Origin: Candidatus Bathyarchaeota archaeon
GTDB lineage: Archaea > Thermoproteota > Bathyarchaeia > TCS64
Length of the DNA stretch: 64,000 bases
Assembly (NCBI GenBank): GCA_963769425.1
Contig: CAVYLP010000006.1
Coordinates: 384,001-448,000, forward strand
Reading direction: 5' to 3'
Made by a program: the position numbers and the translations under genes. How positions within the stretch are numbered: the first letter of the stretch is position 1; each line of letters opens with the position of its first letter. This document shows, piece by piece, positions 1 through 64,000 of the stretch. The notes beneath the pieces are model-generated. The model was not told the origin of the DNA. It searched no databases and saw nothing but the letters and a program-made list of their open reading frames with translations.

Positions 1-501
1 CCCGTCGCGCTGATACTCTACAACGGCGCCAAGCTCCTCGAGGCGGGCGGGCAGCTCTGGCTCGTACCCTTCCTCTACGTCATCGTCCAGCTCGTGGACG
101 CGCCCATGGCTCTGGTCTCGGGCTACATATACGACAAGATCGGGGTCAAGTTCCTCGTCGTCCCCTTCGCACTCTCAGTGCTGCCCCTAGTCTTCTCCTC
201 GCTCATCGGCCTGCCCGGCGTTATACTAGCCTGCATAGCCTACGGCCTCGTGCTCGGGATGCAGGAGTCCATTTACCGTGCTGCTGTGACCGACATGGTG
301 CCACTCGGGAGGAGGGGCTCCGCCTACGGCTTCTTCAACGTCGTCCTTGGCGTCGGGACATTCATCGGCGGGGCCGCCTTCGGCTACATGCTCGACAACT
401 CCATCTCATTCCTATTCATGCTCGGCTTCGTCATAGTAGCCCAAGCGGTGGCAGTAATACTACTCCTAAACGCTAAACACGAGAAACACACAGACAACTA
501 A
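1..501 (+). CDS. MFS transporter, C-terminal part (5' end outside window)
   Basis: Open frame from window start; hydrophobic helices, 'GYIYDKIG' loop motif and 'RRGSAYGFFN' typical of MFS C-halves. Confidence 0.8.
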   Translation, partial: PVALILYNGAKLLEAGGQLWLVPFLYVIVQLVDAPMALVSGYIYDKIGVKFLVVPFALSVLPLVFSSLIGLPGVILACIAYGLVLGMQESIYRAAVTDMVPLGRRGSAYGFFNVVLGVGTFIGGAAFGYMLDNSISFLFMLGFVIVAQAVAVILLLNAKHEKHTDN

Positions 502-519
502 TCCCAGGGATCACATTGG

Positions 520-691
520 AGTCGTACACGATAGCGCTGATCGGGTCGGGCGGGGTGTAGGGCCCCACAATGATCCCCGCGATGATGTAGCCCACGACGA
601 GTAGCTGGTTGAGACGGTAGAAGATGAACGAGACGACTGCCGCGAGGATCAGTATGATCGCGAGGTCCTATACGAGGAGAGCCTCGATCAT
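520..691 (-). pseudogene. Remnant of cation:proton antiporter (CPA2/KefB-like) N-terminus
   Basis: Manual translation from ATG 691: MIEALLV*DLAIILILAAVVSFIFYRLNQLLVVGYIIAGIIVGPYTP; internal TAG at 668-670; similarity lost after about 48 codons. Confidence 0.7.
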
Positions 692-759
692 GGTTTGGAC
701 TATCGCGGCATGTTATTTAAAATAGGCTAAAAAAGCTGAGCCGATACTAGCGGGGAGGT

Positions 760-2406
760 TTACTCCTCGTCGCCGCCGGGGGGCATGCCGGGGCCGTGGC
801 CGCCGGGGCCTCCTGGGCCGCCGCCGCTCTTCGCGGCGACCACGTCGTCGATCCTCAGGATCATGCTGGCGACCTCTATGCTGCTCTTGATCGCCTGCTG
901 CTTGACCACCATGGGCTCGACCACGCCCTCCTTGAGCATGTCGATGACGCCGCCCTCGAAGACGTTGACGCCCATCTTGGAGCCGTTCTTCTTCTCGTGG
1001 GCAGCCTTCATCGCCACCATCGTGTCGAGGAGGTCTAGGCCCGCGTTCTCCGCGAGCGTCCTAGGAATTACCTCGAGCGCGTCGGCGAATGCCTCGATGG
1101 CGAGCTGCTCCCGCCCGCCGACCTGGCGCGCGTATGCGCGAACCTCCTTCGATAGCTCCATCTCGATCGCGCCGCCGCCGGGCACCATCTTGGGCAACTC
1201 GGCCACGTCGCTCACAACGTAGAGCGCGTCGTTGAGGCTCCTCTCCGCCTCGTCGATCATCCTCTCCAACCCTGCGCGGATGAAGATGGCGACGCTCGCG
1301 GGGTTCTTGCACTCCTCGACGAAGATCATCTTGTCGTTTCCGACCTTCCTCTCCTCGACGAGACCGCAGACCCCGAGGTCCGCCTTCTTCAGGTCCTTGA
1401 GGTTGTTGACGATCTTGCCTCCGGTCGCCTTGGCGAGCTTCTCCATGTCGCTCTCCTTGAGGCGACGAGCCGCCATGATCCCCGCCTTGGCGAGGAAGTG
1501 CTGGGCGACGTCGTCGATCCCCTTCTGGCAGAGCAGCACGTTAGCGCCCGATGCCGCGACCTGATCAACCATCTTCTTCAGCATCTCGGTCTCCTGGTCC
1601 AGGAAGGCCTTGACGCCGTCTGGGGTTTTTATCCTGATTTCGGCGTCGATCTCGGTCTTCTCAATCTCCATCGCGGCGTTGAGGAGGGCGATCTTAGCGT
1701 TCTTGAGCTTCTTTGGCATCCCGTCGTGGACTACCTCCTTGTCGACGATTATGCCCTTGATGAGCGCGGTCTCCTTGAGGCTCTTACCCTCCTTCTTCAC
1801 GATCTGGACGTTTTCAACGTCGGCAATGACCACGCCGTCGCGCGTCTCGATGATCTGCTTGATCGCGTCTACGACAACTCCCGCTAGGTGGAGCCTGTCG
1901 CTGCTGACCGCCTTGCTCCTCATCGAGGTGCTGGCGAGCTTGATCAGGGTCTCCCTGTCCTCCATGTCGACAGGGATGGCGACCTTGGCGAGCACCTCTA
2001 GGGCCTTGTCTGCGGCCTTCTGGTACCCGCTTATGACGATGCTTGGGTGGATCTCCTGTTCGAGCAGCTCGTCCGCCTTTTTCAGCAGCTCGCCTGCGAA
2101 GATGACCGCGGTGGTTGTGCCGTCGCCGACCTCCTTGTCCTGGGTCTTGGCGACCTCGATTATCATCTTGGCTGCGGGGTGCTGTACGTCGATCTCCTCG
2201 AGTACCTTTGCGCCGTCGCTCGTGATGGTGATGTCGCCGAGGCTGTCGACGAGCATCTTGTCCATGCCGCGGGGGCCGAGGGTCGTCTTGAGCACCTCGG
2301 CTACTATCTGCCCCGCCATCATGTTGCTGCGGCGTGCGTCCCGTCCGCGGCTCCTCTTCGTGTCCTCCTTGAGGACTATGACCTGCTGATTACCTTGGTA
2401 TGCCAT
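760..2406 (-). CDS. thsB: Thermosome subunit (group II chaperonin), beta-like
   Basis: [19 protein letters not shown] motifs; 548 aa; alpha/beta label is tentative. Confidence 0.95.
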
Positions 2407-2416
2407 CTTGTTTCAC

Positions 2417-4087
2417 CTACATCATGGGGGGCATGCCACCCATGCCTCCCATACCGCCCATTCCACCACCCATGCCCTCTGCGCCAGGTGGCGGGCCCTT
2501 GCTCTTCGTGGACGCGATCACGTCGTCTATCTTGAGGAGCAGCGTTGCCGCCTCGGTGGCGGACTTTATAGCCTGCGCCTTGACGACCATAGGCTCGATG
2601 ACCTCGAGCTTCTCCATGTCCGCTATCTTACTCTCGAGTGCCTCGACTCCGGCCCACTTCTCGCCCTTGGCGTGGCGACTCTGGAGCTCTGCCATGGCGT
2701 CGATGGGGTCCATGCCAGCGTTCTCTGCCAGGGTCGTGGGGATGACCTCGATGGCGTCCGCGAATGCGGCTACCGCGAGTCTTTCCCTGCCCTTGAGCTT
2801 CTCGGCGTATGCCCTGAGCTTCCTAGCGATCTCGATGTCGACGGCGCCTCCGCCGGCGACTATCTTGGGCTCCTCAACGACATCCTTGACTACGCAGAGG
2901 GCATCATGCATGCTCCTCTCTGCCTCGTCTACGATCCTCTCAGTGCCGCCGCGTATGAGTATGCTCACGGCCTTCGGGTTCTTACAGCCCTCGACGAAGA
3001 TGAGCTTGTCCGAGCCGATCTTCTTCTCCTCGACGGAGTCGGCGTAGCCGGCATCTGATGCGGAGAGTTCGTCGACGCTGCTGACGACCTTGGCGCCCGT
3101 CGCCTTGGCGAGGGCCTCCATGTCGCTCTTCTTGAGCCTGCGAGCGGCCATTATGCCCTCGCGTGCGAGGAAGTGTTGCACCATGTCGTCGATGCCCTTC
3201 TGACAGAGGAGCACGTTGATACCCGCGCCCTTCACCTTGGCGACCATGTCGCGGAGCATCTTCTCCTCCTCGTCGAGGTATGCCTGCATCTCGTCGGGGG
3301 ACTCAATGCTGATCTTGCTGGTGAACTCGGTCTTCTCGATCTCCATCGCGGCGTCGAGGAGGCCGATCTTCGCCTTGTGGACGTGCCTAGGCATGTCGCT
3401 GTGGGCGACCTCCTTGTCGATGACGAGGCCCTTTATCATGGCGGTGTCCGTCATGGAGCCGCCGGGCTTCTTCTCGACCTTGATCATGTCGAGGTCGACC
3501 TTCCAGCCACCGTTCGACTCCTCGGCGACTTGGAGGACCGCGTCGACCGCGACCTCGGATAGATAGCCACTGTGGCTGCTGACGAGCTTCGTCGACATCG
3601 TGGTCTTGGCGACCCGCTTCAAGGTCTCCCTGTCCTTGGGCTTGACCTTTATGGCGATCTCTTCGAGGATCTTCAGAGCCTGCTCCTGGGCGTCCCTGTA
3701 GCCGTCGATGATGACAGTCGGGTGGACCTTCTTCTCCATAAGGTCCGACGCCTTGCCGAGGAGCTCGCCCGCGAGCACGACAACGGTCGTTGTGCCGTCG
3801 CCCACCTCGGTGTCCTGTGTCTTCGAGACCTCAACCATCATCTTGGCAGCGGGATGCTGGATGTCCATCTCCTTCAGCATAGTCGCGCCATCGTTCGTGA
3901 TGGTGACGTCGCCGAAGCTGTCGACGAGCATCTTATCCATTCCCTTGGGGCCGAGGCTCGTCTTAACGGCCTCAGCTACGATCCTCGCGGCCATGATGTT
4001 GTTGCCGCGAGCGTCGTTGCCCGTGTTCCTCTCGGTTCCTTCCTTGAGGATGTATATGGGCTGATTTCCTCCACCTTGTGCACTCAT
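2417..4087 (-). CDS. thsA: Thermosome subunit (group II chaperonin), alpha-like
   Basis: [25 protein letters not shown]-rich tail; 556 aa. Confidence 0.95.
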
Positions 4088-4174
4088 TCAATCATCTCAT
4101 TGATATTAAGCGACACCCCGATGGCGGGAGTATCCACGAAAACGAAGCATATAGTTGATTCAATATTCACCATC

Positions 4175-4213
4175 GGTGTACCACTTCTGGTTGTAAACCG
4201 ACAGTTGTATACC
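4175..4213. promoter_or_regulatory. Putative operator GGTT-N3-AACC in tandem (14-bp period) in the thermosome promoter
   Basis: GGTTGTAAACC 4189-4199, AGTTGTATACC 4203-4213, weaker copy 4175-4185; just downstream of a TATA-like run on the minus strand at about 4220-4228. Confidence 0.6.
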
Positions 4214-4250
4214 TGCTACAATAAAAAACCTTTCGATAGCCTAGAGTAGG

Positions 4251-4964
4251 TCACGTGTTCAGGCTTATAACATTCTCGTCCCGGATGACGAGGCCCTCCT
4301 TCTCAAGCTCAGAAACCACATCACGTACGTCGGCCTCCTTCAGCTGGAAGGTCTTGCTCAGCGCCTCGACGCTGGTGGGGCCTAAGTCTAGAAGGCGCTG
4401 AATGATCTGCTGTTTTATCCGGTCCAGCTCCTCCACAGCTCCTTGGGCGGCCCCGAGTGCCAGGTTGCGTATGTAGAGTAGCCTTGCGCGCCTCTTCTCG
4501 AGACCCTCAAGCTCGTCGTCTATCAACTCGACTATCTGGCGGAGAGGGGACACGTCCTCGACGTCGAGCTTTTCCTCCTCAATGTCCTTCACCTGCTCCT
4601 CCAGCCTCTCCATGTAGTTGTCCTCCTGTATCCACTGGTGGGGGTTGTTGAAGCTGATGAGCCTCTCGTTGTAGAGGCTCGGACTGAAGTCGATTTGTAG
4701 GCTGTAGAACTTGTTTAGGTGGAAGACGTTCTTGTCGGCGCCTAGGGTGCTCTTCTGGCGGACCACGTCGACTAGCTCCGCGTCCTGTATCACCTTGAGG
4801 TGCTTCGCGGCGAGCTGCTGGTTGATGTTCAGCTCGTTGCTGAGGCGGAGGGTGTAGTCGGGGCCCTCGCTGAGCTTCTTTATGATGTTCCGTCGAACAG
4901 GGTTGCCCAGTACCCCTACTACCTTCTCGAAGTCCTTCCGCTGAGCCCGCTTCTTGTTCGACAC
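4251..4964 (-). CDS. ArsR-family wHTH regulator with coiled coil, similar to archaeal heat-shock regulators (Phr/HSR1 type)
   Basis: 'VLGNPVRRNIIKKLSEGPDYTLRLSNELNINQQLAAKHLKV' HTH, coiled coil, second C-terminal HTH; probable GTG start at 4964. Confidence 0.8.
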   Translation of the reverse strand: MSNKKRAQRKDFEKVVGVLGNPVRRNIIKKLSEGPDYTLRLSNELNINQQLAAKHLKVIQDAELVDVVRQKSTLGADKNVFHLNKFYSLQIDFSPSLYNERLISFNNPHQWIQEDNYMERLEEQVKDIEEEKLDVEDVSPLRQIVELIDDELEGLEKRRARLLYIRNLALGAAQGAVEELDRIKQQIIQRLLDLGPTSVEALSKTFQLKEADVRDVVSELEKEGLVIRDENVISLNT

Positions 4965-4965
4965 T

Positions 4966-4990
4966 GGATGTAAACCAAAGGTTGTAAACC
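4966..4990. promoter_or_regulatory. Putative autoregulatory operator (two GGTT-N3-AACC copies)
   Basis: GGATGTAAACC 4966-4976 and GGTTGTAAACC 4980-4990, between a TATA-like box (about 5003-5010) and the start codon. Confidence 0.6.
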
Positions 4991-5170
4991 GGTTTGGGGC
5001 ACTTAAATATTGTGTGGGAGACTCGAAAACCTTTTTCCGACCACCTACGGAGAGGTTGGCCGTTGGCATCCTAGTCGTCTACTACAGAAGCATGGCTCGA
5101 CTGCCAAGATAGCGACCATGATGATCAAGGCGACAGAGGCCACGGGTCGGGAGCTTATCTCCAGGCTCCA

Positions 5171-6032
5171 CTAGCCGAATATCGACTTCCACCGGTAGGT
5201 CAGGCAGCCGCACTCGTCGGATTCGGGGTCGGTCTCCGCGACTGTGTCGAGGAGTGCCTGCCCCGTCGGCTTCGCCCACATCTGCCTGGAAGTCGCTGAA
5301 GGCCATCTTACCCTCCCACGTCGTGGAGACGCAGCCCTCGCCGTAGTTGGAGACGACCTCGACGCATGCGTAGCAGGCGCCGATCTCGCGGGCGAAGTAT
5401 ATCTCCGGGACGAGGTTCATGGTGACGATGTCGATCCCCGCGTTCGTGTACCTTATCCGCACCTCGTCTGGGGACTCGAGGTGGGGGCCCTCGGCGACGC
5501 CGACGACGCCGCGTTGGAAGACGCGGGGGAACCCCGCCTTCTTCACGTTCATGTAGAGGTTCCTGCTCAGCTCGGGGCAGAAGGCCTGGTGGAGGCGGTA
5601 GCTAGTCCTCTCAACCTCGATGCCCTTCGCCTCGAGGCTCCTGTAGAACGCCTGACATCTCTTCGTCGTGTAGTCGACGAACCCGTCGGGGATGACAGCG
5701 TCAGCTGGGTCGAGCAGCCTGCTGGAGGAGCCGCAGAGGGCGGTGCCGAGTATCTTCTTGACCCCAGCCTTCCAGAGGACGTAGAAGACGCGCTCACCCG
5801 CGCTGTTTGGCTCCGTATTCTTTATGGAGTTGGTTATGCCGTGAAAGGGGACGCTGAGAAACTCGCGCCCGTTGATCCTCGCGTGTGTAAAGGGGGCTGA
5901 AGGCCCAAAGGGGGTGTCGTAGACGACATCCTTCGTGACGACCTCGACGCCTCTGAAGTCCTCGGGGAACTTCGCGTTCATGTTCGCGGAGCCGCCGATT
6001 ACGGCGATCCTGACCTTGGGAATCTCGCTCAT
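5171..6032 (-). CDS. MTAP-family purine nucleoside phosphorylase (frameshift near 5285)
   Basis: 'IAVIGGS', 'YDTPFG', 'EGPHLES', 'MNLVPEIYFAREIGACYA', 'VSNYG'; alternative frame supplies C-terminus ...DECGCLTYRWKSIFG* ending 5171. Confidence 0.8.
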
Positions 6033-6366
6033 GAAGCCTATTCACCCGCGAGAGCGATTAAAGATTGCCCGCGCGCGGGAAAAGCAAGTACCCCGTAATT
6101 CCTTTAGGAATATTCATCCGAAATGGTTAAATGTGAGACTATAAGGCTCGATCTACTCCTAAAACCCCAAAACCTACCCATTTTTGATTACCGTCAATAC
6201 TAGTAAATGCTTGACCATCTCCTAATTATCGCCGCACTATTGTATGTATGGAGATAAGTATTATATACTAGGTGCTGACTGATGCCATACTCTATGGGTC
6301 GCGGAACCCGATTCCGATGATAATCGGAATATTCCGCAGAAGCAAGCTAGGAAAAGGGAAAAAACA

Positions 6367-7290
6367 ATGATAGTCAAAACCGAGCAGAACCAGAGCGACG
6401 TTTGCCCAGAGTGCGGGTCAAAGAATGTTATCATCGACAACGATACCGGCGAGAAGATCTGCGGAGGGTGCGGCCTAGTCATGGCGGACAACATGATGAG
6501 CGACGGCCCTGAGTGGAGAGCCTTCAGCCAGGACGAACGTGAGAGCCGGAGCCGCGTTGGAATGCCTCTGAGCTTCAGCGTGCACGACAAGGGCCTCAGC
6601 ACCATGATCGGGCAGGTCGGCAAGGACGCGTTTGGGCGAACCATCCCCAGCAAGACCATGTTCCAGATGCTCCGCCTCAAGAAATGGCACATAAGGAGTA
6701 GCTACCAGAGCAGCGTCGACCGCAACCTCAGCCACGCCATGACCGAGCTCAGCAGGCTCTGCGACAAGCTACACATCCCAAAGCAGGTCAAGGAGCGCGC
6801 CGCCGTCATCTACAGGAAGGCACTCGAGAAGGGCCTCGTCAGGGGCCGCAGCATCTCAGCCATCGCCGCCGCCAGCCTCTACGCCGCATGCCGCGCCACC
6901 GGCACACCCAGGACCCTACGCGAGCTCGCTAAGGTCTCAACCATCGACAAGAAGGACCTGGCCCGATGTTACAGGCTACTGCTCAGGGAGCTGACCATCC
7001 AGATGCCGATCCCGAAGGCCCAATACAGGGTTCCCAAGATCGCAGCGAAGGTCAACATCGGGGAGAGGACGCAGCAGACAGCCGTCAACCTCCTCGAGCA
7101 GGCGGAGAAGAAGCGCACCACAGCCGGCAAGGACCCTATGGGCCTCGCGGCCGCGGCACTCTACATCGCATGCGTGATGAACGAGGAGAAGCGGACACAG
7201 AAGATGATCGCGGACGCCGCGGGCGTGACCGAGGTCACCATCAGGAACCGCTACAAGGGCCTCAAGGAAGCCCTGAAGCTTGACATCTAA
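6367..7290 (+). CDS. tfb: Transcription initiation factor IIB
   Basis: CPECGS...CGGCG Zn ribbon, GPEWRAF B-reader, two cyclin repeats, 'GVTEVTIRNRYK'. Confidence 0.97.
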   Translation: MIVKTEQNQSDVCPECGSKNVIIDNDTGEKICGGCGLVMADNMMSDGPEWRAFSQDERESRSRVGMPLSFSVHDKGLSTMIGQVGKDAFGRTIPSKTMFQMLRLKKWHIRSSYQSSVDRNLSHAMTELSRLCDKLHIPKQVKERAAVIYRKALEKGLVRGRSISAIAAASLYAACRATGTPRTLRELAKVSTIDKKDLARCYRLLLRELTIQMPIPKAQYRVPKIAAKVNIGERTQQTAVNLLEQAEKKRTTAGKDPMGLAAAALYIACVMNEEKRTQKMIADAAGVTEVTIRNRYKGLKEALKLDI

Positions 7291-7312
7291 AACCGAATTT
7301 TTCGGGCAGTTT

Positions 7313-8533
7313 TTAACTCGTAGCTAGGAAGGAGGCTACCTGCGCCTGAGTCCCTTGAGTGACCCTCGTGTAGCTCCCGTCAGTCAAGTTGATCCTGTAG
7401 AGTCTGATCTGGGTTATCGAGCCGGTCTGTGAGGCCCAGTGGTCGTTATAGTTCTGAAGCTCGGCGGCCGCTGCGTTTTGGGTTATCGACGAATCAGTTG
7501 TGGTCAGGTAGTTACCGGCTGGGTCGAGGATGGTGAGCTTCCCACCCGTGACCGGCATGAAGACCGCTACGTGGGAAGAACCGTCGGAGAAGTCCAGCTC
7601 CGTGAGGTAGAGGTTATAGTCGGTGCCCACGATGTACTTGTTATAATACCGCAGCATGGCGAACTCGAGCGCGGCCTGGTCGTCGCAGTCCCCCTGCTTG
7701 TACTGGAGGGTGAAGTCGGGCCGCTGCACGTAGTTGTCCATCGTCGCCACTTTGAAATTTGTCAGGTACCTGACCCCGTTGACATCCTGGTACGAGTAGT
7801 AGCCAATGTAGGGGAACTCGATGTCATAGACGTACTTGACGTTGGCCGTGATGTATTCGTATATCCTCTGGTAGTTGGCCCAGTCGTTCGTCGATGAGCC
7901 TATAATGCTCCTGACAGTCGTCTCCATCTTCAGCACCTCGGCGGTTGTCAGGGTGTTCTTGAAGCTGTTTACCTCGTTGCAGTAGGCCCAGAGTGTAGAG
8001 TTTAGGCTCCGGACGGCGAGGGACAGCGTCTTGAAGTTGTTCAGTATCTGCGTGTCGCCGGGCGTCCCGTAGACGTTGTTGCTCACCATCGTTGAGAGGT
8101 CGTCGTAGTCTTTCTTGAGTTTGTTATAGTCGGCGGAGAGGGAGGCGAGACCCGTGTCAACGCCACTCTTGAGAGTGTCGTACTGGGAACTAAGGGCAGC
8201 GTAGTTTCCCTGTAGGGTGGTGTGCGTTGTCTGGAGTGTGCTGTAGCTCGACTGGAGTGTGGCGTAGCTCGCCTGCAGGGAGTCGTACTGTGATTGGAGG
8301 AAGGCTTTGCTCGCCTCCAGCGACGCCTTGTCCTGCGAGAGGCCCTGGTTGCTCGTGTTAAGCGACGTAACTTGTTGTTGGGATGTGGCTAGTTGTCCTT
8401 CGAGCGAATTGATATGCGGCGTGTACATACTCAATGCGAGGAAGTAGCTACCGCCGCTCCCGAAGAGCAGCATTGCGACCAATGCGATTGGAACCCATTT
8501 GTCCATGGAGAAGCTGGAGGCTCTTCCACTCAT
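7313..8533 (-). CDS. Membrane-anchored coiled-coil protein with transglutaminase-like (Cys-His-Asp) domain
   Basis: N-terminal TM helix, LQxxYxx heptads, 'GDCDDQA', 'SHVAV', 'ILDP'. Confidence 0.75.
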   Translation of the reverse strand: MSGRASSFSMDKWVPIALVAMLLFGSGGSYFLALSMYTPHINSLEGQLATSQQQVTSLNTSNQGLSQDKASLEASKAFLQSQYDSLQASYATLQSSYSTLQTTHTTLQGNYAALSSQYDTLKSGVDTGLASLSADYNKLKKDYDDLSTMVSNNVYGTPGDTQILNNFKTLSLAVRSLNSTLWAYCNEVNSFKNTLTTAEVLKMETTVRSIIGSSTNDWANYQRIYEYITANVKYVYDIEFPYIGYYSYQDVNGVRYLTNFKVATMDNYVQRPDFTLQYKQGDCDDQAALEFAMLRYYNKYIVGTDYNLYLTELDFSDGSSHVAVFMPVTGGKLTILDPAGNYLTTTDSSITQNAAAAELQNYNDHWASQTGSITQIRLYRINLTDGSYTRVTQGTQAQVASFLATS

Positions 8534-8639
8534 ATTGTTTTTGAGGGGGTCCCGAAGTGGGTACGCCTATGGGCTTGATTTTCGGTGGTCTTGTCGTCAA
8601 GTCTTTATTCTGAACGCATCGGTTTACCCTTGATAGTGC

Positions 8640-9659
8640 ATGGGTGAACCGGTGACCTATCTTACTGAGGAGTCCTATCGTCCCGATTGGCTGAAGGACG
8701 GCGTGACCGAGGCAAGCCTGAAGGCTGTCCTAGGCGCCAAGGTCGAGATCCAGCGCCTGGGGAGGGAGCTGGCGAAAGCTGAGAGGTTTTACCTCGTCGG
8801 CAGCGGGGGGAGCTACAGCGTCCAGTTCCCCGTCAGGTACCTGGCGGAGAAATACACGGACATCCCCGTGCTCCAGTACAGCGGCTGGGAGTTCCTAGAG
8901 CGTATGCCGTGGGCTGCGAATGAGGGCTCGGCCTGCGTCTTTATCTCGCAGAGCGGGAAGACGAAGGAGGTCGTTCGGGCGCAGGAGTGGGCGAAGAAGA
9001 ACGGAGCCTTCACGATGGGGCTGAGCCAGAAGCAGGACTCCGTCATCAACAAGGCAGGAGACATCGGCTTCGGAACCGAGGCTAGGGGCGTCACCATGGG
9101 AAAGCTCACGACCCTCTACCTGCTCTTCGGCACGGTGCTGAAAGAGAAGGGCTTCGAGGTCGGTGGCAGGATGATCAAGGCGGCGGAGTCGCTGCCCACG
9201 GTGCTGCTGCCCATGATCCCGAAGGCGAGGGAATTCGCGAAGAAGACTGCCATCAAGTTCAAGGACGATCAGCAGATGTTCGTCCTCGGCGGCGGCATCA
9301 ACTGGGGCCTCGCCTACCAGTACGCCATCTGCACACTCCAGGAGATGTGCTGGATGCACGCTACGCCCATCAACTACTCGGAGTTCCGCCACGGTCCCGT
9401 GGAGATGTTTACCCCGGGGGCGCCCGCGATCTTCCTACGCAGCAGGGGGAACGAGGGGGAGCTGGAGAAGGCTGTGGTCAACTGGTGCACCCAGAACGGG
9501 GTCAGGGGCATAGTCCTCGACAGCCAGGGCGGCGAGGTGGACAACCTTCTCACCCCCTTCACCCTCTTCGTCGAGCTCGAGTGGCTGAGTTACTACCTGA
9601 GCCTCGCGAAGAACAGGGACATGGCACAGTGGCGCTACTACGACAAGGTCGAGTGGTAG
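8640..9659 (+). CDS. frlB: SIS-domain fructosamine-6-phosphate deglycase (FrlB-like)
   Basis: GSGGS, ISQSGKTKE, 'LQEMCW', 'EFRHGPVE', C-terminal 'RYYDKVEW'. Confidence 0.75.
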   Translation: MGEPVTYLTEESYRPDWLKDGVTEASLKAVLGAKVEIQRLGRELAKAERFYLVGSGGSYSVQFPVRYLAEKYTDIPVLQYSGWEFLERMPWAANEGSACVFISQSGKTKEVVRAQEWAKKNGAFTMGLSQKQDSVINKAGDIGFGTEARGVTMGKLTTLYLLFGTVLKEKGFEVGGRMIKAAESLPTVLLPMIPKAREFAKKTAIKFKDDQQMFVLGGGINWGLAYQYAICTLQEMCWMHATPINYSEFRHGPVEMFTPGAPAIFLRSRGNEGELEKAVVNWCTQNGVRGIVLDSQGGEVDNLLTPFTLFVELEWLSYYLSLAKNRDMAQWRYYDKVEW

Positions 9660-9765
9660 CCAGCTTACGCCACCTTAGATAAAAAGAAAAATTTTTTTGC
9701 ATTCTTCCTCTGAGGGCTGAATTTCTTAAGGGCCGAGGCGCTCCATTATCAGGGGGGCGAGGTGG

Positions 9766-10755
9766 GTGGCTACTAGGTGGTCGATGAAGAGAGCCTGGGC
9801 TTGGTACGACGGGCAGCCTTGGATCGTGGGTTGCAATTTTATCCCGAGCACCGCGGGGAACCAGTTGGAGATGTGGCAGGCGGACTCCTTCGACATTGGC
9901 ACCATCAAACGCGAGTTGGGATGGGCTGAAGAACTCGGCTTCAACGCAGTCCGAGTCTACCTCCACGATCTCGTCTGGCAGGCGGACCCCGAGGGCCTCA
10001 AGGAGAGGATGGAGCTGTTCCTCGACTCAGCTTTCCGCGTCGGGATACGCCCCATATTCGTCTTCTTCGACGATTGCTGGAGCCAGGAGTCGAGGCCGGG
10101 GAAGCAGCCGGAGCCGAGGCTCGGCGTCCACAACTCGATCTGGGTTCAGAGCCCTGGGACGAAGGTGGTTAAGGACCCGTCGGGCTGGGGGCGCCTCGCC
10201 GACTACGTCCGAGGCGTCATCGGCCACTTTAGATCCGACGAACGTGTCCTGCTCTGGGACCTCTACAACGAGCCGGGCAACAACAAACGGGGGGAGGAGT
10301 CCCTCGGCTTACTGAGGGAGGCATTCAGATGGGCACGTGAAGCGGTGCCGACGCAGCCTCTATCCGTCGGCGTTTGGTTCGACAACCAGGTTCTGAATGA
10401 GTTCCAGCTCGGAGCCTCGGACATCATCACATTCCACAACTACCACGACGCGGAGAACCTCATGGAGCAGATACGCGCCCTTGAAGAATACGAGAGGCCG
10501 CTCATATGTACGGAGTACATGGCAAGGTCGCGGGGAAGCCGATTTGAGACGCACCTCCCTATCTTCAAGAGGAAGCGCATCGGCTGCCTCAACTGGGGTT
10601 TCGTCAGCGGGCGATCTCAGACGATCTACCCCTGGGGGTCGTCGGAGGGTTCACCTGAGCCCGCGGAGTGGTTCCACGACGTACTCCGGAGGGATGGCAC
10701 CCCCTTCGACGAGAGGGAAGTATCGTTCATAAAACAGATCATCGCTGAGCCTTAA
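9766..10755 (+). CDS. Clan GH-A glycoside hydrolase (GH5-like), no obvious signal peptide
   Basis: 'NQLEMWQ', 'GFNAVRVYLH', 'WDLYNEP' acid/base, 'CTEYMAR' nucleophile. Confidence 0.8.
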   Translation: MATRWSMKRAWAWYDGQPWIVGCNFIPSTAGNQLEMWQADSFDIGTIKRELGWAEELGFNAVRVYLHDLVWQADPEGLKERMELFLDSAFRVGIRPIFVFFDDCWSQESRPGKQPEPRLGVHNSIWVQSPGTKVVKDPSGWGRLADYVRGVIGHFRSDERVLLWDLYNEPGNNKRGEESLGLLREAFRWAREAVPTQPLSVGVWFDNQVLNEFQLGASDIITFHNYHDAENLMEQIRALEEYERPLICTEYMARSRGSRFETHLPIFKRKRIGCLNWGFVSGRSQTIYPWGSSEGSPEPAEWFHDVLRRDGTPFDEREVSFIKQIIAEP

Positions 10756-10762
10756 TCTCTGG

Positions 10763-11545
10763 CTATGCGTGGCTGACGAAGTCCATCCTGCCGCCGTCGG
10801 CGACGACAACCTGCCCCGAGATGAAGCTTGACTCCTCCGAGGCTAGGAAGAGCACAACGTTGGCGATGTCCTGGGGGTCGCCGATGCGCCTCATGGCGGC
10901 GAGGCTCGCCTTCCTCACGTTTATCTCGTCGGCCTTGGGGCCGCTCTTCGCGTTCGTCATGTCGGTCTTCGTCCACCCTGGGGCGACGCAGTTGACGTTT
11001 ATGCCGTGTGGGCCGAGCTCCTGCGCAGCGACGGAGGTGAGGGCTATGACGCCTGCCTTTGAGCAGCCATAGGCCCCCTCGCCGGTGGGTGCGCAGCCGA
11101 GGCCCGAGATGCTGGAGATGTTCACGATCTTCCCACTCTTCTTGGGTATCATGAGCTTCGCTGCCTCCTGGGTGCAGTTGAAGGGGCCCCGGAGGTTGAT
11201 TGCCATGACGCGGTCCCAGTCCCCCTCGGTCGTCTCCATGAGGCTCGTGGGGATGAGTATCCCCGCGTTGTTGACGAGTATGTCGACGCCGCCGAGGGAT
11301 CTTGTGACCTCGGCGAATATCTTCTTCACCTGCTCCTTGTTGGAGACGTCTGCCTTGACGGTGATGGCCCTTCGGCCCATCGCTTTGATCTCGGCGGCGA
11401 CGCTCTCCGCCTCCTTCGCCCCGTTTATGTAGTTCACGGCTACGCTCGCGCCCTCCCGGGCGAGTGTGAGGGCGACGGCCCTACCTATACCCCTCGACGC
11501 GCCGGTGACGAGCGCCACCTTGCCTTCAAGTTTCATGGGAATCAT
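10763..11545 (-). CDS. Short-chain dehydrogenase/reductase (FabG-like)
   Basis: TGASRGIG, NNAG, YxxxK (YGCSK). Confidence 0.9.
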   Translation of the reverse strand: MIPMKLEGKVALVTGASRGIGRAVALTLAREGASVAVNYINGAKEAESVAAEIKAMGRRAITVKADVSNKEQVKKIFAEVTRSLGGVDILVNNAGILIPTSLMETTEGDWDRVMAINLRGPFNCTQEAAKLMIPKKSGKIVNISSISGLGCAPTGEGAYGCSKAGVIALTSVAAQELGPHGINVNCVAPGWTKTDMTNAKSGPKADEINVRKASLAAMRRIGDPQDIANVVLFLASEESSFISGQVVVADGGRMDFVSHA

Positions 11546-11563
11546 GTTGGCGGCGTAGGCACT

Positions 11564-12058
11564 TTAGACTTTGGGGGCACTCCTCGGGTGGAGGAGTTCG
11601 AAGGACTCGGCGACGACTAGGGACGCCTCGTCGAACCTCTCCCCCCGGGCGGCGAGCACCCTCGTGAAGTATTTCCTGTGCTCGTGGCGCCACGAGTCGA
11701 GGGTGCGATCGTCCTCCCCCTCGGAGTAGGCGAACTCGGCGGTGACCTCGGTAAATGGCTTGATCTCCACACTCGTCGTCCTTATTACGACGGCTGGTTT
11801 CCCGCGTCCGTCGAGTACGATGCTGTAGCCGCCGACCTCGGGGACGGGTTCCCCCCTGTGCTCGTACTCGGCGAGGAGATCGGCTGTGCCGCGCTTCTTA
11901 CCGTCGAGGATGAGGCTCAGAAGCTCGTCGGCTAGGCTGGGGTTGTCGCCGAAGGCCCATGCCTCCCAGTGCGTGTCCTCGGGGACGTTGTTGTGCCTTC
12001 GGTACTCCTCCCAGTACCTCGTTGCCTCGGGTGAGTGCTTGGTCAGTTTCCACCCCAC
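11564..12058 (-). CDS. ASCH domain protein
   Basis: 'AFGD...ADELLSLILDGKKRGT', 'FAYSEGEDDRTLDSWR'; exact start uncertain. Confidence 0.85.
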   Translation of the reverse strand: MGWKLTKHSPEATRYWEEYRRHNNVPEDTHWEAWAFGDNPSLADELLSLILDGKKRGTADLLAEYEHRGEPVPEVGGYSIVLDGRGKPAVVIRTTSVEIKPFTEVTAEFAYSEGEDDRTLDSWRHEHRKYFTRVLAARGERFDEASLVVAESFELLHPRSAPKV

Positions 12059-12846
12059 CCGCCTAGGCGCTTGCAGGTCTCTGTGGCTGCCCTGTGCCCT
12101 TCGTCAATGGCGCTTTGGATGGAGGAGCCCTTGAGCCGGGCGCAGAGGAAGGCGGCTATGTAGCTGTCCCCCGCGCCGAGGGTGTCAACAACCTCAACAG
12201 GCAGCGCCTCCCCCCGGTACATCTTCTCGCCGTCGTAGACGAGCGACCCATGCTCGCCGAGGGTCATCACCACGACACCGGGGGTCCTCGCCTTCAGCTC
12301 CCTTAGCCTCCCCTCGGGGTCGAGCCCCTTCGTTATGAGTTCCTTGCCGCTGAAGAAACTGTAGTCGAGGTGGGGGAGCACGCTGAGGGCGTCGTGTTGG
12401 AGTTGGTTGCTGAAATCGAAGCTCAGGATCGGGTGATTTCCCTGCTTTATCCAGGGTATGTGGTTCCTGCCGAAGCCCCAGACGCTGAAGTGGACAAGGT
12501 CGTATGTCCTAACCATTGGTAGGAGCTTGGAAGGGAACTTGGCGTCCTTCTGCACGCCCTCGACGTAGTTTGCGAAGACGCGATCCCCGTCGCGGATGAG
12601 GATTGTGCTCACGGCGGACTCCCCGGGGAGACGGATGACTCCCTCGGTGGATAGGCCCTCGCGTCTCATCTGGTCGATCATGTAGTCCCCCGCCTCATCG
12701 GTGCCCATGACGCCGATGTAGTCGGCATAGATGCCCGGGACCCTGTGTGCGTACACGGCGACGTTGAGGGCGTTGCCCCCGGGGAAGCGCCTCCCAAGCT
12801 CAGTGTAGTTGTCTATACAGTTATCGCCGATGGCTAGGAGCCTCAT
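12043..12846 (-). CDS. frlD: PfkB-family kinase, fructoselysine 6-kinase-like
   Basis: 'IGDNCID', 'PGGNALNVAVY', 'SFDFS', 'DTLGAGDSYIA'. Confidence 0.8.
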   Translation of the reverse strand: MRLLAIGDNCIDNYTELGRRFPGGNALNVAVYAHRVPGIYADYIGVMGTDEAGDYMIDQMRREGLSTEGVIRLPGESAVSTILIRDGDRVFANYVEGVQKDAKFPSKLLPMVRTYDLVHFSVWGFGRNHIPWIKQGNHPILSFDFSNQLQHDALSVLPHLDYSFFSGKELITKGLDPEGRLRELKARTPGVVVMTLGEHGSLVYDGEKMYRGEALPVEVVDTLGAGDSYIAAFLCARLKGSSIQSAIDEGHRAATETCKRLGGWGGN

Positions 12847-12894
12847 GTTGCGAGTCCCTTAAAAATCACCGACAGGTGATTTATCAGGATCGCC

Positions 12895-13452
12895 ATGGAG
12901 CTCGACGAGGCAATACTCAACAGGCGCAGCTGCCGAAGCTACGACCAGACCAAGCACGTCTCGAAAGTGATGATGAGGGAGATAGTCCACGCCGGGACGT
13001 GGGCGCCATCGGGGACAAACAGCCAGCCCTGGAGGTTCACGATCCTCAGCGGCGAGGCGAAGGCCGAGTTCATCAAACTCCACAGAACCGACCTAGAATC
13101 AAAGAGGGCGGCGATGACGGAGCAGGCGCAGAACATAGCCTTCTGGAGCTGCACGAGCCTCGAGAAGTCGGATGTCGTCGTCCTCGTCTGGGACAAAGAG
13201 AAGTCGCTGACGAGTCCTCAGAGCGTCGGCGCATGCATACAGACTATGATGCTAAAGGCACATGGTTTGGGCGTGGGCTCACTCTGGGTCGCCGCCGTCA
13301 GGTGGAGCAGGGAGGAGATCACGAAGAGGTACACCCACCCCGACTGGGAGCTCATCGCCGGGGTCGGGTTCGGTTACCCCTCGGAGAAGATGATCGGCAA
13401 GAAGGGGCCACCGAGGCTCCCCGTGGACGAGGTCGCCGAGTTCCTCGGCTAA
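12895..13452 (+). CDS. Nitroreductase family protein
   Basis: 'RRSCRSY', 'APSGTNSQPWRF', 'AHGLGVGSLW'. Confidence 0.88.
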   Translation: MELDEAILNRRSCRSYDQTKHVSKVMMREIVHAGTWAPSGTNSQPWRFTILSGEAKAEFIKLHRTDLESKRAAMTEQAQNIAFWSCTSLEKSDVVVLVWDKEKSLTSPQSVGACIQTMMLKAHGLGVGSLWVAAVRWSREEITKRYTHPDWELIAGVGFGYPSEKMIGKKGPPRLPVDEVAEFLG

Positions 13453-13550
13453 TAATCGATACTGATCACTTCGTATCAATCAGCGTACACGTTTTACCGG
13501 CTTTTAATCGTCATCAGGGCAGGTGATTGGGACGCCTTGGGAGTCGTTGC

Positions 13551-14096
13551 CTAGTGTGCTCTGCTCCGGCTCTTGACGGCGTCTCGGATCGCCTTCGCGT
13601 CGTCCCCGTTTATCTCGGCGTGCCAGAAGCGCATTAGTCTGCTCCGGTCGCTACCTGCATTCTGGTACTCGGACGCTTGCATCACCATCTCCAGCTTGTC
13701 GGCGTCCTTGACGAGGCGCGCCTCCTCGGTTGATGAAGAGGAGAACTCGCGCCAGGCGGAGACGTAGGTCGCGAATCGATTCAGGGAGCTTGTTGAACAG
13801 CTTCACCATGGCCTCGTCCTCGGCACGTTTGTTCGCCTCGGGGTCGGCTTCCTTCTGCATGGGGGTGAGGTCGCCCGTCTCCGCCTCGGCGAGGTCGTGT
13901 ATGAGCGCCATCCTCACCGCCTTCAAGGAGTCGAGTCCCTGCTCGTCGCGAGGACTAGGGCGATGAGGGCGACTCGGAAGCTGTGGTCGGCAACCGACTC
14001 GGGGTCAGGGACGCCGGACTCGACCCAGCCGGTACGGGGTATCCTCTTCAGCTTGCCCGCCTCGGCTATGAAGTCGATGAGCCCGTCTGTGTTCAT
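13551..14096 (-). CDS. HD-domain hydrolase (HDDC2/YfbR-like 5'-deoxynucleotidase), two frameshifts
   Basis: 'LKRIPRTGW...ESVADHS' + 'MALIHDLAEAETGD' + 'EARLVKDADKLEM' lie in three different frames. Confidence 0.75.
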
Positions 14097-14116
14097 GATT
14101 AGTTTGTTGCCTGAGG

Positions 14117-14570
14117 CTATTTGAGGGGTTTCCCGCATCCCGGGCACCTCTTCTCGTCCCAGAAGGTCGGCGCACCGCAGTAGCGGCACTTCCACTTCGC
14201 CCCCTGCTCGAGGAGCCACGCATCGACGTCACCGGAGTTTATCCTGCTCAGGTTCGTCGCGAAGGCTCTCGCCCCTCTTTTTGAAGTAGCGCTCGAACTC
14301 CTCGAACTTGTCGCAGGTGCCGTCCTCGTAGTGGGCGCAGGCGCTGCAGTATTCGAGTCCCTTGTTGTTCAGGCAGGCTCGGCGGGGGCAGTCGACGCCG
14401 TGGGACTCTGGGCCGAGGTTGTGGCAGCCGTCGCAGGTCATCCTGTTGGGAGGCGTCTTCCAGACGTCGCGGGCGAAGGCCTGCGCCTGCTTGTCCCCGC
14501 GGGTCCCCCGGTAGATCGGGCAGGCGCCGCAGTATATCCCGCAGCGCCCCACGACGTCCATCTTCGCCAT
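14117..14570 (-). CDS. DUF3795-like Cys-rich protein with C-terminal Zn ribbon (frameshift near 14256)
   Basis: CGIYCGACP, CDGC, CSAC; shifted frame gives NLSRINSG...WKCRYCG...RCPGCGKPLK*. Confidence 0.7.
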
Positions 14571-14612
14571 GGTTAACCATCCCTCAAAGGGGGATAAAAG
14601 ATGGCGGTACCC

Positions 14613-15131
14613 TCACCGCGGCCCGATCTTGTTCACGACGTCCCAGATGGCGAGGCCCTCCCTCTCGGAGAAGCCGAGCACGTTCTCCGCTATCCACGGC
14701 TTGTCCCTGCACTCCAGCCTAATCGCCTCGAACATGACCGTGGGTGTGCAGGGGGTCTTCAGCTTCTGGTTCTCGATGAGTATGGCGAGGTTGTCCGCGA
14801 AGACGAGCGCCCTGTCGAGCTGGGTGACGGGCTTGACGCCGGACCTATGGTCGTGCGCCCTTATGGCGTGTAGGCTCGCCTCGGGCAGCTTCTCCGCGAG
14901 TATCTCCGCCGCTAGGTTGCCGTGGCGCGGCGGGTCGTCCTCGGTGGCGTCGTGGTCTAGGTCGTGGAGGAGGCCGACTATCCCCCAGTCCTGGGGCGCG
15001 GCGGAGAATTCCATGGCGAGGACCTCCATAATCCGGGCGACTAGGATCGAGTGGAAGAGCTTACTGGAGCCCTCCAGCAGGCGGTGGGCCTCACTCTCCG
15101 TTATCCCCACCATCGAGTTGTAGAGGGACAT
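14613..15131 (-). CDS. HD/HDIG-domain metal-dependent phosphohydrolase
   Basis: 'HSILVA', 'GLLHDLD', 'AIRAH', 'AD'. Confidence 0.8.
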   Translation of the reverse strand: MSLYNSMVGITESEAHRLLEGSSKLFHSILVARIMEVLAMEFSAAPQDWGIVGLLHDLDHDATEDDPPRHGNLAAEILAEKLPEASLHAIRAHDHRSGVKPVTQLDRALVFADNLAILIENQKLKTPCTPTVMFEAIRLECRDKPWIAENVLGFSEREGLAIWDVVNKIGPR

Positions 15132-15227
15132 TGAACCTTAAAAGATGGAGCAGGACCCCGGGGCTAAGGGTGACGTATATTCTATACTTACTACGGCAGG
15201 GAACCCTTTTACGGTACCTGATCGACT

Positions 15228-16469
15228 TTGTGGGATAAGAGGATCGGGAAATTGGAAATAGACGTTATCTGGATGACAGTTGCTACCGCCTTTGTCGTGT
15301 TAATGGTTCCAGCACTCGGCATTTTCTACGCCGGCCTCGTCCGCAAGAAGAACGTCCTGTCGACCTTCCTGCAGTGCCTCGCCGTCTCCGCGGTGGTCGC
15401 CCTCGTCTGGGCCCTCTTCGGCTACAGCCTAGTCTTCGGCAACAGCATAGGTGGCTTCATCGGCGACCTCTCACGCGTCGGCCTATCGACCGCAGGGAGC
15501 GCTCCCTACGACGCCTACGCACCCAAGATCCCTGAGGTACTCTTCATAGCGTTCCAAGCCACGGTCGCTGGCATAACCCCCGCACTAATACTCGGCGCCG
15601 TCGTCGAGAGGGCGAAGCTGAAGACGATACTCACCTTCAGCGTGCTCTGGTCCATACTCATCTACTCCCCCATCGCACACTGGGTCTTCAACGAGGGCGG
15701 CTGGCTCAGGACCCTAGGCGCCATCGACTTCGCCGGGGGCTACGCCGTCCACATGGCAGCCGGCCTATCCGCGATAGCCGCGGCCCTAGTGATCGGCCCG
15801 AGGATCAAGTCCAGAAATGGGGAGTCCGGGAAGCCCAGCAGCATCCCATACGTCATGCTCGGGGCTGGTCTCCTCTGGTTTGGCTGGTTCGGGTTCAACG
15901 CGGGGAGCACACTCGAGGCTAACAACGTCGTCGCGTCCACGATAACTGCGACGACCCTAGCCGCGGCGGCCGCCGCGATGAGCTGGGTGCTCATCGACTA
16001 CCTCGTCCGGAAGAAGCCCTCCGCCGTCGGCTTCAGCGTCGCCGCCGTCTGTGGCCTAGTCGCCATCACGCCGGGCGCGGGCTTCGTCACGCCCCTCGCC
16101 GCGATAATCATCGGTCTAGTCTCAGGCGTCATCTCTAACCTCGCCGCGACGTGGAGGTCTAAGACGAGCATCGACGACTCTCTCGACGTCTTCGCCTGCC
16201 ATGGCGTGAACGGGACCCTCGGCCTCATCGCCACCGGCCTATTCGCCACGCTCGCAATCAACCCGCTCGGCGCAAACGGCCTCTTCTACGGCAACCCCGG
16301 CCTCGTCGTCTCCGAGCTAATCGGCATAGTCGCCGTCGCAGCCTACTCCTTCATCGGCTCATTCGCCATACTCAGGGCGCTCGGCCTCGTCTCAAAGCTC
16401 AGGGTCACACCTAAGGAGGAAGAGGAGGGGCTTGACGTGGCTGAGCTCGGCGAGTCCCTAGACGAGTAA
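15228..16469 (+). CDS. amtB: Ammonium transporter
   Basis: 'DFAGGYAVH', 'LWFGWFGFNAGS', 'GLVAITPGAG', 'DDSLDVFACHG'; start may lie a few codons later. Confidence 0.95.
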   Translation: MWDKRIGKLEIDVIWMTVATAFVVLMVPALGIFYAGLVRKKNVLSTFLQCLAVSAVVALVWALFGYSLVFGNSIGGFIGDLSRVGLSTAGSAPYDAYAPKIPEVLFIAFQATVAGITPALILGAVVERAKLKTILTFSVLWSILIYSPIAHWVFNEGGWLRTLGAIDFAGGYAVHMAAGLSAIAAALVIGPRIKSRNGESGKPSSIPYVMLGAGLLWFGWFGFNAGSTLEANNVVASTITATTLAAAAAAMSWVLIDYLVRKKPSAVGFSVAAVCGLVAITPGAGFVTPLAAIIIGLVSGVISNLAATWRSKTSIDDSLDVFACHGVNGTLGLIATGLFATLAINPLGANGLFYGNPGLVVSELIGIVAVAAYSFIGSFAILRALGLVSKLRVTPKEEEEGLDVAELGESLDE

Positions 16470-16722
16470 ACCCGATCCTTTTCACCCGACATCCCAGGTA
16501 ATCGGGGCGAACCCGCCCCATTTTCCGAATAAAACCATCGACCTACGCCCTTTAAAAAAAAGGTAGAGTAGGGTAAACCATCCAAGCCAGAAAACGGCCT
16601 CTCCCAGCTAAAGGAGCCCGAAAACCGCGCCACATGAACCCGATTATGTGCCAAAACGTGCATTTAAGCCACACATCCGGCGTGGGCAAGCAGTAAATAA
16701 CCGCCCCGAGTCCATTTGAGTT

Positions 16723-17100
16723 GTGGTCAACCTGAGCGGGACCGTCAACTTCATCGGCTTCGTCGAGAAGATCGACGGCGACTACTCCACCATACACATC
16801 TACCCCCAGTACGCCGATGGGCTCGACGGACTAGACGCCTACAAGCGCCTCTACATCCTTTACTGGCTACATGAGGGAGATAACCCAGAGCGCAGGGCGA
16901 CCCTCAGGGTCGTCCCGAGGCGCCACGGCGCCACTGAGGAGCGCGGAGTTTTCTCCACTCACAGCCCACACCGCCCCAACCCAATCGGCCTCACTATAGT
17001 TGACCTCATGAACATCGAGGGTAACAAGCTACTTGTCCACGGCCTCGACGCCTTCGAGGGCTCCCCCATCGTCGACATAAAACCCGAGGAGCACAGCTAG
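16723..17100 (+). CDS. tsaA: TrmO/TsaA-like SAM-binding protein (tRNA m6t6A37 methyltransferase family)
   Basis: 'GVFSTHSPHRPNPIGL', 'GLDAFEGSPIVDIKP'. Confidence 0.85.
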   Translation: MVNLSGTVNFIGFVEKIDGDYSTIHIYPQYADGLDGLDAYKRLYILYWLHEGDNPERRATLRVVPRRHGATEERGVFSTHSPHRPNPIGLTIVDLMNIEGNKLLVHGLDAFEGSPIVDIKPEEHS

Positions 17101-17188
17101 CCCGGATAAGTACAGACCATACACCGCTCCGGGCCAGAGACTAATAATTAAATATCATCCAGCCATTCCAGAGGTGAGGCACAACCCG

Positions 17189-18310
17189 ATGGTCAAGACC
17201 ACGGTATCATTAATAAAAGCCGATATAGGAAGCGTCGCGGGACACTCAGTCGTCGCCAAGCCACTCTTCGAGATAGCTAAGAAGAAGCTAGCCGAGGCCC
17301 AGAAACAGGGTCTCATCAACAGCTACTTTGTCTTCAACGCTGGGGACGACCTCGAGCTCCTCATGACGCACTTCAAGGGTGAAGACAACCCGGAAATACA
17401 CAAGCTCGCGTGGGACACCTTCCTCGCGTGCACCAAGAAGGCGAAGGAACTCAAGCTCTACGGCGCGGGGCAGGACCTGCTCCACGACGCCTTCAGCGGA
17501 AACGTCAAGGGGATGGGCCCCGGCGTGGCTGAGATGGAGTTCGAGGAGCGCGGAAGCGACCCGATCGTCGTCTTCGCCGCTGACAAAACTGAACCCTCCG
17601 CCTTCAACTACCTTCTCTACCGCGTCTTCGCCGACCCGAGCAACACCGCTGGACTCGTTATCGACCCCAAAATGACTGGTGGATTCAAGTTCGAGGTCTT
17701 CGACGCCTACGAGGACAAGAGCGTCGTTCTCGAGAGCCCGAAGGAGCTCTACCAGCTCATCGCCCTGATCGGCGCCACGAGCCGCTACATGGTCAGCAAG
17801 GTCTGGCGCACAAGCGACAATGAGATCGTCTCCACAAGCAGCACAACGAAGCTCAGCCTGATCGCGGGCACTTACGTTGGAAAGGATGACCCCGTCTGCC
17901 TCGTCAGGGGGCAGAGCGGATTCCCTAGCGTCGGAGAGATCATCGCTCCATTCCAGCACACCTATCTCGTCGCCGGCTGGATGCGCGGCAGCCACTGGGG
18001 GCCATTCATGCCCGTGGGGCTCAAGGACAGCAAGTGCACAGTCTTCGACGGCCCGCCGAGGATCGTCTGCCTAGGCGTCCAGATAAGCAACGGCAAACTC
18101 GCCGCGGACGACGAAGGCAACGTGCTCTTGGTCGACTTCTTCGAGGACGTCGCCTTCGACGGCGCACGCCAGGAGGCGATCCAGATGAGCCAGTTCCTCC
18201 GCCGTATGGGTGAATTCGAGCCAGCGAGGCTGGGACCCGAGGCGATGGAGTACACAACGCTCCCGCAGGTCCTGAAGACGCTGGAGCCACGCTTCAAGAA
18301 GAACAAGTAG
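17189..18310 (+). CDS. fbp: Fructose-1,6-bisphosphate aldolase/phosphatase
   Basis: 'KADIGSVAGH', 'GDDLELLM', 'YGAGQDLL', 'YVGKDDP', 'GWMRGSH', 'EYTTLP'. Confidence 0.96.
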   Translation: MVKTTVSLIKADIGSVAGHSVVAKPLFEIAKKKLAEAQKQGLINSYFVFNAGDDLELLMTHFKGEDNPEIHKLAWDTFLACTKKAKELKLYGAGQDLLHDAFSGNVKGMGPGVAEMEFEERGSDPIVVFAADKTEPSAFNYLLYRVFADPSNTAGLVIDPKMTGGFKFEVFDAYEDKSVVLESPKELYQLIALIGATSRYMVSKVWRTSDNEIVSTSSTTKLSLIAGTYVGKDDPVCLVRGQSGFPSVGEIIAPFQHTYLVAGWMRGSHWGPFMPVGLKDSKCTVFDGPPRIVCLGVQISNGKLAADDEGNVLLVDFFEDVAFDGARQEAIQMSQFLRRMGEFEPARLGPEAMEYTTLPQVLKTLEPRFKKNK

Positions 18311-18400
18311 CTCCGGTCCACTTTTCGGGACTGATTTTTCTTTTCCTCAACTCGACTCTAATGATTATATTCAGCCGATCCTCAGGGAAACACGGTCAAA

Positions 18401-18607
18401 ATGAAGACGAGTGCAAGAAACATGATAGAGGGTAAGATCGTGAAGGTCGAGACCGACAAGATCGTGGCGTTGGTCAAGGTGGAGATCAAACCCGCCACAG
18501 TCACGTCCCTGATAACGAAGGAGTCCGCCGACGACCTCCAGCTGAAGGTCGGGGACAAGGTCCACGTCATGATAAAGTCGACTTCGGTGATGCTCGTTAA
18601 GGAGTAG
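18401..18607 (+). CDS. Molbindin/Mop (TOBE) molybdate/tungstate-binding protein
   Basis: 'SARN', 'SLITKES', 'IKST'; 68 aa. Confidence 0.9.
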   Translation: MKTSARNMIEGKIVKVETDKIVALVKVEIKPATVTSLITKESADDLQLKVGDKVHVMIKSTSVMLVKE

Positions 18608-18679
18608 CCACACTTCTCAGGCACAAAGACCAAACGTGCGAGCGCCCAGTTCCTAGCGTAAGCACACTAGGGGAGTGCT

Positions 18680-19525
18680 ATGCCGACAAAGAATGGAGCC
18701 TTCAGGCTTGGGGACTTCGACTGCCACGTACTCTACGACGGATCCCGCAGCATCGGCTCGATGACCGAGGGTTCGGCGAGGAGTTTCATCTTCGGCGACG
18801 CCCCCGAGGCTGAGGTTGAAGCCGCCCTCAGACCCTACGGCGGAATCGACCTATCAACTCAGTTACCTTTCAACTATCTCCTCGCCGAAAACGGGGGGCA
18901 CGTGACGCTAATCGACGTCGGCTGCGGAGATCAGGCTGAGAATAATAAGAACCCGGATGAGCCCGCGGGGCTACTCTTGAGGAGCCTCGGCGAGGCGGGA
19001 TTCGGCGTAGACGACGTCGACACCGTGATCGTCTCCCACTGGCACTGGGACCACTTCGGCGGTGCGGTGACGGCAGGGGAAGTCACCTTCTCAAAAGCCG
19101 AGTACGTGATGAGCGCGAGAGAGGCGGAACACATCAAATCCAAGGCGGATGCGTGGGCGACCGAATACCTACGCATACTCGGCAAAAAGCTCAGGCTTCT
19201 ACCCGACGTCGCCGAGGTCGCCTCCGGCGTCACCGTCAGGACCACCCCCGGCCACACGCCCGGGATAGCTGTCACGGAGCTATCCTCAGGGGGCGAGATC
19301 CTGCTATTCACATCGGACATCATCATCCATCCGGCACACGTCGAGCACACCGGCTGGATACCATCTTTCGAGACGGACAGGGTCGCGGCTGCTGCGAGCA
19401 GGGGGAGGCTCATCGAGGATGCGTACAGGAGGAAGCTGCTACTATTCGTCCCACACATCCATGGCGTCCTCGGCAGGGTGAAGAATGGAAAAACGGGCTA
19501 TAGCTGGGTCGGAGAATACGGCTAG
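18680..19525 (+). CDS. MBL-fold metallo-hydrolase
   Basis: 'SHWHWDHFGG', 'PGHTPG'. Confidence 0.88.
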   Translation: MPTKNGAFRLGDFDCHVLYDGSRSIGSMTEGSARSFIFGDAPEAEVEAALRPYGGIDLSTQLPFNYLLAENGGHVTLIDVGCGDQAENNKNPDEPAGLLLRSLGEAGFGVDDVDTVIVSHWHWDHFGGAVTAGEVTFSKAEYVMSAREAEHIKSKADAWATEYLRILGKKLRLLPDVAEVASGVTVRTTPGHTPGIAVTELSSGGEILLFTSDIIIHPAHVEHTGWIPSFETDRVAAAASRGRLIEDAYRRKLLLFVPHIHGVLGRVKNGKTGYSWVGEYG

Positions 19526-20460
19526 AAGCGTGCCATGACCTTATCCGCGAACACGGGCATGTCGGCCCAGTCGGTGAAACTAAGGGTTATGAGCCCTATA
19601 TCCCTGTCAACATACTCTGTTATCTGCGCTACAACCTTGTCGGGGGTTCCGAAGCCGGGGCCCAGCCTCTTCCGAAGCTCTTCTGGGGTCTGGCCGCGCA
19701 TAGCGGCCGTCTTCTTGAGCCGTTCCACCGCATCTGCCTCGCTCTCGCCGAGGAGGATGCTGAAGGCCGTCGCTTTCCTAATTGAGTTGTAGTTCCTCCC
19801 CAGCCTCTCGCAGTGGCCGCGGAGGGCGGAGGTCTTCGCCTCGAGGATGCTGAGGTCGCCGGTGAAGAAGTGGCTGATGTTGGCGTGCTTCGCCGCGAGC
19901 TGGAGTGTTACCTTCTCACCCCCGCCTCCAACCATGATGGGGATTGGTTTCTGGATCGGCTGGGGCTTGTTGAGGACGTTCTCAACCTCGTAGAGCTTCC
20001 CCTTGTAGGTGAAGTGATCATTCGAGAACATGCCCTTGCATATCTCGATCGTCTCCCTAAGGCCGCGTAGCCTCTCCGCGGCGGTCGGGTACCTGCCCAT
20101 GAAGCCGTTGAATTCGTCCTCGTGCCACCCCGCGCCGATGCCGAAGACGAGCCGACCACCCGAGATTATGTCGACGCTCGTCGCCATCTTCGCCAGCACC
20201 GTCGGTCTCCTGTATCCATAGCAGCCGACGAGTGGGCCGAGCCTGACCCGCTTAGTCACAGCCGCGAGGCTGGAGAGGAGCGTCCAGCACTCCAGTGGGT
20301 GGTTGTCCTCACCCTTCGGGTTCCACATGTTCATGAAGTGGTCCGTCGTCGTGAAGAGGTCGTAACCACTCGCCTCGACGCCGAGGCAGGCCTCCCTCAT
20401 ATAACCCCAGTCCTTCCCCTCGGAGGGGAGGTGGACACCAAACCAAACATCTCTCGCCAT
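19522..20460 (-). CDS. LLM-class (probably F420-dependent) oxidoreductase
   Basis: 'DHF', 'LAKMATSVDIISGGR', 'GIGAGWHEDE', 'PIMVGGGGEK'. Confidence 0.88.
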   Translation of the reverse strand: MARDVWFGVHLPSEGKDWGYMREACLGVEASGYDLFTTTDHFMNMWNPKGEDNHPLECWTLLSSLAAVTKRVRLGPLVGCYGYRRPTVLAKMATSVDIISGGRLVFGIGAGWHEDEFNGFMGRYPTAAERLRGLRETIEICKGMFSNDHFTYKGKLYEVENVLNKPQPIQKPIPIMVGGGGEKVTLQLAAKHANISHFFTGDLSILEAKTSALRGHCERLGRNYNSIRKATAFSILLGESEADAVERLKKTAAMRGQTPEELRKRLGPGFGTPDKVVAQITEYVDRDIGLITLSFTDWADMPVFADKVMARF

Positions 20461-20501
20461 ATGAATCAGTGAATGAGGGGAGCCACGGGATTAGAACGTT
20501 G

Positions 20502-21371
20502 TCAGAGGAGGAGCGAGCCGACGGAGGCGACGAGGAAGGCGAACAGGGAGAGAATGCAGCCCGACGCGATGGAGTCCAGTCTCGAAAATTTGTCACTCGC
20601 GAAAAGGTTCCCCAGGAGTACTGCCACAAGTGGGATGATGCTCGCGATAGCCATGGCTTTGCCCGAGAAAAGTGACAGAATCACGGTGGAAGCGATGCAC
20701 AGGAGCAGGGCGACAATAAGACACGCCCTCCAGCCGAACCGCACAACGAGGTTCATCTTACCCCCCGCCCTATCCGCCTCCACATCTGGAAGCTCAAGAC
20801 TCACCCCGAGGACAAAACCATACAACACAAGCGCCAACGAGACCAACACAAACCCCGTATCAAGGATGCCCTTAACAGCTAGGTAACCAGCAGCGGGGAC
20901 GCCGAAGCCAGTCCCGACGGCTATCGCGGCCTCACCGAGGCCACGGTAGGCGAGCTTGATAGGTGGCAGGGAGTAGAGCCAACCCAACGCGTTCGTCGCC
21001 AACGTCAAGGGGATGATAACCGGGGATACCTCCATCCCCACCGCGAGCACCGCCAAGGCTATCGAGGCTAGAGATAGCACCTTCGCCACGTCTAAGGCTG
21101 GGATCATCAGGTCAGCCCTCGCCGCGAGCATGTTGCTCCCCCCGAACGTCTTCCTAGGCGCCACCCGGTCGAGCCCCACGTCGAAATAGTCGTTACTAAA
21201 GTGTGTGGAGAGGTCCCCGAGCGCCACGACCCCATAGCAGATGACGAATATGAGCGGGTTGAACACACCGCCGGAGGCTAGGCCGAGAAGCGCGCCTAGC
21301 GCGCAGCCGAGGGCGCCTCCGAGTAGGATGGGGAGTCGAACCACACGAAGCAGATCAACTCTCCCAGCCAT
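20502..21371 (-). CDS. UbiA/MenA-family prenyltransferase
   Basis: 'NDYFD', 'YSLPPIKLAYRGLGE', 'PDVEADRAGGK'; probable ATG start at 21371. Confidence 0.82.
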   Translation of the reverse strand: MAGRVDLLRVVRLPILLGGALGCALGALLGLASGGVFNPLIFVICYGVVALGDLSTHFSNDYFDVGLDRVAPRKTFGGSNMLAARADLMIPALDVAKVLSLASIALAVLAVGMEVSPVIIPLTLATNALGWLYSLPPIKLAYRGLGEAAIAVGTGFGVPAAGYLAVKGILDTGFVLVSLALVLYGFVLGVSLELPDVEADRAGGKMNLVVRFGWRACLIVALLLCIASTVILSLFSGKAMAIASIIPLVAVLLGNLFASDKFSRLDSIASGCILSLFAFLVASVGSLLL

Positions 21372-21453
21372 ACCCAAGCTTCCTGTTCGATCGAAACCGG
21401 GTCGGGAAAGGTATTTTAATTGAACTGGTCGATACCAACAGCGTCCCGAGGGG

Positions 21454-22353
21454 GTAGACATAGAGACAGTCAAGGGATACGTCGACCTGACGCGCATCCA
21501 GTTCTTCTTCGTCTGGCCCCTCCTCTTTCTCTCCGGCCTCTTCCTCAGTTTCCCGATATACGGGGGCTTCGACTGGCTACTCGTCGCCAAGTCAGCTATG
21601 ATCGCCCTCCTCGGGTTCGAGGCGGGCTTCGTCCTCAACGACTACGTCGACCGCGACCTCGACGCGAAGGACGTGGAGCATGACAAGCTGACGAAGTACT
21701 GGAGGCTATTCGGCAGGAGACCACTCGCATCAGGAAAGGTATCGGCGAGGAATGCTCTCATTCTCTTCATCGTATTAGCAGCAGCTGCTGGCGCGCTGAT
21801 CCTCACCCTGCCCCCGCCCCACTCCTATTGGGTCCTCACCATAATGGCCTACAGCTACATCGTCGAGGTCTTCTACCAGCTAAGAAAAAGAAACCAGGGC
21901 TACCCCATCGCACAGCTCATCGGTCGCACCGACTTCAGCCTCTTCCCCGTCGCCGGGTACCTAGTCAACGGCCTGCCCGGCGTGGTCCCACTCCTCTACC
22001 TCCTATTCTTCTACCCCTTCGCCCAGGCGCACCTCGGGATGAATGACCTCATAGACTTGGCCAACGACGAAGTGAGAGGGCTAAAGACGATACCAGTTCT
22101 ATACGGACTAAAGAGGACTGGGCAGTGGGTTCTTGTGTTCACCATCCTCCATTTCGTGGGCGCAATCGTCTTCGCTACAGTGCTCAAACCAGTTGCAATA
22201 GTCGGTATCGCTCTGGGGCTCATCCTGCTCACCGTCGCAAACGTTACCGTTCAGAGGAAACCCACGCCCGAGTCCGCGCTTAAGGTCCTGCCCATGTTCC
22301 ACCTAGCGATGCTCGTTTATACGGCGTCGATTATCATCAGCTACTTCCTGTAA
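21454..22353 (+). CDS. UbiA-family prenyltransferase
   Basis: 'NDYVDRDLD', 'RPLASG', 'NDLIDLANDE'; family-like sequence extends upstream of ATG 21598 to 'VDIETVKGYVDLTR' without a canonical start. Confidence 0.8.
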   Translation, partial: VDIETVKGYVDLTRIQFFFVWPLLFLSGLFLSFPIYGGFDWLLVAKSAMIALLGFEAGFVLNDYVDRDLDAKDVEHDKLTKYWRLFGRRPLASGKVSARNALILFIVLAAAAGALILTLPPPHSYWVLTIMAYSYIVEVFYQLRKRNQGYPIAQLIGRTDFSLFPVAGYLVNGLPGVVPLLYLLFFYPFAQAHLGMNDLIDLANDEVRGLKTIPVLYGLKRTGQWVLVFTILHFVGAIVFATVLKPVAIVGIALGLILLTVANVTVQRKPTPESALKVLPMFHLAMLVYTASIIISYFL

Positions 22354-22415
22354 CGTTACCTACAGCCGCGTGAATACACCTTTAAACGCGGTCCGAGTAA
22401 CAAACCCTGACCTCG

Positions 22416-23720
22416 ATGACCGAGTACCAGCAGGCAGTCGAGTGGCTCTTCCAGATCAGGAGATTCGGCCCCGAGAGGACCCTCGACCCGATAATCCGCC
22501 TAGCCGGGCTCCTCGACGACCCCCAGAACAGCTACAAATCCATACACATCACCGGCACAAACGGTAAGGGCAGCACCTCAGCGATGATCGCAAGCATCCT
22601 ACGCGCTGCTGGCTACCGAGTTGGACTCTTCACCAGCCCACACCTAGAGCGATTCACCGAGAGGATAATGGTCGACGGCGAGGAGATACCCGAGGAGGAC
22701 GTCGTGAGGCTCACCAAGCTCATTAAGCCCCTGGTCGAGAGGCTCGACGCCGAGCCTCAGCGCGTCCACCCACTCTTCTTCGACATCGTTACCGCCATGG
22801 CCCTTAAGTACTTCGAGGAGATGCGTGTCGACTTCGCCGTTCTCGAGGTCGGTATGGGAGGACGCCTCGACGCCACTAACATCGTCAACCCCCTCGTCTC
22901 CGTCATCACGAACATCAGTCTCGAGCACACACATGTCCTCGGCGACACCGTCCTCAAGATCGCATACGAGAAGGCGGGTATAATCAAGCCCTATAGCGTC
23001 CTCGTCACAGCGACACAGGACGACTCCGTCTACGCCCTATTCGAGGAGAGGTGCAGGAGCATTGATACCGAGATACACAGGGTCGGGGGCGACATAACTT
23101 TTCGCAGGCTAGGGGGAGACCTACACTACCAGAGTTTCAAGGTCAAAGGGCTCAAGGGGAGCTACACCCTCCGGACCCCCCTCCTCGGGGGCTACCAGCT
23201 CTATAACGCGGCGACTGCCATCGGGGCCGTCGAATCTTTGAGTTACAGCAAAATCGAGATATCGGAAACCGCCATCGCCCGAGGCCTCGCCGAGGTCAGT
23301 TGGCCCGGCAGACTAGAGGTCATGCAGGAGCACCCACTCGTCGTCCTCGACTCCGCCAAGGACGCGGAGGCGACGCGCGCCCTCAGTGAAGCCGTCGACG
23401 AGCTGCCCCACCGGAAGCTCATAGCAGTCGTCAGCATAAGCAGCGATAAGAACATCCCAGAGATGATCCGGCACATAGCCTCCGTCGCGGACGAGTTCAT
23501 AGTCACGAGCCACAGCGTCATGGGACGGGCTGCGGAGAGGGATTTCATCGGCGGCGAGGTAGACAAGTACGTTTTACCCTGGGTTTCGGTGGAGAAGGTG
23601 GAGGACGCTGTGAACGCCGCCTTGGTCAAGGCGGGGAGGGACGACATGATCCTCGTGGCGGGCTCTGTCTTCGTTGTAGGCGAAGCTAGGAGAATCTGGA
23701 AAGGCACGGGCAAGTCCTAA
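22416..23720 (+). CDS. folC: Folylpolyglutamate synthase/dihydrofolate synthase
   Basis: 'HITGTNGKGST', 'TSPHL', 'LEVGMGGRLDATN', 'WPGRLE'. Confidence 0.93.
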   Translation: MTEYQQAVEWLFQIRRFGPERTLDPIIRLAGLLDDPQNSYKSIHITGTNGKGSTSAMIASILRAAGYRVGLFTSPHLERFTERIMVDGEEIPEEDVVRLTKLIKPLVERLDAEPQRVHPLFFDIVTAMALKYFEEMRVDFAVLEVGMGGRLDATNIVNPLVSVITNISLEHTHVLGDTVLKIAYEKAGIIKPYSVLVTATQDDSVYALFEERCRSIDTEIHRVGGDITFRRLGGDLHYQSFKVKGLKGSYTLRTPLLGGYQLYNAATAIGAVESLSYSKIEISETAIARGLAEVSWPGRLEVMQEHPLVVLDSAKDAEATRALSEAVDELPHRKLIAVVSISSDKNIPEMIRHIASVADEFIVTSHSVMGRAAERDFIGGEVDKYVLPWVSVEKVEDAVNAALVKAGRDDMILVAGSVFVVGEARRIWKGTGKS

Positions 23721-24832
23721 CCAAGGGACTCCACGAGCGCCGAAGCCTCCTCCTTTATGCGGGCTCTCATGACTGAGCATGAACCTAAGAGAACCACGCC
23801 CAACTCCTCACCCCTCGCCGCGACTACAAGTGCCTTACTAGCCAACTCAACCGGCTCCACGACGCAGCCTCCAACACCGGCATAGTCCATGAAGCCCCGA
23901 ATCTTCTCATCATAACCCACGCTGACGACAGGCACACCCTGGGAAGCTGCCAGAATCAGGGAGTGAAGCCTGAGACCGACGACGATGGATGCGGAACCTA
24001 GAAAGGCGGCAGCAGCGTGGGGTTCGAGAGTCTTTGCCAAGAAGTGGGAGGGCATAATCATCGACCCTCTGATTGACCCAATTTCGGCGAGATCGTCGTC
24101 GGTTGAGGCGATGTGCATCGGCAGGAAGACGACGATGTACCCTGCTTCGCTCAACTTGTCAGCTGCTCGTGCCAACCCTATACGGATTGATTCTATCTGC
24201 AGTTGTGTAATATGGTCATGGTAGTGTGCCCTATTTGATGCCGACAAGGCCCTCGGACATATCATAGCAATTTGGCCACGCTCTATACCCATTTTCTCCA
24301 GAAGTACTTGTACTGTTCCTCGGGGTGCGGGCTCGACGAAGAGGGCCGAGTCCCCAGTCAGATTAACCGGACCACCAGTTATCCCCTCTATTCGCCTCTT
24401 GCTTATCTTATCCCTAACCGAGATTCTTGTACGTAACAGCAATCTGCGCGTCAGCCATCGACCGTGAGGAGATTCGATCCTCTTCGCCCCGACGCCGAAA
24501 CAGGCGAGAGGCGCCTCTCGTCTTGCGAGCCCCATGTGAATGAGCCTTGACAGGTGATCATAATCGTAGAGAGGTGTTCCCCCAGTTACAAGAATTACAT
24601 CAGCGTGGGAGAAAGCATCGTAATTGGCGCCTCGGAGGAGGTACTCCTTCGGGCTGAGGAGCCTCTCAGCCTCAACCCCACAGATATCCCTCGTCCGCTC
24701 GGGGTCGATCGAGAGCGCGGTCACCTCCCCACCCGAGGAGACCTTTTGCAGCACCGACTTAACGCCGATCAGGATCGCGTCGTCCCCGACGTTGCCAGAA
24801 CCGTACCAGCCGCCGAAAGCGAGGAACCTCAG
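23717..24832 (-). CDS. Polysaccharide pyruvyl transferase family protein (CsaB-like)
   Basis: In-frame N-terminus LRFLAFGGWYGSGNVGDDAIL from CTG 24832; 'RDKIS', 'GLRLHSLI', 'YDEK'. Confidence 0.8.
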   Translation of the reverse strand: MRFLAFGGWYGSGNVGDDAILIGVKSVLQKVSSGGEVTALSIDPERTRDICGVEAERLLSPKEYLLRGANYDAFSHADVILVTGGTPLYDYDHLSRLIHMGLARREAPLACFGVGAKRIESPHGRWLTRRLLLRTRISVRDKISKRRIEGITGGPVNLTGDSALFVEPAPRGTVQVLLEKMGIERGQIAMICPRALSASNRAHYHDHITQLQIESIRIGLARAADKLSEAGYIVVFLPMHIASTDDDLAEIGSIRGSMIMPSHFLAKTLEPHAAAAFLGSASIVVGLRLHSLILAASQGVPVVSVGYDEKIRGFMDYAGVGGCVVEPVELASKALVVAARGEELGVVLLGSCSVMRARIKEEASALVESLG

Positions 24833-24834
24833 CG

Positions 24835-25953
24835 CTAACCCTCCCCGAGGGCCCTCCTGTACGCCTCGAGGTGGAGGTCGACCACCCTCCCGACCTCGTA
24901 GACCCCCTCGACGTGGGTCCTCCCCCGCCTACCCCTGCGAAACCAGTCCTCGGATGTGAGCATGGTCCGGATCGCGGAGGCGTAGTCATCCCCAGCGACT
25001 CTAAGACCGTAGGAGGATGTGAGACCATCCGGGTCCTCCCCGCTTATAATCGGGGTCTCATGTGCAAGCGCCTCGAGGAACGAGACGGGCAGGGCCTCCC
25101 GTATGCTCGTGTTGACGAGCGCCCAGCTCTCTCCTAGTATCCGCGACTTCTCAGCCTCGTCCACAAACCCCGTCATGGTGAGGTTAGGCAAACCGGCGTA
25201 TCGCCTCCTGATCTCCGCATCCCCTGTCGCGTCGTGCCCCTGCCCCATCGCCACGAAGTAGACATCAGGGAACCTACGGGCGATGTCGAGGAACAGCTTG
25301 ACACGCTTTTGCGGGTCCCAGCGGGCGAGGAAGCAGACAGTAGGCGTGTCCGACTTCCTCATTCTCCTCCTCGGGACGTAGACGGGATTGGGAAGGAGAG
25401 CCGGTTCATAACGTAGGCTGTAGAGCCTCCTCGCCCTTGATGAGAGGAAGCTCGCCTGCGTGTAGAGTGCCGTCGCCCCCCGGCAAGCCCGTGAGAGGAC
25501 CCTCCGCTCGAACCAGAGCCGCGCCCTAAACGAGGAGGTCATCCTGTAGCCTGGCTCGACGAGACCTATCCTCTTCCATTCGCCTTCGTCGTAGGGGTCC
25601 TGGAACGTGATGAGGTGCTTCCTCCCCGGGCAGGCTCTTTGGGCCGCCACGGTGTTGTAGCTCGCCTCCTGGCTGTGGTAGACGTCGGCGTTGACCTGTT
25701 TGTAGTAGGGGAGGGAGTCCATCCTCGACCAAAGGGCACGGACGAGGTGCGGTGCACTGGTGTGTGGTGGGTACCCGTAGACAGTGAAGCCGTCAAGCTT
25801 CTCTATCTCCTCCTGCCCGCGTCTACGCGGGGTTACGACATAAACCTCCACTCCTCTGAGGGCAAGCTCCCTCGCCAAGGTACGCGTGACGTACCCGAAC
25901 CCTCCATGTACGCCCCACGCAAAGGTCTCAGGGGACACGAAGCATACTCTCAA
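24835..25953 (-). CDS. Glycosyltransferase family 4
   Basis: 'HGGFG', 'RWDPQK', 'EALPVSFLEALA' (ExxxxxxxE). Confidence 0.88.
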   Translation of the reverse strand: MRVCFVSPETFAWGVHGGFGYVTRTLARELALRGVEVYVVTPRRRGQEEIEKLDGFTVYGYPPHTSAPHLVRALWSRMDSLPYYKQVNADVYHSQEASYNTVAAQRACPGRKHLITFQDPYDEGEWKRIGLVEPGYRMTSSFRARLWFERRVLSRACRGATALYTQASFLSSRARRLYSLRYEPALLPNPVYVPRRRMRKSDTPTVCFLARWDPQKRVKLFLDIARRFPDVYFVAMGQGHDATGDAEIRRRYAGLPNLTMTGFVDEAEKSRILGESWALVNTSIREALPVSFLEALAHETPIISGEDPDGLTSSYGLRVAGDDYASAIRTMLTSEDWFRRGRRGRTHVEGVYEVGRVVDLHLEAYRRALGEG

Positions 25954-26032
25954 AATCCCTCAGCGCTACTATCAGATCAATCATATAGATTTATATTTTA
26001 CTGATAATAATAGATGTTCTTTGGGTGTTGGG

Positions 26033-27008
26033 GTGTTGCCAGCTGTCTCCCTCGTCGTCCCGGTCCACAACGAGGCGGCGAAGATGTGGTCAAGCACCGT
26101 GGCCCTCAGGAAGCACCTTAGAAGGGTGAGCGAGTCCTTCGAGATCATCCTAATTGAGAACGGCAGCAGCGACGACACCCAGTTGGTTGCGGAGGCGCTT
26201 AGCTCAAGGTTCCACGAGATAAGGTGTCTGACGCTGCCACGAGGCCTCCCTCGGAGACGCACTTAAACTGGGAATCGATTCAGCCTCAGGAGACAAGGTG
26301 CTGTACTACCCCCTGGACCTCTCTGTCGGCCTCGAGTTCATCCCGAAGAGCCTCAAGCTCCTAGACGAGTACGACCTTGTGGTCGCATCGAAGAGACGCG
26401 GAGACGACGGTAGGCCAATGATCAGAAGGATTACGAGCATCAGCTACCATGGGCTGGTGAAGCTTTTCTACAGGACACACATTTCGGACACGACATGTGC
26501 CAAGGCGTTCAAGAAGGAGGCTATCAGCAGGCTTATCGACTGCTTCCCTGGTGCGAGCAGGGTCTTCGAGACGGAAATGCTTGTTGAGGCTGAGCGGCGG
26601 GGCATGAGGATAGTTGAGGTGCCTGTGAGCGTCGTCGAGAGTCGGAGGAGCCGAGAGACCCTTCTAAGGAAGGTGGAGACGAAGCTAGAGGATCTATTAT
26701 CCGCAAGGCTGGACAGACTCGCACTATTCTCGGGCGTCCCAGTGCTCCTAGCGGGCTTACTCTGGCTGATCATACTCGCCCTCGAGAAGCTCGGCTCACC
26801 CCTCTCCGGATTCCTGAGCCCCTATAGCCTCCTAGCCGCTGTCCTACTCATTTTGGGAGGATTCCAGATAGCGACATTCGGCCTACTATCGAGGCTGATG
26901 CTGCAGCTTCGGGGGGAGGTTACTAGGAGGAATGGGCGTGTGCTAGATGAGTCCGAGGAGCTGCCAGTAGGGTATTCCGGCGACGAGGACGATGAGGACC
27001 GATACTAG
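26033..27008 (+). CDS. Glycosyltransferase family 2 with C-terminal TM helices (frameshift near 26240)
   Basis: 'SLVVPVHNEA', 'ENGSSDDT', then second frame 'SDTTCAKAF', 'FETEML'. Confidence 0.78.
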
Positions 27009-28352
27009 GCTCAGCACGACACCGTACTTTATCATCTGCTGTTCCGTGAACCATCCCTCCGTGTGGAAGATGATGTTGGGTATCGTGTTCACTGGGAGGA
27101 TGACCGCTATCGGAGCGAGCAGTGCGACTGGAAGAGCTGTGAGGATCGGATTCGCGCCTTGGATGTTCGTTAACCCTATGACCACAGGGATCATCACGGT
27201 CGCGTAAACCGTCGTGCTCGTGAAGATCAGGTGTAGCAGCATTGCAACCAACACTATGAATCCGACAAACACTAGCGGGGAGAGGCTGCCTAGACCGACG
27301 GACTCGAATATCCTCACGGCTACGGGGTCCAAGGCCCTGTACTTCGCAACGACCCTGGCGAGGAACATGGAGGCAGCGAATAGGACGATGCTCCCCCATG
27401 GCACGGTCCCGCTGAATTTGCCTATCTCCATCACCCCCATTTGGGGGAGGAAGAGGAGCAGGCTCAGCCCCAGGCTTATCAGCCCGGCGTTGAGTGGGTT
27501 GTAGCGTTCGGTAATCCACAGGATTAGGGCAATGATGAAGGTCACGGCGACGACCATCTCCCTCTTGGAGACGGGGCCGAGCTGGTCCCTGATCCCGCAG
27601 ATCCTGTCGTAGGTCTCCTTCGAGGCCTCTATCTCGGGCTTGAACATCCGTGTTATGAGCAGGTAGCTCGCCGCGAGGAGTAGGACAGTTAGGGGGAAAG
27701 CCATTCTGAACCACTCCCCCCAGTCGAGGCGGAGGCCCGTGGATACGAGGATGTACTCCGCTGAGATCGGGTTGGGGACTGTGGCGGTTAGGAAGGCCGT
27801 GCTGCAGATGTTGTTCGCCGCCATTGCCATAAGCATCACCGCGGCGCCGAATCGGCTGCGCCCCTTCTCGACACCGAACGCCTCCACGAGCCCGATGCAG
27901 ATGGGGAGTATTATGAACGCTTTCGCAGTGGTACTCGGGCTCAGCGGAGCGATCGCGAGGCTAGCGACGGCGATCGCGAGGATGATGTTCCTCGGTTTGC
28001 ACCCCATTGAGGTCATTATCATGAGTGCGATCCGCTTTCCGAGTCCGCTTACCTCCATCCCCTTCGCAAGGACGAAGCCGCTCAGGATTATCCAGAGCCC
28101 ACTCGCGCCGTAGGTATTGAAGAGGCTGCTGATGAAGTCACCAACGTTGAGGCTCGCCTCGAAGACGGCGATGAGGGCAATGATGAGGAGGCTCGACTCA
28201 AGGTGTCGCTTAGGGTAGAGGCTCCAAAGGACCAGGGCGAGGAAGACCACACCGAGGATCTGGTTCTCGATGATCCCCCCGACGGCGAGGTAGCCAAATA
28301 TAAGAATCGTGAGGGCGGTGGCCGCATACTTGACAGCGTCCACCAATCTCAT
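26943..28352 (-). CDS. DASS/SLC13 anion (sulfate/dicarboxylate) transporter
   Basis: 'SGLGKRIAL', 'PSTTAK', 'FLTATVPN', 'LPVNTIPN'; many TM segments. Confidence 0.85.
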   Translation of the reverse strand: MRLVDAVKYAATALTILIFGYLAVGGIIENQILGVVFLALVLWSLYPKRHLESSLLIIALIAVFEASLNVGDFISSLFNTYGASGLWIILSGFVLAKGMEVSGLGKRIALMIMTSMGCKPRNIILAIAVASLAIAPLSPSTTAKAFIILPICIGLVEAFGVEKGRSRFGAAVMLMAMAANNICSTAFLTATVPNPISAEYILVSTGLRLDWGEWFRMAFPLTVLLLAASYLLITRMFKPEIEASKETYDRICGIRDQLGPVSKREMVVAVTFIIALILWITERYNPLNAGLISLGLSLLLFLPQMGVMEIGKFSGTVPWGSIVLFAASMFLARVVAKYRALDPVAVRIFESVGLGSLSPLVFVGFIVLVAMLLHLIFTSTTVYATVMIPVVIGLTNIQGANPILTALPVALLAPIAVILPVNTIPNIIFHTEGWFTEQQMIKYGVVLSLVSVLIVLVAGIPYWQLLGLI

Positions 28353-28414
28353 GGTGTACCATGTTGATGGTGTATGTATAATTCTTATGAAGGTGGAAAT
28401 TCTAATCCGTAACT

Positions 28415-28440
28415 CCGATATGCATGATTTGACGCTTCGA
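28415..28440. promoter_or_regulatory. Putative regulator box YCGATATG-N10-(CATATCGR), copy 1 (degenerate right arm)
   Basis: CCGATATG-catgatttga-CGCTTCGA just upstream of TATA-like TTTATC. Confidence 0.45.
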
Positions 28441-28484
28441 AGCGTTCTTTATCGGGTGACTGGGGTTACCTGATCAGTGGTTTA

Positions 28485-29006
28485 ATGGCTAAGAACATCT
28501 GGATAGCCCGCGATTACGCCGCTTGCAGTGGCTGCAAGCGTTGCGAGATCGCGTGCAGCATGAAGTTCGAGGGCTGGATATGGCCCGAGGCGTCGATGGT
28601 CAGGGTCTTCATGCCCTTCCCCGGGCTAGAGGTTCCGCATCTCTGCTCTCAGTGCGACGATTACCCATGCGTGGGTAGCTGCCCGACCGTTGCCCTCTCG
28701 GTAGATCCCGTAACGAAGGCGGTCATAGTCGACAAGGAGAAGTGTATAAGCTGCGGCAACTGCATACGCGCCTGCCCAGGCAACGTACCGATCCTCCACC
28801 CGGAGACGAACAAGGCCACCATCTGCAACCTATGCAACGGCGACCCCGAGTGCGTAAAGGTCTGCAAGGAGGCGGGCTACAACGCACTCATACTCGTGGA
28901 CGAGGGACCGGGACCGAACAGGAAGCTGTTTAGCCGCCACCCCGTCGAGGTGGCGAAGGAGCTCGCTGTCTACTTCTTCGGCGAGAAGGGTGAGGAGGTA
29001 ATCTAG
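28485..29006 (+). CDS. Polyferredoxin small subunit (WOR5-S-like) 1
   Basis: Four 4Fe-4S Cys motifs (CSGCKRCEIAC, CSQCDDYPC, CISCGNCIRACP, CNLC). Confidence 0.9.
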   Translation: MAKNIWIARDYAACSGCKRCEIACSMKFEGWIWPEASMVRVFMPFPGLEVPHLCSQCDDYPCVGSCPTVALSVDPVTKAVIVDKEKCISCGNCIRACPGNVPILHPETNKATICNLCNGDPECVKVCKEAGYNALILVDEGPGPNRKLFSRHPVEVAKELAVYFFGEKGEEVI

Positions 29007-29007
29007 G

Positions 29008-30867
29008 ATGACGAGTGGATACGCGGGCAAGTTCCTAGACGTCGACCTCACGAAGGAGAAGATCAAGGAGATCAGCTTCGACGACAAGACCCTCCAGCAG
29101 TACTTCGGTGGGCGCGGGCTCGCGGCTAAGATACTCTGGGACAGGGTGGGCAAGAAGTGGGAGACACTCGACCCCTACGCCCCGGAGAGCCCGCTCATCG
29201 TCCTCACAGGCCCAATGACGGGCATCTACCCCGGCGGCAGGATATGCGTCTCGGGGAAGAGCCCGGTCAGCATGGGCACGGTAGGCTCAACGGCGGCGAC
29301 GGAGTTCGCGCACGAGCTACGATGCGCAGGATACGACGGCGTCATCTTCACGGGTAAGTCGGAGAAGCCCGTCTACCTCCTCGTGACGAACGACGGAGCA
29401 GAGATCAGACCAGCGGAGCACCTCTGGGGCACCGTCGGCGAGGAGACCATCAAGATTCTCAACAAAGAAGTCACGGAGGAGATGAGAAAGCGCAAGCCAA
29501 ACGTTGGTATCTGGCGCGAACCCGGCATGGTCTATATCGGCCCCGCTGGCGAGAACATGGTCCGCAATAGCGGCGTGATGAGCAAAATATGCCACGCAGC
29601 CGGGTACGGAGGCTACGGCGCCCTCATGGGCTCGAAGAAGCTCAAGGCAGTCGTCGCCAAGGGCAGGGGAAAGACCCCCGCCGCGGACGCCCCCGAGGCC
29701 GCGAAGTTGCTCTGGAAGAAGGCACACCAGATGCTCATAGCCAACAGCGAGATGCGCCGATACGGCACGGGCTACCTCGGATACACCGTCGGCGCCAGCA
29801 ACAGCAGCGAGCCCATCAGGAACTGGCAGACAGAGTGGCACAACGAGAAGAGCTACGCCGGCCCACGCTTCGAGGCGTACTGGGTCAAGAAGAAGTGGTC
29901 CGACTACAACTGCACCACGAACTGCATGAAGGTCAGCTGCATAAAGAACGGCAAGTGGAAGGGCGACATAACCGACCTCCCCGACTACGAGCTGCAGGCC
30001 TACTGCGGTACCAACATGGGCATCTTCGAACCCGTAGACAACATCCACATGAGCGCCCTAATCGACAACCTCGGCCACAGCGGAATCAACGGCCCCAACA
30101 CTATGGGCTTCGCCGCCGAACTCTACCAGAGGAAGATTCTCACAAAGAAGGACATAGGCTTCGAGCTCAACTGGGGTGACACCGATGCCTTTACGAAGCT
30201 CGCCTGGATGATGGCGAAGCGCGAGGGCATAGGCGACGTCCTAGCCGAGGGCACATACCGTGCCGCTATCAAGATCGCCGAGATGAAGGGGCTCCCGAAG
30301 GAGGAGCTGCTAAAGTACGTCGTACACGTCAAGGGCATCGAGATCGGCGCACACGGGACTCGCAGCGACCAGGACTACGTTCACGACGCCAGCTACGCGG
30401 GCAGCGTCCAGGGCGGGGACCACACATCCACCATCGGCGACGGCTACACTGACATGAGCGACGCCATCTTCGCCGACTGCGGCGTATTCTGCGACTTCTG
30501 CAGGACCACCCGCGAGCTGGAGTTCGACTTCGCCAAGGCCATCACGGGCTTCCCGATCACGGTCGAGAACTGGAGGAAGGAGACCGGCCCAAGGATAGTG
30601 ACGCTCCAGAAGGCTCTGCTGCTCCTCGGCGGACCTGACATGAAGTGGGAGCCTGTAAAGGACGACGACAACCCACCGAGGTTCTATGAGCCACTCCCCG
30701 AGGGGCCCTTCAAGGGCAAGACGACGGACAAGAAGCTCGTCGACCAGAAGCTGCAGGCTTACTTCGAGACGCTAGGCTGGGACGAGCGCGGGATCCCGAC
30801 GAAGGAGACGCTGAAAAGGCTGGACCTAGCCGACGTCGAGCCCTTCATGAAGAAGATGAGGGAATAG
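29008..30867 (+). CDS. Tungsten AOR-family oxidoreductase, WOR5-like paralogue 1
   Basis: 'GGRGLAAKIL', 'SGKSP', 'IGPAGEN', 'MGSKKLKA', DxxCxxxC cluster motif, 'LGWDERGIP'. Confidence 0.92.
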   Translation: MTSGYAGKFLDVDLTKEKIKEISFDDKTLQQYFGGRGLAAKILWDRVGKKWETLDPYAPESPLIVLTGPMTGIYPGGRICVSGKSPVSMGTVGSTAATEFAHELRCAGYDGVIFTGKSEKPVYLLVTNDGAEIRPAEHLWGTVGEETIKILNKEVTEEMRKRKPNVGIWREPGMVYIGPAGENMVRNSGVMSKICHAAGYGGYGALMGSKKLKAVVAKGRGKTPAADAPEAAKLLWKKAHQMLIANSEMRRYGTGYLGYTVGASNSSEPIRNWQTEWHNEKSYAGPRFEAYWVKKKWSDYNCTTNCMKVSCIKNGKWKGDITDLPDYELQAYCGTNMGIFEPVDNIHMSALIDNLGHSGINGPNTMGFAAELYQRKILTKKDIGFELNWGDTDAFTKLAWMMAKREGIGDVLAEGTYRAAIKIAEMKGLPKEELLKYVVHVKGIEIGAHGTRSDQDYVHDASYAGSVQGGDHTSTIGDGYTDMSDAIFADCGVFCDFCRTTRELEFDFAKAITGFPITVENWRKETGPRIVTLQKALLLLGGPDMKWEPVKDDDNPPRFYEPLPEGPFKGKTTDKKLVDQKLQAYFETLGWDERGIPTKETLKRLDLADVEPFMKKMRE

Positions 30868-30906
30868 TCCCTCCCCCTTATATTTCGTCATCCTACTTTT
30901 CCCCTG

Positions 30907-31845
30907 ATGGACCTTCTCAGCGGGTTCAGGGGCAGCCTTCTCGGTCTGGCTATAGGGGATTCACTCGGCGCTCCTGTCGAGTTCGAGCCGAGGGGCAGTT
31001 TCCCACCCATTACGGGTCTACGTGGCGGCGGGCCGTTTAACCTGAAGTCTGGGGACTGGACGGACGACACATCACTCGCCCTCTGCCTCGCCGAGAGCCT
31101 CATTGAGAAGAGGGGATTCGACCCCCACGACCAGGCCGAGAGGTATGTTAGATGGTGGAGGGGGGGCTACATGAGCTGCACGGGGAACTGCTTCGACATA
31201 GGGAACACAACGAAGGCGAGCCTACAGAGGTTCATGGACACCGGAAACCCCTACTCGGGGCCGACGAGTCCCGAGACGGGGAGCAACGGGTCCCTCATGA
31301 GGTTGGCGCCGGTGCCCCTGTTCTACCACGATGCGCCTGGGCGGGCTGTCGAGTACTCTGGGCTCAGCTCGAAGGTGACGCACGGAGCTGATGAGGCTGT
31401 AGACTCGTGCCGTTACCTCGGGGCACTCATCGTCGGGGCGCTAAGGGGCGAAGCGAAGGAGACCCTCATCTCAGGGAGATATGAACCAGAGAAGAGAATC
31501 TGGAAAAAACAACCGCTAACCGCTAAAGTCGACGCTGTCGCAGAGGGTTCTTTCCGGCGCTTAGAGCCACCGGAGATCAGAGCACAGGGATCGGCGGTGA
31601 AGACACTCGAGGCCGCACTCTGGGCGTTCGCGAAGGGGTCATCTTTCGAGGAGGGGTGTCTGCTCGCGGTCAATCTGGGTGACGACTCCGATACAGTGGG
31701 CGCAGTCTACGGACAGCTTGCGGGAGCCTACTATGGGATCGAGGAAATCCCCGCCAAGTGGCTTGAAGGACTCTCTTGCATAGAACTGATCGAATCGGCC
31801 GCCGAGAGGCTGTTCAAAGCATCACAGGCACGCATTTCGGTGTAA
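30907..31845 (+). CDS. ADP-ribosylglycohydrolase (DraG/ARH family)
   Basis: 'GDSLGAPVEF', 'WTDDT', 'NGSLMR', 'GDDSDTVGA'. Confidence 0.9.
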   Translation: MDLLSGFRGSLLGLAIGDSLGAPVEFEPRGSFPPITGLRGGGPFNLKSGDWTDDTSLALCLAESLIEKRGFDPHDQAERYVRWWRGGYMSCTGNCFDIGNTTKASLQRFMDTGNPYSGPTSPETGSNGSLMRLAPVPLFYHDAPGRAVEYSGLSSKVTHGADEAVDSCRYLGALIVGALRGEAKETLISGRYEPEKRIWKKQPLTAKVDAVAEGSFRRLEPPEIRAQGSAVKTLEAALWAFAKGSSFEEGCLLAVNLGDDSDTVGAVYGQLAGAYYGIEEIPAKWLEGLSCIELIESAAERLFKASQARISV

Positions 31846-31883
31846 TTAAGAGATTTTAACCCATTTCCGTATTTTCCTCCGAA

Positions 31884-31909
31884 TCGATATGTTTTAACAT
31901 GTATATCGG
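31884..31909. promoter_or_regulatory. Putative regulator box, copy 2
   Basis: TCGATATG-ttttaacatg-TATATCGG upstream of the second ferredoxin/oxidoreductase operon. Confidence 0.55.
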
Positions 31910-31982
31910 TTTCTTCGATGCGTCCAGAGAAGCCTTTTATCCCGATAATCGCCTAAAATCCATAGTTAATTCTGGTGAGACG

Positions 31983-32504
31983 ATGAGCAAACCCATCTGG
32001 ATAGCCCGAGACTACGCCGCCTGCAGCGGGTGCAAGCGGTGCGAGTTAGCGTGCAGCATGAAGTTCGAGGGATGGATGTTCCCCGAGGCCTCAATGGTCA
32101 GGGTCTTCATGCCCTTCCCCGGCGTCGAGGTACCACACCTCTGCACGCAGTGCGCCGACTACCCCTGCGTCAAATCCTGCGCCCCGAAGGCACTTAGTGT
32201 CGACCCCGTCACAACCGCCGTCATCGTAGACAAAGAGAAGTGCATCAGCTGCGGCAGCTGCATAAAGGCGTGCCCCGGCCACGTGCCGTACCTCCACCCG
32301 GAGACGAACAAGGTGGTCATATGCAACCTATGCAACGGGGACCCCGAGTGCGTGAAGGTCTGCGTCGAGGCGGGATACAACGCCCTAACCGTCGTCCCGG
32401 AGGGACCGAACGTTAACAAGAAGCTCTTCAGCCGGCCCCCCATCGAGGTGGCGAAGGAGCTCGCGGTATTTTTCTTCGGCGAAAAGGGTGAAGAGGTAAT
32501 CTAA
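31983..32504 (+). CDS. Polyferredoxin small subunit (WOR5-S-like) 2
   Basis: Close paralogue of 28485..29006; ATG at 31983 after GGTGAG. Confidence 0.9.
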   Translation: MSKPIWIARDYAACSGCKRCELACSMKFEGWMFPEASMVRVFMPFPGVEVPHLCTQCADYPCVKSCAPKALSVDPVTTAVIVDKEKCISCGSCIKACPGHVPYLHPETNKVVICNLCNGDPECVKVCVEAGYNALTVVPEGPNVNKKLFSRPPIEVAKELAVFFFGEKGEEVI

Positions 32505-32505
32505 G

Positions 32506-34374
32506 ATGCCCGGAGGATACGCTGGAAAGTACCTCGACATCGACCTCACCAAGAGGAAGATCAAGGACACGACCTTCGACGACGAGACGCTTGAGATGTT
32601 CTTCGGCGGCCGCGGCCTCGCCGCGAAGATACTCTGGGACCGCCTCGGGAAGAAGTGGGGGGACATAGACTCACTCGGCCCCGAGAACCTCTTCCTCGCC
32701 CTCACAGGGCCCATGACGGCCATCTACCCCGGCGCTAGGATAATGTGCTCCGGCAAGAGCCCACTCAGCAACGGCACAGTGGGATCAACCGCCTCAACCG
32801 AGTTCGCCTCCGAGATACGGATGGCGGGATACGACGGCGTCATAGTCACCGGGAAGGCGGACGAGCCCGTCTACATCCAAGTAACGAACGATGGCGGGGA
32901 GATCAAGAGCGCCAAGCAACTCTGGGGAACCGTTGGCGAAGACACGATAAAGATCCTCAACAGGGAGGTCACAGCGGACCTCACCAAGAAGAAGCCAAAC
33001 ATCGGACTCTGGAAGGAGCCCGGCATCATCTACACCGGCCCAGCCGGGGAGAACATGGTGCGCAACGCCGCGGTGATGACGAAGATCTGCCACGCCTGCG
33101 GCTACGGTGGCTACGGTGCCCTGATGGGGTCGAAGAACCTCAAGGCCATAGTCGCGAAGGGCAGGGGGAGGCTCCCACCGGCCAACGCCCCAGAGGCGAC
33201 CAAGCTCCTCTGGAGGAGGACCCACGAGTATCTCATCAACCAGGGCAGGATGCGCCGCTGGGGCACAGGCTACGGCGGCTACGCCACTGGCGCCGACACC
33301 AGCTCCGAGCCCGTGAAGAACTGGCAGGAGGAGTGGCACGACGACAAGAACATGGGCGGCCCCAAGTTCGAGAACAAGTTCTGGGTCAAGAAGAAGTGGA
33401 GCGACTTCAACTGCACAACCAACTGCATGAAGGTCAGCTGCATAAAGTCTGGGAGATGGAAGGGCGACATCACCGACATGCCAGACTACGAGCTTGAGGC
33501 GTACTGCGGGACCAACCTCGGCATCTTCGATGCAGCAGATAACATCCACATCAGTACCCTGATCGATAAGCTGGGACACAGCGGCATCAACGGCCCCAAC
33601 ACGATGGGTTTCGCAGCCGAGCTCTACCAGAGGGGAATCCTCACCGAGAAAGACTTCGGGTTTAGGCCCATCTGGGGCGACGCCGAGTCTATGGACAAGC
33701 TCGCCTGGCTCATCGCGAAGCGGGAGAAGATCGGGGACATCCTCGCAGAGGGCACCTACCGAGCCGCGATAAAGATCGCGAAGATGAAGAAGATGGAGCC
33801 GGAGGAGCTGCTCAAGTTCGCGGTGCACGTCAAGGGCATCGAGATTGGCGCACACGGCACCCGGAGCGACGCCGACTACACGCATGACATCTCCTACGCC
33901 GCAAGCGTACAGGGCGGGGACCACACCTCCACGACCACAGACGGATTCACCGACATGAGCGGCGCAGTCTTCACCGACTCCGCCGTCTTCTGCAACTTCT
34001 GCTACTTCGCCGTCCCACAGGAGCTCGTCTTCGACTACGCGAAGGCGATAACAGGCTTCCCGATCTCACAAGGCAGCTGGAGGAGCGTCACAGGGCCCAG
34101 GATAGTCACCCTGCAGAAGGTTCTGCTGCTGCTCGGCGGCCCCGACGTGACATGGGAGCCGGTCAAGGACGACGACAACCCGCCGAGGTTCTACGAGCCG
34201 CTCCCGACGGGCCCGTTCAAGGGGAAGACGACCGACCACAAGAAGGTCGACGAGAAGCTACAGACCTACTTCACCACCCTCGGATGGGACAAGATGGGCA
34301 TCCCTACGAAGGAGACGCTGAAGAAGCTGGGCCTGAGCGACTGCGAGACGGCCATGAAGAAGCTGAGGGAGTGA
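32506..34374 (+). CDS. Tungsten AOR-family oxidoreductase, WOR5-like paralogue 2
   Basis: Same motifs as paralogue 1; 622 aa. Confidence 0.92.
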   Translation: MPGGYAGKYLDIDLTKRKIKDTTFDDETLEMFFGGRGLAAKILWDRLGKKWGDIDSLGPENLFLALTGPMTAIYPGARIMCSGKSPLSNGTVGSTASTEFASEIRMAGYDGVIVTGKADEPVYIQVTNDGGEIKSAKQLWGTVGEDTIKILNREVTADLTKKKPNIGLWKEPGIIYTGPAGENMVRNAAVMTKICHACGYGGYGALMGSKNLKAIVAKGRGRLPPANAPEATKLLWRRTHEYLINQGRMRRWGTGYGGYATGADTSSEPVKNWQEEWHDDKNMGGPKFENKFWVKKKWSDFNCTTNCMKVSCIKSGRWKGDITDMPDYELEAYCGTNLGIFDAADNIHISTLIDKLGHSGINGPNTMGFAAELYQRGILTEKDFGFRPIWGDAESMDKLAWLIAKREKIGDILAEGTYRAAIKIAKMKKMEPEELLKFAVHVKGIEIGAHGTRSDADYTHDISYAASVQGGDHTSTTTDGFTDMSGAVFTDSAVFCNFCYFAVPQELVFDYAKAITGFPISQGSWRSVTGPRIVTLQKVLLLLGGPDVTWEPVKDDDNPPRFYEPLPTGPFKGKTTDHKKVDEKLQTYFTTLGWDKMGIPTKETLKKLGLSDCETAMKKLRE

Positions 34375-34415
34375 CCTTTTCCTTCTTTTTAGTGGAAAAT
34401 TAGGAGAATGAGAAA

Positions 34416-36284
34416 ATGCCTGGTGGATACGCGGGGAAGTTTCTGGACGTCGACCTCACCAAGAGGAAGATCAAGGACACGACCTTCGACGACGAGACAC
34501 TTGAGATGTTCTTCGGTGGCCGCGGCCTCGCCGCGAAGATACTGTGGGACAGGATAGGTAAGAAATGGAGCAAGGTCGATGCTCTCGGGCCCGATAACCT
34601 CTTAATCGCCCTAACGGGCCCAATGACAGGCATCTACCCCGGCGGCAGGATATGCGTCTCGGGGAAGAGTCCCATGAGCAACGGCACCGTGGGGTCGACC
34701 GCGTCCACCGAGTTCGCCCACGAGCTGAGGTGCGCCGGCTACGACGGCGTCATCGCCTCGGGGAAGGCCGACGAGCCCGTCTACATCCAGGTCACGAACA
34801 ACGGGGGTGAGATCAAGCCCGCGAAGCACCTATGGGGGAAGGACGGGGAGCAGACACTCATCGCCCTTAACAAGGAGGTTGACGCCGTCCTCGCCAAGTC
34901 GAAGCCAAACATCGGCCTCTGGCGCGAACCCGGAATGATCTACATAGGTCCGGCTGGGGAAAACCTCGTTCGAAACGCCGCGGTTATGACAAAGCTCTGC
35001 CATGCCTGCGGCTACGGCGGATACGGCTCCGTAATGGGAAGCAAGAACCTTAAGGCCATAGTCGCCAAGGGGCGCGGCAGGATGCCAGCCCCAGACGCCC
35101 CCGAGTCCGCGAAGCTGATGTGGAAGAGAACACACGAGCACCTCATCGCCCGGAAGCAGTTCAGGAGATGGGGCACGGGCTTCGGTGGTTTCTCCTTCGG
35201 CAACGCCACGAGCAGCGAGCCCATAAGGAACTGGCAGGAGGAGTGGCATGACGAGAAGAGCATCGGCGGCCCGATGTTCGAGACTAAGTATTGGGTCAAG
35301 AAGAAGTGGACCGACTTCAACTGCACAACGAACTGCATGAAGGTCAGCTGCATAAAGTCAGGCCCCTGGAAGGGGGACATCACCGACATGCCCGACTACG
35401 AGCTCGAGGCCCACTGTGGAACCAACTTCGGCATCTTCAACCCTGAGGAGATAATCCACCTCAGCACACTCTGCGACCTACTCGGCCACAGCGGGATCAA
35501 CGGGATGAGCGCTATGAGCTACGCGGCGGAGCTCTACCAGCGGGGCATCCTCACCGAGGAGGACATAGGCTTCAAGCTCAAGTGGGGTGATGCCAAGGCC
35601 TTCGACCGCCTGATGCGAATGGTCGCAAACCGCGAGGGCATCGGCGACGTGATAGCCGAGGGAACCTACAGGGCCGCCATCAAGATAGCAGAGATGAAGG
35701 GGATGAAACCCGAGGAACTGCTCAAGTACGCAGTGGTTGTAAAGGGGATAGAGGTCGGGGCGCACGGCACGAGAAGCGACGCCGACTTTGCCCACGACAT
35801 AGGCTACGCCGCCAGCGTACAGGGTGGGGATCACTCGAGCCTCGTCTACGACGGGTACACCGATATGTCGGGGAGCATCTTCGCCGACTGCGGCGTCTTC
35901 TGCAGCTTCGCCTACAACGGCGTCCCTCAGGAGCTTGTCTTCGATTTCGCCAAGGCCATCACGGGGTTCCCGATAGACATCGAGAGCTGGAGGCGTGTCA
36001 CCGGCCCGAGGATCATCACATTACAGAAGGTGCTGCTGCTCCTCGGGGGACCGGACGTGACGTGGGAACCTATAAAGGATGATGACAACCCGCCCCGCTT
36101 CTACGAGCCACTCCCCGGAGGCCCATTTAAGGGCAAAACCACCGACAAACAGAAAGTCGACAAGAGGCTAAAGACCTACTTCGAAACCCTCGGATGGGAC
36201 GCTAGGGGCATCCCGAAGACGGAGACTCTCGCGAGGATGGGGCTCAACGACTGCGAGCTCTCGATGGCGAAGCTTAGGCGCTGA
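34416..36284 (+). CDS. Tungsten AOR-family oxidoreductase, WOR5-like paralogue 3
   Basis: Same motifs; 622 aa. Confidence 0.92.
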   Translation: MPGGYAGKFLDVDLTKRKIKDTTFDDETLEMFFGGRGLAAKILWDRIGKKWSKVDALGPDNLLIALTGPMTGIYPGGRICVSGKSPMSNGTVGSTASTEFAHELRCAGYDGVIASGKADEPVYIQVTNNGGEIKPAKHLWGKDGEQTLIALNKEVDAVLAKSKPNIGLWREPGMIYIGPAGENLVRNAAVMTKLCHACGYGGYGSVMGSKNLKAIVAKGRGRMPAPDAPESAKLMWKRTHEHLIARKQFRRWGTGFGGFSFGNATSSEPIRNWQEEWHDEKSIGGPMFETKYWVKKKWTDFNCTTNCMKVSCIKSGPWKGDITDMPDYELEAHCGTNFGIFNPEEIIHLSTLCDLLGHSGINGMSAMSYAAELYQRGILTEEDIGFKLKWGDAKAFDRLMRMVANREGIGDVIAEGTYRAAIKIAEMKGMKPEELLKYAVVVKGIEVGAHGTRSDADFAHDIGYAASVQGGDHSSLVYDGYTDMSGSIFADCGVFCSFAYNGVPQELVFDFAKAITGFPIDIESWRRVTGPRIITLQKVLLLLGGPDVTWEPIKDDDNPPRFYEPLPGGPFKGKTTDKQKVDKRLKTYFETLGWDARGIPKTETLARMGLNDCELSMAKLRR

Positions 36285-36330
36285 CCTTTTTCATCAAGCT
36301 TTATCTCCCCCCGTAATGCGGTTGGTTACG

Positions 36331-36606
36331 ATGAAGGTCACAGTACGCGTCTTCGGGGATGTCTCACAGGTCATCGGCAGGAGACACGAGGTTGAGCTCC
36401 AGGAGGGCGCGACTATAACGACGATCGCCGCGAGGGTCGGCGAGAAGACGGGGCAGCGACAGGGCTACCTCGGCGACTTCCACGTCGGGGGCAAGGACCT
36501 AGCCATACTCCTCAACGGTAAGAGCATAGATTTGCTCAACGGCGTCCAGACAAAGCTCAAAGACGGCGACGAGGTCGTCGTCATGCAGCCGACAGCCGGC
36601 GGCTAG
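36331..36606 (+). CDS. MoaD/ThiS/SAMP ubiquitin-like sulfur carrier
   Basis: Beta-grasp pattern, 'LKDGDEV', C-terminal GG. Confidence 0.88.
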   Translation: MKVTVRVFGDVSQVIGRRHEVELQEGATITTIAARVGEKTGQRQGYLGDFHVGGKDLAILLNGKSIDLLNGVQTKLKDGDEVVVMQPTAGG

Positions 36607-37085
36607 AGCCTTATTAATACTTCTGCCTCAATCTCCACGGGTAGGCCGAAGGGCAGCTCAGCCATTCCCACCGCGGACCGCGCGTGTTTACCCGCCTCCT
36701 TCCCCCAGACCTCGATAATAAGATCGGAGAACCCGTTGATGACTGCGGGCTGATTTTTAAATCCGGGCGCAGAGTTCACCATCCCGAGGACCTTGAGCCA
36801 CTTCTCGACCCTATCCAAGTCGCCGAGCTCCTGCTTGAGGCTAGCTAGGATAGCCAGCCCCGTGAGGCGCGCCGCATCGTAGGCCTGGTCCTGCGTCACT
36901 TCGCTCCCAACCTTCCCGTACACCTGAGAGAGAGTACCGTCGGGATTCGTCGGACCGTGCCCCGAGACGTATGCCCTGTTCTCGTGCAACCTGACAAAGG
37001 GGAAAGTCTGGCGGAATGAGGCTGGGACCTTCGTAGGTTCCGGGAGAGTTATCCCAAGTTCAGATAGACGCGCTTCGATCCTCAT
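36603..37085 (-). CDS. RidA/YjgF family protein
   Basis: 'YVSGHGP', 'NGFSDL', 'HARSAVG', 'VEIE'; probable ATG 37085. Confidence 0.88.
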   Translation of the reverse strand: MRIEARLSELGITLPEPTKVPASFRQTFPFVRLHENRAYVSGHGPTNPDGTLSQVYGKVGSEVTQDQAYDAARLTGLAILASLKQELGDLDRVEKWLKVLGMVNSAPGFKNQPAVINGFSDLIIEVWGKEAGKHARSAVGMAELPFGLPVEIEAEVLIRL

Positions 37086-37176
37086 GTAGTTCGATACTGG
37101 TTCCCATCGCACCCCATTTAAAATCACCTGATAAGAACACGAGCCCCGAATGTCAATCTTTTTCCCACACCACAAA

Positions 37177-37202
37177 TCGATATGCAACATGAAACATCTC
37201 GA
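37177..37202. promoter_or_regulatory. Putative regulator box, copy 3
   Basis: TCGATATG-caacatgaaa-CATCTCGA upstream of the fourth oxidoreductase gene. Confidence 0.55.
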
Positions 37203-37243
37203 AGGCTATACCCTTATCAGTCTTCACAATTCTCTGGTATCAG

Positions 37244-39091
37244 GTGATTCAATCCTTGAAGGGCTGGACCGGAAACCTCCTCAGGGTGGACCTCACGAAG
37301 GGGAAAGCCGTCAGGACTGGGTACTCTGAAGAACTCGCCGTGAAGTTCATCGGCGGACGCGGCCTCGCCGTGAAGCTACTCTGGGACGAGTTGAAGCCGG
37401 GGACCGACCCCCTCGGCCCTGACAACATCCTAATCTTCGCCGGAGGCCTCTACGCGGGGCTACCCACGGTCAACAGCGGGAAGATGGTAGTCGCGGCTAA
37501 GAGCCCCCTCACGGGCGGCTACGGCGACGGAAACCTCGGGACGATGGCCTCCCCCAATATGAGGAAGGCCGGCCTCGATGGCATAGTCCTAACCGGCAAA
37601 GCGGCGAAACCAACCTACCTCTGGATAAACGACGACGAAATAGAGTTCAAGAGCGCCTCAGACCTCTGGGGCTTGGATAGCTACGAGACTGAGAGGAAGC
37701 TGAAGAAGGAACACGGTGCCGATACGGGTGTCCTCACTATAGGGCAGAGTGGCGAGAACCTCAGTCGCTTCTCGACTGTCGTCTCTCAGGAGGGGCGAGC
37801 AGGTGGCCGCCCCGGCATGGGCGCCGTAATGGGAAGCAAGAATCTCAAGGCGGTCATTATCAAGGGCACGGGTGAGATACCCGTCGCCGATAAGGAGACC
37901 CTCCAGAAGCTGGGGAGGGAGGGCTTCCAGGACCTCCTCAAGAGGCCCAACTACAAGCACTGGAAGGCACAGGGCACGATGGCCACCGTCGAGTGGTGCC
38001 AGGCGGCCTCGACACTCCCCACCCGTAACTTCAGGGAGGGCGTCTTCGACCACAGCAAGGAGATCGATGGCAACACGATGGAAGCATCCACTGTCAAGCA
38101 GCGCGGCTGCCCCAACTGTAACATGATCTGCGGGAACGTCATCCTCGACACAAACGGTGAGGAGTCGGAGCTTGACTATGAGAACGTCGTTATGCTGGGC
38201 AGCAACATCGGCGTCGGGGACCTCAAGCAGGTGGGACGCCTCAACAGGATGTGCGACATGCTCGGCCTAGACACTATCAGCGCAGGCAGTGCCCTCGGCT
38301 TCGCGATGGAGTGCAGCGAGAAGAAGCTCGTCGAGGGCCTCGACCTCAAGTGGGGCGACTTCGAGGGCTCCCAGAGGCTCCTCGAGGACATGGCCTATAT
38401 GCGTGGACACGGCGCCCTATTCGGAATGGGCACGAAGGTTGCAGCCGAGAAGATCGGCCACGACTCCATTGACTACGCGATGCAGGTGAAGGGCCTAGAG
38501 TGCAGCGCCTACGATTGCCACCTGTGTCCGGGGATGAGCCTCAGTTTCGGCACAAGCCCCATCGGTGCTCACCACAAGGACGCCTGGGTAATCAGCTGGG
38601 AGATCAGCAGCGGCACACGCGAGGAATACGGTCCAGAAAAAGCGGACAAGGTCATCGAGTTCCAGCGCATCCGCGGCGGCATGTTCGAATGCCTCGTAGC
38701 CTGCAGGTTCCCTTGGATCGAGCTCGGCTTCGAGGTCGAGCACTACCCCAAGTACATGGAGGCGGCGACCGGCCTCAAGTGGACCCTCGATGACATGTGG
38801 GCTCTCGGTGACAGGGTCTACGCCCTGATCCGTGCCTTCTGGGTAAGGGAATTTGAGGGCAAATGGGATAGGAAGATGGATTACCCGCCGGAGCGCTGGT
38901 TCAGGGAACCCCTCACTGAGGGCCCCCTCGCGGGGAAGAAGCTGGACAGGGCGAAGTACGACGAGTTGCTCTCCGCCTACTATGAGAAGAGGAGATGGGA
39001 TGACAGAGGCATCCCTACGAGATCCATGATGGTTAGTCTTGGACTCGAGAAGGAAGCTGAGGGACTAAATAAGATAGTAAGTCTCAATTAA
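37244..39091 (+). CDS. Tungsten aldehyde:ferredoxin oxidoreductase (FOR/AOR-like)
   Basis: 'KSPLTGGYGDGNLG', 'GRPGMGAVMGSKNLKA', CPNCNMIC, 'DYEN', 'GAHHKDAW'. Confidence 0.92.
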   Translation: MIQSLKGWTGNLLRVDLTKGKAVRTGYSEELAVKFIGGRGLAVKLLWDELKPGTDPLGPDNILIFAGGLYAGLPTVNSGKMVVAAKSPLTGGYGDGNLGTMASPNMRKAGLDGIVLTGKAAKPTYLWINDDEIEFKSASDLWGLDSYETERKLKKEHGADTGVLTIGQSGENLSRFSTVVSQEGRAGGRPGMGAVMGSKNLKAVIIKGTGEIPVADKETLQKLGREGFQDLLKRPNYKHWKAQGTMATVEWCQAASTLPTRNFREGVFDHSKEIDGNTMEASTVKQRGCPNCNMICGNVILDTNGEESELDYENVVMLGSNIGVGDLKQVGRLNRMCDMLGLDTISAGSALGFAMECSEKKLVEGLDLKWGDFEGSQRLLEDMAYMRGHGALFGMGTKVAAEKIGHDSIDYAMQVKGLECSAYDCHLCPGMSLSFGTSPIGAHHKDAWVISWEISSGTREEYGPEKADKVIEFQRIRGGMFECLVACRFPWIELGFEVEHYPKYMEAATGLKWTLDDMWALGDRVYALIRAFWVREFEGKWDRKMDYPPERWFREPLTEGPLAGKKLDRAKYDELLSAYYEKRRWDDRGIPTRSMMVSLGLEKEAEGLNKIVSLN

Positions 39092-39299
39092 CCAAAACCT
39101 CCCCCCGCGAGTTTCGGATGTAAGTTTTTCTGAGTAATATTGTTTATCGTTACATTGCTTGAAAAATCACATATATTATGCTATTTATAGTAAAAAAGAC
39201 CTTTTTGTCTCATCTTTATAGTATTTATTTACTGTTTTCTAAATTAAATCTTATATAGATTAAGAGCCTGATATTTTTTGCCTAAATGGAGGCTAAAGA

Positions 39300-40091
39300 T
39301 TGGCTGTACCGTTTGTAATGGCTACTAGATTCATCGGCTTGGTTATGCTGATAGTTATAATGGGAGCAACGGTTTACTTCACACGGAGGGCACAAAGGGG
39401 GAAGATACAGGCCATCCGACGCATCCCTGGTATCGACGCCATGGATGAGGCGATTGGCCGAGCAGTCGAGATGGGGCGACCGGTCGTCGCCTCTCATGGG
39501 ATAGCTACTCTGAGAGACGCTGCAACCGGTCCCCAGACCATCGCGGGACTCAGCGTCCTTAGTTACATCGCTAAGAAAACTGCTGAAGTTGGTGCAATCC
39601 TGATAGTGCCGGTGAGACAGCCCGAAGTCTGGCCCATAGCCGCGGATATAGTGGAGACGGCCTACAAAATAGCAGGCAAGGCAGAAGATTACAAAGTCGA
39701 GAACATCCGATACCTATCAAATGACCAGTTCGCTTACGCTTCAAACTACATGGGTCTATTGATGAGGGAGAAGCCCGGCGCCAACATCATGATAGGCGCT
39801 TACTGGGCTGAGTCAATGCAGTTAGCGGAGACAGGTTCACGCGTGGGTGCTATGCAGATCTCCGGCACAGCTCAGACCTCACAGATCCCGTTCTTCCTAG
39901 TTGCAACTGACTACTGTCTGATAGGGGAGGAGGTCTTCTCCGCAGGTGCCTACCTAACGAATGATGGCCCAATGATCGGGAGCCTAGCTGGGACCGACGT
40001 GGGGCGCATCATCGCAGTAGCGCTCGGCATACTCGGAGCACTAATGATGACGGCTGGAAGTCAGGCCCTGATTCAGTTCTTCGGATGGTGA
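39300..40091 (+). CDS. DUF6754-like membrane-anchored protein
   Basis: TM helix, 'IRRIPGIDAMDEAIGRAVEMGRP', 'GAYWAES', 'QIPFF...DYCLIGEE'; recognised from memory. Confidence 0.65.
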   Translation: MAVPFVMATRFIGLVMLIVIMGATVYFTRRAQRGKIQAIRRIPGIDAMDEAIGRAVEMGRPVVASHGIATLRDAATGPQTIAGLSVLSYIAKKTAEVGAILIVPVRQPEVWPIAADIVETAYKIAGKAEDYKVENIRYLSNDQFAYASNYMGLLMREKPGANIMIGAYWAESMQLAETGSRVGAMQISGTAQTSQIPFFLVATDYCLIGEEVFSAGAYLTNDGPMIGSLAGTDVGRIIAVALGILGALMMTAGSQALIQFFGW

Positions 40092-40096
40092 TATGA

Positions 40097-40768
40097 ATGT
40101 CAAATGTCCTTAGAAGAATAGAGATCCCAATAGCGATAACAATCGTGGCAGTCCTCATCCAAGTGATACCTTACTACCTAGATGCTGGAACGACAATAAA
40201 CGCAACCCTGGGTGGGGCGGCGGACTTCATGCAGAGGTGGATGCTTATAGTAATCGCGCTTGCTACGCTCGTTGGAGTCGTTTCTGTTTTCCAGGTTCAC
40301 GGGAAGAATCTACAAAAACGAGGAAAGGACTGGTACTTCAGCATCATCGTCCTAGTTGTAATGGTCATTATGATCGTCGCTGGTCTCCCGATACAGGAGA
40401 TCACACTGGGCCCGACAAATACAGTGTATCTGTTCTTCTTCAACAACTTCTACACACCACTGAGCGGGACGATGTATGCTATCATCGCCTTCTTCATTAC
40501 ATCAGCAGCATTCAGGGCCTTCCGAGCGAGAAATCTTGAGGCAACTCTGGTACTCCTAGCTGGGATCCTGATGGTTGTATCAAATGCTCCTCTTTTTACA
40601 GCGTCGTGGGGGGGCTTCAAAACCATCGGTGATTGGATTATGAATGTACCCAACATGGCTACAATGAGGGCTGTTACGATTGGAATCGCCCTCGGCACGA
40701 TAGCTCTCGCAGTTAGGACCCTGATGGGTATTGAGAGGGGCTATCTCAGAGGAGGAACTGAAGGATAA
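40097..40768 (+). CDS. Conserved hypothetical integral membrane protein
   Basis: About 6 TM segments; 'SAAFRAFRARN', 'RAVTIG', 'GIER'. Confidence 0.8.
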   Translation: MSNVLRRIEIPIAITIVAVLIQVIPYYLDAGTTINATLGGAADFMQRWMLIVIALATLVGVVSVFQVHGKNLQKRGKDWYFSIIVLVVMVIMIVAGLPIQEITLGPTNTVYLFFFNNFYTPLSGTMYAIIAFFITSAAFRAFRARNLEATLVLLAGILMVVSNAPLFTASWGGFKTIGDWIMNVPNMATMRAVTIGIALGTIALAVRTLMGIERGYLRGGTEG

Positions 40769-41613
40769 TGTCCATCCTGAAGTTCATTACAGATCTGGAC
40801 CGAAGATGGGTCTATCTTCTCTGCTGGATATTCGTCCTATATCCTCTGATCTTCCCTCTAGGGCTACCGATACCTATAGGTAAACAGTCTACGCAATGGT
40901 TCGCAGCTGTTGACGCCGTAAAGCCGGGTAGCACCGTAGTTTTATCACCTATGTATGACCCATCGGCCATACCAGAGTTATTCCCCATGACTATCGCCAC
41001 CTTCCGACACCTACTGACGAAAGATGTGAAAATCGTCGTCGTCACTTTCTGGGCCGCAGGAGCACTGGTGTTCGACCAGGTACTTACCCAGGTCAACCCA
41101 CTGGACTATAATAAGGTGTATGGAACCGACTGGATCGACCTAGGATATATCCCTGGGACCGAAACCGCTATGGCATCGTTCTCGAGGGACCCTGCCGGGA
41201 CGGCTTCTACAGACTTCCTTAAGCATCAACCAACAGCGAGCTACCCCATAATGCAAAACATCAAAACCGCCGCTGATTTCTCCCTGATCATCAGTATCGA
41301 GACCGGAACGCCAGGCGCTGGTGAATGGCTGCGCCAAACACAGGCACCCTACGGCACACCACTCATCGTGGGCTGCGTAGGAGTGTCAGCGCCAGGCATG
41401 ATGCCCTTCGTCCAAGCAGGACAGATTAGCGCACTTCTGCCTGGTCTCACGGCTAGCGCCGAGTATGAGAAGCTCCTTGGCAAGCCTGGACTCGCCATCG
41501 CCGGAGTAGATGCGGTATCAACTTCACACCTTCTGATTGTTCTACTGATAGTGCTTGGCAACATAGCATACTTCGCATCGAGGGGCCCCAAGGGCTCCAA
41601 GGGAGGTAAATGA
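40768..41613 (+). CDS. Conserved hypothetical membrane protein (alpha/beta domain between TM anchors)
   Basis: 'DRRWVY', 'ELFPM', 'YGTDWIDLGYIPG', 'AEYE'; stop/start overlap with the previous gene. Confidence 0.8.
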   Translation: MSILKFITDLDRRWVYLLCWIFVLYPLIFPLGLPIPIGKQSTQWFAAVDAVKPGSTVVLSPMYDPSAIPELFPMTIATFRHLLTKDVKIVVVTFWAAGALVFDQVLTQVNPLDYNKVYGTDWIDLGYIPGTETAMASFSRDPAGTASTDFLKHQPTASYPIMQNIKTAADFSLIISIETGTPGAGEWLRQTQAPYGTPLIVGCVGVSAPGMMPFVQAGQISALLPGLTASAEYEKLLGKPGLAIAGVDAVSTSHLLIVLLIVLGNIAYFASRGPKGSKGGK

Positions 41614-41614
41614 C

Positions 41615-42349
41615 ATGGTTGACTTAATCGCAGTCTGGGCTGGGGTCTTCCTAACCCTCGCGATCTACAGCATCCTATACAGGGAGAGCCCCTGGTACAG
41701 GATAGCGGAATCCGTATACCTCGGCGTCGCTGTCGGCTACGGTGTCTCGCTTGACCTAGTCTACGTTCGGAACCAGTGGGAGACCGGAGGATGGTCATCC
41801 GGACCGATGCTGATTGGTTTCGCACTGGCTGCGATCCTCGGAATCCTCTGGTACCTAAGGTTTGCTAAATCATACTTCTACCTATACAGGTGGCCCCTTG
41901 CCGTCGTCGTTGGAACCGGATTAGGCCTAACGCTAAGAACCGTAGTTTTCACACAGTTCACGACGCAGATCCTAGCCCAGGCGAAGCTCAACCTTTACTT
42001 ACCCAGCGATCCACTGACTTGGTTCAACAATATACTGATGTTCATAATGGTGCCTTCTGTACTCCTCTACTTCTGGTTCACGGGAGTGGGTGTGAGGCAG
42101 GGTACTACGATGAAGATCATCGACCAGTTGGCCAGGTACATCATGATGGTGGGTTTCGGCGCATCCTTCGGCTACACCATCCTGACCAGATACGCCCTCC
42201 TAATCGGCAGGGCGCAGTACCTACTCGGCATAGTACCAAACCCGCCAGAGAACTTCACCGCATCCATCGTGATAGCAGCGGTGATCCTCATATCACTGTT
42301 CGGCTACGACTTCATGAAGAGAGGGAAAAGCACAGTAACACCTGCATAA
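41615..42349 (+). CDS. Conserved hypothetical integral membrane protein
   Basis: About 7 TM segments; 'YRESPWYRIAESVYLG', 'MVGFGASFG'; followed by a T8 run. Confidence 0.8.
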   Translation: MVDLIAVWAGVFLTLAIYSILYRESPWYRIAESVYLGVAVGYGVSLDLVYVRNQWETGGWSSGPMLIGFALAAILGILWYLRFAKSYFYLYRWPLAVVVGTGLGLTLRTVVFTQFTTQILAQAKLNLYLPSDPLTWFNNILMFIMVPSVLLYFWFTGVGVRQGTTMKIIDQLARYIMMVGFGASFGYTILTRYALLIGRAQYLLGIVPNPPENFTASIVIAAVILISLFGYDFMKRGKSTVTPA

Positions 42350-42374
42350 CCATTCCTCTTTTTTTTAAAAAGAT

Positions 42375-42791
42375 CTATTTCTTTGAGGTTATCGTGTACT
42401 TCACACCGAGTGGCTTGAGCACCTCATCGATCTTCTGAATGAGGGAGTTCAACTGGTCTACGGTTGGCTCCCTATACCATTCGAAGAAGAAGTCGTAGTC
42501 ACCCAGATGCTCACCGGACTTACTCACCAGCTTCCCGCACCTCTCTTCAGAGATGTTTTCCTTCAATGGAACAAAGTACTCCATCGCCTCAGACGATCCG
42601 GAGGTCGTCGACGTACTTGGGTCGGGTTCATTGTCAACCGAGAAGTATGTCCGGATTAGGGGGTCCATGATGCAGACCTCATTGAAGTCTATGGCCATCT
42701 TCTCGAGAGCCTTAATCGCATCATATACGGGTGGTCCGTAGATTTTTATATAACTCTTCAACACTTTCACCAAATTTATGATTGGAATCAC
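42375..42791 (-). CDS. Hypothetical protein
   Basis: 138-aa ORF filling the gap between genes; true start probably GTG/TTG near 42765. Confidence 0.65.
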   Translation of the reverse strand: MIPIINLVKVLKSYIKIYGPPVYDAIKALEKMAIDFNEVCIMDPLIRTYFSVDNEPDPSTSTTSGSSEAMEYFVPLKENISEERCGKLVSKSGEHLGDYDFFFEWYREPTVDQLNSLIQKIDEVLKPLGVKYTITSKK

Positions 42792-42867
42792 TTATTATAA
42801 ATCTAACCTAAGAGTCGCCCATTTATTACCGAATCTGTTAAACCACTTTACTGCCGTTTAGCTACCA

Positions 42868-44052
42868 GTGAACCAAATGCTAGCCATCAAGGGTGGGAAG
42901 ATTCTAACCATCACGAAGGGTATAATCGACAACGGCATCGTCCTCGTAGAGAATGGGAAGATCAAGGCCGTCGGCGTGGACGTGAAGATTCCGGCCGACG
43001 CCAAGGTGATTAATGCTAACCGGAAGGTTGTGATGCCCGGCCTCGTCGAGGCCCACTGCCACATCGGCATCACGGAGGAGACCGCCGGCTGGTCTGGGAG
43101 CGACGATAACGAAGCGATGGAGCCCATCACGCCCCAGATGAGGGCGATAGATGGCATAAAGGCGAATGCCGACGAGAAGGGGCTCGAGGCGGCGCTCATG
43201 ACGGGGATTACGACGGCACAGATTCTCCCCGGGAGCGCGAACGTGATCGGCGGAACGGGCGTCGTCGTGAAGACCGCCCCGAAGGTCGTCGTGGACGAAA
43301 TGATCGTCAAGAATCCCTCCGGTATGAAGGTGGCCTTTGGTGAGAACCCCCGGCGGGTCTACGGCGTGGAGTTGAAGAAGATACCGAGCACCCGCATGGG
43401 GGAGGCGGCCCTACTCAGGGAGTGGCTTAACCGGGCCCTACTCTACTCAGAGAAGAAGAAAGCCGCCATAGCACAGAAGGACCCCATAAAGATGCCTGAC
43501 GCCGACCCGAGGCTCGAGGCGCTGCAACCAGTCATCAACAAAGAGATTCCCCTAAGAGTGCACGCCCACAGGGCCGACGACGTCGCCACAGCGGTGAGAA
43601 TATGCGAGGAGTTCGGCCTCGAGATGAGCTGGGAGCACGCCACGGAGGGGCACAGGGTCGCCAAGTGGCTCGCCGAGAAGAAGATCTCAGCCGTCTGGGG
43701 ACCCAGCCTCGTAGCGAGGAGGAAGTGGGAGATGAGGGAGCTGAGTTTCGACACCCCGAGGATCCTCCACGAGGCCAAGGTGCACTTCGCCATCCAGACG
43801 GACGCGGTGGGGAGTACGATTGCCTTCCTCCCGATATGCGCCGGACTCGCCTGCCGTGACGGCCTGCCCTACGAGGAGGCGCTCAAGTCCATTACGATCA
43901 ACTCGGCCGAGATAATTGGCGTCGGGGACAGGGTGGGGAGCCTCGAGAAGGGCAAGGACGCGGACATACGGATACTCACCGGTGACCCCCTTGAGCTGAA
44001 GACGAAGGTGGAGAAGGTTATAATCAACGGCGAGCTCGCTTGGAGCCGTTAG
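42868..44052 (+). CDS. Amidohydrolase family protein
   Basis: 'MPGLVEAHCHIG', 'KVAFGENP', 'HAHRADD', 'GSLEKGKDAD'. Confidence 0.9.
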   Translation: MNQMLAIKGGKILTITKGIIDNGIVLVENGKIKAVGVDVKIPADAKVINANRKVVMPGLVEAHCHIGITEETAGWSGSDDNEAMEPITPQMRAIDGIKANADEKGLEAALMTGITTAQILPGSANVIGGTGVVVKTAPKVVVDEMIVKNPSGMKVAFGENPRRVYGVELKKIPSTRMGEAALLREWLNRALLYSEKKKAAIAQKDPIKMPDADPRLEALQPVINKEIPLRVHAHRADDVATAVRICEEFGLEMSWEHATEGHRVAKWLAEKKISAVWGPSLVARRKWEMRELSFDTPRILHEAKVHFAIQTDAVGSTIAFLPICAGLACRDGLPYEEALKSITINSAEIIGVGDRVGSLEKGKDADIRILTGDPLELKTKVEKVIINGELAWSR

Positions 44053-44791
44053 CCACGATACCGCGTATCTTCATCTGTTTTAAACTTGGAGCCGCGGGCG
44101 TAAGCTCCACTCTGAAGTTGGCGAGTCTCTCCAGCTGCCCGTCGAATTCCGCGATGAAGCTCGGGAGGGCGAGGACTGAGACGGTGGGGACCCGCCTGTA
44201 GATCTCCATGGGGGTCGCTGATAGAGTCAGTACCATGGGCACCAAGGTTGCCCTCGTCCAGCTCTCTATGCCTATTCGCCCGTTTAGAGTCTCTACGTAC
44301 CGCGAGAATACCTCTGTCTTATCGAGGTGTGTCTCGACTATCCCCCGGGCCGTCTGGTTGCCCATTCCCTTCCTCCAATGCTTGCATTCGGCGCAGACAA
44401 GGTAGGGGGCCCTCATAGCGAGGAGGTCTATCTCCCACCTCCTCCCCTCAGCCGTGAACCTGAACCGCCGCAGGACGCGGAACCTGTTCTCCTCGAGAAC
44501 CTTCGCGGATATCTCCTCGAACTCCTTCCACCCGAGGCTCCTGCTGACGGACTCGAAGTCGGCCCCCGCCTCCACCGCTTTCGTGGCGAGTTGTAGGCGC
44601 TGGTCGAGGCTCAGGGTGATTCGACTACCCTCGACGGTTATCATATCCAGCTCGCTGAGCTGGCCCAGGACGCCCTCCAGTGCCTCCGAGGTGATCCTCA
44701 TTGAGCCTCGGAGTTTCTCGACCTCCACCGACTCGTCATTCGTGAGGGCGAGGAGTCGAGTGAGCACGAGGCGTAGGGGAGCAGATTCCAT
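44024..44791 (-). CDS. wHTH plus PD-(D/E)xK nuclease (Mrr/NERD-like) protein
   Basis: 'WKEFEE', 'EIDLLA', 'AECKHW'; probable ATG 44791. Confidence 0.7.
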   Translation of the reverse strand: MESAPLRLVLTRLLALTNDESVEVEKLRGSMRITSEALEGVLGQLSELDMITVEGSRITLSLDQRLQLATKAVEAGADFESVSRSLGWKEFEEISAKVLEENRFRVLRRFRFTAEGRRWEIDLLAMRAPYLVCAECKHWRKGMGNQTARGIVETHLDKTEVFSRYVETLNGRIGIESWTRATLVPMVLTLSATPMEIYRRVPTVSVLALPSFIAEFDGQLERLANFRVELTPAAPSLKQMKIRGIVANGSKRARR

Positions 44792-44884
44792 CTCCTCATC
44801 TCGTGACGCGCGGGAGATGAGGGTTTCCCCGCGCCACTCGAAGGTTTCATATCCGCACCCACCGCTACTTCCCCCGGTGAATTG

Positions 44885-45667
44885 ATGGGTTTCTGGCCAA
44901 AGGGCTACAAGAGCTGCTTCTTCCTCAGCTTCGATTACGACGCTTCTAGCGCCGAGACTTGGAAGACCCCCGACGATCTCTCGTCGCTTAGCAAGGGGCG
45001 GTACGCACCGCGCGTCGCCGTCCCTAGGATACTCAACCTCCTCGACAGACTCGAGATAAAGACTACCTTTTTCACGCCTGGGTGGACCTGCGACAACCAC
45101 CCTGACTCGATCGCAGACATCGTGAGCCACGGTCACGAGATCGCCGCGCATAGCTACGCCCACGAGAAGATGACGGAGCTGACGGCTGAGAAGGAGGCAG
45201 AGGTTTGGGAGAAGAGCATAGCCGCGTTAGAACGTGTAGGCGTCAAACCGCAGGGCTACCGAGCCCCCTACTGGATGTTCGGGGAGCGCAGCATCAACCA
45301 CATGAAGAGGCTCGGGTTCAAGTACAGTAGCAACATGATGGACGAGGACATGCCGTATATGCTCGAACACAAGGGGAAGCCCACGGGGCTCGTCGAGCTT
45401 CCTGTTGAGTGGCTCCTCGACGACTGGCCCCACTTCGAGATGGACAGGATGGGACCTGAGGAGGTCTACAAGCTGTGGAAGCCGGAGTGGGAGGGGTTGC
45501 ATGGGCTCGGGCGGTGCTTCGGTCTGACCTGCCATCCCGAGTGCATTGGGAGGGTTAGCCGTATCAAGATGCTTGAGAGGCTCGTCTCAGAAGCGAAGGA
45601 GGGGGGCGACGTCTGGTTCCCGACGGGTAAGGAGCTCGCCGACTGGACGAGGAAGAAGCTCAAGTGA
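44885..45667 (+). CDS. Polysaccharide deacetylase family (PuuE/PgdA-like)
   Basis: 'LSFDYD', 'HEIAAHSYAH', 'GYRAP', 'LDDW', 'TCHP'. Confidence 0.88.
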   Translation: MGFWPKGYKSCFFLSFDYDASSAETWKTPDDLSSLSKGRYAPRVAVPRILNLLDRLEIKTTFFTPGWTCDNHPDSIADIVSHGHEIAAHSYAHEKMTELTAEKEAEVWEKSIAALERVGVKPQGYRAPYWMFGERSINHMKRLGFKYSSNMMDEDMPYMLEHKGKPTGLVELPVEWLLDDWPHFEMDRMGPEEVYKLWKPEWEGLHGLGRCFGLTCHPECIGRVSRIKMLERLVSEAKEGGDVWFPTGKELADWTRKKLK

Positions 45668-45669
45668 GG

Positions 45670-46623
45670 CTAGTTTAGGCTGAGCCAGCCCCTCATGTAA
45701 AAGAATATGCCGAGGAAAGTCATCGTCAGGATGCTTATTGTTATCTCGGCAATGGGGGGTGCTCCTGCTCTTGCCCCGGTTATGTTGACGCCGAGGAGTG
45801 TGCTGAACAGGGAGGGCACGCCGATGATCACGGTGAGGGCCGCTATGAGCCTCATGGTCTTGTTTAGGTCGTGGCTAAGCGTGTCCATGTGCAGTCCTAT
45901 GAGATCTTGCATCGTCTCATGGGTCACCTCAGTGGTTTCCACAGCCCCGGTTGCGCGCTCGTATAGCCCGTCGAACATCCTCTTCTCTAGCTCATTTATA
46001 CCGAGTTCGGTGTGGTTGTCTGTCAGCGCCTCGGTGAGTCTCTTGAGGTGGCGGAGCTGGCGGAGGAGGCTGCTCGCCTCGCGCCTTATCACGAAGGCGT
46101 CCATGTATGCGCTCCTCGGCCACGGTGGGTTCTGGTCCTCCAGCTTCTCGGCCTGGGTTTCGAAGCTGTCGACGAAGTACTCGTAGGACTCTAGTACATG
46201 GTCTAGGGTCAGGTAGATCACGCGGGCGGTGTTGGAGAGGGAGGCGTAGCGGGGGGAGTCATAGTATAGGGCGATCTTGTCGCTGAGACCCGTCCAAGAG
46301 CGGCTGATGCTCACGACGCTGTGCCCGTTTGTGAAGGCGATGACGGGGGCCATGTCGCTCGTAATGTCCGTTCCCAGTCCCTTCGTGTTGAGGTACCAGG
46401 CGAAGACCTTCGTGTACTCGGGGTAGGAGTCGACGTGCGGGTAGTTGCTGCTGAGCTTCCCTATGAGGGAGTTGCGGGGGACCTTAATGGCTGTCGCCAG
46501 CTTCTCGAGGTCCTCGACGCTGGGATCTGTCACGTCGAACCATAGCTTCTTCCTGTGATCGGCGACGAGTTCCTCCAGGCTGGATTCTGAGAGCGCCCCG
46601 TCGCGCCCGACCCTGATCCTCAT
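45670..46623 (-). CDS. CorA-family divalent cation transporter
   Basis: 'WFDVTDP', 'LNKTMRLIAALT', 'GVN' (GMN variant), two C-terminal TM helices. Confidence 0.8.
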   Translation of the reverse strand: MRIRVGRDGALSESSLEELVADHRKKLWFDVTDPSVEDLEKLATAIKVPRNSLIGKLSSNYPHVDSYPEYTKVFAWYLNTKGLGTDITSDMAPVIAFTNGHSVVSISRSWTGLSDKIALYYDSPRYASLSNTARVIYLTLDHVLESYEYFVDSFETQAEKLEDQNPPWPRSAYMDAFVIRREASSLLRQLRHLKRLTEALTDNHTELGINELEKRMFDGLYERATGAVETTEVTHETMQDLIGLHMDTLSHDLNKTMRLIAALTVIIGVPSLFSTLLGVNITGARAGAPPIAEITISILTMTFLGIFFYMRGWLSLN

Positions 46624-46686
46624 GTGGCTCAGGTTTGAGGTGCTGGATCTTAATTGATTAACTTGTCGGGGTTTGAAGGGGGTGAT

Positions 46687-46995
46687 TTATGCTATCATGT
46701 CCCTCGGGGGGCCTTTATCTTGGGGCATTGGTACGAATCCCATCTCCTCCATGTTGCCTCTGGCGATGTCTAGGACCTCACTGACGAGAGCGACGAGGGT
46801 CTTATCGTCGAGGGTCGTTATCTGGTCCCGCTTCAGCTTTGGTTCTACTAGGCACTGTGAGAGTACCTCAGCGACGACATCCTTGCTCTCCCTCTCCTCT
46901 GCGTTGGCTGAGCCTAGCTTGACAAGTTCCTCAAAGGTTAGGCCGCGCACCGTGAATCTGGCGCTCCCCAGATCGATGATCTTGTTTCTAGGCAT
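46687..46995 (-). CDS. Hypothetical protein, weak resemblance to phage tail assembly chaperones
   Basis: 102 aa; 'FTVRGLTFEE...CLVEPK...LVSEVLDI' pattern. Confidence 0.55.
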   Translation of the reverse strand: MPRNKIIDLGSARFTVRGLTFEELVKLGSANAEERESKDVVAEVLSQCLVEPKLKRDQITTLDDKTLVALVSEVLDIARGNMEEMGFVPMPQDKGPPRDMIA

Positions 46996-47080
46996 CTCGA
47001 ATAGTTTTCGATATCCAGATTTTTAACTCTAAAGGATTCTGAAGCTAGATCGCTAAAAGGGATTAATTGTAAAGAAGGGT

Positions 47081-48514
47081 TTAGGCGGAGCTTACCTTGT
47101 CGAGGTAGAGCTTGCGCCTGTAGAGGATGCCCATTACGTCGGCGGCCCTCTCGGGGGTGGTGTAGACGGGGACCCTCGCCTTCTCAAGTATCTTCGCTGA
47201 CTCGGGTTCGACGTCCGCGCTGGGCTCAATGACGATTACCGGCTTGGGGAACTTCTTGTAGGTGGTGATGAGGTTGTTGTCGATCATCTGGATGAGGCCA
47301 GTGAGTGTTTCCTGGTCTACGTCTGGGAACATCGCCTTGACCATGGCCGTTCCGAGGCCGATGGTGATGAGGCCGTCGATCTCGGGCTGCTTGAGGACCA
47401 TCTCGGCAACCTGACCGAGCTTCCAGACGTCGAGGTTGGCGGTGAGGTCAACTGGGTTCTTGGCGTTGCCGAAGGCGGGGATGACGGTCTTGATCTCGTC
47501 CTGGGCCGTTGTACTTAGTGTGGGTACCTTGAGGTTATTCTCGATGAGCCTGTCGGCTGTCTCGACGGCTACGCCGCCTGAGTTACTGACGATGCCGACG
47601 TTGGGACCGTTGGGCAGTGGGCAGTAGAGGAGTCCCTTGACAAAGTCGAACATCTCGGTAGCGTCGCCGGCACGGATGACCCCCGCCTGCTTGAAGGCGG
47701 CATCGTAGACCTTGTCGCTTCCGGCGATGCTTCCTGTGTGGCTCGCGGCGGCCTTGCTACCGGCCTCGGTCACTCCGACCTTGATGACGACAATTGGCTT
47801 CTTCTTCGTGATCTGCTTCGCGGCCTCAAACCACTTACGCCCCTCCTTAAGGCCCTCGATGTACATGCAGAGCACCTTGGTCGATGGGTCCTCGGCGAAC
47901 TGTGTGCAGTACTCCCAGCCCTTGAGGTCAGTCTCGTTTCCGCTGCTGACAAACTTGCTGATGCCGACGCCGAGTGCGTTAGCGCGCAGGAAGAGCTGTA
48001 GGCCGTAGCCTCCGCTCTGGCTGATGAAGGCGACCTCTCCCTCCTTGCTTACGAGCGGGACCATGAGGGCGCTGAACTTGGATTCGCTGCTACTGACTCC
48101 CATACAATTGGGTCCGACGAAGCGGAAGTTGCCCGCGGCCTTCTCCTTGACGCTGGCGATGAGCTTTGCGCCCTCCTCGCCGGTCTCGCCGAAGCCACTT
48201 GTGATTACAACAGCTCCCTTGACCTTCTTGGCGACCATCTCATCGAAAACGCTGGGAACGACCTTAGCGGGGACAAGTATGACGGCGCAGTCAACCTCGT
48301 CTGGGACTGCACTGAGGCTTGGGTAGACTTTGTAGTCGAGGATGCTACCGATCTCTGCTGCCTTGGGGTTGACTGGGTAGACCTTGCCTTGGAAGCCGCC
48401 GACCTTGACGGCGTTTACGAACATATAGCCCCACTTGCTTGTGTCAGCTGTAGCGCCGATGAGTGCTACGCTCTTGGGGTTGAAGATCGCGTTGAGTGAT
48501 TCCTTCGTTTCCAT
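47081..48514 (-). CDS. acdA: Acyl-CoA synthetase (ADP-forming) alpha subunit
   Basis: 'PKSVALIGAT', 'GPNCMG', 'SQSGG', 'AASHTGS' phospho-His, 'NPVDL'. Confidence 0.9.
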   Translation of the reverse strand: METKESLNAIFNPKSVALIGATADTSKWGYMFVNAVKVGGFQGKVYPVNPKAAEIGSILDYKVYPSLSAVPDEVDCAVILVPAKVVPSVFDEMVAKKVKGAVVITSGFGETGEEGAKLIASVKEKAAGNFRFVGPNCMGVSSSESKFSALMVPLVSKEGEVAFISQSGGYGLQLFLRANALGVGISKFVSSGNETDLKGWEYCTQFAEDPSTKVLCMYIEGLKEGRKWFEAAKQITKKKPIVVIKVGVTEAGSKAAASHTGSIAGSDKVYDAAFKQAGVIRAGDATEMFDFVKGLLYCPLPNGPNVGIVSNSGGVAVETADRLIENNLKVPTLSTTAQDEIKTVIPAFGNAKNPVDLTANLDVWKLGQVAEMVLKQPEIDGLITIGLGTAMVKAMFPDVDQETLTGLIQMIDNNLITTYKKFPKPVIVIEPSADVEPESAKILEKARVPVYTTPERAADVMGILYRRKLYLDKVSSA

Positions 48515-48849
48515 CACGATCAACTCGTTTGATAGTTCAGGTAACACTGATGCCTTCTGTATTTTAAAGTTGGGGGGAGGTCGGAGGATGCCCAAAGCAT
48601 GGCTTGTGTACAGCTACATATGATAAGAGAAAAAATATTCTTCTCAATTGATAGCGAATTTGTGCTCCTTTTACATAGATCGTTGCACCATTGGGGCAAT
48701 TTTATAGGTTATTTTACCCGACGAGGCCATATTTCGGGTTGGATGTCAAACCCCCTATTTTGACGGTGCGCTGTTTACTTTTATCATATCTAGCTGTTTT
48801 TAGGCCGCTTTAATGGTAGGGGTTAAATGTCCCATGTGGTTAGGGGTGG

Positions 48850-49602
48850 CTAATTCACCTTCGCGGCTTTTAGGGCCTGCTCCGCGCCGTAGGCTAGGAA
48901 GCCATCTGCCTCGCCGACGGTGTTGTAGATGAAACCCTTCTCGATGGCCCACTTGATGTTGCCCATGTTCGCGTAGAGACCGGGCGCCTTGTCGTGCTCC
49001 TCACAGACATGGAGCACAGCCTCCAATGCGCCGAGGAAGCGCGGGTTGTCCCACTGCGGGGGTACGCCGAAACCCATGTTGTTACTCAGGTCGTAGGGGC
49101 CGATGAACAGGGCGTCCACACCCTCAACGGCGGCGATCTCGTCGAGGTTGTCGACGGCCTTCTGTGTCTCTATCTGGACGCTCACGAGTATCTCGTCGTT
49201 TGCGGTTGCGCGGTAGTCGGGGTCGAAACGGCTCGCCCTGCGCGGGCCGAAGCCCCTTATACCCTCGGGCGGGTACCTACACGCCTCCACGGCCGCCTCC
49301 GCCTCCTCCTTGCTGTTGACCCAGGGGACGAGGACACCGTATGCGCCTATGTCGAGGACACGCTTGATTATGACGGGCTCGTTCCACTCCACGCGGACGA
49401 TGGGGGTGCAGTTGCTCCCGTTCATCGCCATCATCATCGTCTGCATCGTCTCAAGCCCGAGCGGGCCGTGCTCCCCGTCTATAAGGAGCCAGTCGAATCC
49501 GGCCCTGCTTAGGGTCTCGGTAACGTCTGGGTGGCCGAGGCCGACGAATGCACCGACGACCGGTTGCCCCTTCTGAATCTTCGCCTTGAGTGGGTTCTTC
49601 AT
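48850..49602 (-). CDS. HpcH/HpaI-family class II aldolase
   Basis: 'IDGEH', 'VRV', 'LDIGA', 'QIET', 'FIGPYDLS'. Confidence 0.9.
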   Translation of the reverse strand: MKNPLKAKIQKGQPVVGAFVGLGHPDVTETLSRAGFDWLLIDGEHGPLGLETMQTMMMAMNGSNCTPIVRVEWNEPVIIKRVLDIGAYGVLVPWVNSKEEAEAAVEACRYPPEGIRGFGPRRASRFDPDYRATANDEILVSVQIETQKAVDNLDEIAAVEGVDALFIGPYDLSNNMGFGVPPQWDNPRFLGALEAVLHVCEEHDKAPGLYANMGNIKWAIEKGFIYNTVGEADGFLAYGAEQALKAAKVN

Positions 49603-49666
49603 TCTGATACCAGCCCTATGATTTGGGGCCGTTGACGATATAAATAAGGCGGGTCAACCGAGGCGC

Positions 49667-50452
49667 TCAAGTAGGGCCTTGATGCGTGCCGGGTACTCTC
49701 TTCGCGATCCGCGCCTTTGCCAGGTTCTCCTTGATGATGGAGCGCCAAGCCTTCACGTCGCCGTCGATCCAAGTCTCAAACTGGTTCAGGTAACCCTCGT
49801 CGGCCTCCGCGGCGACGGAGAGTGTGAAGCCCAAGCTCTTCGCGAGCATCTTCAAGTCGTCCCCCGGGGTGGCGGTATTGGCGACCAACTCCATCCCGAT
49901 GCCATTGTAACGCTCAAGGGCGCCGAGTTGTGCGTGGTTCCTCCTGAGCTGGGTCGGGTGGGCAAGGGCCACAATGGAGTTCCTGACTACTATGGGATCG
50001 CTTGATTTGCACCACTCGTCTATAAGCCTGAGTGCGACGTCAGCATGGTCCTCCAGCAGGGCTTCGAGGGCGAAGGTAACACCCTCCCTCGCCCGCCATA
50101 GTGGGCTGAAGTTCCCCTTGTACAATATCGGGACGGCCCACTCCTCCTCGCCCGGGTTACTCGAGAGGACGTGACCGATGGCGCTGTGTGCCACGAACAT
50201 CAGATACTCGTCCCCCGATGAGGACCAGGCGACTATTAGACCCTTCAGGAACCCCCTCTTTGCGTCCCAGTCCCTCGCGATGAGCCTCGAAGTCTCCGCC
50301 GCGAGCGTCAGATTCCCTCTCGGACCCGGCAGCCCCGAGTGGATGACGAGGAAATCCGTCAACGGCCCGGGGGAACCATCCGCCGTGAGACTCTCCCACG
50401 AAGCGGCCAACTCCTCCGCCACCCTCCGCTCACCCATCTCAACCAAACTCAT
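49667..50452 (-). CDS. Hypothetical alpha-helical (HEAT-like) protein
   Basis: 'SGLPGPRGNL', 'WRAREG', 'LGFTLS', 'IIKENL'; C-terminus possibly frameshifted. Confidence 0.6.
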   Translation of the reverse strand: MSLVEMGERRVAEELAASWESLTADGSPGPLTDFLVIHSGLPGPRGNLTLAAETSRLIARDWDAKRGFLKGLIVAWSSSGDEYLMFVAHSAIGHVLSSNPGEEEWAVPILYKGNFSPLWRAREGVTFALEALLEDHADVALRLIDEWCKSSDPIVVRNSIVALAHPTQLRRNHAQLGALERYNGIGMELVANTATPGDDLKMLAKSLGFTLSVAAEADEGYLNQFETWIDGDVKAWRSIIKENLAKARIAKRVPGTHQGPT

Positions 50453-50505
50453 CGGAGAGCAATCTATTTAAAAAGAGACCGCAACCATTACACGAAACAA
50501 TCAGG

Positions 50506-50901
50506 GTGAATTGGATGGCAAAGTACCTTAGCCTAGAGTATTGGAAGAAGGTCCAGGAGCTCGCCAACGTCGACCAGGAGTTCAGCATTAAGGCGAAAAT
50601 GTTCGCGGCAAGCTTCACGTTCAAGGTCAGCGACAAGGCTGACCTCCACCCCATCTACGCGAAGTTCGCGGACGGGAAGATCGCCGAGATCCGCAACCTC
50701 AATGAGGGCGAGAAGACCGACTTCAGCCTAGAGGGCACATACGACGTCTGGAGCAAGGTAAATAAGGGCGAGCTAGACGGCAGTAATGCCATCATGCAGC
50801 GTCAGCTCCAGTTCAAGGGGAACATGAGTAACATCATCAGGTACAGCAAGAGCTTCCTCAGGCTCTTCCAGCTTATGCAGAAGGTCCCCGTCGAGTACTA
50901 G
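50506..50901 (+). CDS. SCP2 (sterol carrier-like) domain protein
   Basis: 'GTYDVW', 'ELDGSNAIMQRQLQFKGN'. Confidence 0.8.
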   Translation: MNWMAKYLSLEYWKKVQELANVDQEFSIKAKMFAASFTFKVSDKADLHPIYAKFADGKIAEIRNLNEGEKTDFSLEGTYDVWSKVNKGELDGSNAIMQRQLQFKGNMSNIIRYSKSFLRLFQLMQKVPVEY

Positions 50902-50983
50902 GTATTTTTAAATCGGCTTATTCAGAGCCCCGGGAACTCCATTCCCCCGGGGGGAAACAATTTATCCCACTTGTTAGAGCGTC

Positions 50984-51704
50984 TCAGTCTTCGTTTGCTT
51001 GGGTCGTGTAGGTGATGACAGCAGAGAGCAGGGAAATGCCGGCTATCGCCGAGAACATGTAGAGTGGCTTGGGGGTGCGCCGTCCCCGATTATCGTGGAC
51101 GCTATTACGGGCCCAATCGCGGTTCCGATGTGCCACGCCCCTCGTCACTGCGGTTTCGCCGTCTTCATCTTCAGTATAAGGGATAGAGGCACGAACATCA
51201 CGCCCTGCATAAGGATGGATGGGTACCGAGGATGAGGCTGTCGCCGCCGATCCCCGGAGAAACTAGGTTACCGATCGTCGAGCCCGCTATCTGGTATCCT
51301 AGCTGCTCCCTGAGCATTTTCGGCGGGGAGACTATGCCAACGACGACGAAGAGTATAGTGCTCAATCCGCCGAAGAGACTCTGAATTATCCTGAAGGCGA
51401 CTAGCTGGATGACATTAATAGAGAACGCCATCCCCGCGTAGGTGAGGATGTTCCCCGCCAAGACGATGATGAGGACTCTCTTCGTCCCGACCTTATCGCA
51501 TATCCAGCCCCAGATGGGGGCCGTTATCGCCATCCCTCCGAACCAGGCGAAGTTAGACACACTCGACCAGTACGTAGAGCTGATGAGAGACTCACCGAGG
51601 TCCTTGTTTATGAAGAGGGGCATGAAGCTCTGCATCAACCCGAAGGCGACCGAGACCGTGAACTGGGCCACGAGGGCCAGTTTGAGGGTGTCCATCTCCC
51701 TCAT
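50984..51704 (-). pseudogene. Internally deleted, frameshifted MFS transporter
   Basis: N-half ('APIWGWICDKVG', 'FRIIQSLFGG') joined via stop/frameshifts to final helices ('HIGTAIGPVIAS', 'LYMFSAIAG'); central helices missing. Confidence 0.65.
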
Positions 51705-51895
51705 CCACCCAGACAAAGCACCATCGAAAGCTGCACAGACGTCAACTCCCTCGGAGGCCACGGACCCCTCGGAGATTGGAACGGGGTTCAGCTTTGGGGA
51801 TTTAAAGAATTTGGTCCACATACGGTTAAGACAGTGTAAGCGACCGGGGGAAGACTTATCCTAAACAGGTAGAGTACCTGAAAAGGATTCGAGAA

Positions 51896-52818
51896 ATGAA
51901 GGTATCCAGATGTCCTCATCCTAGTGGTACTCGGGACCACTGCTACTCTCGCTCACAGCCACACCCGTGAAGGCCCAGAGCACACCCCCGCAGATTCTCA
52001 CCGGCGTGAGGCTCATGAACGTGCAGAAGGTCGACCTCGCGTCCAATACCTACACACTCGACTTCTACCTCTGGTTCAGCTGGGAACCAACCCAGTTCAC
52101 GATGAAACAGATCCAAGACTTCGAGTTCCTGAACGGCGCACCCATCGATGACCCCCGTCTACGTTGACGAGGCCTCGGGCTTCCTCGAATACAGGGTCAA
52201 GGGCGACTTCGTCAAGACCTTCGACTTCTCCAAGTACCCCTTCGAGACCCAGGACCTTCAGGTCAAGATCGAGCACAAGAACATGAACTCCACTGCCCTC
52301 GCCTACGTCGCCGACTCGGACTCGAGCCTCGACAGCGGGGTCAACGTCGTCGGCGGGACCTTACCGGCTTCTCGGTGAACTCCGTGAGAGCACGCCTTTA
52401 GCGGCAACGTGATGAGCAACTTCGTCTTTGACCTACAGGTCACCCGCCCATTCTTCAGTAGCCTCGTGAAGAACGTGCTGCCGATAACAGTCATCACGAT
52501 AATCGGGCTGCTAACCTTCCTCATCCACCCGAAGAACTTCGGGCAACGCATCGGGCTCGCGGTGAGCACACTCATGGCGGCGTCCGCGGCGCACCTCTCC
52601 CTGCTCAGCGCCCTCCCACCGACGGGCTATCTGACCCTCGCGGACAGGATGATGTTGATAGTCTACATCATCTTCCTCTTCAACCTCGCACCTCGGTCTA
52701 TATCATGAGGCTCGTTGACCAAGACAAGATTGAGCAGGCAGGGAAGTTCAACGGGCAGGCGGCAAAGATGCTAGTCGTGATAACAGTGGCTATGGTGGTC
52801 GCCCAGGCATTCTTCTAG
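51896..52818 (+). pseudogene. Pentameric ligand-gated ion channel (GLIC/ELIC-like), about five frameshifts
   Basis: Signal peptide; 'DFYLWFSW'; Pro-loop 'YPFETQ'; M1 'KNVLP'; M2 'QRIGLAVSTLMA'; M2-M3 'LPPTGYLTLAD'; M4 in last frame. Confidence 0.8.
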
Positions 52819-52893
52819 GCGTCAACAATCCTTCATTTTAGCCAATCGCCAACTTTAACCGTCCCTGAATCATCATTTGACAGGGAATCTATT

Positions 52894-53337
52894 TTGTCGG
52901 ATGACGTCACAGCAAGGGTGCTCGATGAGTACCTACACGACTCCCGTCAATCCATAAGAGAGGTGGCGAGGAAGGTTGGGGTCTCTTCGGGGACCGTTGC
53001 ATCGAGGCTAAAGGAAATGGAGGATGCTGGAGTCATACGCCGCTACTCTGCTATACTCGACTATGAGAAGCTCGGCTACGAGCTCACCGCCATAACCGAG
53101 ATCACCGTCTCCGACGGCAAGATGATCGAAGTGGGGGAGGCCATCTCGAAGCTGAGCCAGGCAACGGGCGTTTACAATGTGACGGGGGACGCCGATATTA
53201 TGATAGTTGGAAAGTTCCGCACCCGGAAGGAGCTGAGCGATTTCACGAAGATGATCCTAACTATCCCCCACGTGCTCCGGACGAAAACCCACCTCGTCTT
53301 GAACACTATGAAGGAGGACTTCAGCTCCATCCCCTAG
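52894..53337 (+). CDS. Lrp/AsnC-family transcriptional regulator
   Basis: 'DSRQSIREVARKVGVS', 'LDYEKLGY', 'VTGDAD'. Confidence 0.92.
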   Translation: MSDDVTARVLDEYLHDSRQSIREVARKVGVSSGTVASRLKEMEDAGVIRRYSAILDYEKLGYELTAITEITVSDGKMIEVGEAISKLSQATGVYNVTGDADIMIVGKFRTRKELSDFTKMILTIPHVLRTKTHLVLNTMKEDFSSIP

Positions 53338-53465
53338 GGGGGAGAATGCGCCCAGAACCATTTACTTGAATAGTTGGTTACAGGTTCCTCAGGTGGGATT
53401 CTAGTTATAGGTCACTCAGTAACGACTTTATTGCGTAATAATTTGAAAGAGCCGCAACGAGACCC

Positions 53466-53657
53466 GATTCCTAGTGGCAGGTGCAAAAAACGATGAATTT
53501 CCGGGATACCACCCTACTAGGAATCAGATTCCTAGTGGCAGGTATCAGGGGGTCGAGGTGAGCACTCCGCGATTCCACCCTACTAGGTATGGGATTCCTA
53601 GCCACAGGTGCGAGCTATACCACCCTAGTAGGAATCCGGTTCCTAGTGGCAGGTATC
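53466..53657. repeat. Array of 42-bp palindromic repeats (3 full plus 1 partial)
   Basis: GATACCACCCTACTAGGAATCAGATTCCTAGTGGCAGGTATC at 53505-53546; variants at 53571-53612 and 53616-53657; 3' half at 53466-53482. Confidence 0.85.
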
Positions 53658-53881
53658 CACGCGGGATAGTTTCCATGAATTCTGAAGCTGATCTTTGGAG
53701 CCTAATCAGAGTCTGATAAACCTCTTTTTACCATCACCCTCTTAAAAACTATCAAAAACATTGGAAAGGAAACCGCGAAATAGGAGGTTCAAGATATATC
53801 GGAGCACTTCTACTATTCTTCCTATTATCCACGTCTACAAGAAATAGGTAAATTACTAATGCGAGCTGCACATAACAGAAA

Positions 53882-54884
53882 ATGGTGCCGGTTTTGAAGC
53901 GTGTTGAAATGCTATACCTATCACAGGAAGACATCTTGGAAATGGGGATCCCGCTTAGTGAGATCATCCCCCTCGTCGAGACAGGGCTTAGGGAGCACGG
54001 CCTTGGTCAGGTGGAGAATCCGCCGAAGCCGGGCATACATGCTAAGAGTAACAGCTTCATTCACGCCATGCCCGCCTACTACCGGAAGCTGGGAATAGGA
54101 GGTATAAAGTGGGTTAGCGGCTATCCCAGCAACAGGGAGTTAGGACTTCCCCAGATACTCGGCGTCATGATCACGAATGACATGGAAACGGGTGTCCCAA
54201 CCTCGATAATGGACTGCAGATGGATCACCGCCGTGAGGACAGCTGCTGTCTCCGCGGTGACGGCGAAGTTTTGCGCCTCGAAGGGGTCAACGACTCTCGG
54301 GGTCATCGGCTGCGGCGTTCAGGGCAGGATGACCCTGAGCGCACTCAAGGAGATGGTCCCCACGCTTTCGAAGGTCAAGGCCTATGACGTCAACCCTGAA
54401 GCCTCCAAGAGGTATAAAATCGACCTTGAGAAGGAGGCGGGCGTTGACATAACTCCGGTCAAGAGCGTCGAGGAGGCGGCGAATGGTTCTGACCTAATCC
54501 TCACAGCGACGCAGCGCCTCCCCCAGCCGTTGGTTAGGAACGAGTGGTTCAAGCCGGGCGCCCTCGGTATGGGGCTGGAGGCAAGCAGAGCTTGGTATGG
54601 GGACGCCATACTGAAAGCAGACAAGTTTGTCACCGACAGCTGGGAGCAGACCGAGCACTTCCATGAGCAAGGCGCTTTCCCCGATGGAATGCCAAGGCTC
54701 TACGCCGAGTTGGGTGAGATAGTGGCGGGGAAGAAGAAGGGGAGAGAGAGACCCGAAGGAGCGCATTCTTGCCATAAACATAGGCCTCGCCCTTGAAGAT
54801 GTTATAGTAGCTGACTACGTCTACAAGAAGGCGGAGAAGGATGGGGGCTACAAGAAGCTCACACTGATGGAGCGTGACTTCTAA
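53882..54884 (+). CDS. Ornithine cyclodeaminase/mu-crystallin family (alanine dehydrogenase-like), frameshift near 54755
   Basis: 'HAMPA', 'KWVSGYP', 'ITAVRTAA', 'GCGVQG'; shifted frame 'GLALEDV' ends at 54884. Confidence 0.85.
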
Positions 54885-54909
54885 AACCCCATTTCAAATC
54901 TGAATAGGT

Positions 54910-55968
54910 TTAGGGTTTGAGGTAGGCCTTCAGATACTTCACCATGGGCTTGCCGAGGGCCTTCTCGACGGGCTCGTATATCTCAGGGTACCGGTTGCCG
55001 TCGCCGACCTTGATCTTCTCCTTAGGGACGTTGACGAGGTAGACCTCGTCCCCCTTCTTGAGGGCGGCGCTTGTGACGGGGTTCCCCTCGCCGTCGAAGG
55101 TGGTCATCAGGTCGGGGAACGTCGCGAGACGTTTCCCCCCGTTCTCAAGGGTCATGTACTCGTTGACGTAGCTTAGCTCCCACGTCTCCTCCCCCTTGAT
55201 GGTCATGACGCCGACGTCGAAGCCTCCCCTCGCCTCAGTTGTCATCTCGACTATCTTGCCGGTTTCGATGAGTTCGCCGCCGAGGAACTTGGCCGCCGCC
55301 TTGACAGCTGGTTCACCCTTCTTCGCTTTGAGGTAGGCCTTGCCGAGGTCGATGGCCTGCTGGATGGCCCCAGGGGCGCCGTGCTCGAGGCACCATTCGA
55401 CCGGTATCGGGTCCCTAGCCATGGCTATGAGGGCCTTGCAGTCGCCCGCCATGAATCGGATCTGATTGCTCGTGCGCTGGAGGGTGCCCCAGCAGATCAT
55501 CTCGGCGCCTTCGGTGGCACCCGCCTTGACGGAGTTGTAGTCGAGGCGGTGTATGCCCATGCTGCCCATCATCGCAGTGGGGTGAGCTCTACCGTCGCCC
55601 GGGGTATCCACGACGGGCAGCCCAAGGGCCGCGGCGGGTATCCAGCCGCCGAAGCTGTTCTGGCCACCGTTCTCAGCGGCGATGACGCCGTCGAACTCTA
55701 CGCCCGCCTCCCAGAGCATCTGTACAGCGCGTATGAAGTGGCGCGCCTTCGTCTCTCCTTTCTGGGTGGGGGCACCGAGGGCAGCGACGGTGATCACATT
55801 CCACTCGGGTGGCGTCTCCTCGGGCGACCAGAGCTCGACGCCTCCGAGCTCCATTGCGAGCATCCCAGCAGCTCGCCCCTCCGAGGGCCAGCCACCACCG
55901 CCCCCACCGAGGATAGTCCCACCGATTGTCAGCGCCTCAACGTCCTCAACCGTGATCTTTCTTGGCAT
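54910..55968 (-). CDS. DUF917 family protein
   Basis: 'GGTILGGGGGG', 'GAP', 'ENGGQNS', 'DGRAHP', 'NEYM', 'FPDL'; own ATG at 55968. Confidence 0.8.
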   Translation of the reverse strand: MPRKITVEDVEALTIGGTILGGGGGGWPSEGRAAGMLAMELGGVELWSPEETPPEWNVITVAALGAPTQKGETKARHFIRAVQMLWEAGVEFDGVIAAENGGQNSFGGWIPAAALGLPVVDTPGDGRAHPTAMMGSMGIHRLDYNSVKAGATEGAEMICWGTLQRTSNQIRFMAGDCKALIAMARDPIPVEWCLEHGAPGAIQQAIDLGKAYLKAKKGEPAVKAAAKFLGGELIETGKIVEMTTEARGGFDVGVMTIKGEETWELSYVNEYMTLENGGKRLATFPDLMTTFDGEGNPVTSAALKKGDEVYLVNVPKEKIKVGDGNRYPEIYEPVEKALGKPMVKYLKAYLKP

Positions 55969-56030
55969 GATTATCCAGCTAGAAAAAGCGGGGGACCAGA
56001 TATAATACTTGAACCCCGGGGAAAGTGTGG

Positions 56031-58131
<2,101 letters not shown>

Positions 58132-58132
<1 letters not shown>

Positions 58133-58410
58133 TACTTCTTCGCCTCCTGCTTCATCTCTATCGCCTTCTGTGGGCACTCGTTGGCGCAGACGCCACAGCC
58201 CTTGCAGAAGCGCATGTCTATCTTCGGCTTGACCTTCGGCTTGCCCGTTATGGCAGCCTCGGGGCAGATGGTCACGCAGAGGCCGCAGGCGACGCATTTC
58301 GCCTCGTCGATCTCCGGCATCAGTACACGCCAGTTACCGACGTATTGGCCACCCCTCGTGGTCGTGTCCATGAGGGCGAATCCCTTGATCACACTCTTGT
58401 CCTGGCTCAC
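58132..58410 (-). CDS. 2-oxoacid:ferredoxin oxidoreductase delta subunit
   Basis: 'GNWRV', [24 protein letters not shown]. Confidence 0.9.
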
Positions 58411-58967
58411 AGCGTCTTCACCTCGACGGTGTCGTACCCCATCTTGACCGCCCCCTTGTTCGTGGCGGCGAGCTTCGCAGGGAACCTCTTGTCGATGGCC
58501 TTGTCGATGGACTCCAGCTTCAGCAGCCCCGTCGCCTTGGCGAACGCACCCAGCATCACCGTGTTGGGGATGGGGCGCCCTATGACGCGCTGGGCGATCC
58601 CCGTCGCGTCAACGACGGCGATCTTACCCAGCTTCGCCTTGAACAGTTTCGCGGCCTCGACCGCTTTCTTCGGCGTGTTGTAGACGACGGTGCCTCCAGG
58701 GACCAAGCCCGTTGTGACGTCCATGATCTCCGGCATCGGCGGGTCAAGCACAATCAGGTACTTGGGGTAGTAGATCATGGATCGGGTCGCCTCCGACTCG
58801 TCCCCTATCTGGGCGAAGGCGAGGACTGGCGCGCCTCGCCTCGCTGACCCGTACATGGGGAAGGCGCGGCAGAACTTGCCCTCGTAGGAGGCAGCTATCG
58901 CGATGAGCTCGCCGGCAGCGACGACGCCTTGGCCGCCCTGACCGTGGAGCCTAATTTCCTCTACCAT
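58407..58967 (-). CDS. 2-oxoacid:ferredoxin oxidoreductase gamma subunit
   Basis: 'EIRLHGQGGQG', 'RRGAPV', 'PNTVMLGA'. Confidence 0.92.
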   Translation of the reverse strand: MVEEIRLHGQGGQGVVAAGELIAIAASYEGKFCRAFPMYGSARRGAPVLAFAQIGDESEATRSMIYYPKYLIVLDPPMPEIMDVTTGLVPGGTVVYNTPKKAVEAAKLFKAKLGKIAVVDATGIAQRVIGRPIPNTVMLGAFAKATGLLKLESIDKAIDKRFPAKLAATNKGAVKMGYDTVEVKTL

Positions 58968-59185
58968 GGTTCAAACCTCATAAACATCTACGGGTCGAGG
59001 CACGGGACCCGGCGAGGCTAAGCGACTCTGCCTTGACCATCCTCGACTCCATGGAACTTCGGTTGAACCGGTTATAAGGTTTCTCAGAGTCCGAATATAC
59101 ACTATTTATTCCTAGAGGGTTTTCGGGCCGGTTAAGTGAGGGCGTAACCGTTAATATCGCGGCGGTATTAGCGTCTTCGATAGCC

Positions 59186-60392
59186 TTGCTAGACTCAAAG
59201 AAGTTCTACTCGAAGCTCGGCAACATGTACCCCCCCAGCCCTATGAACTCGATACTCCTCCCCAAGCCCGGGGTGAAGATGATCAGGTTCACGGGCGGAA
59301 GCTACGACGTCCCAAGCCTCCCAACGGCTGAGGTTAAGAGGATATTCGAAGAGGCCTCCCCAGCGGCGTGGGCCGAGATGCTCCAGTACGGGGGCACCGC
59401 GGGGATGCCGAGTCTCCTCAACGAGCTCTCCAAGTTCATGGCGGGGCACAAGATCAAGGCCGACCCCGGCAAGGAGATCATAGTCACGACGGGCAGCCAG
59501 GAGGCCATAGACCTCGTCAGCAGGGTCTTCATCGACAAGGGGGACAACATCCTCATCGGCGCCCCCACCTACCTGCAGGCACTCTCATCCTTCAGGGCCC
59601 AGTACCCCAAGTTCGTCGACATACCCATCGACGCAGAGGGCATGGACACGCAGGTTCTCGAGGAGAAGGCGAAGAAACTCAAGGCGCAGGGCAAGAGGGC
59701 GAAGCTCCTCTACATCATACCCAGCTTCCAGAACCCCGACAGCAGCCTCATGACGATGGAGAGAAGAAAGGCGGTGCTGGAGCTCGCGGAGAAGTACGAC
59801 TTCATAATCTTCGAGGACAACCCCTACGGCTACATCAGCTTCGAGGGGCCGATGCCCACGCCCCTAGCGGGGATGGACAAGTCGGGTCGCGTCATGTACA
59901 CGAGCACCTTCAGCAAGATGGTCAGCCCCGGTATGAGGATCGGCTGGATCACCGCCAACCCCGACTTCACCGGCCACATGATCGAGGCGAAGAACAACAT
60001 CAGCATCTGCAACGACGGCCTCAGCCAGTACGCCGCCGCAGAGCTGTTCAAGCGCGGAGACGTTGAGCGCCAGATCCCGAAGGTGACCAAGGTCTACAGG
60101 AAGAAGAGGGACGTGATGCTCGAGGCCATGGAGACGAGCTGGCCAAAGAAGGCGAAGTGGGAGACGCCGAAGGGCGGCCTCTTCCTCTGGGTCAAGCTCC
60201 CTAAGACCTTCAGCACCGACGAGCTCCTGAAGGAGGCGGTGGCAAAGGGCGTCGCCTTCGTCCCCGGGAGCCTCTTCTTCAGCAAGCCCGTCCACAACTA
60301 CATGCGCCTCAACTACAGCCTCCCCAGTCGAGGAGGACATAGTCACGGGGATACAGACGCTGGGCAGGATGCTGAAGGAGAAGCTCAAGTAG
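59186..60392 (+). CDS. PLP-dependent class I aminotransferase (LysN/Aro8-like), frameshift near 60325
   Basis: 'LQYG', 'GSQEAID', 'FQNP', 'EDNPY', 'FSKMVSPGMRIGW'; shifted frame ends ...LKEKLK* at 60392. Confidence 0.88.
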
Positions 60393-60413
60393 CCCTTTCT
60401 TGTGGTGTCGACC

Positions 60414-60977
60414 ATGGTCAACGCCCTCATCGTCTACGGGACCCGCCTCGGTACGACGGCCAGCACCTCTGAGGAGATTGCGAAGGTCCTCCGCGAGGAG
60501 GGATTGGAGGTACGTGTGGTCGATGCAAAGAAGGAGAAGGTCAAGGACGTAGCCGGATACGACCTCGTCCTTGTCGGCAGCGGCATAGCGATGGGCAAGT
60601 GGATGGGCGAGCCCGAGGACTTCCTGAAGAAGTTCCGGGGAGAGCTTGTTGGAAAAAAGGTGGCGCTCTTCGTCTCCTGCGGCTCCGCCTCCCCCTCACC
60701 GACCGCTAAACCAGAGGCGGTCGCGCAGGCGAGGAAGAATTACCTCGACGACAAGGCGGCACAGTACGGCCTGAACCCCATCGCCCTGGGTTTCTTCGGA
60801 GCCGCCTACGACTACAACAACATGCCCTGGTGGGCGAGTATGTTCATGAAATCAGCCAAGAAGGACCTCATGGCATCCGGCGCCAGGGAGACGAAGCCGG
60901 GCCTCTATGACTCGAGGGACTGGGACGCGATACGCGGTTGGGCGAGGGAACTAGCCGCCAAGGCGCGCTCAGGCTAG
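60414..60977 (+). CDS. Flavodoxin-domain protein (HemG-like)
   Basis: 'YGTRLGTT', 'GSGI', 'RDWDAIRGWA'. Confidence 0.85.
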   Translation: MVNALIVYGTRLGTTASTSEEIAKVLREEGLEVRVVDAKKEKVKDVAGYDLVLVGSGIAMGKWMGEPEDFLKKFRGELVGKKVALFVSCGSASPSPTAKPEAVAQARKNYLDDKAAQYGLNPIALGFFGAAYDYNNMPWWASMFMKSAKKDLMASGARETKPGLYDSRDWDAIRGWARELAAKARSG

Positions 60978-61012
60978 CATCCTGATAAGCAACTGAGTGC
61001 CCCTTTTTCCGT

Positions 61013-61597
61013 ATGGTTAAGGTCCTAGGCATAGTTGGCAGCCCGCGCCGTGGCGGGAACACGGAGATTTTGGTAAAGACCGCGCTCGAGTCGGCGCAGA
61101 CCGCCGGCGCAGAGACGGAGATGATACGCCTCGCCGAGAAGAAGGTCGGCCCCTGCGACGGCTGCGCATCCTGCGCCAAGACAAAGAAGTGTAAGTTCAA
61201 CGACGACTTCGCAGAGGTCTTCGACAAGATGGCGGCCGCGGACGCGATCCTCTTCGCGAGCCCGAGCTACTTCGAGTCGGTCACGCCGCAGATGAAGGCG
61301 TTAATCGACAGGGCAGGCTTCTTCAACAACCGCGCCACGGGGAGGCACGCCTTCGACGGCAAGGTCGGCGGCGCAATGGCCGTCGCCTACAGGACCGGCC
61401 TCGCCACCACTTGGTGCCAGATGCTCATCTTCATACTCGCCCAGAGGATGATCGTCCCCGGCATAGCCAGCTTCCCCAACGCCGTCGCCAGCGAGCCAGG
61501 CGACGTCCTCAAGGACAAGGAGGGGATGGATAAGGCGAGGGAGATCGGGGAGGCCATGGCGAAGCTGGCCCAGAGGCTAGCCAAGACCAAAGACTAA
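61013..61597 (+). CDS. Iron-sulfur flavoprotein (Isf-like flavodoxin family)
   Basis: 'GSPRRGGNT', CDGCASC...C, 'ASPSY', 'KALIDR'. Confidence 0.88.
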   Translation: MVKVLGIVGSPRRGGNTEILVKTALESAQTAGAETEMIRLAEKKVGPCDGCASCAKTKKCKFNDDFAEVFDKMAAADAILFASPSYFESVTPQMKALIDRAGFFNNRATGRHAFDGKVGGAMAVAYRTGLATTWCQMLIFILAQRMIVPGIASFPNAVASEPGDVLKDKEGMDKAREIGEAMAKLAQRLAKTKD

Positions 61598-61667
61598 AAC
61601 CGCCTTTTTGCAGCTAATGCTAAACCATTTATCGCCTCCCCGCCCACCTCGTATCCGGTGACTGGTT

Positions 61668-63250
61668 CTGCGATACGACATACTCTTCGAGGGCGGGCAC
61701 GTCGTTGACGGCTCGGGTAACATCTGGTTTAAGGCCGATGTAGGCGTCGTCGGCGACAGGATCGAGGCCATAGGCGACCTGAAGGGGGTCTCCGCGGCGA
61801 GGAAGGTGGACGCTAAGAGGCACATGATCGCCCCGGGCTTCATGGATATACACAGCCACAGCGACATCCCCCTACTCATCGACCCCCGCGTCGAGTCCAA
61901 GGTCTACCAGGGCATAACCGTCGAGGTGGTCGGTAATTGTGGGACATCCGCTGCGCCGATGAACAAGTCGGTCAAGGCTTACAGGGAGAAGTACGGGCGC
62001 GGTGGCGTCCCCGATGACTTCAAGCTCGACTGGGCAACGATGGGCGACTACATGGACCGCGTCGACAGGCAGGGCGTCGCTTTCAACGTGGCGACGTGGG
62101 TCGGCCATGGCACCGTCCGCCAGAACGTGCTCGGCTATGAGGACAGGGAGCCCACAGACGCGGAGCTCAAGAAGATGAAGAGGTTCGTCGACGACGCCAT
62201 GAGCGACGGCGCCTACGGGATGAGCACGGGCCTCATCTACCCGCCGAGCGTCTACGGGAAGACACCGGAGCTCATTGAGCTCGCGAAGGTCTCCGCGAAG
62301 CACGGCGGCCTCTACGCGAGCCACATCAGGGGTGAGGAGGACTACTCCCTCATCCCCGCTGTGAAGGAGGCGATAGAGATCGGTGAGAAGGCGGGTCTCC
62401 CCGTTCAGATAGCCCACTTCAAGGCGAGCGGCAAGAAGGCGTGGGGGATGGTGAAGCAGAGCCTCGCCCTCGTCGAGGAGGCACGCGCCCGCGGCGTCGA
62501 CGTAGCCTTTGACCAGTACCCCTACATAGCGTCGAGCACCGGACTCGCCGCAGTGCTCCCCCACTGGGCACACGAGGGGGGACCCGAGAAGATGATGGAG
62601 CGCCTGCGCGACCCCGAGCTCCGGAAGACGGATGTGGAAGGAGCAGAGGATCGACCGCGACTGGGACGGCGTCCTCGTGGTGTTCGCCAAGAATAACCCG
62701 CAGTACAACGGGAAGACCATCGCAGACATAGCGAAGGAGCAGGGGAAGAAGCCGCAGGAGGCGGCCTACGACCTTCTGCTCGCGGAGAACACGGTCGTCC
62801 CCGCCGTGATGTTCGGGATGTCGGAGGAGGACGTGAAGTACGTCATGAAGAGCCCAATCGGGATGGTGGGGAGCGACGGCTCCGCCATAAGCCCGAAGGG
62901 CATCCTCGGCATCGGGAAGGCCACACCCCCGCTACTACGGCACCTTCCCGCGCGTCCTCGGAAAGTACGCCCGGGAGGAGAAGGTGATCAGCATGGAGGA
63001 GGCGGTGAGGAAGATGACGAGCGCCCCCGCTCTTCGCCTCGGCCTCAAGGACCGCGGCCTCCTACGCGAGGGCTACAAGGCGGACGTGGTCGTCTTCGAC
63101 CCCCTGACGGTGAAGGACGAGGCGACCTTCACGGACCCGCACAGATTCCCAACGGGCATCCCCTACGTCGTATGCAACGGCGTCTTCACCATAGACAAGG
63201 GGAAGCACACGGGGAAGCTCCCCGGTAGGATGCTCCGCAAGGGGAAGTAG
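61668..63250 (+). CDS. N-acyl-D-amino-acid deacylase, two frameshifts (near 62630 and 62920)
   Basis: 'VVDGSG', 'PGFMDIHSHSD', 'GNCG', 'STGLIYPP', 'SHIRGE', 'GSDG'; N-terminus begins at CTG. Confidence 0.85.
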
Positions 63251-63302
63251 CACCCGGAAACCGTCTTATCCTCGGGTGCGCCGTTTCTCACCGACAGGCC
63301 CC

Positions 63303-64000
63303 ATGCCAACCAGAGTCGACTTCGACGACCGCCTCCTCGGCAGGATACACGGATGCCTCGCCGGTGTCGCGGTGGGAGACGCCCTCGGGATGCCGATGGC
63401 GGGCTGGACCCCCGCGGAGGTCAAGAGCCGATACGGGCACGTCACCGACCTCATAGCCCCGGCCCCGGACCACCCCCTCCACGGGAAGCTCCCCCTCGGC
63501 TCCATCACAGACGACACCCAGCTCACAATGGCCATAGTCGACATGATACTCGTTGACGGCGCCGTGAGCCGCCGAGGCATGGCGGACAGGATAGTGAAGT
63601 GGGTAACCGAGAACAACCTGCTTGAGACTCGGATACTCGGCCCTAGCACGAAGGCCGCGGTGCGCGACCTCATTGCGGGGCGCGACCCCTCGGAGACGGG
63701 GAGGATGGGCACCACGAACGGTGGGGCCATGAAGATTTCACCCATCGGCATCATCAACGTGGCACGCCCCATGGCGAAGCTCGTCGACGACGTAGAGGAG
63801 ACCTGTATGCCCACCCACTGCACCGGCGTGGCGATAGCGGCCTCCGCAGCCGTGGCGGCGGCTATCTCCGAGGCGCTCAGGGCTGACTCAACAACAAACT
63901 CGGTCGTCACGGCGTCGAGGCGCGCCGCTAAGATGGGGGAGACACGCGGGGCCCAGCTCGCCTACCCGAGCGTCGAGAAGAGGATCGCGATGGCAGCACG
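63303..64000 (+). CDS. ADP-ribosylglycohydrolase family protein (3' end outside window)
   Basis: Manual translation from ATG 63303: 'GDALGMP', 'ITDDTQL', 'GPST', 'TNGGAM', 'PTH'. Confidence 0.85.
   Translation, partial: MPTRVDFDDRLLGRIHGCLAGVAVGDALGMPMAGWTPAEVKSRYGHVTDLIAPAPDHPLHGKLPLGSITDDTQLTMAIVDMILVDGAVSRRGMADRIVKWVTENNLLETRILGPSTKAAVRDLIAGRDPSETGRMGTTNGGAMKISPIGIINVARPMAKLVDDVEETCMPTHCTGVAIAASAAVAAAISEALRADSTTNSVVTASRRAAKMGETRGAQLAYPSVEKRIAMAA

Follow-up and report, generated by a model that had tools for sequence, protein, structure and literature searches.

The closest described counterpart of the locus analysed here is Pyrococcus furiosus WOR5/ASOR (PDB 6X6U, 6X1O; class II WOR, clade 40), in which a large subunit (WorL) is paired with a polyferredoxin small subunit (WorS) bearing four cluster motifs. 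In two reports (PMC13328260, PMC12096430), this enzyme is described as oxidising many aldehydes (Km for hexanal of 180 uM), with ferredoxin as the carrier, and as binding and oxidising taurine (Km of 112 uM). Sulfonate oxidation is the one respect in which this enzyme, the sole member of its clade to have been characterised, is biochemically new. This agrees with what a preliminary description of this DNA had stated of WOR5, i.e. a heterodimer with a polyferredoxin that oxidises aliphatic sulfonates as well as aldehydes. The residues named for WOR5 in PMC12096430 are Tyr199, Glu328, His446 and His469, along with an Asp and three Cys that serve as cluster ligands.

The array that we describe lies at positions 26943-36606 of the window (the whole 64,000-nucleotide stretch of DNA that was analysed), in a Bathyarchaeia MAG with a genome of 2.55 Mb that is 91%-complete. 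A gene for a DASS-family anion transporter (26943..28352, minus strand, 469 aa) is separated by a divergent promoter region of 132 bp (28353..28484) from a series of genes on the plus strand: WorS1 (28485..29006, 173 aa) and WorL1 (29008..30867, 619 aa; AFOR_N and AFOR_C); a DraG/Tri1-like ADP-ribosylglycohydrolase (30907..31845, 312 aa); WorS2 (31983..32504, 173 aa), WorL2 (32506..34374, 622 aa) and WorL3 (34416..36284, 622 aa), the last without a WorS gene of its own; and a ThiS/MoaD-like protein with a C-terminal Gly-Gly (36316..36606, 96 aa; PF02597, E 1.6e-11). Whilst the open reading frame of WorS2 was called from 31899, the ATG at 31983 is preceded by GGTGAG and is probably the true start. 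The gene order and coordinates of the preliminary description were exactly right, as was its gene list of a divergent transporter, three paralogous large subunits, two polyferredoxins and a MoaD-like gene, but it had overlooked the ADP-ribosylglycohydrolase, a RidA/YjgF-like gene (36603..37190, minus strand, 195 aa; PF14588, E 1.5e-12), an orthologue of formaldehyde:ferredoxin oxidoreductase (FOR; 37244..39091, plus strand) and a fourth WOR5-clade copy, outside the array but in the same genome (C1:50154-52562). The RidA/YjgF-like gene is restricted to the loci of the closest relatives. Metagenome runs from peat and sediment contained partial matches to the locus, with shares that did not exceed 0.29.

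Searched against PDB sequences, WorL1, WorL2 and WorL3 matched the large subunit of WOR5 (6x6u_A) with 718.7, 720.2 and 725.9 bits respectively, some 490 bits ahead of the next-ranked structures (214-231 bits; AOR, for example, scored 230.8 bits against WorL1), and WorS1 matched the Fe-S subunit (6x6u_B) with 186.2 bits (E 5.3e-54), its 16 Cys likewise arranged as four cluster motifs. WorS2 is 83% identical to WorS1 across 173 aa; among the large subunits, identity to WorL1 is 72% for WorL2 and 71% for WorL3. In trees with FOR as the sole outgroup, the Bathyarchaeial clade was sister to the Thermococcales-type WOR5 clade, with supports of 97/99 (FastTree, 98 rows) and 96/97 (IQ-TREE quick, 42 rows), and the orthogroups of WorL1, WorL2 and WorL3 were supported at 100, 99 and 99. 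All of the published second-shell residues of WOR5 are present in the three paralogues; indeed Tyr199, Glu328, His446, His469 and the Asp plus three Cys ligands are invariant in 85/85 Bathyarchaeial and 12/12 Thermococcales-type sequences, whereas three of those positions are occupied by R, Y and E in FOR. Judged by sequence, WorL1, WorL2 and WorL3 are all members of the WOR5/ASOR clade, and the ‘WOR5-like’ assignment made earlier is borne out.

The same comparisons set the array apart from its relatives in several respects. The cluster motif D-x-x-C-x-x-x-C with a distal Cys reads SDYNCTTNC, SDFNCTTNC and TDFNCTTNC in WorL1, WorL2 and WorL3; the substitution of Asp for a Cys ligand, to which attention had been drawn, is thus real, but is a clade-wide trait already described for WOR5 and no peculiarity of this locus. 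Identity to the Thermococcus homologues is ~51-52% (blastp) and, unlike in Pf WOR5, three paralogues stand in tandem; the neighbours are a MoaD-like gene, FOR and DASS, rather than EamA and DUF116. The FOR gene resembles P. furiosus FOR (PDB 1B25; 777.7 bits to 1b25_A, E 6.8e-233, full length) and has the standard C-x-x-C-x-x-x-C motif, but forms a separate transcription unit and falls outside the WOR5 clade. Aromatoleum aromaticum AorABC (PDB 8C0Z, class III WOR) shares an AOR-family large subunit and a polyferredoxin homologous to WorS (88.6 bits, the second-ranked match of WorS1); unlike AorABC, the array has no gene for an FAD/NAD subunit (AorC-like), and its large subunits score only 127-154 bits.

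The paralogues have diverged in a patterned way, with 74 of 619 positions constant inside each orthogroup and different between orthogroups, some of them adjoining catalytic motifs, at +2 and +4 relative to Glu328 and in the GTGxxGxxxG loop; WorL3 too has group-specific changes close to such motifs. The variants quoted in the preliminary description were each found, namely GTGYLGYTVG, GTGYGGYATG and GTGFGGFSFG for the loop, which also differs from that of Pf WOR5, and DYELQAY, DYELEAY and DYELEAH for a further segment (WorL1, WorL2 and WorL3 in turn). It had also proposed that paralogues 2 and 3 share one small subunit, and this is plausible, as five related MAG loci show the same order, WorS2-WorL2-WorL3, and likewise lack a third WorS.

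Much of the earlier reading turned on the DASS gene. Its product is a full-length DASS fold by profile (PF00939, E 3.7e-68; TIGR00785, 230.2 bits, above its cut-off of 198.6), and the closest solved chains are DiT1 (9mcr, 6.5e-27), LaINDY (6wtw, 2.4e-25) and VcINDY (3e-20), with YbhI-like DASS clusters, an uncharacterised group, returned by a feature search with the protein. The likeness to DiT1 and LaINDY is at the level of the family and implies no substrate; the E values are only 1e-25 to 1e-27 and the hairpins are divergent (PSTTAK and TSTTVY, hence STT in both). We considered whether the transporter might be coupled to the array as a carboxylate carrier, for uptake or exchange of di- or tricarboxylates or for export of the acids formed from aldehydes or semialdehydes by the WOR5-like enzymes and FOR. 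Among solved structures its best matches exchange or symport dicarboxylates, the YbhI-like clusters point the same way, and the gene adjoins and diverges from WorS in 12/15 informative DASS loci. However, DASS carboxylate symporters have the hairpin-tip motif SNT, and exchangers have SNS/SVS and SGT/SGA, so that STT at both tips is unlike the characterised carriers; together with the distribution set out below, this makes the coupling rather unlikely.

Among 300 other Bathyarchaeia genomes sampled, WOR5-clade genes were found in 136 (and in 64/70 of the window's family), in arrays of one to three WorSL units, against only 18/300 for the DASS orthologue, mostly in one genus. The slot upstream of 39 informative WorSL arrays is taken by DASS in 8, by an MscS channel gene in 16 and by neither in 15; at three loci (L093, L095, L101) the DASS orthologue does not adjoin WorS, and one genome (G048) has DASS with no WOR5-clade match. 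In the congeneric genome G112, WorS1-WorL1 is present behind the same promoter, yet the entire pyruvyl-transferase-GT4-GT-DASS block is missing, and no DASS gene was found beside 13 Thermococcales-type WOR5 loci. As most DASS-positive genomes are congeneric kin, the linkage to WorS may be inherited position only. The DASS gene is thus restricted to particular lineages, and the array beside it can dispense with it. In Thermococcales, EamA, from another transporter family, is divergent from the WOR5 operon at 4/6 loci examined (and one gene away at a fifth); that divergent transporters occur in two such distant lineages is a hint that the transport of some substrate or product is important.

The motif CGATATG (28416-28422) and a palindrome, ACGCTTCGAAGCGT (28432-28445), the latter followed directly by the TATA-like element of WorS1, TTCTTTATC, lie in the DASS/WorS1 intergenic region; the 12-mer core occurs once in the 2.55-Mb genome (0.21 expected). 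These motifs belong to WorS1 and are kept in relatives, DASS-less G112 included, a further point against a carboxylate carrier tied to the array. Upstream of WorS2 are TCGATATG and TTTTATC, and the FOR promoter has the TCGATATG motif at 37177-37184; a (T)CGATATG ... TTTATC architecture is common to the WorS1, WorS2 and FOR promoters and conserved in relatives.

The preliminary description had cast the locus as a candidate ‘sulfonate/aldehyde catabolic island’, with DASS importing sulfonate or exporting sulfite. On such a reading the enzymes would cleave aliphatic sulfonates to aldehyde and sulfite and then oxidise the aldehyde, and DASS might instead exchange sulfonate for sulfite. Pf WOR5 does act on taurine and, with every residue named for sulfonate oxidation conserved here, the sequences fit a sulfonate role no less well than an aldehyde one; DiT1 and LaINDY, as exchangers, would suit an antiport, and both the divergent DASS arrangement and the EamA gene of Thermococcales would fit. 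The island nevertheless founders on the rarity and dispensability of DASS and on the window itself, where a search for further sulfonate-pathway genes returned none. We know of no sulfonate transporter in the DASS family. A search of the 91%-complete genome for an NIR_SIR sulfite reductase was negative, and TauE has a single match there, in a family present in 13/14 control genomes. Sulfonate oxidation by the enzymes is possible but unsupported, and the island as a whole strikes us as distinctly improbable. Still further down the scale, and very hard to credit, is a role for DASS in importing tungstate, or some other tetrahedral oxyanion, for the four tungstoenzyme genes, which it adjoins together with a cofactor-maturation gene. 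Oxyanion transport is reported within the wider superfamily of ion transporters, but the genome already encodes Tup-like and ModABC-type ABC systems for tungstate/molybdate (TupA-like 75.5 bits, TupB-like 148.7 bits, ModA 143.8 bits with a cut-off of 62.5), and this DASS is missing from most of the Bathyarchaeia that have these enzymes.

Two further genes show contrasting distributions. The ADP-ribosylglycohydrolase has a full-length PF03747 match (E 2e-81) with acidic motifs of the sort that bind metal in the DraG/Tri1 family, but falls below both equivalog cut-offs (Tri1, 281.8 bits; DraG, 146.1 bits); found in 9/300 genomes, all of one genus (g1), and directly after WorL1 in seven of the nine, it is a genus-restricted insertion between WorL1 and WorS2. 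The MoaD-like gene follows the array at 20/32 informative loci, with FOR downstream at 15/32; its product (TIGR01687, 48.5 bits, just below the cut-off of 49.5) corresponds to ‘WorX’ in PMC13328260 and would act in cofactor maturation.

Synthesising these findings, we think it probable that the array serves a fermentative metabolism in which various aldehydes are oxidised to acids in a ferredoxin-linked manner. Three class-II WOR enzymes (WorS1-WorL1, WorS2-WorL2 and the orphan WorL3) would each oxidise substrate at a tungsten-bis-pyranopterin site, with electrons passing to the Asp/3-Cys-ligated [4Fe-4S] cluster of WorL and reaching ferredoxin by way of the four [4Fe-4S] clusters in WorS; WorL3 may partner with WorS2 or work without a small subunit, and the paralogues may differ in substrate range. 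Tungsten use, catalytic activity and its direction, the substrates and the sharing of a small subunit are what we infer. The Tup-like and ModABC-type systems of the genome are in keeping with a supply of tungstate to such enzymes. Farther along the window are genes for a 2-oxoacid:ferredoxin oxidoreductase, an aminotransferase and an ADP-forming acyl-CoA synthetase, as expected of an amino-acid fermenter. The enzymes are of a known kind, widespread in Bathyarchaeia, of which this array provides new members.

Three tandem large subunits of the WOR5 type (WorL1, WorL2 and WorL3), two polyferredoxin small subunits (WorS1 and WorS2) and their neighbours make up the array considered here, and the open reading frames found in the window agree with the layout set out in the preliminary description, as do all of the motifs quoted there. 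A gene for a DASS-family anion transporter (26943-28352, minus strand; 469 aa, Pfam Na_sulph_symp) stands divergent from a series of plus-strand genes: WorS1 (28485-29006; 173 aa), WorL1 (29008-30867; 619 aa), a DraG/Tri1-like ADP-ribosylglycohydrolase lying between WorL1 and WorS2 (30907-31845; PF03747, E 2e-81), WorS2 (ORF 31899-32504), WorL2 (32506-34374; 622 aa), WorL3 (34416-36284; 622 aa) and a ThiS/MoaD-like gene (36316-36606; 96 aa, Pfam ThiS). A RidA/YjgF-like gene (36603-37190, minus strand) and an orthologue of formaldehyde:ferredoxin oxidoreductase, FOR (37244-39091; E 6.8e-233 to PDB 1B25), come next. The genes named previously are all present, but that list omitted the ADP-ribosylglycohydrolase, the RidA/YjgF-like gene, FOR and a fourth WOR5-clade copy on another contig. 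The DASS gene and a glycosyltransferase-like gene (26298-27008, plus strand) overlap by 66 bp at their 3' ends (26943-27008), with similar overlaps at two related public loci, L002 and L043.

Identity to WorL1 is 72% for WorL2 and 71% for WorL3, and both WorS proteins, which match Pfam 4Fe-4S dicluster families, share 83% identity over 173 residues. Nothing in WorS1 corresponds to the first 28 codons of the WorS2 ORF, and the ATG at 31983 is the likely start, since it sits behind GGTGAG. The MoaD-like protein combines a beta-grasp ThiS-family match (PF02597, E 1.6e-11; TIGR01687 at 48.5 bits, slightly below its 49.5 cut-off) with a C-terminal Gly-Gly (...PTAGG), as a MoaD/ThiS-like sulfur carrier should; it corresponds to the ThiS-like 'WorX', for which PMC13328260 predicts a role in pterin biosynthesis.

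Assignment of the array enzymes to WOR5, the aliphatic sulfonate:ferredoxin oxidoreductase (ASOR) of Pyrococcus furiosus, is sound. All three large subunits contain full-length AFOR_N (PF02730, E 1e-52 to 1e-57) and AFOR_C (PF01314, E 1e-65 to 1e-67) domains and, in a search of all PDB chains, WorL1, WorL2 and WorL3 score 718.7, 720.2 and 725.9 bits against P. furiosus WOR5 (6x6u_A; entries 6X6U/6X1O), as against 231 bits or fewer for the next best structures (AOR, FOR, BamB, AorB and WOR83). WorS1 scores 186 bits against the WOR5 Fe-S subunit (6x6u_B) versus 88.6 bits against AorA; WorS1 and WorS2 each hold 16 cysteines in four [4Fe-4S] motifs, and the combination of WorL with WorS is that of a class II WOR, with no WorS gene of its own for WorL3.

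The review PMC12096430 describes the WOR5 cluster ligands as three Cys and one Asp, and the second-shell residues as Tyr199, Glu328, His446 and His469, of which Tyr199 is unique to the WOR5 clade (Arg otherwise) and His446 stands for a conserved Tyr. In our alignment, made up of 85 Bathyarchaeial rows and 12 of Thermococcales/Thermotogota type, none of the four second-shell residues varies (85/85 and 12/12), the window's FOR having R, E, Y and E in their place; D-x-x-C-x-x-x-C is present in WorL1, WorL2 and WorL3, its Asp and the three Cys being invariant in 97/97 clade sequences. From the same source we infer that the [4Fe-4S] cluster of the WorL proteins would be held by Asp and three Cys. 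Bit scores and invariant residues together bear out the WOR5-like identity first proposed, and the sulfonate-contacting residues, as far as that review names them, are retained. The Asp-substituted motif once singled out is likewise there, but is not specific to this locus: P. furiosus WOR5 itself reads D-Y-G-C-P-V-N-C in the alignment from the PDB search, and the substitution is therefore a known character of the clade.

Phylogenetic analysis with FastTree (98 large subunits) separates the sequences into two sister clades, one of Thermococcales type (12 rows, reported support 99) and one Bathyarchaeial (85 rows, 97), and a quick IQ-TREE run on 42 rows returns the same pair (97 and 96); both trees have FOR as sole outgroup, and their WOR5 reference rows are Thermococcales-type sequences other than P. 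furiosus WOR5 itself. WorL1, WorL2 and WorL3 fall into separate orthogroups (100, 99 and 99), each with orthologues in related MAGs, from which it follows that the duplications are older than the window's genome (a 2.55-Mb assembly, 91% complete). FastTree unites the WorL2 orthogroup with that of WorL3 (95), with the branching order of the three left unresolved by IQ-TREE. The related loci from public genomes come nearly all from Bathyarchaeia MAGs; two of them, L046 and L065, binned as Krumholzibacteriaceae and Patescibacteria, have WorS-WorL genes nested within the Bathyarchaeial clade and are probably mis-binned contigs.

The paralogues have diverged beside their catalytic motifs, as the preliminary description had suspected from probable active-site segments. 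Taking as group-specific those positions with 80% conservation or more inside every orthogroup (11 WorL1, 8 WorL2 and 6 WorL3 rows) and different between orthogroups, we count 74 of 619. Several lie close to the residues discussed here: counting from Glu328, WorL1/WorL2/WorL3 have Q/E/E at +2 and Y/Y/H at +4; I/I/V is found three residues ahead of His446 (WorL1 position 446); and GINGPNTMGF has become GINGMSAMSY in WorL3 alone. The GTGxxGxxxG loop, in the region of which the usual Thr243 falls according to the published family description, is distinct in each paralogue and distinct from that of Thermococcus. Such changes would fit a diversification of substrates.

Five related loci (L003, L026, L029, L033 and L043) likewise have WorS2-WorL2-WorL3 in this order and lack a third WorS, and at another, L044, the WorL3-type gene has a WorS of its own. 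Given this pair of observations, WorL3 has probably lost the WorS gene that once went with it and makes use of WorS2. WorL3 might instead be active without a small subunit, by analogy with the first P. furiosus WOR5 preparation, which worked without one according to PMC13328260. For comparative enzymology the array offers handy targets: a single operon context holds three paralogues that have diverged, and one of these has no small subunit.

Other oxidoreductase genes of the same genome show irregularities of their own. The fourth WOR5-clade gene (contig C1, 50154-52562, minus strand; equivalent to L106, 3155-5563) is a single WorS-WorL ORF of 802 aa; we considered a true fusion and rejected it, as the last ~30 WorS codons diverge from other WorS sequences and look like the product of a frameshift, which is probably what this ORF reflects, be it real or from assembly. 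An AOR-family gene on contig C6 (473321-475286, minus strand) is read as two ORFs that overlap (AFOR_C positions 23-166 and 165-385), perhaps owing to a frameshift or because the gene is a pseudogene. Within the window, a 985-aa ORF (54910-57867, minus strand) joins the 2-oxoacid:ferredoxin oxidoreductase domains POR_N, PFOR_II and TPP_enzyme_C to S-Me-THD-like N- and C-terminal domains, an unusual fusion.

The array is a multi-copy addition to a known kind of enzyme, and is widespread in Bathyarchaeia. At a threshold of E ≤1e-150, WOR5-clade genes were counted in 136 of 300 other Bathyarchaeia genomes, including 64/70 of the window's family and 16/17 of its genus, often with 2-4 hits per positive genome; among the titles and opening lines of abstracts that we searched, we found nothing on WOR5-type arrays of Bathyarchaeota. 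Among the 65 loci compared, one order recurs: a GT4 gene (minus strand), the glycosyltransferase-like gene (plus strand), a variable slot, one to three WorS-WorL units, the MoaD-like gene, sometimes RidA (minus strand), FOR and, farther on, DUF6754. Where at least 2.6 kb of downstream sequence is available (32 loci), MoaD-like follows in 20 and FOR as well in 15. The slot ahead of the first WorS (39 loci with at least 1.6 kb) is filled by DASS in 8, by an MscS-type channel gene (PF00924) in 16 and by neither in 15. The MscS-type mechanosensitive channel (~260 aa) of these DASS-less arrays is seen, for example, at L014 (6034-6873), L037 (8544-9329) and L049 (5601-6386), and at 13 others.

The transporter itself has a much narrower distribution. 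It belongs to the DASS family (TC 2.A.47; NCBIfam TIGR00785, 230.2 bits over a cut-off of 198.6), and conserved DASS-WOR5 synteny, on which the proposal of a catabolic island had leaned, does not hold: the protein occurs in 18/300 Bathyarchaeia genomes (11/17 of the genus, 15/70 of the family), as against 136/300 for WOR5-clade genes, and stands in just those 8 of 39 arrays. The 18 hits comprise 16 full-length orthologues, one remnant of the C-terminal part and one paralogue of 26% identity; 12 of the 16 are divergent from WorS, three are not (L093, L095 and L101) and the remaining one lies where a contig ends. Two more public DASS loci, L083 and L084, have no WorSL nearby, and one genome, G048, has DASS without a WOR5-clade hit. 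The congeneric genome G112 lacks not only DASS but also the pyruvyl-transferase, GT4 and glycosyltransferase-like genes that form a block with it, such that a Mur-ligase gene (its counterpart in the window at 22416-23720) abuts WorS1 with the WorS1 promoter elements kept. The linkage is thus kept by a small circle of related genomes only and is dispensable, and DASS does not count among the conserved components of the system.

Searching 13 Thermococcales-type WOR5 loci with the window's proteins gave no match to DASS, MoaD, FOR or the ADP-ribosylglycohydrolase. By Pfam (n=6), an EamA gene is divergent from WorS in four of six, lies one gene away in the fifth, and an SBF-family transporter is upstream in the sixth; EamA, a non-homologous transporter, thus occupies the relative position held here by DASS. 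A DUF116 gene recurs nearby at the EamA-bearing WOR5 loci L066, L068, L075, L077 and L078. This recurrence of transporters beside WOR5-type operons is the sole observation that keeps a transport link alive.

The solved structures closest to the DASS protein are the exchangers DiT1 (6.5e-27) and LaINDY (2.4e-25), followed by VcINDY (3e-20), and a feature search leads to YbhI-like clusters. Na+-coupled carboxylate symporters of the VcINDY type have Ser-Asn-Thr at both hairpin tips, whereas both tips of the present protein read S-T-T (PSTTAK and TSTTVY at aligned positions), unlike that motif and unlike the exchanger motifs; the sequence does not point to a substrate. We also considered tungstate import, for which the cell would hardly need this protein, given that its genome encodes both a ModABC system (ModA 143.8 bits, cut-off 62.5) and a Tup-like one (TupA-like 75.5 bits, TupB-like 148.7 bits, with an ATPase closest to WtpC). 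The Tup-like ABC transporter lies on contig C6 at ~801968-804757 (L124, 469-3258), its TupA-like protein apparently split into ORFs of 196 and 136 aa.

The ADP-ribosylglycohydrolase is an insert confined to the window's genus (orthologues in 9/17 congeners and 0/283 other genomes, 300 in all), placed directly after WorL1 in seven of the nine, at a contig end beside WorS2 in one and elsewhere in one, both with and without DASS. In G219 its match contains an internal TAG.

Upstream of WorS1 (28416-28445) we find CGATATG, then a perfect 14-bp palindrome, ACGCTTCGAAGCGT, and immediately after it a TATA-like TTCTTTATC. (T)CGATATG also precedes WorS2 (31884-31891) and FOR (37177-37184), 20-45 nt ahead of a TTTATC-like box, and is kept in relatives; within the 64-kb window, TCGATRTG occurs in the WorS2 and FOR promoters only. 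The 12-mer core of the palindrome has a single occurrence in the genome (0.21 expected). Among the relatives, L001, L003, L026 and L043 have it unchanged, and L002, L004 and the DASS-less G112 depart from it at 1-2 bases. We rejected the palindrome as a genome-wide operator, as a core present once defines no regulon. The composite CGATRTG-N18-45-YTTWTC gives 18 genome hits, four of which fall 10-90 nt upstream of an ORF that encodes 100 aa or more, namely WorS1, FOR and two unrelated genes (WorS2 escapes this filter because its ORF call extends upstream). Judged from the sequence, the (T)CGATATG element and the palindrome ACGCTTCGAAGCGT are candidate regulator sites, and suggest that the three tungstoenzyme units are controlled together; the WorS1, WorS2 and FOR promoter elements are independent of DASS.

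What the enzymes oxidise must be weighed against the rest of the window and genome. Elsewhere in the window we find genes for thermosome subunits, TFB, FBPase, an ammonium transporter and glycosyltransferases of the cell envelope, followed farther along by those for an acyl-CoA synthetase (ADP-forming), a 2-oxoacid:ferredoxin oxidoreductase and an aminotransferase; none belongs to a sulfonate pathway. No NIR_SIR sulfite reductase was found in the 91%-complete genome, and the one TauE-family hit belongs to a family that also matches in 13/14 control genomes. With neither a conserved transporter linkage, nor an NIR_SIR hit, nor a further sulfonate gene in the window, the 'sulfonate/aldehyde catabolic island' first proposed is not supported. 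We suggest that the array most likely serves ferredoxin-linked aldehyde oxidation by paralogues of differing substrate range; sulfonate oxidation is compatible with the conserved residues, and finds no independent support here. A far bolder proposition is that Bathyarchaeia of peat and sediment use an expanded ASOR-type set (as many as four copies in a genome, or more) to desulfonate organosulfonates from their environment without oxygen, with DASS as a genus-level sulfonate/sulfite exchanger and a CGATATG regulon of WorS1, WorS2 and FOR; we think this improbable as a whole. Were it true, it would add a third anaerobic route of C-S cleavage to those of the glycyl-radical enzymes and Xsc, and would place such cleavage in one of the most abundant groups of sediment archaea.

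For annotation, a DASS neighbour should not be read as a pathway component. To our knowledge, the WOR5/ASOR clade has one characterised member, of hyperthermophile origin, and its physiological role is still debated. The present analysis finds that WOR5/ASOR genes are common in Bathyarchaeia, often in several copies, and that they sit in conserved arrays beside FOR and a MoaD-like gene, with all catalytic residues kept, such that the question of aldehyde or sulfonate in nature can be put to many test cases of ecological relevance.

Follow-up and report, generated by a model that had tools for sequence, protein, structure and literature searches.

What is encoded by four tightly packed genes that lie between an aldehyde oxidoreductase and an amidohydrolase in a 64-kb stretch of a Bathyarchaeia genome (hereafter the window), and that a first, sequence-only reading took for an ATP-independent peptide or amino-acid uptake system or an ion-coupled complex? 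The locus comprises the following features, with the four genes labelled g1 to g4 in order of transcription:

39092..39299, + strand: AT-rich spacer of 208 bp (29.3% GC), the presumed promoter and leader of the cassette
39289-39293, + strand: GGAGG ahead of g1, inside the AT-rich spacer
39300..40091, + strand: g1, DUF6754 subunit, 263 aa, TTG start, GGAGG 7 nt upstream
40097..40768, + strand: g2, polytopic membrane subunit, 223 aa, about 6 TM
40768..41613, + strand: g3, second bitopic subunit, 281 aa
41615..42349, + strand: g4, polytopic membrane subunit, 244 aa, about 6 TM
42359..42366, + strand: T8 run, candidate archaeal oligo-T terminator, 9 nt past the g4 stop
42868..44052, + strand: amidohydrolase neighbour, 394 aa, PF01979/PF07969

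The four co-directional genes (39300-42349) are separated by 5, -1 and 1 bp, exactly as first described, and the remaining description of the locus holds equally: the AT-rich region ahead of g1 is the only place in the scanned 64 kb with less than 36% GC in 200-nt windows; the T8 run is present at the cassette end; codon use is more AT-rich than in the neighbours, with a GC3 of 0.54-0.68 in g1-g4 against 0.80-0.83 in the flanking genes; and the flanks are an aldehyde:ferredoxin oxidoreductase (AFOR) gene upstream and the amidohydrolase downstream, with a 138-aa ORF on the opposite strand between g4 and the latter. With four AFOR genes in the window, and with genes for an ADP-forming acyl-CoA synthetase, an ornithine cyclodeaminase and a 2-oxoacid oxidoreductase, ‘amino-acid fermentation region’ is a fair description of it. 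A search of 38900-39400 returned no Rfam family match for the AT-rich spacer, and a sigma-70 and hairpin-terminator scan, inapplicable to archaea, gave matches fewer than or no more than those in shuffles. Six short contigs from an RNA-labelled nanopore run (X9) match 39394-40272 with 90-99% likeness, a second RNA run (X7) contains no contigs matching the cassette, and since contigs cannot show transcription, no inference on expression is drawn from either; two further runs, RNA-labelled but probably DNA, cover most of g1-g4, and 39092-39311 is covered by no contig of any of these runs.

The window's genes are one of four diverged copies of a widespread, unstudied four-protein membrane unit. 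Each of the four genes is present in the genome in exactly four copies, which are 25-42% identical, and profile searches with g1-g4 find no distant paralogues beyond these; the three paralogous cassettes share the order g1-g2-g3-g4 and have, ahead of g1, a spacer of 194-405 bp with 22-36% GC. Among loci fetched from archaea and from numerous phyla of bacteria, 77 of 80 in a first set and 70 of 81 in a second, itself spanning many phyla, show the same order, confirming conserved four-gene synteny. Cassettes were found in Bathyarchaeia, Methanomethylicia, Bacillota, Cloacimonadota, Eisenbacteria, Zixibacteria, WOR-3 and others, with up to 14 copies per genome, and a quick g1 tree, used only for placing the window's copy, puts it within a Bathyarchaeia clade. 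A link to decarboxylase pumps, raised by biotin-carrier and carboxyltransferase genes upstream in four Methanomethylicia/Culexarchaeia loci, was dropped as lineage-specific synteny. A search of one literature library found no paper on DUF6754, PF20539, PF13941 or TIGR01319, and nothing relevant on GlmL/MutL with actin or on Bathyarchaeota peptide transporters.

Family searches place g1 in Pfam DUF6754 (PF20539; E 2.3e-80, 269.9 bits against a cut-off of 27), a family without a described function, of which the window's unit is a full member by its end-to-end g1 match (profile positions 7-256 of 257) and by gene order and sizes as in archaeal and bacterial cassettes. No Pfam, NCBIfam or PDB sequence match at cut-off was obtained for g2, g3 or g4; searches of g2 and g4 against Pfam, singly and member by member, gave no match, including to the DctM/DctQ, TctA/TctB and MFS families, and weak TMD0_ABC matches in 28 of 83 g2 members (best E 1.2e-5) were sub-threshold. 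Profiles of g1-g4, and of two companion proteins introduced below (a GlmL-like protein and its ~390-aa partner), returned nothing meaningful against PDB sequences. Walker A and CxxC patterns are absent from all four proteins, and ABC_tran has no match among g1-g4, the 47 ABC_tran matches of the genome all lying elsewhere; the absence of a recognisable ABC, MFS or TRAP signature, noticed from the letters, thus stands at the sequence level.

Hydropathy assigns two membrane segments to g1, six to g2, two terminal ones to g3 and six to g4, bearing out the pairing of two polytopic proteins with two that carry a soluble domain between membrane anchors. AlphaFold models agree for g1 (AF2; pLDDT 90.5, pTM 0.83) and g3 (AF2; pLDDT 91.6, pTM 0.85), each predicted as TM helix, alpha/beta domain and TM helix with a Rossmann-like domain, single in g3, which also has a basic C-terminal tail. 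The g1 domain would lie on the cytoplasmic side, judging from an R/K cluster after TM1 and from long bacterial forms of g1 with signal-peptide-like starts and exported fn3, propeller or PKD domains outside both TM helices; charge distribution suggests that the g3 domain is probably extracellular. Conserved positions include the invariant g1 residues E50, R54, E57, G166, D204, Y205, E210, E211 and D233, the invariant g4 residues E32, F153 and G182, and D248/S251/H254 in the C-terminal TM helix of g3. The patterns LIGEE (g1 position 207) and SAEYE (g3 position 230), previously offered as related, are both present, but that they mark relatedness is not borne out by profile-profile comparison of g1 with g3, which gives a probability of 1.2% or less; an A-B-A'-B' duplication of the subunits likewise lacks support from sequence, the same kind of comparison among g1-g4 giving no relation. 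For g1 and g3 alike, Foldseek against the PDB found nothing at E <= 0.001. The best 50 structural matches of g1 form a flat list (Z 10.3 to 8.7) with dehydrogenases and glycosyltransferases mixed in; ABC binding-protein lobes make up two of 50 tied matches of g3 (Z 8.2, rmsd 3.5-3.6, 124 residues aligned), and the modelled g3 fold is a generic Rossmann-like domain. In the ESM Atlas, the window's g2 is absent and two g3 homologues appear only in unnamed clusters without structure. By sequence, none of the four subunits could be assigned to a characterised system, and neither could g1 or g3 by fold.

Uptake of amino acids or small peptides is the most likely role of the four-protein unit, as the sequence-only reading had supposed. 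Three observations favour it: a lysine riboswitch precedes relatives in Clostridia, amide hydrolases adjoin the cassettes, and four classical kinds of peptide transporter were looked for in the genome and not found. The riboswitch, of full length (92 and 99 bits against a gathering score of 30), lies directly upstream of g1 on the same strand in two MAGs of related Clostridia; at one of these loci (L100) it leads, by way of a terminator-like hairpin and then an SD, into an intact cassette, and at the other g1 is split over two frames. The link is seen in only two of 90 screened cassette loci, both of one lineage, and screens of the 88 others yielded no riboswitch assigned to the cassette, the FMN riboswitches of two loci (L066, L067) having been rejected as they belong to a divergent ECF riboflavin gene; an export or catabolism logic may also be compatible with this arrangement. 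Amide-bond hydrolases stand beside all four cassettes of the genome (amidohydrolase, M14, creatininase and M29-like) and, by our tally, within two genes of the cassette in 30 of 80 loci. A homologue of the window's amidohydrolase is conserved behind the orthologous cassettes, within two genes downstream in 15 Bathyarchaeia loci, again by our tally. Hydrolase neighbours are sparse among bacterial loci and abundant in the clade of the window's copy, in which shared descent raises the number. The closest solved chain to the window's own amidohydrolase is 3OOQ (E 9e-97), followed by the L-Arg carboxypeptidase Cc2672 and prolidases, and the enzyme is likely a consumer of the imported substrate, not a subunit. 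SBP_bac_5 (Opp-type), OPT, CstA and PTR2 (POT) were not found in the genome, which is 91% complete.

If the unit is an importer, its energy source may be indicated by a separate pair of genes, encoding a long GlmL/MutL-like actin-fold ATPase-like protein and a ~390-aa partner that always accompanies it. The pair occurs in three of four cassette-bearing genomes of the source's own phylum and in 24 of 26 on the Bacillota side, against 0 of 197 and 1 of 275 cassette-free genomes. Among the 201 own-phylum genomes, strong matches to PF13941 and to the partner profile are confined to three of the four DUF6754-positive genomes (G000, G080 and G125), the fourth having a contig-end fragment only; the 301 Bacillota-side genomes divide into 24 with both, two with the cassette only, one with the partner only and 274 with neither. 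Within the fetched flanks, the pair is present at 12 of 80 loci of the first set and 33 of 81 of the second, usually in the order pair-g1-g2-g3-g4, a six-gene row common across many phyla. The source genome encodes the pair twice:

C3:69175-72115: pair 1, GlmL-like protein and partner
C6:932992-935970: pair 2, GlmL-like protein and partner

These adjoin two of the four cassettes (at the C3 locus a 244-bp AT-rich spacer separates the pair from g1), and none is found in the 64-kb window or near its cassette. Ratios of cassettes to pairs vary, at 7 to 1 in G080, 8 to 1 in G205 and 4 to 2 in the source genome, which fits the pair as a shared module. Because the cassette co-occurs almost exactly with an ATPase-like actin-fold protein and its partner, often in one operon, the label ‘ATP-independent’ is doubtful, although the co-occurrence could reflect a shared pathway instead of physical coupling.

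The GlmL-like protein matches PF13941 over positions 1-450 (E about 1e-117), as do GlmL/MutL of glutamate mutase and Or-4 of ornithine degradation (PF13941, NF040745, NF040744, TIGR01319), and its glycine-rich loops are invariant. It differs from these in falling below their cut-offs (211 bits against 475 for GlmL, 209 against 600 for Or-4 and 159 against 204 for the family), in about 150 extra C-terminal residues and in its constant partner, for which no known family was matched. A role as mutase helper was rejected on account of these scores and of the lack of a GlmE match in the genome; Lys-AminoMut_A also found no match there, in a search whose control likewise matched nowhere.

We consider it about an even chance (roughly 50%) that the cassette is a substrate-specific nutrient importer working with the GlmL/MutL-like protein and its partner. 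On this model, g2 and g4, with about six TM each, would form the membrane path, flanked by the Rossmann-like domain of g3 outside and that of g1 on the cytoplasmic side; the four diverged copies of the genome would each handle different amino-acid, peptide or amide compounds, and the window's copy would feed the adjoining dipeptidase-like amidohydrolase. The cassette would probably not act alone: the pair encoded elsewhere in the genome may dock on the cytoplasmic face, at g1, and contribute ATP energy or a coupled chemical step. Such an assembly would resemble binding-protein-dependent ABC importers in its two polytopic subunits, its outward alpha/beta subunit, its cytoplasmic ATPase-like component and its many paralogous copies beside catabolic genes; it differs from them in that the cassette has no ABC ATPase and no permease family match at cut-off, the candidate energiser has an actin instead of a P-loop fold, the g3 model is a single Rossmann-like domain instead of a two-lobed binding protein, and g1, as a fourth subunit, has no ABC counterpart. 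A likeness to ECF transporters lies in the few pairs that would serve many cassettes (1 to 7, 1 to 8 and 2 to 4) and in an energiser that may be encoded apart from the specific part; however, no relation to ECF components was found by sequence, or by fold for g1 and g3, and the specific part consists of four proteins as opposed to one S component.

Whether the pair is needed at all is the point on which the first alternative differs. Here the cassette would be self-sufficient, transporting peptides or amino acids by a secondary or ion-coupled mechanism independent of ATP, and the pair would accompany it only in a metabolic or regulatory capacity, for example as an enzyme for the imported compounds. 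The cassette encodes no ATPase, a Walker A pattern is absent from its four proteins, each cassette has its own AT-rich upstream region, the flanks of two of the genome's four cassettes and of 68 of the 80 loci of the first set lack the pair, and conserved buried polar residues (g3 D248/H254, g2 R207, g4 E32) could couple ions; GlmL relatives, placed by the Pfam text in the hydantoinase-like branch of the actin-fold proteins, would also fit an amide-metabolising enzyme. Yet cassette and pair co-occur near-exactly in two distant genome samples, the six-gene row is common in many phyla, and a single pair accompanies seven to eight cassettes with different neighbours, which points to a generic role for the pair and not to one substrate-specific enzyme, leaving this alternative unlikely.

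It is also improbable that the unit is a membrane machine with some task other than solute import, be it sensing or signal transduction, export, or the handling of the envelope or of surface polymers, driven by the pair as a motor on the cytoplasmic side. The exported fn3, PKD, beta-propeller and RGI-lyase-like domains of long bacterial g1 forms are typical of surface- and polymer-binding proteins, but these extras are absent from archaeal forms; up to 14 diverged copies per genome beside varied catabolic enzymes are more like a nutrient-transporter family, and a lysine riboswitch ahead of membrane-protein genes is indicative of lysine traffic. A regulatory role might be read from the RCK/KTN (TrkA-N) domains of K+ channels and transporters, with which g1 shares a Rossmann-like domain predicted on the cytoplasmic side of a membrane system and which provide 12 of its best 50 structural matches (Z 8.8-9.6; 1id1_B at rmsd 5.7 over 135 residues, 6i8v_A at 2.9 over 113); the resemblance does not stand out, being tied with unrelated Rossmann proteins, and g1 differs in having no sequence relation to these domains, no Walker A and an anchoring helix at both ends. 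Group translocation or vectorial catalysis, in which the entering substrate would undergo chemical modification by the actin-fold protein, itself related to kinases and ATP-dependent lactam hydrolases, within a membrane-bound enzyme-transporter, is very unlikely: the actin-fold (ASKHA) superfamily does include kinases, ATP-dependent hydantoinases and oxoprolinases, the glycine-rich loops are invariant, and cyclic-amide enzymes recur nearby (creatininase, S-Me-THD/DUF917 and amidohydrolases), but neither a catalytic residue nor a substrate is identified, the ~390-aa partner belongs to no known family, and one pair for many cassettes with differing neighbours is hard to square with a single chemistry.

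The preferred reading of a cassette importer working with the GlmL-like pair can be extended, tentatively and with a probability well below even, to a new class of primary active importer, in which interchangeable four-protein modules, each specific for one amino acid, peptide or amide compound, share an actin-fold ATPase in place of a P-loop ATPase and provide the chief means by which Bathyarchaeia, as well as many uncultured anaerobic phyla of bacteria, take up peptides and amino acids. If true, this would be a transport machine with components unlike those of the transporters studied so far, energised by a fold that is not known to power solute uptake. The module is common: the g3 family alone comprises 5421 cluster representatives (50% identity, E <= 0.001). 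The riboswitch-controlled relative in Clostridia offers a concrete first candidate substrate, lysine. Bathyarchaeia are interpreted as fermenters of proteins and peptides, yet four classical peptide-uptake families searched for in this genome were not found; the DUF6754 module, if it is the importer proposed here, would fill that gap in metabolic models of the lineage.

The four-gene membrane cassette g1-g2-g3-g4 lies on the forward strand with intergenic gaps of 5, -1 and 1 bp. It follows a spacer that is the sole region of the window with 200-nt windows below 36% GC, and ends before a run of eight T, an arrangement that bears out the sequence-only observation:

39092-39299 (+): AT-rich spacer before g1, 208 bp, 29.3% GC
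39300-40091 (+): g1, 263 aa, TTG start, GGAGG upstream; Pfam DUF6754, E 2.3e-80
40097-40768 (+): g2, 223 aa
40768-41613 (+): g3, 281 aa
41615-42349 (+): g4, 244 aa
42359-42366 (+): T8 run, 3' of g4

Codon use is, as had been claimed, more AT-rich than in the neighbours (GC3 0.54-0.68 in g1-g4 vs 0.80-0.83 in flanking genes), and Walker A and CxxC patterns are indeed absent from all four proteins; the three paralogous cassettes of the same genome likewise show low GC3 and an AT-rich spacer of 194-405 bp. The LIGEE (g1, residue 207) and SAEYE (g3, residue 230) motifs are present, but the kinship read from them was not borne out, profile-profile comparison of g1 with g3 giving a probability of ≤1.2%. 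Pfam and NCBIfam scans of g2, g3 and g4 returned no match reaching any cut-off.

The nearest public locus carries a 95%-identical g1 and, with the majority of relatives, belongs to Bathyarchaeia MAGs. Four AFOR genes, a ferredoxin, a ThiS-like gene and a RidA-like gene precede the cassette in the window; an amidohydrolase, an Mrr/NERD-like gene, a polysaccharide-deacetylase-family gene and CorA follow, with an ADP-forming acyl-CoA synthetase, HpcH aldolase, ornithine cyclodeaminase and 2-oxoacid oxidoreductase further downstream, a gene content that fits the amino-acid fermentation setting originally proposed. The AFOR paralogues stand in a row (29008-39091, +; starts 29008, 32506, 34416 and 37244), with the ferredoxin, the ThiS/MoaD-like gene and an ADP-ribosylglycohydrolase interspersed. 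An unusual fusion is encoded at 54910-57867 (-), where a 985-aa ORF joins 2-oxoacid:ferredoxin oxidoreductase domains (POR_N, PFOR_II, TPP_enzyme_C) to a C-terminal S-Me-THD/DUF917 hydantoinase-like pair. The interval separating g4 from the amidohydrolase contains a 138-aa ORF without family on the other strand (42375-42791, -), with a 131-aa ORF at the same site in the 95%-identical locus L008 and none in more distant orthologous loci.

Conservation of the four-gene order extends far beyond this locus. DUF6754 matches occur at four sites in the window's own genome, and at each the homologues of g2, g3 and g4 come next in unchanged order; these paralogous cassettes are 25-42% identical, and profile searches of the genome found exactly four copies of each gene and no distant relatives beyond them. 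An 80-aa frame (contig C6, 989005-989244, +) with a weak g3-profile match (E 1.2e-4) and a g4-profile match at E 0.066 may be what is left of a fifth cassette. A first set of 80 loci, retrieved for similarity to the window g1, includes Bathyarchaeia, Methanomethylicia, Culexarchaeia, Bacillota, Melainabacteria, Ignavibacteria and Wallbacteria; 77 of them have the complete cassette in order, two of the other three being contig ends and the last giving no g4 match. A second set of 81, retrieved for similarity to a Clostridia g3, keeps the gene order at 70 loci and includes Eisenbacteria, Cloacimonadota, Zixibacteria, WOR-3, Marinimicrobia, Chloroflexota and others. The g3 profile matched 5421 cluster representatives (E ≤ 0.001). 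Distribution is patchy, with DUF6754 in 4/201 sampled genomes of the organism's own phylum and 26/301 of a Bacillota-side sample; cassette-bearing genomes contain up to 14 matches each, and cassettes also occur in tandem (maximum three, at locus L080).

In a quick g1 tree, with an unfinished careful search and an arbitrary root, a Bathyarchaeia subclade (L045, L046, L058, L063) is nested in a mostly bacterial half, which hints at transfer between domains. Four loci from Methanomethylicia/Culexarchaeia-type MAGs (L038, L040, L041, L042) encode, directly 5' of the cassette on the same strand, a separate biotin carrier and an oxaloacetate-decarboxylase-like carboxyltransferase (about 5800-7900), split into HMGL-like and PYC_OADA parts (about 470 aa); stand-alone S-Me-THD genes adjoin the same cassettes. 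Ribonucleotide reductase genes upstream of the cassette in four Fermentithermobacillaceae loci (L050, L056, L059, L060) contain an intein bearing a LAGLIDADG endonuclease.

A two-gene companion accompanies the cassette across genomes. Directly upstream of the cassette on contig C3 are a 603-aa PF13941 'MutL' protein and a 398-aa protein without family, and similar pairs adjoin cassettes at other fetched loci; the second of the two PF13941 genes in this genome lies ~5 kb upstream of the second C6 cassette, and each is followed by a gene for a ~390-aa partner. Among the 201 own-phylum genomes, PF13941 matches at E < 1e-100 and partner-profile matches both fall in exactly the same three (the window's own, G080 and G125), which are three of the four DUF6754-positive genomes, the fourth, G093, holding just an 82-aa contig-end fragment. 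The Bacillota-side sample of 301 comprises 24 genomes with cassette and partner, two with the cassette only (one resting on a weak partial match), one with the partner only and 274 with neither; these counts are inflated by genome kinship, and the same pattern appears in two distant groups. PF13941 was also present in all five further cassette-bearing genomes. Within the fetched flanks the pair occurs at 12/80 loci of the first set, invariably with the GlmL-like gene before the partner, and at 33/81 of the second, mostly as a single row pair-g1-g2-g3-g4. Cassettes and pairs number 4:2 in the window's genome, 7:1 in G080, 8:1 in G205 and about 12:5 in G203.

The GlmL-like protein falls far under NCBIfam cut-offs (GlmL 211 vs 475, Or-4 209 vs 600, family model 159 vs 204) and has about 150 additional C-terminal residues. 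It retains invariant glycine-rich loops (D14-x-G-S-T-T-x-K21, D162-G-G and G291-G-A-T-T), which we take to be the phosphate-binding loops of actin-fold ATPases. GlmE was not found in this genome, and a lysine-aminomutase search gave no match there, its control also matching nowhere. Archaeal and Bacillota partners share 46-53% identity, with weak barrel-sandwich matches only and no solved relative found. Two overlapping DUF4438 paralogues (785-2555 of locus L007, on C3) adjoin the cassette, pair and M29-like peptidase.

Profile searches of PDB sequences gave no match for g1, g2 or g4 and chance-level rows only for g3; Pfam scans of individual members yielded weak sub-threshold TMD0_ABC matches in 28/83 g2 proteins; g3 and g4 members gave no consistent match. 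AlphaFold2 models of g1 (pLDDT 90.5, pTM 0.83) and g3 (pLDDT 91.6, pTM 0.85) share a plan of an N-terminal TM helix, a Rossmann-like alpha/beta domain of 6-7 strands and a long C-terminal TM helix. Since neither model matched the PDB in Foldseek at E ≤ 0.001 and wide VIA-align searches returned flat lists of Rossmann-fold proteins for both, the models show a common type of fold and cannot be assigned to a specific family. The best g1 row, 6zdz_A, reached Z 10.3 (rmsd 2.8, 136 aligned), with rank 50 still at Z 8.7 and RCK/KTN/TrkA-type domains in 12 of the 50 best rows; for g3 the best row was 1kjn_B (Z 10.5, rmsd 3.4, 140 aligned), and two ABC sugar-binding-protein lobes tied at Z 8.2.

Longer relatives of g1 (230 proteins listed, 497-2000 aa) bear on its topology. 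Extra residues (240-740) lie N-terminal to the DUF6754 part in 12 of 13 long forms scanned, including fn3 domains (4), a PQQ_2/BamB-type propeller (1) and an RGI-lyase domain (1); PKD domains past the C-terminal TM helix occur in 1/13, and 7/11 examined have a signal-peptide-like hydrophobic start. Because such exported-type domains lie outside both TM helices, and an R/K cluster follows TM1 in g1, the DUF6754 core is predicted to have both ends outside and its Rossmann-like core in the cytoplasm. Charge bias alone, in a basic N-terminus and C-tail, suggests the opposite orientation for g3.

Lysine riboswitches regulate genes for making and transporting lysine. None was detected in 33 bacterial cassette loci screened; five cassette-rich genomes hold nine, one of which, a full-model match at 92.4 bits, lies on the same strand ~230-280 nt upstream of a g1 that is broken across two frames (contig C32 of G438). 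A relative at 92% identity in a different Clostridia MAG (L100) has a 99-bit riboswitch; downstream of it come a GC hairpin of 9 bp with a U run, then an SD and an intact g1-g4. Screens of 40 metagenome loci, ten relatives at 57-64% and a further five Bacillota loci found no riboswitch, so the link stands at 2/90 screened loci in a single lineage. Given what such riboswitches govern, a membrane-only operon behind one points to lysine traffic. Of the four paralogues in the window's genome, the window g1 (41.8%) and g3 (38.0%) are closest to the riboswitch-bearing Clostridia cassette.

All four cassettes of that genome adjoin an amide-bond hydrolase, a different one each: the amidohydrolase in the window, and elsewhere an M14 carboxypeptidase, a creatininase-family enzyme and an M29-like peptidase overlapping the g4 stop. 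The nearest solved chain to the window amidohydrolase is the uncharacterised 3OOQ (E 9e-97), followed by the L-Arg carboxypeptidase Cc2672 and prolidases. By author tally an amide hydrolase lies ≤2 genes away at 30/80 loci, mostly in the window's Bathyarchaeia clade, a figure inflated by shared descent and far lower among bacterial loci. Searches of the genome, which is 91% complete, found no SBP_bac_5, OPT, CstA or PTR2, the controls matching in 11, 2, 7 and 6 of 14 reference genomes, respectively. Many diverged copies per genome are a habit of transporter families. The riboswitch, the hydrolase neighbours, the missing classical alternatives and the copy number together argue for uptake.

We infer an assembly in which g2 and g4 would form the path through the membrane, g3 would provide an outer domain for binding or gating, and g1 would offer an inner Rossmann-like docking site for the GlmL-like ATPase and its partner, which, once docked, would power import or carry out a coupled step. 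Gene content, conservation, co-occurrence, folds and riboswitch are observations; assembly, docking, ATP use, direction and substrate belong to the proposed mechanism. One pair may serve several cassettes, much as the shared energising module of ECF transporters serves several specific parts. The earlier view of a novel complex for peptide or amino-acid uptake is retained as probable; its 'ATP-independent' element is probably wrong, given the co-occurring actin-fold ATPase-like pair. A literature search, with supplements outside its reach, found no mention of DUF6754, PF20539, PF13941 or TIGR01319. Neither Pfam, NCBIfam and PDB searches with g1-g4 nor Foldseek with g1 and g3 mapped a subunit to a characterised system. 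By these comparisons the DUF6754 cassette system matches no characterised kind and would be a novel membrane complex.
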